Source of the DNA: Nitrososphaerota archaeon
Lineage (GTDB): Archaea > Thermoproteota > Nitrososphaeria > Nitrososphaerales > UBA57
DNA length: 32,000 nucleotides
Assembly: GCA_016871995.1 (NCBI GenBank)
Contig: VHBL01000002.1
Coordinates: 120,001-152,000 of the forward strand
Direction: 5' to 3'
Part shown: piece by piece, positions 1 through 32,000 of the stretch
Layout: the number at the start of each line of letters is the position of its first letter
How positions within the stretch are numbered: position 1 is the stretch's first letter
Position numbers and translations under genes: made by a program
The notes under the pieces: model-generated
Seen by the model: the letters and a program-made list of their open reading frames with translations, nothing else
What the model was told of the DNA's origin: nothing
Databases searched by the model: none

Positions 1-1
1 A

Positions 2-1435
2 GAGGCACCGTACAAGTCGTTCTTGTTTCAAGGGCATGTTCTAGATGAAAAAGGGAACAAGATGAGCAAGAGCCTTGGCAATGTCATCGAAGGTATACCA
101 ACATTAAGTGACAATCCAGTTGACATAGTACGCTTCTACATGATGTGGAAGGCCTCTCCTCTTGACGGTTTGAGCTTCAGCTACACAGAGATGAAGACCA
201 GAGCCTTCCAAATAATCAACACTATTTACCATTTGCACAAGTACTTCCAGCAGAACAGCAGATACGATGGATTTGATGCGAAGAAACATACACTGGAATG
301 GTCTGAAAAAAAGAAACTTTTCAAGGCTTCCGAATACTATCTGCTTTCCAAATTGGAACAAATGAAAGAGTCAGTAACCAGAGGATATCAAAGGTGCAGG
401 TTCCAAGACTCTGCAGCTGCGATAGACGCGTTTGTCATAGGCACTTTGAGCCAATCTTACCTACCTATGATAAGGGGAGAACTCTGGGACGACAGGGAAG
501 AAACACTAGAAAGGAGACTTGCGATATACGCTATACTTGGGCATGCGCTGATGCAGATTGACATTCTAACACATCCAATCTCACCATACATAACAGAGGC
601 ACTCTACCTGCAGGTCTTTTCGCCAGGAAAGTCTATACTCCTTGCTGAGTGGCCTTCCATAAAGCAACAATTGAGGGATAAGAAGCTTGAAGAAACCTTT
701 GCCGCAATCGATACGATTATATCTGTTACAAACGCTGCCAGAATGAAGGCAAAGGCAAAGCGGAGATGGCCTATGAAGAGTGCAACAGTCCTTGTGCCAG
801 CGACTATTAAGGGAGCGATCAATGAACATTTAGAGCTCCTGAAGGAGATGACAAACGTTAAGCAGATCGAGTTAAGTGACTCTGTAGAAAACGTTCCAAT
901 AAAGCTGAAACTGAAACCTAGGTGGGACTTGCTTGGTCCGATATTCAAGTCTGCACTAGGCAAAGCTAGAAAGGAGTTTGAGATGTTAGATCCAATACAG
1001 GTTAAGGAGAAACTAGACAATAGAGAATTTTTTGTATTAACAGTAGATTCACAGGAGTTCAGACTTTCACATAAGGAAATGGAGTTTGAGTTCGTCTCTG
1101 ACGAGCGACATGTAGTCGTAGAGAGGGAGAGCTACGTGGTTGCCTTATTGGCTGAGCGTGATATAGAGCTAGTTGCAGAAGGAACGATGCGCGACATAGC
1201 TAGAAGGTTGCAATCTTTGAGGAAGGAGAGAGGTTACAGCCCCACCGAAATACTTGATACAGCTTACATTGCTGGACTAGAGAGCGATTTTGCAGATACA
1301 GTTGCTAGAAAGAAAAGTGAACTTGCCTTCTTGGTACGCGTGAAGAAGGTCGAAATTGTTGATGATAACACAAAAGGGATAAAGTGGTCTGAAACAGAAC
1401 TTGATGGCAAAACATTCAAGATCGCTGTTCAGTAA
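2..1435 (+). CDS. ileS: isoleucyl-tRNA synthetase, C-terminal part (5' end lies outside the window)
   Basis: The frame is open from the window edge. The class-I KMSKS motif (GNKMSKSLGN) lies at nt 59-73. About 450 aa follow, with the P..D..FS pattern I associate with archaeal/eukaryote-type IleRS. Track ORF 23..1435 is the same frame read from its first TTG. Confidence 0.75.
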   Translation, partial: EAPYKSFLFQGHVLDEKGNKMSKSLGNVIEGIPTLSDNPVDIVRFYMMWKASPLDGLSFSYTEMKTRAFQIINTIYHLHKYFQQNSRYDGFDAKKHTLEWSEKKKLFKASEYYLLSKLEQMKESVTRGYQRCRFQDSAAAIDAFVIGTLSQSYLPMIRGELWDDREETLERRLAIYAILGHALMQIDILTHPISPYITEALYLQVFSPGKSILLAEWPSIKQQLRDKKLEETFAAIDTIISVTNAARMKAKAKRRWPMKSATVLVPATIKGAINEHLELLKEMTNVKQIELSDSVENVPIKLKLKPRWDLLGPIFKSALGKARKEFEMLDPIQVKEKLDNREFFVLTVDSQEFRLSHKEMEFEFVSDERHVVVERESYVVALLAERDIELVAEGTMRDIARRLQSLRKERGYSPTEILDTAYIAGLESDFADTVARKKSELAFLVRVKKVEIVDDNTKGIKWSETELDGKTFKIAVQ

Positions 1436-3002
1436 GCTTCCTCCAATCTTTCGAAACTCCAGCAATTTTAGCCACAATACCTGTCAAAGGCTTCATCCTG
1501 CTAGGTAAGAATTTATGCAAAAATGTTAGATCATCAACGGTGAACGTTCTAAATACACGCAAGAGGGCTATATAGATTATCGCCCCACAAGGCACCAGTA
1601 TTACCAAGGCGGCTAGCTGCCTTACATATCCGCCTATCATAGACGACAGGACTCCAAGTACTGTCCCCATTGTTATGCTGGCAGAGATTGAGGATAGCAG
1701 AGCTCTTCCATCAAGGACAAAGTACCCTAGCTTATTTGAAGAGTAAATAATCATGGCAGCTACTACAAATATCATTATCGCCCTTGCAAGGGCAGCGCCA
1801 ACAAAGTTTGAAATCGGAACAAGTGCTGTTAGAACTATCACAAAGACCAGTAGCCCAACAACGTTTGCTAACATGATCCACTTGACTTTGTCTGCCGCGA
1901 CGAGTTGTGCGTTGTATACTGACGTAAAGGAAGTGAGTGCAACTGCAATTGAAATTATTGCCGCTGGCAAGGCGCTGCTAGAGTAATCTGGACCAAAGAG
2001 CCTTGTCAATGGGAGGGCTAACGCAGCTATCATTATTGCTGTTGGTACTCCCAGCAGGGAAACATATCGTGCATAAACCTTCGAGATAGTTTTGAGCGAC
2101 ACCATGTCGTTTTTAGCAAGCATAGACGACATTGCGGGCACCAAAGCGGTGTTAAACGCATTTGGTGTATAGGCTCCTATTGTAGCCGCAGCAACCGCAA
2201 CTGTGTATATGCCAAGTTCTGGCAAACCTAGCTGGAACAAGGCAAATATTCTGTCGATCTGCGAAACTCCAAAGACTATGAACGACGAAACTAATAGAGG
2301 AAGCGAGAACCTTGCGACGGCAATTATTTCTACATGCTCATGTTTTCCCTTTAATCTCGAAAACAGCATAGGCGCAACGAGCAGTATCAAGGCAGCATCA
2401 CCAATTATGTATCCAATAACTGCACCAGCAACCTTGAACCCAAACGCTACAAAGATGGCTGCTAGACCGAACCTGAGAATAAGAGATACGCCATACAACA
2501 GTCCTGCCCTGCCAGACCTTCCTATGCCCACTACAGTAGCAAAGAAAAACTGGTTGAGCGTGAAGAAAAGAATCTCAAATGCCGCAAGTTGAATCCATAG
2601 CGTTTCTGCTTCTCCGTAGAAGACAAACTTTGCAATTGGTTCTGCTTGCCACAGAACGAGCAGTGTTATCGGGATTATGATCAAAAGAACCATAAAAAGA
2701 GCAATTTTGAATACTCCAATCATCTTTCCTTTTTGCGTAGAGCCATATTCAGGCATGAACTTTGACAGTGCATGCGGAATTGGAAGGCTGGTCATTATTG
2801 GTTGAGGGAGAGAGAAGTTGGCAACAGTAGAGGCCAAGTAAGCGAGAATCTGAATACCTGCGATGATACCGACTTCTCCAGTAGAGAGCAAATTGGTAAG
2901 AACAATAAAATGACCTGTGCTTGCAAAAGCACTGATAATGTTGGAAAAATAAATTCCTGTAGCTCCCCTCGCTACGCCTTCCCCAGAAGCCAAATTAGTC
3001 AT
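1416..3002 (-). CDS. MOP-superfamily polysaccharide/oligosaccharide flippase (Wzx/RfbX-like) membrane protein
   Basis: The 528-aa product is almost entirely hydrophobic helices (about 12-14 TM segments). The composition and length are typical of 'polysaccharide biosynthesis protein' flippases. It converges on ileS with a 20-nt overlap. Confidence 0.65.
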   Translation of the reverse strand: MTNLASGEGVARGATGIYFSNIISAFASTGHFIVLTNLLSTGEVGIIAGIQILAYLASTVANFSLPQPIMTSLPIPHALSKFMPEYGSTQKGKMIGVFKIALFMVLLIIIPITLLVLWQAEPIAKFVFYGEAETLWIQLAAFEILFFTLNQFFFATVVGIGRSGRAGLLYGVSLILRFGLAAIFVAFGFKVAGAVIGYIIGDAALILLVAPMLFSRLKGKHEHVEIIAVARFSLPLLVSSFIVFGVSQIDRIFALFQLGLPELGIYTVAVAAATIGAYTPNAFNTALVPAMSSMLAKNDMVSLKTISKVYARYVSLLGVPTAIMIAALALPLTRLFGPDYSSSALPAAIISIAVALTSFTSVYNAQLVAADKVKWIMLANVVGLLVFVIVLTALVPISNFVGAALARAIMIFVVAAMIIYSSNKLGYFVLDGRALLSSISASITMGTVLGVLSSMIGGYVRQLAALVILVPCGAIIYIALLRVFRTFTVDDLTFLHKFLPSRMKPLTGIVAKIAGVSKDWRKLTEQRS

Positions 3003-3036
3003 CTTTGCCTTTTTTGTTGCTGTATAAAAAGAAGTT

Positions 3037-3606
3037 TCACTTTAGGTATCTTCGCATCCCTGTATCCTCTGCCATCAAATGCAACCAGTTTATTTCTCCA
3101 AATCGCCTCTTCTTCGGATTATTCAGTTTGTCTAAGATCTCTTCGACGACTTCCTTCGGATTTCTGCCGGTAGTGTCTATCTCTGCTATTTTCGATTCTG
3201 TGAATGCTATTAACGCTTCCGAAAGGCACAGGTCTATAGCTTCTACGACGACGTTTGCTTTAATTTTGGTTTTAGAATATCCTCTTTCTCTATACCTTTT
3301 GACAAGCTCGTGCGGGGAACACCGAAGAACAACTGCAAAATCAACATAATCGTCAGGTATGCAGTGCGGTAGAAGATGCCCTACAAGTACTATTTTTTTC
3401 CCTTTTAGCAGCCGTGGCAATTTTTTGTAAACAATAGAAGTTTCAACTTCTATTCCATCCCTAGTTCTGATTTCCGCACCTAATTTCTCTGCAATAGCAT
3501 TAATATCAAAGAATTCGTATCCGAGTTTTTTGGCAACGAGCTTCCCTGCGGTCTTTTTACCCGTTGCTGGAGTCCCAGTTATGCCAATGATACTATTATT
3601 TTTCAA
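3037..3606 (-). CDS. Fap7/AK6-type putative adenylate kinase/NTPase
   Basis: The N-terminal P-loop IGITGTPATGKKTAGKLVA aligns with the AK6/Fap7 pattern LxTGTPGxGKTT. The 189-aa size fits, as does the later VxGH...VLRC layout. The start is TTG at 3606, because an in-frame TAG lies two codons upstream. Confidence 0.65.
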   Translation of the reverse strand: MKNNSIIGITGTPATGKKTAGKLVAKKLGYEFFDINAIAEKLGAEIRTRDGIEVETSIVYKKLPRLLKGKKIVLVGHLLPHCIPDDYVDFAVVLRCSPHELVKRYRERGYSKTKIKANVVVEAIDLCLSEALIAFTESKIAEIDTTGRNPKEVVEEILDKLNNPKKRRFGEINWLHLMAEDTGMRRYLK

Positions 3607-3865
3607 ACGCTAGACATGTAGTTCTATACTTTATTTCGCTACCGCATAGCACTAACAAACACCCCTGTATGTAACTAAGGGCCCCAAAGTCAAAGAGTTA
3701 CTAACAAAAGCTATCCTACATGCAAAAAATCCCCCTTCCCCCGTATATAAAGCGGAAAATGGATTGCAGATCAAAGACATAGGTATGGGAGAAAAATAGC
3801 ATTAACCCGCATACATGGCGTTATACTTAAGTAATACAAGTGAGATTTAAATCCGAGCTCGACGC

Positions 3866-4276
3866 ATGTTACTTCCTGCTGAAATTGAAGCCAGAACATC
3901 AGTACCCGCTATAAGGGCTCTCGTAGCAAGGAAGCTAACCAAGCAGTATCATATGGGTCAGCAAGATATTGCAAGAGTTTTAGGACTCACACAGGCAGCA
4001 GTGAGCAACTACATTACAGGTAGAAGAGGTAGCGTCTTCAGCGACGACGAACTTGTCAGTATTGATGGTGTTGTAAGCCAAATATGCACAATGCTACTCT
4101 CTGGGGCAGAAAGTGCAAAGGTTATCTCGAAATTCGATGAAGCCTGCCAAATCATGAGACACAAGAGACTCTTGTGCAGTGTCCACAAGCAGCTCGATGC
4201 GAATCTTGATGTCGAGAACTGTCATGTATGCGATGGTGAATCTGAATGGAAACCCGTTACTTTGAAGCTCAGCTAA
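3866..4276 (+). CDS. XRE-type HTH transcriptional regulator with C-terminal Cys/His cluster
   Basis: The HTH segment is QQDIARVLGLTQAAVSNYITGRRG. The C-terminal part carries C...C..H...C..C (CQIMRH..LCSVH...CHVC). It resembles small archaeal predicted regulators. It lies 48 nt upstream of the protease gene. Confidence 0.6.
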   Translation: MLLPAEIEARTSVPAIRALVARKLTKQYHMGQQDIARVLGLTQAAVSNYITGRRGSVFSDDELVSIDGVVSQICTMLLSGAESAKVISKFDEACQIMRHKRLLCSVHKQLDANLDVENCHVCDGESEWKPVTLKLS

Positions 4277-4294
4277 TCGCAGTTCGACATACCC

Positions 4295-4303
4295 TTTAAT
4301 AAA
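4295..4303 (+). promoter_or_regulatory. TATA-like box (TTTAATAAA) for the S8 protease gene
   Basis: It is centred about 26 nt upstream of ATG 4325. That spacing fits an archaeal leaderless transcript. Confidence 0.4.
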
Positions 4304-4324
4304 TGCAGTAGTTCGAAGTAGATT

Positions 4325-7300
4325 ATGCGTGTGGCCAGTCAAGTGCTAGCGATGTTACTTGTCGCTATGTTCGTTCTAACACCCTCAATATCGGCCATTA
4401 ACCTCCCAAAGACAGTCGAGGAAGATCTTCTACCAATAATCCCGAAGGATTATGCGGCATACATTAAAGCTAAGCAATACACATCTATTGAGCAGTTCTA
4501 TAGCGAAATTGGTTATTGGAACCAGGCCTCAGATACAGTCCGTGCATTGATTCTGTACAATGCTGGGGAATTGGTATATGCACCTGAGGGCGTGAGCATA
4601 AAGCACGTGTACAAGACGCTCCCAATGGCGTCTGTAAATGTTGACAGGGAGAGGTTCACCGAGCTCTCTCAACTTGCAGGCATAAAGAAGGTCTATCTTG
4701 ATCAGAAGTTTGAAACTACCTCAATTAACCTTCTGAATATGGCTAGCGGGAAGCTCAAGGCTGATGCTACCTACCCCTACATAGGGAAGTACCCTACATT
4801 GCTTAACGATACTACCAAGCTGATCGGAGCACAAGATCTCTGGCGGAGAGGCATAATGGGCAACGGCACGATCATCGCAATACTCGATACTGGTATTGAT
4901 TCCACCCATCCTAACATGCTATTCCTTCCAAACTCCCAGCAGAAGAAAGTGATCAAAGAGATCTCAATGGTGGACATATTTGACGAAGTTGGAGATGTTA
5001 GCGATAAGTCTGGACACGGAAGCCATACTGCTGGCATAGCATCTTCAAGCGGTGCAGTTGGGGGCACTAAGATACTAGCAACTTCAGTAGGACAGGAAAT
5101 TATCAATGCTACAATCCTTCCAAATACCCAGATGGGTGTAGCCCCAATGTCTAAGATTTACAACGTGAAGGTTCTTAGCAATCAAGGTTTCGGCCTGTTA
5201 TCTTGGATCATAAGCGGGATAGAATGGGCATCAGAGAACGGTGCCGATGTAATTTCAATGAGCCTCGGTGCATACCCGTTTTTCTTAGAAGATGATCCTC
5301 TCTCTATGGCTGTCGAGAAGGCTGTTAGAAACAACGTGACAGTAGTTACATCGGCTGGAAACGTGGGGCCAACAACCTTTGCAGTAGGCACCCCGGGGAT
5401 AAGCAGAGATGCGATAGCTGTCGCAGCGGCGTATGGAACTAGATATCCAATCTACTTCAGTAGCAGAGGTCCTGCATCGTACAATCTCATACAAAAGCCA
5501 GATATTCTTGCACCGGGGATGGTGGTTTCTAACTGGGCTTTCTACCAGCTCTTTGAGGAAACCTTCTATCTTGAATTGGCAGGAACTTCGATGGCCGCAC
5601 CTCATGTCGCAGGTGCGGCAGCAATGTTGAAACAGGCATTTCCAGCTGCAAGTCCCTATGCAATAAAGGCAGCCTTGCTTAAAGGTGCAACCGACATCGG
5701 TTTAGAACCCAATGTTCAGGGCGCAGGGTTCCTGAATGTTTCAAAGGCTTATGACATACTTGCTGCATCACAAGGTGATTTTAGGCAGCTGGCGGCTCCT
5801 GAGGCGAAGGTAGACCCAGTTCGTCCAATTTCCAACCTTATAGGCGGTTTGGCAGGAACCAGAGTCAGGTTTATTGGAACGCCAGAACTTTACAGCAATT
5901 TCTTGAACAGGCTCATTATGGAGGGAGCAACAATATCCGTGCAGAATTTTGGGCCTCTTACGGTTGAATCTCTAGCTGACATTGATGTTCTGATGCTTGC
6001 TGAGCCTAGCAATCTGAGTAACACGCTCTATAACAAGACAGCTATAGATCTCTTCGTCGGCTCTGGCAAATCGCTGTTCTTCATAGGGGATACCCTGAGA
6101 AATGGGTACGACAATATTACAAAACAGTATGGCATAAATTGGAACACTCTGGCAATGGGAGGATCGGTTACTAGATTTGGCAACCATCCCATTACACAAG
6201 GGCTCAAGCAGTTATGGTTAGGAGGATCCATAGCAAGCCTAAAAGTGGGTACAGGTGCGCAAGTCATCGCTCAAGACTTTCTATATCCTGTGGCAGCATT
6301 GTGGACAGGTATTGGAGGAAGGAGCAAGGTCTTCGTCCTTGCCGATGACGATGTTCTAAACGATGCAAATATTAAAAAATTTGACAATCTAGCTTTCGGG
6401 CTGAACATTATCGCATTTCTGGCCTCTGAGAGGATTGCTAACAGTCCTCCTGTGCATGAAGTTGGCGTTGGATTACGCTACCCAAAATTCATACTCAATG
6501 CAAGCACAATAACATTCAAGGTTGACGTATCTAACTTTGGAAGTTTTACAGAGAGAGTGAGTGTATCAGTGAACATAACCAACGAGCGCGGTATCGTTGT
6601 ACAGCGGCTTACTGACACCATAACCGACCTCTTCCCCGGATCTACAAGGAGTGCAACCTTTACGAGCAGTGTGATAAGAACGCAAAACCAGTTTGCAGAA
6701 TATAGAATTGTAGTCCAAACGGGTATAGGTTTCCGAGAGGTAAGTTCGCAAAACAACAGGCTAAGTGCGACATTTGATGTCATTGCAAGAAACCAACAAT
6801 CTGGCACAAACCCCAGGGTTGCAGTTTTTGCACCCAGCAAGATCACGTCGTCTTTATACCCAACTATGACCTACTTCCCCGGAGACTTCAAGGTTCTTAA
6901 TGTCACACTTCTTTCGAGCTATCAGCTGAACAATGCAAGGGTGCGCATAGTAGGCAATGTGTCACAGTTTACATCGTTCTCGAATGCAAAACGTCTTGTA
7001 GAGACTACTATCTTCTTCGATTTCCCTGACAGCACCCCTCTAACATTCAATTACGGCAAGAAGTATGATGCGGGCAAAGAAATTGTTCTGGGTTCTGTAA
7101 TGGGCTACAAAGGCCTTCCGATCCAGATAATTATCGATGATAATGCAAGACCAGGCAGGTATACTGGCGCAATAGAGCTTGTAGAGGGCAACAGCGTTAC
7201 GCTAAGGCTTCCTATAGAGCTCTCCATTTCAAATCCTAAAGGCGTCATACTGTATGACGATGTATTTCATGGATTTGACCTTCTTGGAACCATCATCCCA

Positions 7301-8899
7301 GACGAAGTTGAGCGGTTGTGGGGAGGTTCGTTCAGAGGGGCTGGTCCCGCACAATGGTACGAAAAGATGGCGAAGAGCGGCTTTCAGCTAGTTTCACTGA
7401 AACAATACATGAACAACACTGGTATCAAAGACCCTTGGCAGGTATTCACCAGTGGAAAATTCAAGAACATAATACTACATGACACAGAAATGCATGCTGG
7501 CAGGATTGGAATGTTCACGACGTTGCTCAGGAACGGCACGAATCTGGAGATTCACTATGACAACGACTTTAGAGGCGCATCATTAGGCTCAGTTTCGATA
7601 GACAAGACAACGTTTTTTGGACTTGCAAGAAACTTCAACGCTTCAAACCCAATAGGAAGAGGCATCGCGAACGCAACTTTTCTCTTCGGAGTGGAACTCT
7701 CAGCGCAACCTGGTGCGCAAATCATAGCAACGGCTTATAGCCCTGCAAGCCCAGAATTGTCTGGAATAATAGCGGCATCGTTCAAGGTTGATGGGGGAGG
7801 CAAACTCGTAGCAATAGGCGACTCGAATCTCTTTGAGAATACTGCAGATTACTATTGGTTGCTGTATATTGCAGCCTTCGGAATCAATGCGACAACCTTA
7901 GGAGAATTTCAGCTCGGGGTCAACGCAGCGGCATACCTGACCAATGCACCTCCAGCGATAAACAACTTGGCAACTGATAGGGCAACGTATGGAGCAGGAA
8001 GCCAAGTGCAATTAACATTCAACTCTCCTACGGCCACGACTGCAAGGATAACACTCAAGGATCCTGCAGGTAATGCGCTTTCTACGATTCAGCAGGGAGC
8101 ATCTGCAAACAACAGAATCACGTTGCCTCTTTCAGACAAACTTGCTCCAGGATCTTATTCGATAGATGCCCGGGTTACAGATGATATGGGAGACTTTTCA
8201 AACAGAGCAATATCTTTTGCAATAAGGAATACAGTAGCACCGACACTGCAGATAGTCAGCCCTAAGGCTGACGATAAGATAATAGGAATGACCAGAATTG
8301 AAGTACTTGGAGAGGCAAAATCCCCAGGTACCATGGATCTCTTCATAGATAACGACAAAGCTGCTACATGGTCTATAGGCGCCAGAACTTACCTATGGGA
8401 CACTTCGAAAGTTGCAGAAGGGCAGCACAGAATAAGGGTGGCAGCCATTGATGAAGATGGTAATTCTAACGAAACAACGGTAAGTGTCCAAGTAGCCAGG
8501 CCTCCTAAAGCCCCGCCGCCAAACCTCCAGATCATAAGCCCCATCCCCAACCAGAAACTCATGGGAGCTGTAAAGATAGAAGTTCTTGGGGAGGCAAAGG
8601 CGCCAGCAACTATGGATCTCTTTATCGATGATCAAAAGGTTCAGGGCTGGTCTGACGTGGGGCTAAGGAGTTACATATGGAACTCATCGCTAGCAACTGA
8701 AGGAATTCATAAGATAAGAGTAGTTGCAAATGATCAAGACGGCAACACCAGGGAAGCTTCAATAGATGTCATAGCAGCAAGACCAGAGGTGCTTCCGCCT
8801 CCTCCATTGCTTACAAACACAGAGATAATCATCATAGTGATGAATGTTATCACGATAGCATCTCTAGCAATACTGATAATCAAAAGGCGCAAAAAATAG
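4325..8899 (+). CDS. large secreted, membrane-anchored subtilisin-like (S8) serine protease, 1524 aa
   Basis: The signal peptide is MRVASQVLAMLLVAMFVLTPSISA. The catalytic triad motifs are AILDTGID (Asp), HGSHTAGIA (His) and GTSMAAPHVAG (Ser), with SAGN for the oxyanion Asn. A long C-terminal extension follows. It has two segments ending in ...ADDDVLND / ...IGDSNLFEN, then two tandem Ig-like repeats, a Pro-rich stalk, a TM helix and KRRKK. Confidence 0.9.
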   Translation: MRVASQVLAMLLVAMFVLTPSISAINLPKTVEEDLLPIIPKDYAAYIKAKQYTSIEQFYSEIGYWNQASDTVRALILYNAGELVYAPEGVSIKHVYKTLPMASVNVDRERFTELSQLAGIKKVYLDQKFETTSINLLNMASGKLKADATYPYIGKYPTLLNDTTKLIGAQDLWRRGIMGNGTIIAILDTGIDSTHPNMLFLPNSQQKKVIKEISMVDIFDEVGDVSDKSGHGSHTAGIASSSGAVGGTKILATSVGQEIINATILPNTQMGVAPMSKIYNVKVLSNQGFGLLSWIISGIEWASENGADVISMSLGAYPFFLEDDPLSMAVEKAVRNNVTVVTSAGNVGPTTFAVGTPGISRDAIAVAAAYGTRYPIYFSSRGPASYNLIQKPDILAPGMVVSNWAFYQLFEETFYLELAGTSMAAPHVAGAAAMLKQAFPAASPYAIKAALLKGATDIGLEPNVQGAGFLNVSKAYDILAASQGDFRQLAAPEAKVDPVRPISNLIGGLAGTRVRFIGTPELYSNFLNRLIMEGATISVQNFGPLTVESLADIDVLMLAEPSNLSNTLYNKTAIDLFVGSGKSLFFIGDTLRNGYDNITKQYGINWNTLAMGGSVTRFGNHPITQGLKQLWLGGSIASLKVGTGAQVIAQDFLYPVAALWTGIGGRSKVFVLADDDVLNDANIKKFDNLAFGLNIIAFLASERIANSPPVHEVGVGLRYPKFILNASTITFKVDVSNFGSFTERVSVSVNITNERGIVVQRLTDTITDLFPGSTRSATFTSSVIRTQNQFAEYRIVVQTGIGFREVSSQNNRLSATFDVIARNQQSGTNPRVAVFAPSKITSSLYPTMTYFPGDFKVLNVTLLSSYQLNNARVRIVGNVSQFTSFSNAKRLVETTIFFDFPDSTPLTFNYGKKYDAGKEIVLGSVMGYKGLPIQIIIDDNARPGRYTGAIELVEGNSVTLRLPIELSISNPKGVILYDDVFHGFDLLGTIIPDEVERLWGGSFRGAGPAQWYEKMAKSGFQLVSLKQYMNNTGIKDPWQVFTSGKFKNIILHDTEMHAGRIGMFTTLLRNGTNLEIHYDNDFRGASLGSVSIDKTTFFGLARNFNASNPIGRGIANATFLFGVELSAQPGAQIIATAYSPASPELSGIIAASFKVDGGGKLVAIGDSNLFENTADYYWLLYIAAFGINATTLGEFQLGVNAAAYLTNAPPAINNLATDRATYGAGSQVQLTFNSPTATTARITLKDPAGNALSTIQQGASANNRITLPLSDKLAPGSYSIDARVTDDMGDFSNRAISFAIRNTVAPTLQIVSPKADDKIIGMTRIEVLGEAKSPGTMDLFIDNDKAATWSIGARTYLWDTSKVAEGQHRIRVAAIDEDGNSNETTVSVQVARPPKAPPPNLQIISPIPNQKLMGAVKIEVLGEAKAPATMDLFIDDQKVQGWSDVGLRSYIWNSSLATEGIHKIRVVANDQDGNTREASIDVIAARPEVLPPPPLLTNTEIIIIVMNVITIASLAILIIKRRKK
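8240..8797 (+). repeat. two tandem 279-bp (93-aa) Ig-like domain repeats within the protease gene
   Basis: Unit 1 is PTLQIVSPKADDKIIGMTRIEVLGEAKSPGTMDLFIDNDK...HRIRVAAIDEDGNSNETTVSVQVARP. Unit 2 is PNLQIISPIPNQKLMGAVKIEVLGEAKAPATMDLFIDDQK...HKIRVVANDQDGNTREASIDVIAARP. The unit starts at 8240 and 8519 are exactly 279 nt apart. Confidence 0.85.
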
Positions 8900-8901
8900 G
8901 A

Positions 8902-8924
8902 GAAGAGGGCAAAATGCCCTTTTC
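8902..8924. terminator. bidirectional hairpin between convergent genes
   Basis: GAAGAGGGCA-aaa-TGCCCTTTTC forms a 10-bp stem with one G.U pair, followed by a T-rich run. It sits exactly between the protease stop (8897-8899) and the stop of the minus-strand gene (8925-8927). Confidence 0.45.
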
Positions 8925-9776
8925 TTAGCCGCTGATGCCGTAGCCTACGTACACGTTTACTGAAACTTGGAACTCACCGGGCACTATTTCTGTTGGCGGA
9001 GCAGCTTGAGCAGCAGCAACTTCGCGGGCTCCCTTGAAGATCGATGTTGGGATTGGCACATAGACATTTTCAGAGATGCTACTAACACCGAGTAACTTCA
9101 CACCCAGAGCAGCAGACATTGTCGTTGCCTTGTCCTTCGCATCCTCGATAGCTGCCTTTAGAGCCTGCGTTCTGAGAACCTTGATCGTCTCATCGCCTAC
9201 TGCAAAGGTAATTCCGTTGATACCCGTCACACCAGAAGATATTGCTGTATCAATTATTCTGCCAGCTCTACTGCCAAGCTGCGTAGTATCCTGCGACTTT
9301 ACTGTCACAGTGATGCTATGCTCTAAGACGTACCCCGTAATCTGCGGTGGTTGATCTCTTGGGTAGAAGTACGCTGGACTCAAGTTGATTGAGTTCGTTT
9401 GTATTTCGCTTCTTGCAATTCCCTCTGCTGTCATTGCTTGCACCAGTTTATTGAATACTCCCGCGGCAGTTTCAGTTGCCTGTTGTGCAGTCTTTGACTC
9501 TTGCCTAACGCTCAGCGTAACTAGGACTCTGTCAGGATTCGCCTTTGCCATCCCTGTCCCACTCACTGAGAGCACGTTTTCGAACTTTGCACCATCAGTT
9601 TTGGGTGCGGCTACCTGCTCAGGTGCAGGCACTTGGCCGCCGGGCGGTCTTATGACTATTCCTTCGTTTGGCTGACCTATTTGCGATGGCGATATACTCG
9701 ATATCACCAGTATGACTGCGGCTACCAGGGCCAGTGATACCAGCCCAGCACCGAACATGATTTTTTCTTTTGTCAT
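8925..9776 (-). CDS. SIMPL/DUF541-family secreted or membrane-anchored protein
   Basis: The family-typical layout is present: ...LSVSGTGMAKANPDRVLVTLSV...INLSPAY...ITGYVLEHSITVTV...GINGITFAV...A. The track ORF extends to 9839. The likely start is M22 (MTKEKIMFGAGLVSLALVAAV, a signal anchor) at 9776, with 9785 and 9758 as alternatives. Confidence 0.7.
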   Translation of the reverse strand: MTKEKIMFGAGLVSLALVAAVILVISSISPSQIGQPNEGIVIRPPGGQVPAPEQVAAPKTDGAKFENVLSVSGTGMAKANPDRVLVTLSVRQESKTAQQATETAAGVFNKLVQAMTAEGIARSEIQTNSINLSPAYFYPRDQPPQITGYVLEHSITVTVKSQDTTQLGSRAGRIIDTAISSGVTGINGITFAVGDETIKVLRTQALKAAIEDAKDKATTMSAALGVKLLGVSSISENVYVPIPTSIFKGAREVAAAQAAPPTEIVPGEFQVSVNVYVGYGISG

Positions 9777-9881
9777 ACATATCATTAGAAAACCAGAGGG
9801 TATAATCCTTGCATCTGAAACAGGCTGTTCTAGCCACACGAACGGCTAAACTTAATTCCCTCACACCGTTTTCCACAAGAT

Positions 9882-10598
9882 ATGCGATTGGTCTTCTTGG
9901 GTACTGGAGACGCGTTCAACAATGATTCAAGGGGGAACATGTCCTTTCTCTTGGATGGGAGGCACAAAATTCTGTTCGATTGCGGCCCTCAGGTCGTTTA
10001 TTCGCTTAGGCGGAGCGGTTATTCTGTTAATGATATCAAACACCTATTTGTTTCACACCTCCATGGCGACCATTATGGAGGGATACCTTTCATTGCACTG
10101 AATCTCTTCTTCAAAGATAAGGGTATGATGACTGCTGCAGGGCCTAAAAATCTTGAGGAAAACACTCTTGCGGTCTGTTCAAAGTTCTATCCAACCATGA
10201 AGCCCGAAGAAGTCTTTGCCTTCAGAGGCGTTTCGAAGGACTACCCATTCAAACTTGACATCATGGATGGGAAACATACCGTACCAGACTATGTCTATAA
10301 AGTTGAATTTTCAGGAAAAAAGATAGTTTATACAGGAGATACGGCAAGGCTCGATTTGTCGGAGTTTGCCAAAAATGCAGACTATCTGATTCACGAAGCT
10401 GCAGAGCTTGAGGAGGAGAGAGCTGCAAAATATGGGCATACGACTCCATTTGAAGCTGCTAAGACTGCTAAAGAGGCCAAAGTAAAGAATTTGGTGCTCG
10501 TCCATAGACCAGGGTTTGACAAGAAGACAATTGAAAAGGTACGGAAGATATTTCCAAGAACACTATTCCCTCACGATTTGGATGTAATAGAGGTCTAG
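9882..10598 (+). CDS. metallo-beta-lactamase-fold hydrolase
   Basis: The HxHxDH motif (SHLHGDHYGG) is present, with a later TGDT and HEA...H pattern. The product is 238 aa. The stop is 3 nt before the fen start in the same frame, which suggests an operon. Confidence 0.75.
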   Translation: MRLVFLGTGDAFNNDSRGNMSFLLDGRHKILFDCGPQVVYSLRRSGYSVNDIKHLFVSHLHGDHYGGIPFIALNLFFKDKGMMTAAGPKNLEENTLAVCSKFYPTMKPEEVFAFRGVSKDYPFKLDIMDGKHTVPDYVYKVEFSGKKIVYTGDTARLDLSEFAKNADYLIHEAAELEEERAAKYGHTTPFEAAKTAKEAKVKNLVLVHRPGFDKKTIEKVRKIFPRTLFPHDLDVIEV

Positions 10599-10601
10599 CG
10601 G

Positions 10602-11627
10602 TTGGGAGTAGACCTTAGAGATATAGTCAAGCCTAAAAAAACAACACTAGAGCATCTCTCTGGCAGAACGGTCGCTGTGGATGCATACAATGCACTTTAC
10701 CAGTTTCTTTCAATAATAAGAGGGGAGACCGGGGAACCCCTAATGGACAGTGAAGGCAAGATTACATCACACCTAAGCGGACTATTCTACCGAAACCTAA
10801 ATCTGCTGACATTGGGGATAAGACCTGTTTACGTTCTGGACGGGAAACCTCCAGAATTAAAGCGCGTCGAAATAGAGAGGAGGAGGGCTGCAAGACAGGA
10901 AGCCATAGTAATGTACGAAAGGGCTTTGGAAAGAGGAGACCTTGAGTCAGCAAAAAGATACGCCTCTGCAACTTCTGTGATGAAAGATTACATGATAGCG
11001 GACACAAAGAAGATTTTGAACCTGCTAGGCATTCCGTATATAGAAGCGCCATCCGAGGGGGAAGCTACTGCAGCAGAATTATGCCAGAAAGACATCGTAT
11101 CGGATGTTGCAAGTCAGGACTACGACTCGCTCTTGTTCGGAGCCAAGAGGCTTATCAGGAACCTTACAATTTCTGGGAGAAGGAAACTGCCAGGAAAAAA
11201 CATCTTCATTAATCTTGAGCCTGAAGAAATCGAACTGCAAACCGTGCTTTCCGAGTTGCAGATTAGCAGAGAACAGCTTATTGATATAGCAATACTGCTG
11301 GGAACCGATTTCAATCCAGACGGCTTTGAAAAGGTGGGGCCGAAGACGGCCTTAAAGTATATCAAAACTTATGGGAGACTTGAAAAGATACCGCAGCTCC
11401 AAGAGCAGCTCAACCAAGTCAATTATGACGCCATAAGAGCAATATTTCTTCGCCCCGAAGTAAGCAAGATTTCCGAAATAAAATGGAACCGCCCAAATAT
11501 CGAGGGCATAGTGAACTTCCTCTGCGGGCAGAAAGGTTTCTCTGAAGAACGTGTTCGTAGTGCTCTCCAGAAACTTGAGAAGAGAGAAGAGAGCAAGTCG
11601 GAGTCCCTTGAAAAGTGGTTTGCTTGA
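10602..11627 (+). CDS. fen: flap endonuclease 1 (FEN1)
   Basis: The N-terminus MGVDLRDIV...AVDAYNALYQFL...G..TSHL.G.FYR...L...GI.PVYVLDGKPPELK is the canonical XPG-N/FEN1 pattern. The product is 341 aa. The start is TTG, because the upstream gene's stop lies one codon before it. Confidence 0.9.
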   Translation: MGVDLRDIVKPKKTTLEHLSGRTVAVDAYNALYQFLSIIRGETGEPLMDSEGKITSHLSGLFYRNLNLLTLGIRPVYVLDGKPPELKRVEIERRRAARQEAIVMYERALERGDLESAKRYASATSVMKDYMIADTKKILNLLGIPYIEAPSEGEATAAELCQKDIVSDVASQDYDSLLFGAKRLIRNLTISGRRKLPGKNIFINLEPEEIELQTVLSELQISREQLIDIAILLGTDFNPDGFEKVGPKTALKYIKTYGRLEKIPQLQEQLNQVNYDAIRAIFLRPEVSKISEIKWNRPNIEGIVNFLCGQKGFSEERVRSALQKLEKREESKSESLEKWFA

Positions 11628-12178
11628 GAAAGAAGACTGCAGAATTTATACTTGAAGCCCAGAAGCTGAAGGATGAACATAGAAAGGGCTGGAGGGTAAA
11701 GGCAGGAATAAGAAACCCTGAATCCGTAGCCGATCATACCTACGGACTTGCTGTACTAGCCATGCTATTTAGCGACAACAAAGGATTGGATACTGAAAAA
11801 TGCATGCGTATGGCTATACTGCACGACTTGGCAGAAGTAACCATCGGCGACTTATTACCCGGAGAGAGCAATAACAAACGAGATGAGGAGGATAAGGTAA
11901 TGAAGAAACTTCTAACGATACTTCCAAGCAGTATTTCAAAAAGATACCTGCAAATATGGAAAGAGTTCCGAATCGGCAGATCCAAAGAAGCCAAACTGGT
12001 GCATCAGCTGGATAAGATAGAAATGGTCGCTCAGGCTTTACGATACAGTAAGAGAGGTGTCAAGAAAGAAACTCTTCAGATATTCTTTGAGAGTGCAAAA
12101 GGTAAGATCAAAGACAATGACTTGCGAAACTTATTTAATGATTTTAATGAACTTTTTCTAGCGGCTGAATATTCCTAA
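11615..12178 (+). CDS. HD-domain phosphohydrolase (YfbR/HDDC2-like 5'-nucleotidase family)
   Basis: The motifs are RKGWRV....ESVADHTYGLAVLA and MAILHDLAEVTIGD. The start is non-ATG, either GTG 11615 or TTG 11624. It overlaps the fen 3' end. Confidence 0.75.
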   Translation: MVCLRKKTAEFILEAQKLKDEHRKGWRVKAGIRNPESVADHTYGLAVLAMLFSDNKGLDTEKCMRMAILHDLAEVTIGDLLPGESNNKRDEEDKVMKKLLTILPSSISKRYLQIWKEFRIGRSKEAKLVHQLDKIEMVAQALRYSKRGVKKETLQIFFESAKGKIKDNDLRNLFNDFNELFLAAEYS

Positions 12179-12240
12179 AGGAATAATAAAGCCACGAAGA
12201 TATTTATTGCCCAGAATTTCGAAAGTTTCCGAAATACATC

Positions 12241-13464
12241 ATGGGTAAGGTACAACTACTTCAATGCAGGGAGTGCGGCAAGGAATACGAACCCACATTC
12301 CGATATATATGTGAAGAATGTTTTGGCCCTCTTGAGGTCAAATATGATATAGCATCGATAAAAGTGACTGGAGAAACTTTTGCGTCAAGGCCTAAGAGCC
12401 TCTGGCGATATTTTGAGCTTTTACCGCTGGATGAAAAGAGCAGGATCATTGATCTTGGCGCAGGCTATACTCCTCTTCATAAGGCGGAGAGACTTGCAAA
12501 GAGGCTAGGGCTCAGGAATCTGTACATAAAGAACGATACCGTTAATCCGACGTTTTCCTTCAAGGACAGGCCCGCAAGCGTGGCAGTTTCAAAGGCTCTT
12601 GAATTGGGTTTGTCCGCTGTGGGTTCACCCTCAACGGGTAACCTTGCAGCGGCAACAGCAGCGCATGCTGCAAGGGCAGGTCTCCCATGCTACATCTTCA
12701 TACCTTGGGACATCGAACCTACGAAGGTAGTTCAGGCAGCAGCTTATGGAGCCGAAATAGTGGCTATAAAGGGGACTTACGACGATGCGAACAAGCTTGC
12801 GACACAGGCTGGCGAGATTTACAACATAGGCGTAGTCAACGTGAATCTGAGGCCATACTATGTTGAAGGTTCAAAGACACTTGGCTTTGAAGTATGCGAG
12901 CAGCTAGGATGGAAAGCCCCCGATCATGTGATTGTCCCAACGGGAAGTGGTGCATTGCTCTGCGCATTGGGCAGAGGTTTTGACCAGCTCAAAAGTGTAG
13001 GTTTGATCAGGGAGAACAATGTCAAGATTACGAGTGCACAACCCTACGGATGCTCACCAATTGTAGATGCGATAAAGAAGTCTACCGATGTAATAGACCC
13101 TGTAGAAAGGCCCAATACTATTGCAAAGAGCCTTGCCATTGGAGAGCCAGGAGACGGTATATATGCAGCAAGAACAGTCATGGAAACCAAAGGCTTTGGC
13201 GAAAACTGTACAGATGAAGAGATTGTTGATGCGATAAAATTGCTTGCCAGCACCGAAGGGATCTTTACAGAGCCTGCAGGTGGAGTAACGATAGCAGTTC
13301 TGAGAAAACTTATCGGCGAAGGAAAAATAGATGCTGGTGAAACTGTAGTGTGCTATGTAACGGGCAATGGCCTGAAGACTCCAGAAGCAGTTTCAGCGCC
13401 AACCACAAAACCCATCGCCATTGACCCGAAGATCGAAGTACTTGCGCAGATAATCCGAAGGTGA
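12241..13464 (+). CDS. thrC: threonine synthase-family PLP enzyme with N-terminal zinc ribbon (ThrC, or a ThrC-like sulfur-carrier-dependent synthase)
   Basis: The Zn ribbon is CRECGKEY...CEEC. The PLP-lysine motif is NPTFSFKDRPA, followed by GSPSTGN and the Gly-rich TGSG loop. The product is 407 aa. It is the first gene of a three-gene operon. Confidence 0.8.
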   Translation: MGKVQLLQCRECGKEYEPTFRYICEECFGPLEVKYDIASIKVTGETFASRPKSLWRYFELLPLDEKSRIIDLGAGYTPLHKAERLAKRLGLRNLYIKNDTVNPTFSFKDRPASVAVSKALELGLSAVGSPSTGNLAAATAAHAARAGLPCYIFIPWDIEPTKVVQAAAYGAEIVAIKGTYDDANKLATQAGEIYNIGVVNVNLRPYYVEGSKTLGFEVCEQLGWKAPDHVIVPTGSGALLCALGRGFDQLKSVGLIRENNVKITSAQPYGCSPIVDAIKKSTDVIDPVERPNTIAKSLAIGEPGDGIYAARTVMETKGFGENCTDEEIVDAIKLLASTEGIFTEPAGGVTIAVLRKLIGEGKIDAGETVVCYVTGNGLKTPEAVSAPTTKPIAIDPKIEVLAQIIRR

Positions 13465-13468
13465 AAAC

Positions 13469-13750
13469 ATGGCAGCAGTTAAAGTGATAGTTCCAGCAGT
13501 ACTGTCGAGCAGCACAAAAGGCGAAAGAGAAGTCAGCATTGCAGGGCAAACAGTTTCGGAGATAATATCTCTTCTTGCCAAGAAATACGGGGAAACTTTC
13601 GAAAGGAGAGTTTTAGATCTGGATGGGAAGCCCAGAACGGTGCTGAACTTTTACGTCAATGGAAAGAATATCAGGTTTCTAAATGGGTTTGAAACCCAGC
13701 TCAAGGATGGAGACGAAGTCATGCTGTTACCTGCAGTAAGCGGAGGATAG
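13469..13750 (+). CDS. MoaD/ThiS/CysO-family beta-grasp sulfur-carrier or ubiquitin-like protein ending in Gly-Gly
   Basis: The 93-aa product ends ...DGDEVMLLPAVSGG directly before the stop. The spacing of G.TV.E....L and YVNG...RF is typical of CysO/MoaD-type carriers. It starts 4 nt after the thrC stop, with GGTGA upstream. Confidence 0.85.
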   Translation: MAAVKVIVPAVLSSSTKGEREVSIAGQTVSEIISLLAKKYGETFERRVLDLDGKPRTVLNFYVNGKNIRFLNGFETQLKDGDEVMLLPAVSGG

Positions 13751-13753
13751 AAG

Positions 13754-14869
13754 ATGTCGTTTACAGATGAAGATCTAGAAAGATACTCGCGTCAAGTAGT
13801 GCTTGAGGACATAGGATTCGAGGGACAAGAAAAAATCAGGAATTCTACCATTACAGTAGTGGGTACTGGAGGGTTAGGAAGCCCTATTGCACTCCAACTC
13901 ACGGCGATGGGCATAGGAAAGCTCAGGCTCGTAGACAGGGATGTAATAGAGATTTCAAACCTGCACAGGCAAATACTCTTCAGCCCAGAAGATGTAGGGC
14001 TACCAAAAGCCGAAGTCGCAGTCAAGAAACTGCAGAAGCTGAACCCAGATGTAAAGTTCGAAACGCTGACATCATCACTCAATGACGACAGTGCAGAATA
14101 CATCATAAAGGGTTCAGACATAGTGATCGACGGTTTGGATTCTATCTATGCTAGATATGCATTGAATAGGGCATGCTTGAAGCTTAACATTCCATATATA
14201 TTCGGTTCTGCGATAGAAACTACAGGCTCAGCATCAACCTTTATTCCCAAAAATACTCCCTGCTTAGAGTGCCTGTACCCGAATTTGAGGGATGAGGACC
14301 TGCCAAAGTGCGGCACCGAAGGTGTGCATCCATCAGTACTTACTGTAGTTTCAAGTGTCCAAGTATCCGAAGCTATAAAATTGATAGTTGGGAAAGAACC
14401 GAGCCTTGCGGGGAACCTGTTCTACGCTGACATAAGAGATCTAAGCTTCGACAAAATCAAGATCGCAAGGCAGCCTGACTGCAAAGCCTGCGGCAATAAA
14501 GCCAACATTTCAGAACAGGTACTTCCTCGTAAACTGGTCGAAGAAATCTGTGGCAGAGAGCGCGGCAAGTCTGTCCATGTCATAACCCCTAAAGAGGATT
14601 TGCAATTGGATATTGCTAAGGTAGCGAGGGACCTGAACATACGAAACCTCAGGATACGGGCAATTGGAAATCATGGAATTACGTTCTCTTACGATCCAGA
14701 AATTAATGTAAGTTTGGTAAAGAGCGGCGTCGCTACGGTAGTAGGTGCGAATACGGAGCAGAGAGCGCTAGAAGTCTTCGATGACTTGGTGGTATCTGGC
14801 TTGAAAACCCCGCTGAACAAGGTAGACCCTAAATTTAATGTGGTTCTTGCGTCGTTAGCACACAATTAA
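13754..14869 (+). CDS. E1-like adenylyltransferase (ThiF/MoeB/UbaA family) with an unassigned C-terminal domain
   Basis: The N-terminus is RYSRQ. The nucleotide loop is VVGTGGLGSP, followed by DRD motifs. Zn-site CxxC pairs are present (CLEC ... CKAC), with a crossover-loop Cys (PKCGTEGV). After CKACGN there are about 120 further residues that are not rhodanese-like. It starts 3 nt after the carrier's stop. Confidence 0.85.
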   Translation: MSFTDEDLERYSRQVVLEDIGFEGQEKIRNSTITVVGTGGLGSPIALQLTAMGIGKLRLVDRDVIEISNLHRQILFSPEDVGLPKAEVAVKKLQKLNPDVKFETLTSSLNDDSAEYIIKGSDIVIDGLDSIYARYALNRACLKLNIPYIFGSAIETTGSASTFIPKNTPCLECLYPNLRDEDLPKCGTEGVHPSVLTVVSSVQVSEAIKLIVGKEPSLAGNLFYADIRDLSFDKIKIARQPDCKACGNKANISEQVLPRKLVEEICGRERGKSVHVITPKEDLQLDIAKVARDLNIRNLRIRAIGNHGITFSYDPEINVSLVKSGVATVVGANTEQRALEVFDDLVVSGLKTPLNKVDPKFNVVLASLAHN

Positions 14870-14973
14870 GACGTAAAACCCCAAACTATTCTGTAGTGTT
14901 AAATGGCTCTTGCAGACAGATTAGTCCGTTCCTTGGCTTTTCAAGTCGATGTCGGAGTTGCCAATTTGCCAAG

Positions 14974-15025
14974 CTAACCAGTTATAACTCTCATGATCTC
15001 TAACCAGTTATAACTCTCATGATCT
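14974..15025. repeat. perfect 26-bp tandem duplication (2 x CTAACCAGTTATAACTCTCATGATCT)
   Basis: Nt 14974-14999 are identical to nt 15000-15025, head to tail, with no spacer. Confidence 0.95.
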
Positions 15026-15477
15026 AATTCTTTGCCTATCGCCTGCCTAATTTGAATCAAGTCTATCCATCGCATCTCGAATCCCGAGGTAGGGACTACC
15101 AAGACTGCTTTGCCTATTCCTGCCCGCAGTCTTTTTACGATTTGTTTGTTTCGACTCTTCCGTTTAACATGAGCTATCCTTTTCTTTAACTCTTCTATGG
15201 CTAATGGATTAGGCTGGAGATCCCCGACCTCTCTTATGAAAGATTCAACTTCTTCGAGTGTTTGCTCTGTCGGGCCAGCTAGAACTTCATCATAGCTGCT
15301 CACAAAAAATTTGACATACTCTACCAAGTCTCTCTGATATTCCTCGAAGAACTTTTTGTCAGCTTGTGATAGAAGACCATAGAGGTACTTTTCAGAAAGA
15401 TCGACCATTACATTTTGCAATTTATTAAACAAACGAAGGGGGAATGAGGGTCTTCTCTCCCTCGACGTTTCTGCCAA
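14974..15477 (-). CDS. hypothetical protein (no recognisable family); 3' end altered by the 26-bp duplication
   Basis: It is the only long ORF in about 700 nt. The product is hydrophilic and helical in composition. The start is uncertain: TTG 15477 or ATG 15408. The current stop lies in the second copy of the duplication. Confidence 0.4.
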   Translation of the reverse strand: MAETSRERRPSFPLRLFNKLQNVMVDLSEKYLYGLLSQADKKFFEEYQRDLVEYVKFFVSSYDEVLAGPTEQTLEEVESFIREVGDLQPNPLAIEELKKRIAHVKRKSRNKQIVKRLRAGIGKAVLVVPTSGFEMRWIDLIQIRQAIGKELDHESYNWLEIMRVITG

Positions 15478-15561
15478 ACCGATGATAGATTTGATTCCCT
15501 GTCTAGGGGCGCTCCGCTAATATTCGACAACTGACGAATTTTTTCCAATCTATCTAACTAG

Positions 15562-15569
15562 TTTATATA
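15562..15569 (+). promoter_or_regulatory. consensus TATA box (TTTATATA) for the PQQ-type gene
   Basis: It is centred about 26 nt upstream of ATG 15591. Confidence 0.45.
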
Positions 15570-15590
15570 GAAAGAAAAAAGCTCGCGCTC

Positions 15591-17944
15591 ATGATACGAC
15601 AGATAACTCTGTTAAGTCTGATTGTGGCAACGATCCTACTAACTTCAACGTTAATGGCAGCACTAATCCCTCGTGTGAACGCTTTTGATCCTGGCGGTCC
15701 TCCAGTTGGAGGAGCAGCTCCAACAGTTGCTACCGGCAACTGGGAATGGATAAACTACCAGCCTACTGGAGGTAGTTATAGTCCTCAAACCCAGATAAAC
15801 AAAGATAATGTACAATATCTAGAAACGAAGTGGGTATATCCGTATACCGCGCCTCCAACGCCGTCAAAGTTAGGACTTTGATTCCCCAGCAAGGCTCAGG
15901 TGCTCCAGTTATTATCGTAGATGGAAATGTATATGTGCTCATGAACGACCATAGGATCCTTGCGATCGATGCCGGTACTGGCAAGCTCATATGGAACAAC
16001 ACCTATGGTACGACTTTTGATGCTGTCGGCGAAGCTGCAAAATACCCATTCTTACAGCCTCCCCTTCTGCATGGTCATGCTCTTAACTACTATAGAGATA
16101 AGGGTTGGCTCATTGGGAGCTCATTAGGCTCTTGCAACCTCTACGCGGTAGATGCTAAAACGGGCATAACATCATGGGTCCTAAGGACAGAGCAGATTTG
16201 TGGTACTGTTGCGGAATTAGGCGATCCCACAAAACTGGTTGGAAAAATTCCTGACTTTCCTGGTGCAGGCGCTCAACAGCCTTCTGGTTTTCCCGAACCT
16301 GGAAGTCTAGGGAATCAAGGATTTTACAGCAGCCTTGGTACTCATCCTCCAGTGTTCCTGGGCAACATAATGTTCTTTCCCGTGGCTGGTGCGAGTGGCC
16401 AAGGAGGTAGATCATTCGTTACAGCCTTCGACATGACCGATCCTCAGAATCCAAAGCGATTATACAGGACATTTACGCAGGGTCCAGCTCAAGGAGATCC
16501 TAACTGGGCGATAAACCAATGTAAAGCAGTAGGAGGAAATGGCTGGTACTTTGAATATCCAAAATTCCTCGAAAGCATTAACTATCCAGCAAGAGACAGG
16601 GACCCAACATATCTAGCAACAAAATGTACAGATGTAGCTGATGATGTCGTAAAGAACGACGGAATAGACATGGTTCCAGGTTCTCCCACCTTTGGAAGAA
16701 TGCATACATCCAGCCAAGCAGGTTCAGCGGTATGGGGTAACTATCCACTCGATCAAGAAACTGGCATTGTCGCGTTAGGTTGGGGTGACCAAGGACCGTA
16801 CACGAACTTGACAAACAAACATGGCCCAGGTCTTCATGGAAGTGGTTATACAGCACATGACGTCAGAACGGGAAAAATGGTCTGGTGGTTCCAAGCTGTT
16901 TTACGCGATCTATGGGACTATGACTGCTCGTGGGGCGGGATAATTGGGCAGGTTCAAGGAAAGAAGGCATACATCAAAGGTTGCAAGGATGGTATTGTTC
17001 ATGCATTAGACTGGTCGACAGGTAAGCCATTCTGGAATTATGACGCTCCCAGCATCCTTAGAGGAGGGAACAACATCAAGACGTACTATGGTGTTGGAGC
17101 AAACAACAGGCCAACTGATCCAGAAGCATGCTGCAAATTGACAAAGGCAGACATGGGCAAGCCATGGATGACTTACCCGCTCAAAGACCCGTTTGTACAG
17201 AACTGCTACACCGTTTGTCTGGAATCCGACTTCGCTTATGACGGTAAGCGGATTTATGTCGCAACGTTCAACAATATGGGCACTCATCGCGTGACTAATG
17301 TCATAACCTTCGGTAACTCGGGAGCAGCGGTTCCAAGAGCAAACTTCCCAGACCAGACTTTCACTGTAGATTCAAACATTGATGCCGTAGATGTGAATAC
17401 GGGCAAGAGGGTTTGGTCATATAAGATCGATACGTTTGGTTTCAGGGGAGGTGTTATGACTACTGGAGGAATGGTTGTAGTCTATGCCGCTGATGGAAAC
17501 CTGAAGTTCCTCGATGCAGAATCTGGCAAGCTGTTGCATGAAAAAACCTTCGGCGTTCCAGTTAGCGTCATGCCTACTATCGGGGCTGACAAGAATGGCA
17601 AGTACAAGATCTTCGCACACGTGGGTGGTAGTGGAGGCTTCCTTTTCAGTCAGGCTGCAACCACAGCAGGCAATCTAATGGCATTCGGTCTGCCTGACAA
17701 AATCCCACAGCCCCAAGTGATTACCAAGGAAGTCATCAAAGAAGTACCAAAGGAAGTCATAAAGGAAGTCATCAAGGAAGTAGTCAAAGAAGTACCAAAG
17801 GAAGTCATCAAGGAAGTAGTCAAAGAAGTACCAAAGGAAGTAACAGTAGAAACTATCAGTCCTATTTCGTATGCAGCGATAGGAATCGGTGTAGTAATGA
17901 TAGTCATATCAGGAGTACTGTTCAGTAGAAGGAAGAAGGCATAG
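15591..17944 (+). pseudogene. PQQ-dependent-dehydrogenase-family 8-bladed beta-propeller protein, secreted with a C-terminal anchor; frame broken near 15840-15885
   Basis: ORF 15591..15881 carries the signal peptide and the family N-terminus (W.W.NY....G.YSP..QINKDNV..L...W). ORF 15830..17944, shifted by -1, continues with GAPVIIVDGNVYV...AIDAGTGKLIW and later PQQ-type repeats (VDVNTGKRVW, LDAESGKLLH). Together they make one gene split by a frameshift. Confidence 0.8.
17726..17842 (+). repeat. 12-nt tandem repeat (about 9.75 units) encoding (KEVx)n
   Basis: The encoded peptide is KEVIKEVPKEVIKEVIKEVVKEVPKEVIKEVVKEVPKEV. It includes a 36-nt higher-order unit present twice. It lies just before the C-terminal TM helix and RRKK of the PQQ-type protein. 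Confidence 0.9.
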
Positions 17945-17966
17945 TACTAGATCGTCAGATTAGGAG

Positions 17967-18032
17967 GGGGTAGGTGTATGGTTCCATGGGAGATCCATGG
18001 ACGCTAGCCGAGTCATGAAACACACCTGCCCC
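17967..18032 (+). other. 66-nt structured element of unknown function, 23 nt downstream of the PQQ-type gene
   Basis: The lower stem pairs 17967-17977 (GGGGTAGGTGT) with 18022-18032 (ACACCTGCCCC), giving 11 bp with one G.U. The internal loop is asymmetric (5 nt / 20 nt). The upper stem TCCATGG/CCATGGA (17983-17989 / 17995-18001) has a GAGAT loop. Confidence 0.35.
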
Positions 18033-18439
18033 ATGCCAATCTTGATTAAGTTTCCTTCAAAACTGATAATCCTTTAGTTAATGGAAATCCCGAACAACCT
18101 GCTAGGCAGATTTAATTAATTAGTAATGGTAGAACAATCAAACAATCTTAAAGTTAACAGCGTAAACGTCAATCATTGACATAGCAGATGTTGACGAGAT
18201 TCACGAATAGATAAAGAACCTACCGACTTCCGCAGGGGTATTTGATAAAATTGACCAATAATAGATCAAGATTACGGTCAATTCTTAATCATTCTATCAT
18301 CCTGATAACGCTGTTTGACTGGTTGTGCTGTCAAAAGATGGTGGCGCTAGCTGACAAAGGCATATTTCGGCATGATATCCCTAGCCAAACAAAGAGGAAA
18401 TTGTTTAACTATTCTCCAATACCTTCCTAGAAACTTAAC

Positions 18440-18447
18440 TTTAATAG
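18440..18447 (+). promoter_or_regulatory. TATA-like box (TTTAATAG) for the zinc-finger gene
   Basis: It is centred about 26 nt upstream of ATG 18470. Confidence 0.35.
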
Positions 18448-18469
18448 CCTGAAGGAACTATATCAAATC

Positions 18470-19093
18470 ATGCAATCCTCTTTAGTTTTGAAGGGAGCAG
18501 AAGAGCTAATCAAAGAGCAGCTAGGATCTGAAGCTAACCCTGAAGCAAAGGTTAAGGTCTATGCCTCTTATTTAGCAGATAGATGCACTCAGTTATCAGG
18601 GGAAACATGGACTTCTAAGAACTGCACAAACTCTTTGCGATCTTACGGGCTTTGGGATAGCGAACAGTTTCCAACGTTGCAGGGTAGATATGGTTTCTAT
18701 GTTTTAGTCTCTTTGAATGACCTAAAGCAATTGGACTTATGGGATTGCTATGTATGCAATGGTAAAGTCAAAAGGGGCTCGGCTCGGGAGCATATCTTTG
18801 AATGCTGGATAGAAGGGGTTTCCTGCTTTAATTGTAATACGGTTGTTAAGTCCTATGAAGAGCTAGTTGAACATAGAAAAAATTGTCAGGTTTCTTTTAT
18901 ACCCTATAACTATGGTAATTGCCCTGCCTGCAATGCGAAAATAAAACTATCAGAAATGAGAAGGCATGTCAATCAATGTGAAGATATTCTATCATGGGAA
19001 GAGCCTGAGCAACCTAGCACAAAGGAAACAGAAACCCCTAGCATAATCGAAGTTGAAAAGCAAAGCACCGTAGAAGAGTTAGCTAAGGTATAA
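18470..19093 (+). CDS. protein with three CCHC zinc fingers (C-x2-C-x11-12-H-x3-C)
   Basis: The three fingers are CYVCNGKVKRGSAREHIFEC, CFNCNTVVKSYEELVEHRKNC and CPACNAKIKLSEMRRHVNQC. The tail is acidic and Ser/Thr-rich. The gene converges on the integrase gene with a 2-nt gap. Confidence 0.6.
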   Translation: MQSSLVLKGAEELIKEQLGSEANPEAKVKVYASYLADRCTQLSGETWTSKNCTNSLRSYGLWDSEQFPTLQGRYGFYVLVSLNDLKQLDLWDCYVCNGKVKRGSAREHIFECWIEGVSCFNCNTVVKSYEELVEHRKNCQVSFIPYNYGNCPACNAKIKLSEMRRHVNQCEDILSWEEPEQPSTKETETPSIIEVEKQSTVEELAKV

Positions 19094-19095
19094 AG

Positions 19096-20373
19096 TCAGG
19101 AAGGCAGTTTTACAATAGCTTTCCCGTTGGGAAGCTCTCTAACATAGTCCCAACCTTCGTTGATGTATTTTTCAATCTCTGAAGTACGGATAACCTTTTG
19201 ACTTGATCCGTTCTTTGTCAGCTTTGCTAATACCTTATGCTCTGCCTCTTTGGACTTCCTTTCAATCCCCTTTGTGAGTAATTCGTTATATTCGTCAGCA
19301 TGTAGCGAACTAACATCAATATTCAATAGCTCCTCTTCCGTATATCCTGCAGATCGAAGGCTTGTCTTTATGAAGGCCTGAATAAACGCATTACTGTCTT
19401 TAGTGTTAATCTCCCTTATCGCTAGTTTGGGAAGAGCAATTTTGTAAGAGTCCCTTAGCTGATCTTCCGTTGGCCTGCTATATGCACCGGCAGAGCTTCC
19501 CCTAGGTACATGCCCTAAGAGATAGTCAACCCAATTTAACGGGATCCCTGAGCCTTCTAGGATAGTTTGAGCTCTCTTCCTTAGTATATGGGCATGAAAT
19601 TCCTTCAACCCTTTAGCTTTAGCATTTAACCCTACCTTGAAACCCAATTTAGCGATCCTTGTCATTGTGGTAGTTGGAGCTAGAGTCTTTCCGTTCTTTG
19701 TGATAAATAGAAACGAATCGTTCGCAATCTTCTCCCCTAAACTCTGCCTCTGCTTGAAATAGTCCCTGATCGAATTAACAGTATCTTTGCCAATGAAAGC
19801 AACATAAGGGATATTCCCCTTTGTGATCCTTGCAGGAAACCTAACCATGCAGGGAATGTTATTAGCTTCATAATCGGCTCTGATATGTCCATACTTGAGC
19901 TGCAGAACTGAGCCTATCCTAGCACCTGACTCTATCAGGAAATACAGAAGGGGCCTTAATGCCTCTTTAGCAATGGTGCATAGTTTGAAGAGCTCTTCAT
20001 TGGTTGGGATCTTTTCAATCTCCCTCTTAGGAGGCTCTCTTTGGATTGAAACCTCCAGGGGTAAATGGTTCGCTTTATAGAAACTCTTAACCCAAGCTGC
20101 TAAACTATCCCCTCCCTTTGTGTTATTGGCAAAGGCTTTCAGGTTATCTTCTGCTTTGAACCTGACTTTGACATTCTTTGATAAGACTTCCCTGCTCCTC
20201 TCTTCTATGAGCTGATCGGGATTTTTGCCTAAAGCCTTCTCATATCTATACAATCCATACAGAGAGTTCCGAACCGTGTTTCTTGAATTATTGCCTAATT
20301 CGTTGAGCCATGTTTGGACTGGAGCATATTTCCTTAGTCTATCGTACTCAGCCTTCAGGTTGACTTGCCCCAT
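19096..20373 (-). CDS. tyrosine recombinase / phage-type integrase
   Basis: The catalytic signature is R (ESGARIGSVLQL), H-x-x-R (HAHILRKRAQT), H (LLGH) and Y (SAGAYSRP). The N-terminal SAM-like domain is present. The product is 425 aa with a C-terminal extension. Confidence 0.85.
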   Translation of the reverse strand: MGQVNLKAEYDRLRKYAPVQTWLNELGNNSRNTVRNSLYGLYRYEKALGKNPDQLIEERSREVLSKNVKVRFKAEDNLKAFANNTKGGDSLAAWVKSFYKANHLPLEVSIQREPPKREIEKIPTNEELFKLCTIAKEALRPLLYFLIESGARIGSVLQLKYGHIRADYEANNIPCMVRFPARITKGNIPYVAFIGKDTVNSIRDYFKQRQSLGEKIANDSFLFITKNGKTLAPTTTMTRIAKLGFKVGLNAKAKGLKEFHAHILRKRAQTILEGSGIPLNWVDYLLGHVPRGSSAGAYSRPTEDQLRDSYKIALPKLAIREINTKDSNAFIQAFIKTSLRSAGYTEEELLNIDVSSLHADEYNELLTKGIERKSKEAEHKVLAKLTKNGSSQKVIRTSEIEKYINEGWDYVRELPNGKAIVKLPS

Positions 20374-20395
20374 ACCTTAGGGTAGGTTTTGACAG

Positions 20396-20403
20396 TATAT
20401 AAA
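20396..20403 (-). promoter_or_regulatory. consensus TATA box (TTTATATA on the minus strand) for the integrase gene
   Basis: It is centred about 26 nt upstream of ATG 20373. Confidence 0.45.
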
Positions 20404-20430
20404 GGAAGATATTTCATTAGCATAAATTAA

Positions 20431-22651
20431 CTATTCAGTATCAATGAACTCGCTCGCCTGAGGAGGCTCAGGTGAAAGGCCCTTCCTCTTCCTGATGTCG
20501 GTTATGAGCGTTGGCAGTATTGATGCTGGAACCTGAGACCAAGCCTTGAAGTGCGTGTTCCATAGAGCCTTGCCTGCTGTCGCACCTCTCATTATTTCGG
20601 AAAGGTCGAATGTTTCTGATGCCGGAACCTCTCCTTCTACAATGGTCACGATTTCCTTCTGCTCAACGTTCAGCATCTTCCCTCTTTTAGATGAGATCAC
20701 ACTTGCTATTGCACCAATCTGCTCGGAGGGACATTTGACTTCTATGCCAAGCATCGGCTCGAGGAGGGTAGGCTGTGCAGAGAGCATACATCCAAGAATG
20801 GCCCTCCTTGAAGCTGGCATTAGCTGGGCGTATGTTCTGTGAGCAGGGTCTTCGTGGGGAACATAATGATGCAGAATTACTTTGACACCTCTGCAGTATT
20901 CGCGCGACAGTGGCCCTTCTTCCATAACATCCTCAAAGCCAGATCTTATGGAGTCCATTGATTCCTGCAGGTACTGTACACCTTTTGTGGCATCTAAGAG
21001 CATGTTTCCTTTGTTGTCTATTGTAACGACGCTCTTTGCTTCGTCTGAATCCCATCCCAAATCTCTTAGTGTCTTTGCAAGCTGCTTTTTGTCTATGTTT
21101 TCGTTGATCTGACCAGTTCTGATTAGTTCGACGATGTTGTCTGGCAATGCTTCTACGCGCATCAGTATCTTGTTATGTCTATTTGGAGACTTTGACATTA
21201 TTGGTCCAGCCTTTCCTTTTATTGCCTCCCTGTAGTTGATCAATGGCCGTGAAGTCATGATCTCTAGACCTGCTTGCTGTATAAGCGTGGTAGCTATTTC
21301 CAAATGTAGAACTCCCATGCCCGCGAGGAGCATTTCTCCAGATTCTTCATCAATCTTTACGACAAGGTTAGGGTCTTCGATGCTAAGCTTTCGTAATTCT
21401 TCAACGAGCTTTGGAAGCTCCTTCGGATGCTTCGACTCTATAGCTATTGTAACTACTGGCTCTGAAACGTACTTTATGGCTTCGAAGGAATATACATCTT
21501 TGATCGTGGAGATGGTCTCCCCTGATCTTGCATATTCTAATCCGAGTAGTGCGGGGATATTCCCTGCCGACATCGTGCCAATAATTTCCCTAAAAGGCCC
21601 CATGTACATGTTTACTGACTGGATTCTTCCCTCCCTCTTTGCCCCGAGCAAATAGACTGAATCACCATCATGCACGGTCCCCGAGTATAACCGCCCTGTA
21701 GCCACAACACCTGCCTGAGGGTCAACGACTACGTTGGTAACCATCATGACTATGGGCCCGTTTTCGTCGCACGCAAGAAGGGCCTTGCCGACTTCGCTGT
21801 TTAAATCACCCTTCCAGATTTTTGGAATTCTATAAGCCTGTGCAACATGTGGGGGAGGATGGTGTTTGACGACCATGCCGAGAACTGCTTCGTGTAGGGG
21901 AGCTTTTTCTGACAGTTCCTTTACTCCATCTTCAGTGTAAGCCTTGTAGATGTCTGCAAATTTGACACCCTTCTTACTTGCTATGTCAAAGTTGAAGCCC
22001 CAGCGGTCTTTTGCCGAGCCAAATGAAACGGTACTAGTTTGAATGCTTACCTTCCATTTTTCCTTGTACTCTGGCTCTGCATAAGCATCGATAAGAGCAT
22101 TGAAATCGCTGACAATATTTGCCAACCAAGCCTGCATCTTGTCCGGGGTAAGTCTGAGTTCCTTTACCAGGCGATCGATCTTGTTGATATAGAGGACAGG
22201 CCGCACCCTCTCCTCAAGTGCCTGCCTCGTTACTGTCTCTGTTTGCGTCATCACGCCTTCTACCGCATCAGAAACTACGACAGCGCCATCAATGGCCCTA
22301 AGACTTCTGGTCACCCTCCCTGTAAAATCTATGTGCCCGGGGGTATCGATCATATTGATGACGTATGGTTTTCCCTCTTGTTCGTAGTATAGAGTAACGT
22401 TAGCAGCTTTTATCGTCATTTGACGTTGCTGTTCAAGTGGCATAAAGTCTAGAGCAAGGGCTTGACCAGCGACAGAGGGGCTGAGCATACCGCAAGCAGC
22501 CAAGAGGCTGTCGCTCATCGTAGTCTATTCGGCTGAGAGAGAATCTCGCTCAGTTTCCGTGATCTACGTGAGCTATGACCCCAAAGTTTCTGATCTGGTC
22601 TCTGTTCCCGATGACCTTCATTACTTCTGTCGTTGACTTGTACTTTGGCAA
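20431..22651 (-). CDS. fusA: translation elongation factor 2 (aEF-2), split by a 28-nt insert: exon 1 is 22651..22555 and exon 2 is 22526..20431
   Basis: Exon 2 corresponds to the track ORF, which starts inside the gene at MSDSLLAACG. It carries G3 (DTPGH) and G4 (NKID) and has the full EF-2 length. Exon 1 starts at TTG 22651 (TGA two codons upstream) and encodes MPKYKSTTEVMKVIGNRDQIRNFGVIAHVDHG. Joining the exons gives AHVDHGKTTMSDSLL and 97 + 2096 = 2193 nt, which is 730 aa plus the stop. Confidence 0.85.
22527..22554 (-). other. candidate bulge-helix-bulge (BHB) intron within the aEF-2 coding sequence
   Basis: The minus-strand RNA reads GUAGAUC-ACGG-AAA-[CUGAGCGAG AUU CUCUCUCAG]-CCGA-AUA-GACUAC. 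The outer helix is GUAG(A)UC/GACUAC. The central helix is ACGG/CCGA, with three G-C pairs and one A.A. The 3-nt bulges are AAA and AUA. An inner hairpin sits between them. Cutting after the second nucleotide of each bulge removes exactly these 28 nt and restores the frame. Confidence 0.55.
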
Positions 22652-22690
22652 CCTTCACACCTGATATGACTCTGCGACTCTAAGACTCGC

Positions 22691-22700
22691 TATATATCTT
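22691..22700 (-). promoter_or_regulatory. TATA-like box (AAGATATATA on the minus strand) for aEF-2
   Basis: It lies about 44 nt upstream of TTG 22651. That implies a leader of about 18 nt, which contains the SD-like CAGGTG 6 nt before the start. Confidence 0.35.
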
Positions 22701-22892
22701 TACCAGCCAAACTACTGCTGATATACATGCATGACTCCCCGTATAGGGGCCTCTGAGTTTTGCTACTAGGAGGGGAGGAGTGATAAAATGCAAGATAGAA
22801 ACTTGTCGATATGAGGTACTGTTAATTTTTGCCTTCCGGGGTGTCTGGAGCGCGATTCTAAGGGTATTGTAAGCAACTTCACCAGAACTCAG

Positions 22893-23117
22893 CTACATCG
22901 ACATTGCCTCGTACACCCTCATGCTTGTAATTATCGGGCAGCCCTCAGCAATTTTTAGGGCTTCGTCCATGCTTTCCGCATCGATGATTGTGTAGCCCGT
23001 TATTGCTTTTTTATTATGTGGAAGTTGTTTGACACCACCTGACGTGATCTCCATTCCGGGCCCAAACGGATTACCACTGTCAACTATGTGGTCTTTTATT
23101 GACTTAAACCATCGCAT
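22893..23117 (-). CDS. short YCII/DGPF-family-like protein (74 aa, apparently lacking the family's N-terminal beta-alpha unit)
   Basis: The C-terminal pattern ...KKAITGYTIIDAESMDEALKIAEGCPI...MRVYEA resembles the YCII/DGPF dimeric alpha/beta-barrel C-terminus. The length is shorter than the roughly 100-115 aa I expect for this family. Confidence 0.4.
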   Translation of the reverse strand: MRWFKSIKDHIVDSGNPFGPGMEITSGGVKQLPHNKKAITGYTIIDAESMDEALKIAEGCPIITSMRVYEAMSM

Positions 23118-23157
23118 CCTTTTTAGAAAGTAGTTTACTCATCCATTATGAGCACTA

Positions 23158-24486
23158 ATGGTTCTTGACAAACTCAGGGAGGGGTTACAATCAGCGATAA
23201 AGAAACTTGTCGGAGCTGATACCATAGACGAAGAAACAGTAAGGGAGTTTGTCAACGACCTTTTCAAAACTCTTCTGCAAGCTGACGTTCAGGTCAAGCA
23301 GGCAGCCGCAGTTACAGAGAGGGTAAAGAAGCGGGCCCTAGAAGAAAAGCCTCCGCCGGGGCTGCCAAGGAAAGATCACATCGTAAAGATTCTGTACGAG
23401 GAGCTTTCAGGCTTTCTTGGCACAGAAGGCAAGTTCGATTTACCAGCAGAGAAACTCAGCATAATACTAATGATGGGCATTCAGGGCAGCGGTAAGACAA
23501 CGATAGTTGGAAAACTTTCCAGGTTCTTGGTCAAGAAAGGATATGCAGTTGGCGTTGTATGTGCGGACACCTATCGACCCGGTGCATTGGTGCAACTCAG
23601 GACGAATGCGGAAAAAGCAGGCGTAGAAGTTTTTGGGGATGAAAAGGAGAAGGACGCTGTCAAGCTTGCACGATCAGGAGTCGAGCATTTCAGGTCTAAT
23701 GGCAAGAACGTCATAATTGTCGATACTGCAGGCAGGCACAAGGAGGAGAAGGGGCTGCTCGATGAAATGAAGACGATCTCATCGAAGATAATTCCAGATT
23801 ATACTCTGCTTGTAATTGACGGGACGATAGGTCAGCAATGTTTTGCGCAGGCAGACGCATTTCACAAGGCAGTCCCTGTCGGAGGCATCATTATTACAAA
23901 ACTCGATGGTGCTGCAAAGGGAGGGGGTGCACTTGCAGCCGCAGCCGCTACAGGTGCTAGAATTCTCTTTATAGGCACAGGAGAACGGGTTGATGACCTA
24001 GATTTATTTTCGCCGACTAGGTTCGTCGGAAGGCTCCTCGGAATGGGCGACATCAAGGCACTACTTGAAAAGGCAAAGGAGCTGGAGGCTGAAGCAGACG
24101 AAGCGAAGCTGCAGAGAATTGTCTCTGGCAAGATGACGATTGACGATCTGTATTACCAGCTAGAGCAAGTACGCAAGATGGGCTCCATCCGCAAAATACT
24201 CGAACTAGTACCGGGTTTCTCAGGCGCAGTCAAGGATGAAGATATGGCTGGGATTGAGCAGAACATAGACAAGTGGAAGTTCATAATACAGTCGATGACC
24301 AAAGAAGAACGTGCCGATCCTGATATCCTGAACTCTTCAAGGATGAAGAGGATCGCAAAAGGCTCAGGAAGGAATGAAAAGGAGATTAAAGACATGTTGC
24401 AGCGCTACAAGCAGACGAAAACGGTATTGAAGGCTACGAAGGGCAGGGGAATGCGGCAGATGCTGAGAAGGCTACCAACTCAATGA
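23158..24486 (+). CDS. srp54: signal recognition particle protein SRP54
   Basis: The N domain is present. The G domain carries GIQGSGKTT, DTAGRH and TKLDG. The Met-rich M domain is present (MGDI...KMG...M). The product is 442 aa. Confidence 0.95.
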   Translation: MVLDKLREGLQSAIKKLVGADTIDEETVREFVNDLFKTLLQADVQVKQAAAVTERVKKRALEEKPPPGLPRKDHIVKILYEELSGFLGTEGKFDLPAEKLSIILMMGIQGSGKTTIVGKLSRFLVKKGYAVGVVCADTYRPGALVQLRTNAEKAGVEVFGDEKEKDAVKLARSGVEHFRSNGKNVIIVDTAGRHKEEKGLLDEMKTISSKIIPDYTLLVIDGTIGQQCFAQADAFHKAVPVGGIIITKLDGAAKGGGALAAAAATGARILFIGTGERVDDLDLFSPTRFVGRLLGMGDIKALLEKAKELEAEADEAKLQRIVSGKMTIDDLYYQLEQVRKMGSIRKILELVPGFSGAVKDEDMAGIEQNIDKWKFIIQSMTKEERADPDILNSSRMKRIAKGSGRNEKEIKDMLQRYKQTKTVLKATKGRGMRQMLRRLPTQ

Positions 24487-25712
24487 AAGTCGATCCTTCA
24501 GTTCTCCAGAAGGCAGAGGCTATACTATCAAAGTACACACTCTGCAATTCGTGCCTAGGAAGGCAATTTGCACCGAGGAAAGATGAACAGATAGAACTCG
24601 CAGAGCAGATTAGGAAGAGACTCGGGATGGAGGAGCCTGAGCGGTGCAGCCTATGCGGGGGGATCATCAATGAGATCGATAGCACAGCAGAAGATGCCAT
24701 TCATGCTCTTCGTGAATACGAATTCAAAACATTCCTTATTGGAGCAAGCATACCCCATTCGATCATAGAAAAGGAGGATTCTTTGAGAGCAGAGTTCAAG
24801 CTCAAGGGAGGGTATTCAGTCAAAGTAGAAATTACGAGCGCCTTGGCAAAAAGAATTGGAGCGACTCTGAAGAGAAGATACGATGCAAGAAACCCCGACG
24901 TCGTAATAGTTGTCGATCCGATGGGGAAGTTTCAGACAATTACTCCGCGCTCATTGTTCGTAACTGCTAGATACTCCAAGGCAAAGCGTGGAATACCGCA
25001 GAAGCGGGCAAGATGCTATGATTGCAATGGTAGAGGATGTCCTACCTGCTCTTGGACCGGTTTTGCTGATGAACCCAGTGTTGAATCTGAGCTTGCAAAT
25101 TATTTGATTCGAATATTTGGCGCAAAGAAGGCTAAATTTTCGTGGATCGGAAGCGAGGACGATAAAAGCTTGGTGCTAGGCACTGGCAGACCGTTCCATG
25201 CAGAGATAATCGAACCTAAGAAGCGCAGTGCAGCTGCGGCAAGGTTCTGTACAAAGCTTAAACACGGGATCGCATTAGAAGGAGGAAGCGTACTAAAAGA
25301 AAGACCGCTACCAGACATATCTTTCGAGCTCCTCACTGAAGTAAATATAGAAGTTGCAAAGCCAGTCAAGAAAGCGGACCTCCTGAAGATTGAAAAAACT
25401 TTCAAAAACGTTGATGCGAACCAATACTCTCCAAACAAGATGAAGTTTCTGACAAAGAGGATATTTGCACTCAAGGCTGAACAGGTTTCATCAAAAAGGT
25501 TCAAGGCTACAATAGAGTGCGAAGGTGGCACCAATATCAAGAAGCTGGTGCAGGGTAATCATCTGGAGTTCTCTCCCAGCATTTCCGAAGTGCTGGGCTA
25601 TGAGTGCAAGGTAGATGCTAAGAAGCCATTTGACACCCTGAATGTCAAAATTGTAGAGAAGATAGTCAGAGAACCACGGCTAATACGTGCAGAAACTATC
25701 GCGGAAGGCTAG
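24483..25712 (+). CDS. pus10: tRNA pseudouridine synthase Pus10
   Basis: The N-terminal Zn motif is CNSCLGRQF ... CSLCGG. A THUMP-like middle region follows. The catalytic-core pattern GSEDDKSLVLGTGRPF matches G.EDxDVRMLG.GRPF. The start overlaps the srp54 stop (ATGA). Confidence 0.8.
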   Translation: MKVDPSVLQKAEAILSKYTLCNSCLGRQFAPRKDEQIELAEQIRKRLGMEEPERCSLCGGIINEIDSTAEDAIHALREYEFKTFLIGASIPHSIIEKEDSLRAEFKLKGGYSVKVEITSALAKRIGATLKRRYDARNPDVVIVVDPMGKFQTITPRSLFVTARYSKAKRGIPQKRARCYDCNGRGCPTCSWTGFADEPSVESELANYLIRIFGAKKAKFSWIGSEDDKSLVLGTGRPFHAEIIEPKKRSAAAARFCTKLKHGIALEGGSVLKERPLPDISFELLTEVNIEVAKPVKKADLLKIEKTFKNVDANQYSPNKMKFLTKRIFALKAEQVSSKRFKATIECEGGTNIKKLVQGNHLEFSPSISEVLGYECKVDAKKPFDTLNVKIVEKIVREPRLIRAETIAEG

Positions 25713-26428
25713 GCCACGGGAGGTGCAGGAATCTTTTCCTGCTCGACCTGTCCGTCCCTGATGAATATGATCCTGTCAGTCTCGTTTGCAATCTCAAGGT
25801 TATGCGTTATGATGATTATCGTCTTTCCAGTTTCCTTGTTAAGTTTCTTCATCAACTCCACTATCGCTCGGGTATTCTTCGTATCCAAGTTTCCCGTAGG
25901 TTCATCACCCAAGAGTATTGCAGGGTCTGTAACCAGCGCTCTGGCAACAGCGACCCTTTGCTGCTCTCCCCCGCTCATTTCCGAGGGCCTGTGACGCATC
26001 CTCGCTCTGAGGCCAACAAGTTCGAGCATCTTTATTGCCCTTCTCCTCCTTTCATCACTTGATACGCCTCTTATCGCAAGAGGGAGTTCAACATTCTGCA
26101 GGGCGTTCAGCCTTGAAATCAAATTAAAAGATTGGAAGATGAAACCTATCTTCTTGTTCCTCAGCTCTGCGAGCTTTGCACCGCTCAGGGTAGTCATGTC
26201 AATTCCGTCTATGAAGAGCTTTCCACTGGTAGGTATGTCCAGAGCGCCAAGCATGTTCAGCAATGTTGACTTTCCGCTGCCAGAAGGGCCTACTATTGCA
26301 ACGAACTCTCCTTGGTAAACCTTCATGCTCAGACCGTCTAGGGCCGTAGTTGCCACGCCTTCGCCAGAATATATCTTGACTAGATTCTTAGCCTCAACCA
26401 CGGCCCTCCTGTTGTTTGGCGCTGCCAT
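25709..26428 (-). CDS. ABC transporter ATP-binding protein (MacB/LolD/FtsE-like subfamily)
   Basis: Walker A is GPSGSGKST. The Q-loop is present. The signature is MSGGEQQRVAVARAL. Walker B is ILLGDEPTGNLD. The H-loop is ITHN. No permease gene is adjacent. Confidence 0.9.
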   Translation of the reverse strand: MAAPNNRRAVVEAKNLVKIYSGEGVATTALDGLSMKVYQGEFVAIVGPSGSGKSTLLNMLGALDIPTSGKLFIDGIDMTTLSGAKLAELRNKKIGFIFQSFNLISRLNALQNVELPLAIRGVSSDERRRRAIKMLELVGLRARMRHRPSEMSGGEQQRVAVARALVTDPAILLGDEPTGNLDTKNTRAIVELMKKLNKETGKTIIIITHNLEIANETDRIIFIRDGQVEQEKIPAPPVA

Positions 26429-26524
26429 CAGGAGATTCTGGAATCGAGACTGATATAGACCTTTTTCAAGCAGGATTCAGCTCAAGGAACCAATATTAAG
26501 AGCACGAGTGGAGATGGATGGTAG

Positions 26525-29248
26525 TTGAAGGAAAAGGACATTCTGCGGGAGAAGTTCTCCTCGGATCCGAAAAAGTACTACGAGGTCGAGCTCTTCAGGA
26601 GCAAGGGCTTCGAAAGGAAGCAGTGCACCTCCTGCGGAAGGTTCTTCTGGACGTTGGACCAGAATAGAAAGGTCTGTGCGGAGCAGCCCTGCCAGCAGTA
26701 TGAGTTCATAGGAAACCCCCCAACATCCAAGAGGTATGATTACATAGAAACTTGGAAGCAGGTTGAAAATTTCTTTGTCAAGAAGGGCCATGCAAGCGTT
26801 GCAAGGTACCCAGTAGTATGCAGATGGAGGCCTGATTTGTTCTTTACCGTTGCATCTATAGTAGATTTTCAGAGGATTGATGGAGGGAGGGTAACGTTCC
26901 AGCTGCCAGAAAATCCGCTGATTGTGCCCCAAATGTGCTTAAGGTTTAACGACATTACCAACGTTGGTGTGAGCGGAAAGCACTTCACGTCCTTCTGCAT
27001 GATAGGCCAGCATTCTATTGCTGATGAAAGAGGATACTGGAAAGACAGGTGCGTCGAACTCGATTATGAATTGCTAACTGGACCATTCGGGATTCCTGCA
27101 AAAGAGATAGTCTGGATGGAGGATGTCTGGCTTGGGTATGGAGCCTTTGGATACGCCCTCGAATACCATGTCAGGGGAATAGAATTGGGCAACGCTGTGT
27201 TTACGGAATTTGAGGGTTCCCCGAGCGATAATCGGACGATGAGCAACAAGGTCATAGACATGGGTGCCGGCCTTGAAAGGTTCAACTGGATAACTCAAGG
27301 AACGCCTACAGCTTACGACTGTGTCTTCGGGCCTGTAGTTAGTCAACTGGTTGAAAAGTGCGGAGTAGAGTATGATCACCGTCTATTCAGCCAGTATTCG
27401 AAAATTGCTGGCATGTTAAACCTTGACGAGGTTTCAGACTTGTCATCAGCAAAGAAACAGGTTGCAGCAAAACTTGGAATTACCCAGGAAGTTCTCGAGC
27501 AGAAGATAGGGCATTTACAGGCTCTGTATGCAATAGCTGACCATTTAAGAAGCTTGGTATTTGCAATCTCAGATGGAGGACTGCCCAGCAATGTGGGAGG
27601 GGGGTATAACCTCAGAGTAATATTAAGGAGGGCTCTGGGCTTCATCAAAAAGTACGGATGGGATCTAAAGCTTGAGGAGATTGCCGACTGGCATATTAAC
27701 TATCTCAAACCTCTCTATCCAGAGCTAGAAGAGCATAGAGACGATGTTGCAACTATTCTAAGGGTTGAGGAGAGAAGATATGCCAATGCAGAAGAAAGGA
27801 CTTCGAAGATAGTCGAAACTCTGAAATCATCAAACAAGGCAGTAACCGAAGAAGACCTGATAAAACTCTACGATTCAGAAGGCATAACGCCCGAACTGCT
27901 CAAGGAGAAAGGACTTCCAATTACCATTCCTGACGATTTCTATGTCAAGGTAACTGAAAGACACATGGTGCAGAAGCCAGAGGAGGAGAAGGCCAAATTT
28001 AGCACTGACGGTCTGCTTCCTACAAGGCTGATTTACTACGAAGACGGAAAACAGGACACGCAGGAGTTTGAAGCCAAGGTTCTCCGCATATTTGATGGAA
28101 AATATGTAGTTCTGAACCAGACGGCAATGTTTGCTAGGGCAGGGGGGCAGGAGCCTGACCACGGAACGTTAAACGGATGCGAAGTTATTGATGTCAGCAA
28201 ATACGGAGACATTGCAATTCACACAGTAAAGAACTGCAACTTTAAGGAAGGTGAAACTGTCAAAGGTAAGGTTGACTGGCATAGGAGAAGCACCATAATG
28301 AGGCATCATACCGCTACCCATATAGTAAATGGAGCGGCTCAGAAGTATCTTGGCTCTTGGGTCTGGCAGCACGGAGCATTCAAGGACATAGACAAGGCAA
28401 GGCTAGACATCACTCATTTTGAGCATCTCAGCGACAAGCAGGTTGAAGATATAGAGAAACTTGCCAATACGGCAGTCCAGATGAATTTACCTGTCATCAA
28501 AGAGGTTCTTCCAAGAAGGGATGCAGAGAAGAGATACGGCTTCCGAATATATCAAGGCGGGATAGCCCCGGGAAACAACGTCCGAATAATCAACATCAAG
28601 GACTGGGACATTGAGGCATGTGGCGGCACTCATGCCGAGAATACGGGGATTATTGGTCCAATCAAGATAACTAAGGCAGAAAGAGTGCAAGATGGAACAG
28701 AGAGGCTTGAATATGTTGCTGGAGAGGTTGCAGTTGAATACGTGCAAAAGCAGGCTAGGCTGCTTTCAAGTATTTCGCAGAGTTTGGGTGCACAGCCTGA
28801 AAGGCTAGTCGAAGCGATCAGCAACCTTAAAGAGCAGTACGAGGAATTAAGGAAGAAACAGAAAAGCCTTACAAAAAAGACGGCTTCACTTTTAGTAGAT
28901 AGAATCCCTGCATCTGCAGAGAAGATCGGAGGGACCTTGGTTTATGTGAGTTCAGAGGAGGGGATGGAGGACGACTTCTATGTTGCTGCAGGGGAAGAGG
29001 CGATATCCAAGTTCCCTAACCTTGTGTACCTTGGAGTTGCTAGTATTGATAAGGCAAGGCTATTCGTCTTCTGCGGTAAAGAAGCTCGGAATCGTGGAAT
29101 AAAGGCTGGAGATCTAGTAAGAACGCTTGCAAAGACCTTTGGTGGCTCTGGCGGAGGGGATGCGAGGTTTGCTCAGGGCGGAGGTTCGAAACAGGCAGAT
29201 GTGCAGGCCATAAGAAGGGAAGCCGTAGAATTTGTAAAGAAAGTGTAG
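26525..29248 (+). CDS. alaS: alanyl-tRNA synthetase (archaeal type)
   Basis: The N-terminus is ...GFERKQCTSCGRFFWT. The class-II core is present. The editing-domain motifs are HTATH and CGGTH. The product is 907 aa. The start is TTG 26525, because TAG immediately precedes it in frame. Confidence 0.95.
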   Translation: MKEKDILREKFSSDPKKYYEVELFRSKGFERKQCTSCGRFFWTLDQNRKVCAEQPCQQYEFIGNPPTSKRYDYIETWKQVENFFVKKGHASVARYPVVCRWRPDLFFTVASIVDFQRIDGGRVTFQLPENPLIVPQMCLRFNDITNVGVSGKHFTSFCMIGQHSIADERGYWKDRCVELDYELLTGPFGIPAKEIVWMEDVWLGYGAFGYALEYHVRGIELGNAVFTEFEGSPSDNRTMSNKVIDMGAGLERFNWITQGTPTAYDCVFGPVVSQLVEKCGVEYDHRLFSQYSKIAGMLNLDEVSDLSSAKKQVAAKLGITQEVLEQKIGHLQALYAIADHLRSLVFAISDGGLPSNVGGGYNLRVILRRALGFIKKYGWDLKLEEIADWHINYLKPLYPELEEHRDDVATILRVEERRYANAEERTSKIVETLKSSNKAVTEEDLIKLYDSEGITPELLKEKGLPITIPDDFYVKVTERHMVQKPEEEKAKFSTDGLLPTRLIYYEDGKQDTQEFEAKVLRIFDGKYVVLNQTAMFARAGGQEPDHGTLNGCEVIDVSKYGDIAIHTVKNCNFKEGETVKGKVDWHRRSTIMRHHTATHIVNGAAQKYLGSWVWQHGAFKDIDKARLDITHFEHLSDKQVEDIEKLANTAVQMNLPVIKEVLPRRDAEKRYGFRIYQGGIAPGNNVRIINIKDWDIEACGGTHAENTGIIGPIKITKAERVQDGTERLEYVAGEVAVEYVQKQARLLSSISQSLGAQPERLVEAISNLKEQYEELRKKQKSLTKKTASLLVDRIPASAEKIGGTLVYVSSEEGMEDDFYVAAGEEAISKFPNLVYLGVASIDKARLFVFCGKEARNRGIKAGDLVRTLAKTFGGSGGGDARFAQGGGSKQADVQAIRREAVEFVKKV

Positions 29249-29257
29249 AGATCAGCC

Positions 29258-32000
29258 TTGCCGATAAATTGGGATTCGATTCAGGACAAATGGAGAAGGC
29301 GATGGTCAGACGCTAAGATTTTCGAAGCAAATCCAGATCCTGCTAAGAAAAAATTCTATATTACAGTTGCTTACCCATACCCAAATTCTCCTCAGCATAT
29401 AGGGCATGGAAGGACGTACACTCTAACAGATGTCTACGCCAGATACAAGAGGATGCAGGGCTTCAACGTGCTGCTGCCTATGGCATTTCATTACACGGGG
29501 ACGCCAATACTTGCGATGTCGAGGAGGATATCAGAAGGAGACCCAGAACTTATAGATACGTTCAGAGAGATTTATGGAGTTTCTGATGATGACATAAAGA
29601 AGCTCGGAGAGCCTATCAACATAGCAAGGTACTTCCATCAAGAAATCAAGAACGGGATGATCGAGATAGGATATTCGATGGACTGGCGGAGAGAATTTAC
29701 CACTATTGACCCACAATACAGCAAATTTATCGAGTGGCAGTTCCACAAACTTGCAGAGAAAGGGTACATTACAAGAGGGAGCCATCCTGTAGGCTGGTGC
29801 CCGAAAGACGGAAATCCCGTTGGCCAGCACGACACTGTTGGCGATGTGGAACCTGAAATCGGGGAGTACACCCTTGTAAAGTTCGACCTTGATGGCTATA
29901 TCATACCCACTGCGACATTAAGACCAGAGACTGTCTTTGGAATCACAAATGTATGGATCAACCCAGATGCGAAATACGTTAAGGCAAAACTAGGTAATGA
30001 AAAATGGGTTATTGGTATGGATGCGATACCCAATCTCGAAATTCTTGGTAGCAAGATCACAATAGAGTCGGAGCATACAGGCAGTGAGTTCATCGGCAAA
30101 TATCTTGTAAACAGGTTTACAGGCGTGAAAACTGTTATTCTGCCTGCAAAGTTCGTCGACCCGAAGAACGGGACAGGGATCGTGATGTCAGTCCCCGCTC
30201 ATGCCCCATACGACTTTCAAGCGCTAGAAGACCTGAAAAAGGATTACAAGTTCCAAGACATGCTCAAGAGCATAAACTCTATCGTGATAATCTCTTCCGA
30301 GAAGTATTCTGGTATACCTGCAGCGGAAATAATCAAGGAGATGGGCATTCAGAGACAAGACGATTCTAAACTGGAGGAAGCTACCCAGCAGCTATACACT
30401 TATGAATTCAGCCTTGGCAAGATGCTCCCGAATACCAGAGAATATGCAGGCCTAGGCGTGCGGGAAACAAGGGATAAGGTCAAAGCGGAGATGCTGAAGA
30501 CTGGCAAGGGAACGACTCTCTACACCATAATGAACAGGCCTGTAATCTGCAGGTGCGGAACTGAATGCAAGGTCAAGATTTTCGAGAATCAATGGTTCAT
30601 CAACTACGGCGATTCGAAGTGGAAGGAAACTGCAAGAGAATGTCTTGCTTCAATGGCCTTCCTGCCAGAAGACATAAGGCCCGAATTTCAGTACACTGTG
30701 GGATGGTTAAGAGAGAAGGCTTGTGCAAGGAAGTCTGGGATGGGTACTAAACTTCCATTCGATAAGGAATGGATCATAGAAAGTCTTTCAGACTCGGTAA
30801 TCTACATGGCCTATTACACAATAGCAAGACTCCTGAACCGAAACAAGATAGCTGCAGAACAATTGACAGACGAATTCTTCGACTATGTTTTTCTTGGCCA
30901 GGGTGATGCTGGAAAAGTTTCAGGAACGACAAAAATAGAAAGAAATGTTATAGAAGAAACTAGGAAAGAGTTTCTGTACTTCTATCCTCTTGACAGCAGG
31001 CACTCTGGCAGGGATTTGGTGCCTAATCATCTGACCTTCTTCATCTTCAACCATTGCGCAATATTTCCTAGGGAGCTTTGGCCCAAGCAGATAGTCGTCA
31101 ACGGGTCAATGCTGATGGAGGGGAAGAAGATGTCGAAATCCTTTGGGAATATCATCCCGTTAAGGCAGGCAATAAGATCGTATGGAGCGGACCCTCTAAG
31201 AGTTTCGATAATGGCTACTGCTGAATTGCTGCAGGACGCGGATTTTGGCAGAGACCTTATCAGAACCTTTACAGAAAGATTGAACAGGTTCTATTCTGTT
31301 ACACAGGAGGTTTCGCAGGCGTCAGATATTGAAAAATCGAAACTCTCTGTTGCAGACAAGTGGCTGCTGAGCAGAATCCAGAGGACGATAGCGCTCGCGA
31401 CGGAAGCCATGGAGAAGCTAAGGGTCAGAGAAGCTCTACACCATATAGTCTACATACTGGATCAGGATATTGCATGGTACCTTAAGAGAACTGCCAGCCC
31501 AGAAAGCGTGAAGGATTCTGTGCTGAAGTACGTCGTTCAGGCGAGGGTTAGGATGCTCGCACCGTTTGTGCCATATATCTGCGAAGAAGTATGGGAAATG
31601 CTGGGCAACAGGGATTTCATTGCTACATCTCCGTGGCCTAAAGTTGATGATACGCTATCAGATACGGTTGCTGAAGAAGCTGAAAGTCTGGTCAAGAATG
31701 TCTTGGATGACGTGCAGAACATACTGAAAGTTACCAAGATGAGTCCGAAGAAAGCGATCCTCTATACGAGCTCGAAATGGAAGTGGCAGGCTTATCTGAC
31801 AGCGATTGAGTTAGGAGAGAAAGGAGAATTAAATGTTGGAGCTTTGATCAAAACTCTGCTGAAGGACGAATCGCTGAAGAAAAAGGCGAAAGAAGTATCA
31901 GGGTTCTCCCAGATCCTGGTTGAAGAAGTTTCTATAATGGCTGCTGGCATGAAGAGCAGAAGGAAGGAACTGGGCTCTTTAGATGAAAAACCAGTCCTCC
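29258..32000 (+). CDS. leuS: leucyl-tRNA synthetase, N-terminal about 914 aa (3' end lies outside the window)
   Basis: The ORF track omits it because it has no stop inside the window. The frame is open from the alaS stop (29246-29248) to the window edge. The N-terminus is (TTG)PINWDSIQDKWRRRWSDAKIFEA...KKFYITVAYPYPNSPQHIGHGRTY, with HIGH at 29396-29407. KMSKS (GKKMSKSFGN) lies at 31127-31141. Confidence 0.9.
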   Translation, partial: MPINWDSIQDKWRRRWSDAKIFEANPDPAKKKFYITVAYPYPNSPQHIGHGRTYTLTDVYARYKRMQGFNVLLPMAFHYTGTPILAMSRRISEGDPELIDTFREIYGVSDDDIKKLGEPINIARYFHQEIKNGMIEIGYSMDWRREFTTIDPQYSKFIEWQFHKLAEKGYITRGSHPVGWCPKDGNPVGQHDTVGDVEPEIGEYTLVKFDLDGYIIPTATLRPETVFGITNVWINPDAKYVKAKLGNEKWVIGMDAIPNLEILGSKITIESEHTGSEFIGKYLVNRFTGVKTVILPAKFVDPKNGTGIVMSVPAHAPYDFQALEDLKKDYKFQDMLKSINSIVIISSEKYSGIPAAEIIKEMGIQRQDDSKLEEATQQLYTYEFSLGKMLPNTREYAGLGVRETRDKVKAEMLKTGKGTTLYTIMNRPVICRCGTECKVKIFENQWFINYGDSKWKETARECLASMAFLPEDIRPEFQYTVGWLREKACARKSGMGTKLPFDKEWIIESLSDSVIYMAYYTIARLLNRNKIAAEQLTDEFFDYVFLGQGDAGKVSGTTKIERNVIEETRKEFLYFYPLDSRHSGRDLVPNHLTFFIFNHCAIFPRELWPKQIVVNGSMLMEGKKMSKSFGNIIPLRQAIRSYGADPLRVSIMATAELLQDADFGRDLIRTFTERLNRFYSVTQEVSQASDIEKSKLSVADKWLLSRIQRTIALATEAMEKLRVREALHHIVYILDQDIAWYLKRTASPESVKDSVLKYVVQARVRMLAPFVPYICEEVWEMLGNRDFIATSPWPKVDDTLSDTVAEEAESLVKNVLDDVQNILKVTKMSPKKAILYTSSKWKWQAYLTAIELGEKGELNVGALIKTLLKDESLKKKAKEVSGFSQILVEEVSIMAAGMKSRRKELGSLDEKPVL

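Follow-up and report, generated by a model that had tools for sequence, protein, structure and literature searches.

The locus lies in a window of 32,000 nucleotides, the whole stretch of DNA that was analysed, and consists of genes for a MetM-like enzyme of the ThrC fold, a MetO-like sulfur carrier and an E1-like adenylyltransferase (Table 1). The initial annotation had described three co-directional genes in tight succession, and the ORF coordinates bear this out, with 4 nt between P0001 and P0002 and 3 nt between P0002 and P0003, all on the + strand. The last two codons of P0002, GGA GGA, form a GGAGG motif 8 nt 5' of the P0003 start codon. Upstream of the first gene, an AT-rich box with the sequence ATATTTATT may be an archaeal TATA element, which would give a very short leader. 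An Rfam scan detected no riboswitch in the window, SAM riboswitches included, and a scan for sigma-70 promoters and terminators carries no information for archaeal DNA. The window was also correctly said to hold neither a JAMM nor a rhodanese gene; rhodanese genes are found on another contig.

Table 1. Positions of the operon genes and associated features within the analysed window.
Feature	Coordinates	Strand	Description
AT-rich box	12200..12208	+	read from sequence; 33-41 nt 5' of first ATG
MetM-like enzyme gene P0001	12241..13464	+	ORF, 407 aa, ThrC-fold PLP enzyme
MetO-like sulfur-carrier gene P0002	13469..13750	+	ORF, 93 aa, ThiS/MoaD beta-grasp
E1-like adenylyltransferase gene P0003	13754..14869	+	ORF, 371 aa, ThiF/MoeB family
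E1 C-terminal TBP-fold (helix-grip) domain	14507..14866	+	part of P0003

P0001 belongs to the PALP/ThrC family (PF00291, 3e-73), with a CxxC...CxxC ribbon at its N-terminus and the catalytic lysine motif SFKDR, the latter within NPTFSFKDRP at residues 102-111. It scores above two NCBIfam equivalog cut-offs for threonine synthase (TIGR00260, 293.7 bits against 167.1; NF006050, 319.3 against 303), so that sequence models alone cannot separate P0001 from ThrC. Evidently, TIGR00260 and NF006050 do not discriminate MetM-type proteins from ThrC, and MetM 'is often misannotated' as threonine synthase (GapMind 2026). P0001 was also weighed as a possible cysteate synthase, an idea that was dropped because it reaches 73.5 bits on TIGR03844, whose cut-off is 324.9. 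The initial annotation had laid weight on whether this was the only thrC of the genome, and it is not: a thrB-thrC pair, in which thrC (P0004) overlaps thrB, is located 70 kb upstream of the cluster. On TIGR00260, P0004 reaches 345 bits as against 294 for P0001. The two proteins are 39% identical, and P0001 shares 53% identity with a homologue from Microcystis novacekii.

The phylogenetic placement of the ThrC-like protein, suggested earlier as a check, sets P0001 apart from ThrC. Among loci selected by similarity to P0001, 94 carrier-linked enzymes form a clade separate from 34 ThrC and other sequences (SH-aLRT 100); P0001 lies within this clade, and both P0004 and the long ThrC of the ammonia oxidisers fall outside it. 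A reading of the P0001-type enzyme as the sole ThrC of the ammonia oxidisers, based on a protein search at 1e-30 that gave one match per genome, was abandoned, since a search with the family model shows that they have another, longer ThrC, which is closer to P0004. Twelve positions conserved in ThrC are fixed differently in the carrier-linked clade, and P0001 carries all 12. Its discriminating residues include STGNL135, R204, Y207 and S211, and the changes relative to ThrC include the phosphate-site T134L, R207Y with the compensating N204R, and Q211S. With the motifs FSFKDRP, STGNL and RPYYVEGS, where ThrC has GSFKDRG, STGNT and NPxRxEGQ, P0001 does not carry the active- and phosphate-site set of ThrC; 90-94 of the 94 carrier-linked sequences share each of these differences, and 15-17 of 17 ThrC are fixed in the opposite state. 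The tie of P0001 to the MetM of Streptomyces albulus (UniProt A0A059WBP2) is transitive only, through Microcystis (53%, then a reported 51.6%). When the named Streptomyces MetM was sought with an actinomycete homologue as query, the matches listed contained only Acidimicrobiia-like proteins.

The second gene had been taken for a beta-grasp carrier of 93 residues with a -GG end, and this description stands: P0002 matches the ThiS family (PF02597, 2.8e-14) and ends in ...LLPAVSGG directly before the stop codon. It is 39-60% identical to the carriers encoded 3' of the MetM-like gene in relatives and 44% identical to the carrier of Microcystis novacekii, which ends in ...PAVAGG; its similarity to the MoaE-linked MoaD proteins of relatives is marginal (E 0.005 to 3e-4). 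On the MoaD equivalog model TIGR01682 it scores 20.5 against a cut-off of 66, on the archaeal 'MoaD family' subfamily model TIGR01687 62 bits against 49.5, and on the SAMP1 model NF041918 52.3 bits, under the cut-off of 60. MoaE is encoded at C2:59978-60298, not adjacent to P0002, and the genome contains no dedicated MoaD and no better MoaD candidate than P0002, which may double as MoaD for the lone MoaE. Because MoaE is without a dedicated MoaD and P0002 passes TIGR01687, it is plausible that the carrier and the E1 have at least one other client beside P0001. A side role of P0002 as a SAMP-like modifier may also exist.

P0003 is the sole ThiF match in the whole genome (PF00899, 7e-76). The nucleotide-binding loop, zinc CxxC pairs and crossover-loop cysteine that had been noticed in it are all confirmed, in that GxGGxG, C170xxC173, C243xxC246 and Cys186 show no or almost no variation among 17 relatives, with G37/39/40/42, C170, C173, C186 and C243 strictly invariant. 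We read P0003 as the activator and sulfur loader of P0002. The genome has no other E1 and just two free GG carriers, so that P0003 must serve the second carrier too. Its score on the MoeZ model is low (182.8 bits against a cut-off of 647), and a domain search of the protein returned no rhodanese match; rhodanese genes occur elsewhere in the genome. The C-terminal domain contains instead a Cys266-Gly-Arg...Gly271 motif, whose four named residues do not vary among 16 relatives. Pfam matches the corresponding region of the relatives' E1 weakly to TBP (23.2 bits), and a domain-only search retrieved just six close relatives, owing to its word-based index. In an AlphaFold2 model of the domain (pLDDT 91), the best structural matches are TBPs, a ranking that first came from an exhaustive structural aligner (Z 8.7, 8.6 and 8.3; rmsd 2.7-3.2 over 86-99 residues); a Foldseek search of the PDB had no hit at E <= 0.001. 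The modelled TBP-fold domain occupies the place that the rhodanese domain has in MoeZ and Uba4. A ThiF-MoeZ-MoeB group with a C-terminal TBP domain was noted as an architecture in 2013, and was not characterised (PMC3597702).

The neighbourhood is strongly conserved in relatives, as the initial annotation's proposal had presupposed. A P0001-type enzyme was found in 29 of 41 sampled genomes of the order, in 28 of which the carrier lies directly 3' of the enzyme, and the E1 is third in the cluster in 22/29. In a wider sample, the carrier adjoins the enzyme on its 3' side in 73 of 77 informative loci, drawn from archaea (Nitrososphaerota, Bathyarchaeia and Geoglobus) and seven bacterial phyla (Cyanobacteria, Chloroflexota, Actinomycetota, Nitrospirota, Planctomycetota, Nitrospinota and Binatota), and in one locus (L119) enzyme and carrier are fused in a single reading frame. 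This adjacency is far beyond chance. In ammonia-oxidising relatives it is the carrier and the E1 of the cluster that form one reading frame. Other lineages of the order have a distinct cluster, in which a CysM-like PLP enzyme is encoded together with a JAMM protease and a carrier-E1. The earlier concern that the carrier might serve only molybdopterin synthesis is countered by 13 genomes that keep the cluster in the absence of MoaE, five of them complete single-contig genomes; moreover, genomes with a dedicated, MoaE-linked MoaD also keep a MetO-like carrier, and it is this carrier, not MoaD, that P0002 resembles.

The assembly, which is 96% complete, encodes a split MetE, cysteine desulfurases and a separate CysK/M-family enzyme (303 bits on TIGR01136). 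No true Cys_Met_Meta_PP enzyme of the MetB/Y type was found in the genome, the best match reaching 27 bits, and the HcyBio/COG1900 route is likewise absent from it. Counted over genomes that are related and hence non-independent, the distribution is complementary: 22 of the 29 cluster-bearing genomes have neither a MetB/Y-type nor an HcyBio enzyme, and 11 of the 12 cluster-less genomes have one or the other. The lack of JAMM noted for the window extends to the whole 96%-complete assembly, in which neither JAB model finds a JAMM/Mec protein (PF14464, PF01398), and to three other genomes of the family. Because the carrier gene itself ends at GG, a JAMM protease is not required for maturation of the carrier.

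Gene content and order, the orthology of enzyme and carrier to the carrier-linked clade, the separate ThrC and the absence of any other known homocysteine route are observed, and with them in view we consider it likely that the operon is an archaeal MetM/MetO-type system for homocysteine synthesis. The initial annotation had proposed a synthase dependent on a carrier thiocarboxylate, making homocysteine or cysteine; the second thrC, the conserved linkage and the MoaE-less genomes support it, and homocysteine is the more likely of the two products. It had also mentioned a route from O-phosphohomoserine that uses a ThrC homologue and a sulfur carrier. That route is real: as summarised by others, MetM and MetO of Streptomyces albulus, together with MoeZ and Mec, make homocysteine from O-phospho-L-homoserine and the carrier thiocarboxylate (Hasebe et al. 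2024, Appl Environ Microbiol 90:e01247-24; summarised in 10.1101/2024.10.14.618325 Appendix 4 and PMC13759103 Table 2; also cited in PMC12172450). Rather than being a new kind of system, the operon most likely belongs to a pathway originally reported from Streptomyces in 2024.

For the chemistry we rely on the Streptomyces system as other papers cite it, and from it we infer the catalytic steps, the sulfur relay and the release step in this organism. By family chemistry, P0003 would adenylate the C-terminal glycine of P0002, and a persulfide sulfur would turn the acyl-adenylate into the carrier thiocarboxylate. The sulfur would ultimately come from the cysteine desulfurases of the genome, possibly relayed via Cys186 of the E1, Cys266 of its TBP-fold domain, or both. 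P0001 would then eliminate phosphate from O-phosphohomoserine, supplied by the thrB elsewhere on the contig, and attach the sulfur of the thiocarboxylate to the gamma carbon, in place of the water that true ThrC attaches to the beta carbon, to give homocysteine and the regenerated carrier; the split MetE would methylate homocysteine to methionine. The lack of JAMM and rhodanese genes in the window raised two questions that now have answers for the most part. How the carrier matures without JAMM is settled by the GG-ending gene; as to sulfur loading, we can only infer that the E1 itself, together with its cysteine-containing C-terminal domain, probably takes part. It is also conceivable, though on balance doubtful, that the TBP-fold domain with its Cys-Gly-Arg is an unrecognised persulfide-carrying (sulfurtransferase) domain that replaces rhodanese, so that one JAMM-free E1 loads one carrier for both homocysteine and molybdopterin synthesis in a streamlined archaeon.

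Two established systems work by a related logic, namely CysO-CysM-Mec-MoeZ in cysteine synthesis of Mycobacterium tuberculosis and HcyS-HcyF-HcyD-MetY in homocysteine synthesis of Wolinella succinogenes. They have in common with the operon a protein thiocarboxylate, made by an E1, as sulfur donor to a PLP enzyme. However, their PLP enzymes belong to other families (CysM to the CysK branch of fold type II, MetY to fold type I), their substrates are O-phosphoserine and O-acetylhomoserine, respectively, and both employ a JAMM hydrolase, an enzyme missing here. The S. albulus system is closer. With the operon it shares a ThrC-homologous PLP enzyme adjoining a GG carrier of the ThiS/MoaD fold, an E1-type loader, a separate true ThrC, a substrate-supplying ThrB and the annotation as threonine synthase. 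The differences are that here the E1 is inside the operon and has the TBP-fold domain with its invariant cysteine, whereas MoeZ has a rhodanese domain, and there is no JAMM/Mec in the genome, the carrier being made directly with a GG terminus. In addition, there is no SAM riboswitch here, and the E1 is the sole one of the genome, hence common to other carriers.

In cyanobacteria, the Microcystis 'ThrC' and the neighbouring MetO-like gene belong to the same carrier-linked clade as P0001. For the pair of M. aeruginosa PCC7806, identities of 51.6% to MetM and 47% to MetO (A0A059W7F4) of S. albulus are reported (PMC12172450). The same study reports that its 'ThrC' acts like a threonine deaminase and weakly as ThrC, while MetM activity was not clear with Na2S, a result that tells against the MetM/MetO reading of the operon. 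In contrast to the operon, the cyanobacterial pair has no adjoining E1, and its published role is threonine-deaminase moonlighting, MetM activity not being demonstrated (PMC12172450). The genes for the thaumarchaeal MoaD-MoeB fusion proteins (PMC11237513) and for the TBP-domain ThiF-MoeZ-MoeB group (PMC3597702) are orthologous to P0002/P0003, and the TBP-fold domain of P0003 is that of the latter group; unlike the fusions, the genes are separate here, with a stop codon straight after GG. Both publications treat these genes as molybdopterin genes and draw no link to the neighbouring ThrC-like gene.

An alternative is that P0001 is a second threonine synthase isozyme, that the carrier and the E1 serve molybdopterin synthesis (as MoaD and MoeB), tRNA thiolation or both, and that their adjacency has no catalytic meaning. 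The two threonine synthase cut-offs that P0001 exceeds fit such a role, as do the MoaE without an adjacent MoaD, the pass of P0002 on TIGR01687 (62 vs 49.5 bits) and the position of P0003 as sole E1, which must serve every carrier. Yet we regard it as improbable, given that the linkage is kept across two domains of life, including an enzyme-carrier fusion, that 13 genomes retain the cluster without MoaE, and that a MetO-like carrier of the P0002 kind is kept beside a dedicated MoaE-linked MoaD. In addition, twelve ThrC-invariant positions are altered, phosphate-site residues among them, and MetE would be left in the genome without a source of homocysteine.

It is still less probable, and indeed most unlikely, that the operon is a CysO/CysM-like cysteine synthase in which P0001 makes cysteine from O-phosphoserine and the carrier thiocarboxylate. 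The analogy with the CysO-CysM-MoeZ system of M. tuberculosis, with the same logic of carrier plus E1, is genuine, but P0001 is in the ThrC and not the CysK/CysM branch, with no cysM or cysK model among its best 25 NCBIfam matches; the genome has its own CysK/M-family enzyme (TIGR01136, 303 bits); the cysteine-type module is a different entity, namely the CysM-like, JAMM and carrier-E1 cluster of other lineages of the order; and the substrate-supplying thrB fits O-phosphohomoserine. We give equally little credence to P0002 being primarily a SAMP/Urm1-like modifier, conjugated by the E1 to proteins that may include the ThrC-like enzyme: the ubiquitin-like GG end, the single E1 with its crossover-loop cysteine, the 52.3 bits on the SAMP1 model and the precedent of Haloferax SAMP1, which acts both as a modifier and as MoaD, are offset by a SAMP1 score under the cut-off of 60 and by the lack of a JAMM deconjugase in this and three other genomes of the family, and a modifier would leave unexplained why, in two domains of life, the carrier is paired specifically with a single subfamily of ThrC and why one locus has enzyme and carrier fused.

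If the reading of the operon as a MetM/MetO-type system is right, three routine annotations, 'threonine synthase', 'MoaD' and 'MoeB', would be corrected, and the locus would offer a simple test system, with a processing-free carrier, its own E1 and no JAMM protease, in which the TBP-fold domain of the E1 would be a concrete candidate for the sulfur-loading step. It would also explain methionine synthesis in this lineage, in whose order 22 of the 29 sampled genomes with the cluster show no second recognisable way of making homocysteine, and by orthology would extend to the ammonia-oxidising archaea, whose abundance in oceans and soils ranks with the highest of any microbes.

Re-reading of the open reading frames confirmed the arrangement described in the initial annotation, namely three co-directional genes, separated by 4 and 3 nt, for a ThrC-family PLP enzyme (P0001), a GG-ended carrier (P0002) and an E1 (P0003). 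A GGAGG motif made by the final P0002 codons (GGA GGA) lies 8 nt before the P0003 start and a GGTGA lies upstream of the P0002 start, a placement compatible with translational coupling of the three genes. The nearest homologues carry the names Nitrososphaerales or Thaumarchaeota. Further along the window, two overlapping PQQ frames look like one gene broken by a frameshift.

Features of the operon, its genome and related loci
Feature	Location	Strand	Remarks
P0001	window 12241-13464	+	407 aa; PALP/ThrC family; N-terminal CxxC...CxxC ribbon
P0002	window 13469-13750	+	93 aa; ThiS/MoaD fold; ends ...AVSGG, then stop codon
P0003	window 13754-14869	+	371 aa; ThiF/MoeB E1; nucleotide loop, two CxxC pairs, crossover-loop Cys
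PQQ-repeat match	window 15591-15881		96 aa; overlaps start of next entry, other frame
PQQ beta-propeller	window 15830-17944		704 aa
P0124, second free ThiS-family carrier	L008:1498-1860, source genome G000, contig C5	-	ends ...PISHGG; adjoins CGI-121, Sua5 and THUMP-domain genes
ThiS-fold domain on methylthiotransferase	L007:205-1728, G000 contig C1, ~817.5-819.0 kb	-	N-terminus of MiaB/RimO-like radical-SAM enzyme (UPF0004 + Radical_SAM + TRAM)
Two GG carriers, sister genome	L140 (G132:C8:83800-87800)		near second MoaE
E1 orthologue, sister genome	L042:2675-2760 (G132)		stop after first seven codons (MSFTDRV*); match picks up at residue 20
CysK/M-JAMM-carrier-E1 module	L043 (G126:C54:6880-9648); G140:C106, G122:C90, G137:C36, G150:C67		
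Enzyme-carrier fusion	L119:1838-3421		Actinomycetota MAG; single 528-aa open frame ending ...AVAGG
Carrier-E1 fusions	L024-L026, L028-L030 (G004, G008, G012, G120, G123, G141)		...AVAGG-S-x...RYSRQ; compare window 13745-13756
E1 matches with in-frame TAG	G130:C43, G143:C26, G153:C46		family f23

The route from O-phosphohomoserine through a ThrC homologue and a sulfur carrier, which the initial annotation had mentioned, does exist. As related by papers citing the original work, homocysteine is made from O-phosphohomoserine in Streptomyces albulus by MetM, a ThrC homologue, and the thiocarboxylate of the carrier MetO; MoeZ acts as sulfur ligase, and Mec is required for maturation of the MetO terminus (Hasebe et al. 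2024, via citing PMC13759103; 10.1101/2024.10.14.618325 Appendix 4). MetM "is often misannotated" as threonine synthase (GapMind 2026), and a Microcystis "ThrC" is reported as 51.6% identical to MetM, the gene beside it as 47% identical to MetO (PMC12172450). Identity to the Microcystis novacekii pair is 53% for P0001 and 44% for P0002.

The assembly (1.55 Mb, 11 contigs, 96% complete) encodes a second ThrC, P0004, 70 kb upstream, whose gene overlaps that of homoserine kinase (thrB) and which scores 345 bits on the thrC model versus 294 bits for P0001, the two being 39% identical. Threonine synthesis and O-phosphohomoserine supply are therefore covered independently of P0001. A split MetE, cysteine desulfurases, a CysK/M-family enzyme and IlvA are also encoded, together with two tandem-rhodanese proteins on a contig other than that of the operon, while the assembly holds no true Cys_Met_Meta_PP enzyme (top match 27 bits) and no COG1900/HcyBio protein.

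The enzyme-carrier linkage is conserved well beyond this genome. Within the order, 29 of 41 sampled genomes carry a P0001-type gene (thrC-model scores of about 290-305 bits), directly followed by a ThiS-family gene in 28, with the E1 as third cluster gene in 22 of the 29. A scan of species-representative genomes outside the order gave 80 loci, 77 of them reaching beyond the enzyme gene, and a same-strand GG carrier follows within a few hundred bases in 73 of these (Nitrososphaerota, Bathyarchaeia, Geoglobus, Cyanobacteria, Chloroflexota, Actinomycetota, Nitrospirota, Planctomycetota, Nitrospinota and Binatota); in one actinomycete locus (L119) enzyme and carrier are naturally fused. Every cluster-bearing genome examined has another ThrC. 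In some it is of the P0004 type, which two families have linked to thrB; that of the ammonia-oxidiser families is longer (450-490 aa) and is 35-37% identical to P0004 and 24-29% to P0001.

In a maximum-likelihood tree of 128 sequences, all 94 carrier-linked enzymes, P0001 included, fall on one side of a single branch (SH-aLRT 100), the carrier-linked rows having been gathered by similarity to P0001; the opposite side takes in P0004 with its orthologues, the long ammonia-oxidiser ThrC and a further 21 representatives. Twelve alignment positions are fixed differently (90-94 of 94 carrier-linked versus 15-17 of 17 ThrC sequences), among them, from ThrC to carrier-linked, STGNT to STGNL135, N204 to R, R207 to Y, Q211 to S, K306 to Y308 and S345 to G347 (L135, Y308 and G347 in P0001 numbering), and the glycines of ThrC GSFKDRG are also substituted. 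In ThrC structures the STGNT loop, together with the NPxRxEGQ Arg, binds the substrate phosphate, which in turn directs water addition. Judging from these residues, remodelling of both sites would fit a shift from beta,gamma-replacement to gamma-replacement.

A role in molybdopterin synthesis alone does not account for the cluster, since no MoaE was found in 13 of the 29 genomes that carry it, five of these 13 being complete single-contig ammonia-oxidiser genomes. Genomes with a MoaE-adjoining MoaD retain the enzyme-linked carrier too, and the matches of P0002 to enzyme-linked carriers have E values of 1e-22 to 1e-42, against only 0.005 to 3e-4 for MoaE-linked MoaD proteins. A MetB/Y-type enzyme or HcyBio occurs in 11 of 12 cluster-less genomes but only 7 of 29 cluster-bearing ones, a pattern among related genomes rather than a statistical test. 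Other lineages of the order have a different module, with a CysK/M-like PLP enzyme, JAMM protease, carrier and (often fused) E1 in a row, resembling the mycobacterial CysM-Mec-CysO-MoeZ cysteine system.

P0003 is the sole ThiF-family E1 of the genome and P0124, encoded among tRNA-modification genes, the only free GG carrier besides P0002. P0124 is probably a Urm1/SAMP2-like carrier for tRNA thiolation, and must use the single E1 in common with P0002. A MiaB-like methylthiotransferase carries another ThiS domain, fused to it, which puts a beta-grasp domain without a free C-terminus on a sulfur-inserting enzyme. The single MoaE has no MoaD alongside. A sister genome of the same genus has two more GG carriers with no counterpart in this assembly; therefore either the carrier repertoire varies within one genus or they fall in the missing 4%. 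The early stop in the E1 orthologue of that MAG reflects either a frameshift or faulty assembly.

The C-terminal domain of P0003 (residues 252-371) is not a rhodanese. Relatives match the Pfam TBP model weakly (23.2 bits), and the best structural matches of its AlphaFold2 model (pLDDT 91) are TBPs (Z 8.7, 8.6 and 8.3 over 86-99 residues). A 2013 listing already includes this E1-TBP architecture, as a ThiF-MoeZ-MoeB group that had not been characterised (PMC3597702). Mean column identity of the domain is only 41%, yet its Cys-Gly-Arg...Gly motif (C266) does not vary among 16-17 relatives; C266 and/or C186 may hold the persulfide which would turn the carrier adenylate into a thiocarboxylate. Three genomes of family f23 each show one in-frame TAG within their best E1 match; rather than a random error, this may be a stop that is conserved, a site of read-through or a recoded codon.

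Beyond the window, for which the lack of a JAMM gene had been noted, neither of two Pfam models found one in the whole assembly, and none was found in any of the four genomes of the family. Throughout this family, the present genome included, the stop codon of the carrier gene comes directly after GG. The carriers of ammonia-oxidiser families run without a stop into the E1, a fusion on record for 61 of 98 Thaumarchaeota under the name "MoaD-MoeB" (PMC11237513), and these genomes have two JAMM proteins each; the G116 carrier has an 8-residue tail after GG, and in many bacterial carriers one to four residues follow GG, as Mec trimming would lead one to expect. JAMM absence is thus explained as regards maturation; product release may still require a hydrolase.

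Of the carrier-dependent homocysteine or cysteine synthase initially proposed, the homocysteine form is the one supported. The operon differs from MetM/MetO in encoding its own E1, the only one in the genome, with a TBP-fold domain in place of the MoeZ rhodanese, and in lacking a detectable JAMM counterpart of Mec. Our data support an operon of the MetM/MetO kind which, by analogy with the bacterial system, would serve homocysteine synthesis in this archaeon, through a carrier that is probably shared with another role.

Follow-up and report, generated by a model that had tools for sequence, protein, structure and literature searches.

A probable 28-nt bulge-helix-bulge intron in the P-loop lysine codon of an archaeal elongation factor 2 gene

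The stretch of DNA analyzed here (32,000 nucleotides, referred to as the window) carries on its minus strand a gene for archaeal elongation factor 2 (aEF-2) that is split into two reading frames. A TTG-initiated ORF at 22651..22550 translates to MPKYKSTTEVMKVIGNRDQIRNFGVIAHVDHGN and then runs into a stop codon. The downstream EF-2 ORF (22518..20431) comprises 695 aa, begins with MSDSLLAACG and is devoid of the P-loop. All coordinates and sequences given in an earlier, sequence-only reading of this locus were found correct when re-read. Removal of 22554..22527 (ACTGAGCGAGATTCTCTCTCAGCCGAAT, 28 nt) leads to ...CAC GGA AAG ACT ACG ATG AGC..., i.e., AHVDHGKTTMSD, in a protein of 730 aa, and the alternative removal of 22553..22526 leads to the identical product. 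The DNA does not contain the AAG codon of the invariant P-loop lysine; this codon is formed only when A 22555 and AG 22526-22525 are brought together. The spliced protein scores 856.6 bits against NCBIfam TIGR00490 (aEF-2, equivalog), well above the curated cut-off of 738.45 bits; the match extends over profile positions 8-720 and covers the G1 motif. With the 695-aa ORF alone, 816.6 bits and profile positions 35-720 are obtained. The earlier proposal that deletion of the 28 nt recreates the P-loop lysine and a 730-aa aEF-2 is thus confirmed.

We refer to the parts of the gene as exon 1, intron and exon 2, all on the minus strand. Exon 1 (22555..22651; TIGR00490 positions 8-34) is composed of 32 codons beginning with TTG (MPKYK...AHVDHG), followed by the first lysine base, A 22555. 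The 28-nt intron ACUGAGCGAGAUUCUCUCUCAGCCGAAU (22527..22554), which has homologous inserts of 28-31 nt in relatives, is located 97 nt from the start codon. Exon 2 (20431..22526) provides the lysine bases AG and continues with TTMSDSLL... to the stop codon. From an unspliced RNA, a peptide of 33 residues at most would be expected, with the stop located two codons past the 5' splice site. Some 40-50 nt ahead of the start codon TTG, an A+T-rich TATA-like box, AAGATATATA (22691..22700, minus strand), was read from the sequence and may represent an archaeal promoter.

The RNA around the insert adopts a bulge-helix-bulge (BHB) fold. This fold is the minimum-free-energy (MFE) structure (-25.1 kcal/mol, z = -3.35), none of 200 shuffled sequences being equally stable, and RNAalifold independently predicts the same structure from 10 homologous sequences. 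The outer exon-exon helix h, present in both predictions, is formed by GCUCACGUAG(A)UC (22561..22573) and by GACUACG(A)UGAGC of exon 2 (22513..22525, codons K-T-T-M-S); it has 12 bp and two single-nucleotide bulges. The central helix H joins ACGG of exon 1 (22557..22560) to CCGA of the intron (22529..22532) by three G-C pairs (CGG/CCG) and an A.A juxtaposition. The 5' bulge AAA (22554..22556, predicted cut 22555/22554) and the 3' bulge AUA (22526..22528, predicted cut 22527/22526) remain unpaired in both the MFE and the consensus fold. A manual comparison with the tRNA 37/38 geometry shows one 3-nt bulge on either strand, in both cases 3' of the central-helix strand to which it belongs. The inner hairpin h', CUGAG-C-GAG/AUU/CUC-U-CUCAG (22533..22553), contains the in-frame UGA 22552-22550. 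All of these elements are on the minus strand. The BHB, the two bulges, the central helix and the hairpin had been described in the sequence-only reading just as they occur in the MFE structure; the outer helix, in contrast, is longer than described there (22573-22561/22525-22513).

With 12 bp in the outer helix and 8 bp in the inner hairpin, both flanking helices exceed the minimum of 2 bp. A strict hBHBh' motif has a central helix of exactly 4 bp. At the present insertion site (GGA A|AG, hereafter site C) the copies have three pairs and the A.A juxtaposition, and in L172, one of the related contigs described below, the otherwise invariant intron strand reads ACGA, such that only two pairs remain (ACGG/ACGA). 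The site-C motif is a relaxed BHB form.

A BHB structure on its own is uninformative, since similar folds are as frequent in shuffled sequence: a strict scan of the window gave 26 matches compared to about 20 in shuffled sequence, and a loose scan gave about 1400 in either. Of the motifs in the window, the one in EF-2 alone restores a real ORF (33 + 698 codons). In silico, cleavage of each bulge behind its second nucleotide yields AHVDHGKTT and the full aEF-2. As anticipated in the earlier reading, the cuts between bulge nucleotides 2 and 3 match exactly the junction required by homology; by chance, a coincidence of BHB-predicted cuts with the single junction restoring the conserved protein is expected at approximately 2e-5. 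In a BHB scan of 374 kb (both strands of the EF-2 loci of relatives), no convincing intron was found outside EF-2, and all non-EF-2 'rescues' joined out-of-frame sequence.

Other element classes were considered as well. The split of a PQQ beta-propeller gene at approximately 15830-15881 was rejected as a second intron; it is a simple frameshift and shows no BHB motif. Searches of the window with Rfam and ARAGORN gave no matches. A group I or group II self-splicing intron was discarded, as the insert has 28 nt and a ribozyme core hundreds of nucleotides, and so was an intein at site C, given an insert length that is not a multiple of three and the stop codons within. A search around the integrase element for an att-like duplication of the ef-2 3' end gave nothing at a length of 14 nt or above.

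The sequence-only reading had also pointed to an alignment with related EF-2 genes as a source of evidence. In line with the intron proposal, an insert occurs at the identical EF-2 site in 12 further, independent contigs (L001, L161-L170 and L172; from Logan, ENA, JGI and NCBI assemblies), and the inner hairpin covaries at three pairs. Metagenome assemblies carry a general risk of artefacts, and nothing beyond this risk speaks for an assembly or sequencing error in the contig. As the insertion site recurs in 12 contigs that derive from a variety of samples and assemblers and whose introns have diverged in sequence, the probability of such an artefact is negligible.

The site-C inserts have lengths of 28, 29, 30 or 31 nt, and every copy contains an in-frame stop (UGA, UAG or UAA); even the 30-nt variants, which are in frame, hold one or two stop codons. 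With lengths ranging over 28-31 nt, a coding role of the insert is excluded. These features also bear on translational recoding, by which the ribosome would hop or shift frame across the 28 nt in the style of T4 gene 60. The GGA codon is followed directly by a stop and a stable hairpin, an arrangement with a superficial resemblance to the gene 60 take-off site. Bypassing of the gene 60 type, however, relies on a landing codon that matches the take-off codon and on a coding gap whose length is fixed. At site C no GGA landing codon matches the take-off, the lysine codon would have to be read from a DNA that lacks it, the four insert lengths of close relatives would demand separate hops, and stops interrupt the 30-nt in-frame variants. 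We thus consider recoding extremely improbable.

The conservation pattern of the inserts agrees with an RNA structure. In the inner helix, the three pairs show compensatory changes, and 97.5% of the cells are paired compared to 24-42% in slid controls. The covariation score of the site-C structure was matched by none of 500 shuffles; as the sequences are related, this is supportive and does not amount to a formal probability. The intron flanks are invariant among the site-C copies, and the outer helix is paired at 12/12 in all intron-bearing genes as opposed to 0/159 intronless homologues. Along this line, synonymous variation affects a single one of the 10 degenerate codons that lie in the helix region, compared to 434 of 466 gene-wide (Fisher p = 1e-10), and the sole varying codon (AGC/AGT) stays G.U-compatible.

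At the protein level, exon 1 is conserved in nine relatives, with synonymous variation and dN<dS. For exon 2, dN/dS against relatives is approximately 0.03, and for exon 1 it is below 1; dS is saturated in these comparisons. The substitution pattern indicates that purifying selection is acting on both exons. Hence the view that the locus is a pseudogene in decay, or a paralogue without function, with an intact EF-2 elsewhere in the genome, appears very improbable. The ORF is formally broken, the 32-kb window restricts the view of the genome, and L001 shows an additional, unexplained in-frame deletion of 126 nt directly past the intron, all of which would fit decay. The dN/dS values, the additional RNA-level constraint on the exon flanks and a break position shared by a clade of 78-100% protein identity stand against it. 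Moreover, the protein database contained no intact EF-2 of at least 87% identity, and among its 5.8 billion proteins no intronless or spliced-form allele of the window clade was found. The missing intronless alleles are consistent with a fixed intron and carry no information on the RNA.

Site C is not the only interrupted position at the 5' end of ef-2. In other lineages, BHB mini-introns are present at two sites, A and B, about 30 nt upstream (QIR|NFG). Site A (CGA A|AU) is common to several Nitrososphaeria and one Bathyarchaeia MAG, and site B (AGG AA|U), shifted from site A by a single nucleotide, occurs in other Nitrososphaeria. Site C lies 30 nt further downstream and is carried by the sister clade of the site-B lineage; its exon context is almost identical (AGAUCA(C)GGAA|ACUG), and its intron ends are similar. 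Perfect central helices of 4 canonical bp are found in the introns at sites A and B. The junctions of these introns were worked out manually, after which the BHB scanner confirmed them, and cleavage between bulge nucleotides 2 and 3 restores the protein at both sites and in the Bathyarchaeia intron as well. In addition, related EF-2 genes bear true inteins whose homing site, HVDHGK|C, is 2 nt from site C.

These further introns are informative as to how the 28 nt might be removed. Excision from the RNA by another nuclease and ligase, or by another mechanism, would make the BHB likeness partly coincidental. The non-canonical central helix of site C, weaker still in L172, would suit such a route, and neither an EndA nor an RtcB gene was found in the 32-kb window, where one search covered the ORFs from 14974 to 29245 and the remaining ORFs were read directly. 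Against it stand three independent intron families with 3-nt bulges at which cleavage by the EndA 2|3 rule produces the right junction, and the perfect 4-bp central helices at sites A and B. To our knowledge, no other archaeal system precisely excises hairpins of 28-39 nt. We regard excision by another route as improbable.

Taken together, the aEF-2 gene very probably carries a 28-nt archaeal BHB intron within the invariant P-loop lysine codon. Those sequence-level predictions of the intron hypothesis that were checked all proved correct and support it, and the comparative sequence evidence leads us to regard the EF-2 intron as real. In the mechanism that we propose, 22573-22561 of exon 1 would pair with 22525-22513 of exon 2 in the pre-mRNA, exposing the central helix and the two 3-nt bulges above the intron hairpin. 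By analogy to the enzymes known to splice archaeal tRNAs and cbf5, EndA would cleave both bulges past the second nucleotide, an RtcB-type ligase would join the exons to form the AAG codon, and the intron would be set free, probably as a 28-nt circle. Translation of the spliced RNA from TTG 22651 would give the normal 730-aa aEF-2, as derived in silico. The predicted spliced junction is CACGGAA|AGACUACG, also given as CACGGAA|AGACTACGATGAG, and the predicted junction of the circular intron is ...CAGCCGAAT|ACTGAGCG.... A relaxed motif would suit the presumed host enzyme: EndA of Thaumarchaeota is of the alpha2-beta2 type (PMC4090602), which tolerates relaxed BHB motifs (PMC7714728). If the locus is the only EF-2 copy, translation capacity would be tied to the splicing machinery.

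Considering all three sites, it is conceivable, and in our estimation rather doubtful, that the first 100 nt of ef-2 constitute a hotspot of BHB mini-intron gain, sliding and movement across TACK archaea. Within such a hotspot, the mini-introns could be mobile, through reverse splicing or by recombining at exon helices already in place; they might also be what is left of larger elements, or serve to block homing-endonuclease elements. As an alternative, they could provide a splicing-dependent checkpoint on EF-2 synthesis comparable to XBP1/HAC1.

In open-access papers and on bioRxiv, we found no published description of a BHB intron in EF-2. EF-2 is a common phylogenetic marker, and in many public Nitrososphaeria and Bathyarchaeia MAGs it is mis-called as a truncated protein of 685-727 aa or as a 'partial GTP-binding protein'. 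The sequence-only reading had named cbf5 as the only established case of such an intron in an archaeal protein gene, which agrees with the literature except for an intron in the 5' UTR of HVO_1309; these two, crenarchaeal cbf5 and the Haloferax HVO_1309 leader, are the only archaeal genes with documented mRNA splicing by the tRNA endonuclease (PMC7714728; PMC10485636). A 2023 review considered further archaeal mRNA cases as probably still undiscovered (PMC10485636). If confirmed at the RNA level, EF-2 would be the third archaeal mRNA spliced by the tRNA-type route, and it would add an essential, universal translation factor from a different phylum, with three alternative insertion sites and unusually strong comparative support. 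Several questions become testable: the origin and movement of BHB introns in coding DNA, the relation of splicing to coupled transcription-translation with an intron so close to the start codon, and the dependence of EF-2 output on EndA/RtcB activity. The cultured Ca. Nitrosocaldus may have a related interruption in EF-2 and would then offer a test system; the EF-2 proteins called for Ca. Nitrosocaldus cavascurensis and Ca. N. islandicus begin with MAHVDHGKTT.

Among the known systems, the intron in the pre-mRNA of cbf5, reportedly described by Watanabe 2002 and Yoshinari 2006, is the closest counterpart. Both introns are BHB-flanked, reside within archaeal protein-coding sequence, have a relaxed BHB and occur in hosts with a heteromeric (alpha-beta)2 EndA, which is presumed in the case of EF-2. 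Furthermore, both are scattered patchily over the phylogeny, with gains and losses, and in both cases gene callers wrongly annotate the gene as split or truncated. The cbf5 intron is found in the aCBF5 pseudouridine synthase gene of Desulfurococcales and Sulfolobales (Yokobori 2009, PMC2738675), whereas the EF-2 intron affects a translational GTPase gene in the phylum Nitrososphaerota and, for site A, also in Bathyarchaeia. While cbf5 has a single insertion position, EF-2 has at least three within 31 nt, and the site-C intron, unlike that of cbf5, lies in a catalytic P-loop codon. Splicing of cbf5 has been demonstrated experimentally; that of EF-2 is predicted. In the relatives examined, cbf5 itself is uninterrupted (332 aa).

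The 5' UTR of Haloferax volcanii HVO_1309 contains a 46-nt BHB intron that is cut by EndA and released as circular RNA (PMC7714728; PMC10485636). It shares with the EF-2 intron the small size and the location in an mRNA. However, it resides in an untranslated leader and spares the reading frame, which the EF-2 intron breaks, and its host is a euryarchaeon with an alpha2 EndA and a strict BHB, unlike the EF-2 case.

BHB introns of archaeal tRNAs are reportedly the subject of Marck & Grosjean 2003. Those of tRNAs and rRNAs occur in hBHBh' and relaxed forms (PMC3978253). They have the same order of elements as the EF-2 intron (helix, 3-nt bulge, short central helix, 3-nt bulge, helix) with cuts in the bulges, and the EF-2 intron overlaps small tRNA introns in size. 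In contrast to these, the EF-2 motif is located in an mRNA, and its exon strands are coding. Thus, codon choice is constrained, which is seen as frozen synonymous sites.

A more distant parallel is the cytoplasmic, spliceosome-independent splicing of XBP1/HAC1 by IRE1 and RtcB or Trl1, in which the XBP1 intron has 26 nt. As proposed for EF-2, a very small intron is removed, the reading frame is changed and the exons are joined by a tRNA ligase, such that splicing switches the production of a functional protein on or off. The endonuclease IRE1, however, recognizes twin stem-loops and the system is stress-regulated, whereas the EF-2 intron is framed by a BHB motif.

On the minus strand of the window, ef-2 is divided between a short ORF of 33 codons, which starts at TTG 22651 and reads MPKYKSTTEVMKVIGNRDQIRNFGVIAHVDHGN up to its stop codon, and a long EF-2 ORF of 695 aa, which starts at ATG 22518 with MSDSLLAACG. 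Removal of 28 nt at 22554-22527 (ACTGAGCGAGATTCTCTCTCAGCCGAAT) joins 22555 to 22526, giving ...CAC GGA AAG ACT ACG ATG... (AHVDHGKTTMSD) and a product of 730 residues. This spliced protein matches the NCBIfam equivalog TIGR00490 (aEF-2) with 856.6 bits over profile positions 8-720; for the 695-aa ORF alone, the match starts only at profile position 35. The sequence-only reading had proposed a bulge-helix-bulge (BHB) intron splitting the P-loop of aEF-2, and its two-ORF layout, deletion and 730-aa product are confirmed by ORF reading, joining and the TIGR00490 match. In the minimum-free-energy fold of the 71-nt region (-25.1 kcal/mol, z = -3.35), exon 1 pairs with exon 2 in an outer helix (22573-22561 / 22525-22513, minus strand), followed by a central helix CGG/CCG with an A.A juxtaposition, the bulges AAA (5' strand) and AUA (3' strand), and an inner hairpin. 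Bulges, central helix and inner hairpin had been drawn accurately, while the outer helix is longer than had been claimed.

A BHB-like fold by itself is not beyond chance. Our scan of the window yielded 26 motifs of comparable quality versus about 20 in shuffled sequence, and with looser criteria about 1400 motifs were found in window and shuffled sequence alike. The significant point is the coincidence of the BHB cuts with the junction required by homology. For archaeal tRNA introns at position 37/38, the established rule is cleavage between nucleotides 2 and 3 of each bulge. Applied here, as in the earlier reading, it predicts two phosphodiesters that are exactly the pair demanded by homology. 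The expectation of this coincidence is approximately 2e-5, calculated from 26 motifs and about 3 million combinations of position and length, two of them acceptable. Site C, as we call this insert position in the P-loop Lys codon (GGA A|AG), is the only motif in the window whose excision brings two genuine reading frames together (33 + 698 codons).

The closest proteins in a collection of 5.8 billion sequences (P0001-P0013, 87-100% identity) are all called as 685-695 aa, none starting ahead of MSDSLL; homologues with the full 730 aa are found solely at 80% identity or less. At the DNA level, an insert immediately 3' of AHVDHG was identified in 12 further contigs (L001, L161-L170, L172) from different samples and assemblers. 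An assembly artefact, an alternative named at the outset, is excluded by these 12 independent assemblies carrying the insert at the same site. The inserts are 28, 29, 30 or 31 nt long and their flanks are unchanging (CACGTAGATCACGGAA|A...CCGAA[TC]|AGACTACGATGAG), while the hairpin sequence varies with pairing kept, e.g., CTGAGCAAG/CTTGCTTAG, CTAATCCGAG/CTCGGTTAG and CTAGGCGAG/CTCGCTTAG. Among 10 distinct sequences, standard pairs occupy 97.5% of the pair cells, versus 24-42% with slid partners, and three inner-helix pairs show compensatory changes, so that the alignment with related EF-2 genes suggested earlier reveals both presence of the insert and covariation of its helices. RNAalifold independently gives the same structure as the minimum-free-energy fold. 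Folding and splice junction, as predicted, have both in silico and comparative support. Searches with the spliced N-terminus revealed no intronless or spliced-form fragment of the site-C clade, the near-identical matches covering exon 2 only.

In L001 (440-480; JACPBJ010000148.1, a GTDB species representative), the intron is the same as in L169, and the 126 nt directly 3' of it are missing (TTMSDSLL...QMTIKAA, comprising switch I and the remainder of G1). Their loss keeps the reading frame of the predicted spliced product, and the missing peptide was found nowhere else on that locus. The gap may be genuine or may stem from an assembly error at low coverage.

Comparison with the relatives gave dN 0.03-0.08 against dS 0.8 to >3 for exon 2, and dN 0.05-0.2 against dS 0.2-1.3 for exon 1, which shows that both exons are translated and under purifying selection. 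Since both exons are under such selection, the gene being a decaying pseudogene is excluded; clade-wide conservation speaks against it as well. Gene-wide, 434 of the 466 degenerate codons with invariant amino acid vary synonymously among 10 genes, compared with one of the ten helix-forming codons (outer and central helix, A26 to S36; Fisher p = 1e-10), and this single exception, AGC/AGT, retains a G.U pair. The intron-bearing genes all have the complete outer helix of 12 pairs, a set that none of 159 intronless homologues possesses (EF-2 loci L002-L160, compared over codons AHVDHGKTTMS). Nevertheless, 5-11 of the 12 pairs already exist in intronless EF-2 genes, the coding halves of the P-loop being partly complementary, which suggests that a pre-existing exon helix, possibly a proto-splice site, favoured intron acquisition.

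In each site-C intron, UGA, UAG or UAA stands as a stop exactly two codons past the 5' splice site (22550-22552 in the window); its two variable bases change together with the bases they pair with in the helix and never yield UGG. At all EF-2 sites, each intron seen reaches an in-frame stop one to three codons past its 5' splice site, and these stops may have been selected to abort translation of unspliced RNA. Recoding, i.e., ribosome bypass or a frameshift over the insert, is excluded: the Lys codon is not in the DNA, the gap length varies between relatives, and in-frame insert variants contain stops.

Two further positions are occupied in other lineages. At site A, ten codons upstream of site C in the Asn codon of QIR|NFG (CGA A|AU), a 30-31-nt insert was found in other Nitrososphaeria lineages (L002, L004, L008, L081, L083, L085-L088, L091, L092); in each locus, it precedes the MSDSLL codons by about 95-130 nt. 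Its central helix UUCG/CGAA is perfectly paired over 4 bp, and its bulges are AAA and UGA or UAA. Gene callers give truncated or aberrant proteins of 695, 714 or 726 aa for these genes. Site B, one nucleotide off site A (AGG AA|U), holds a 28-29-nt insert with central helix CAGG/CCUG in L082, L084 and L171, and has exon context and intron ends in common with site C, AGAUCA(C)GGAA|ACUG...CAGCC. A 39-nt site-A insert is present in a Bathyarchaeia MAG (L173:2455-2500; GCA_038859405.1, JAWCES010000017.1), with central helix UCCG/CGGA, bulges AAA and AUA, and an inner stem of 13 bp. In every case at sites A and B and in L173, a cut after bulge nucleotide 2 restores QIRN[FI]G[VI]IAHVDHGKTT. Several other Bathyarchaeia EF-2 calls begin MGIIAHVDHG; together with the L173 insert, they indicate that the mini-intron phenomenon extends past Nitrososphaeria. 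A neighbour-joining tree of EF-2, to be taken as indicative only, places the site-B lineages as sisters of the site-C clade and has site A in two places, with intronless lineages interleaved. EF-2 of Candidatus Nitrosocaldus (P0120, P0202, P0237) starts with MAHVDHGKTT or MSDSLL, without some 25-35 N-terminal residues, suggesting a related ef-2 interruption in a lineage with enrichment cultures.

The best-supported model for the EF-2 insert is the standard archaeal splicing reaction acting on mRNA. A BHB would form between coding exon sequences, as in silico folding and comparison indicate; the splicing endonuclease EndA would cut it, RtcB would join the exons, and the 28-nt intron would be set free and circularised. 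Removal at the RNA level by a non-EndA mechanism is a remote alternative that finds no support. Thaumarchaeota have an alpha2-beta2 endonuclease (PMC4090602), and heteromeric endonuclease accepts relaxed BHB motifs (PMC7714728), a tolerance relevant here, where the central helix of site C has just three Watson-Crick pairs.

The P-loop codons attract inteins as well as introns: inteins sit at HVDHGK|C, 2 nt downstream of where the site-C intron lies. They were found in three EF-2 proteins of 1256-1277 aa (P0021, P0054, P0062; Conexivisphaerales and related MAGs) and contain Pfam intein and LAGLIDADG domains. At the other end of the gene, ef-2 abuts thiF (then thiS) in most relatives, and the window has about 5.5 kb extra (14900-20430) separating thiF (13754-14869) from the stop codon of ef-2. 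A tyrosine-integrase gene (19096-20373) lies directly after ef-2, as in L161; the region also has a hypothetical ORF and genes for a C2HC zinc-finger protein and a PQQ beta-propeller protein. This stretch is probably an integrated element that used the 3' end of ef-2 as its target; an att repeat of at least 14 nt was not found for it. Casposons of Thaumarchaeota are known to integrate at ef-2 (PMC6563490). In L011 (5190-6024, OY969807.1), the last ~34 ef-2 codons (SVPTNMLLPLV...AEFIDKE and stop) are duplicated ~830 nt downstream. The two copies enclose a small cassette with a gene for an AbrB/SpoVT-like protein, and we take this arrangement as the trace of an integration at the 3' end of ef-2.

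The PQQ-type gene (15591-17944, plus strand) is split into ORFs of 96 and 704 aa by a frameshift near 15830-15881, where a BHB motif is absent; probably the sequence contains an error or this gene of the inserted element is a pseudogene. Just ahead of the C-terminal membrane anchor of its protein, a repeat of 12-nt periodicity (17713-17856, plus strand; 9 overlapping copies) encodes a KEVIKEVPKEV-type repeat. At the 3' end of a 167-aa ORF close to the left edge of the insertion, a 26-nt unit (CTAACCAGTTATAACTCTCATGATCT) is perfectly duplicated in tandem (14974-15025). Within 29250-32000, no ORF of at least 100 aa and no Rfam or tRNA match was listed; the sole ORFs there are two overlapping ones of 99 and 77 aa on the minus strand (29531-29871), and the window end may cut an ORF short. 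The upstream neighbours of ef-2 in the window are SRP54 and Pus10, a different setting from that in L161, L162, L164, L165 and L166, where an intact cbf5 (328-332 aa) lies about 1.4 kb upstream.

No report of a BHB intron in EF-2 was found in a full-text search of open-access papers and bioRxiv. The EF-2 case belongs to an already known kind, the archaeal mRNA BHB introns; added interest comes from its multiple sites, its cross-class distribution and the fact that it interrupts a catalytic motif in an essential gene. As of 2020, cbf5 was called the sole other mRNA example (PMC7714728), and a 2023 review counted two genes and expected more (PMC10485636). The initial statement that cbf5 holds the only established protein-gene BHB intron is valid for coding sequence, but the HVO_1309 intron of Haloferax is a second mRNA case, located in the 5' UTR. 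The crenarchaeal cbf5 intron, like that of EF-2, lies within coding sequence; its splicing was experimentally shown, whereas that of EF-2 is predicted.
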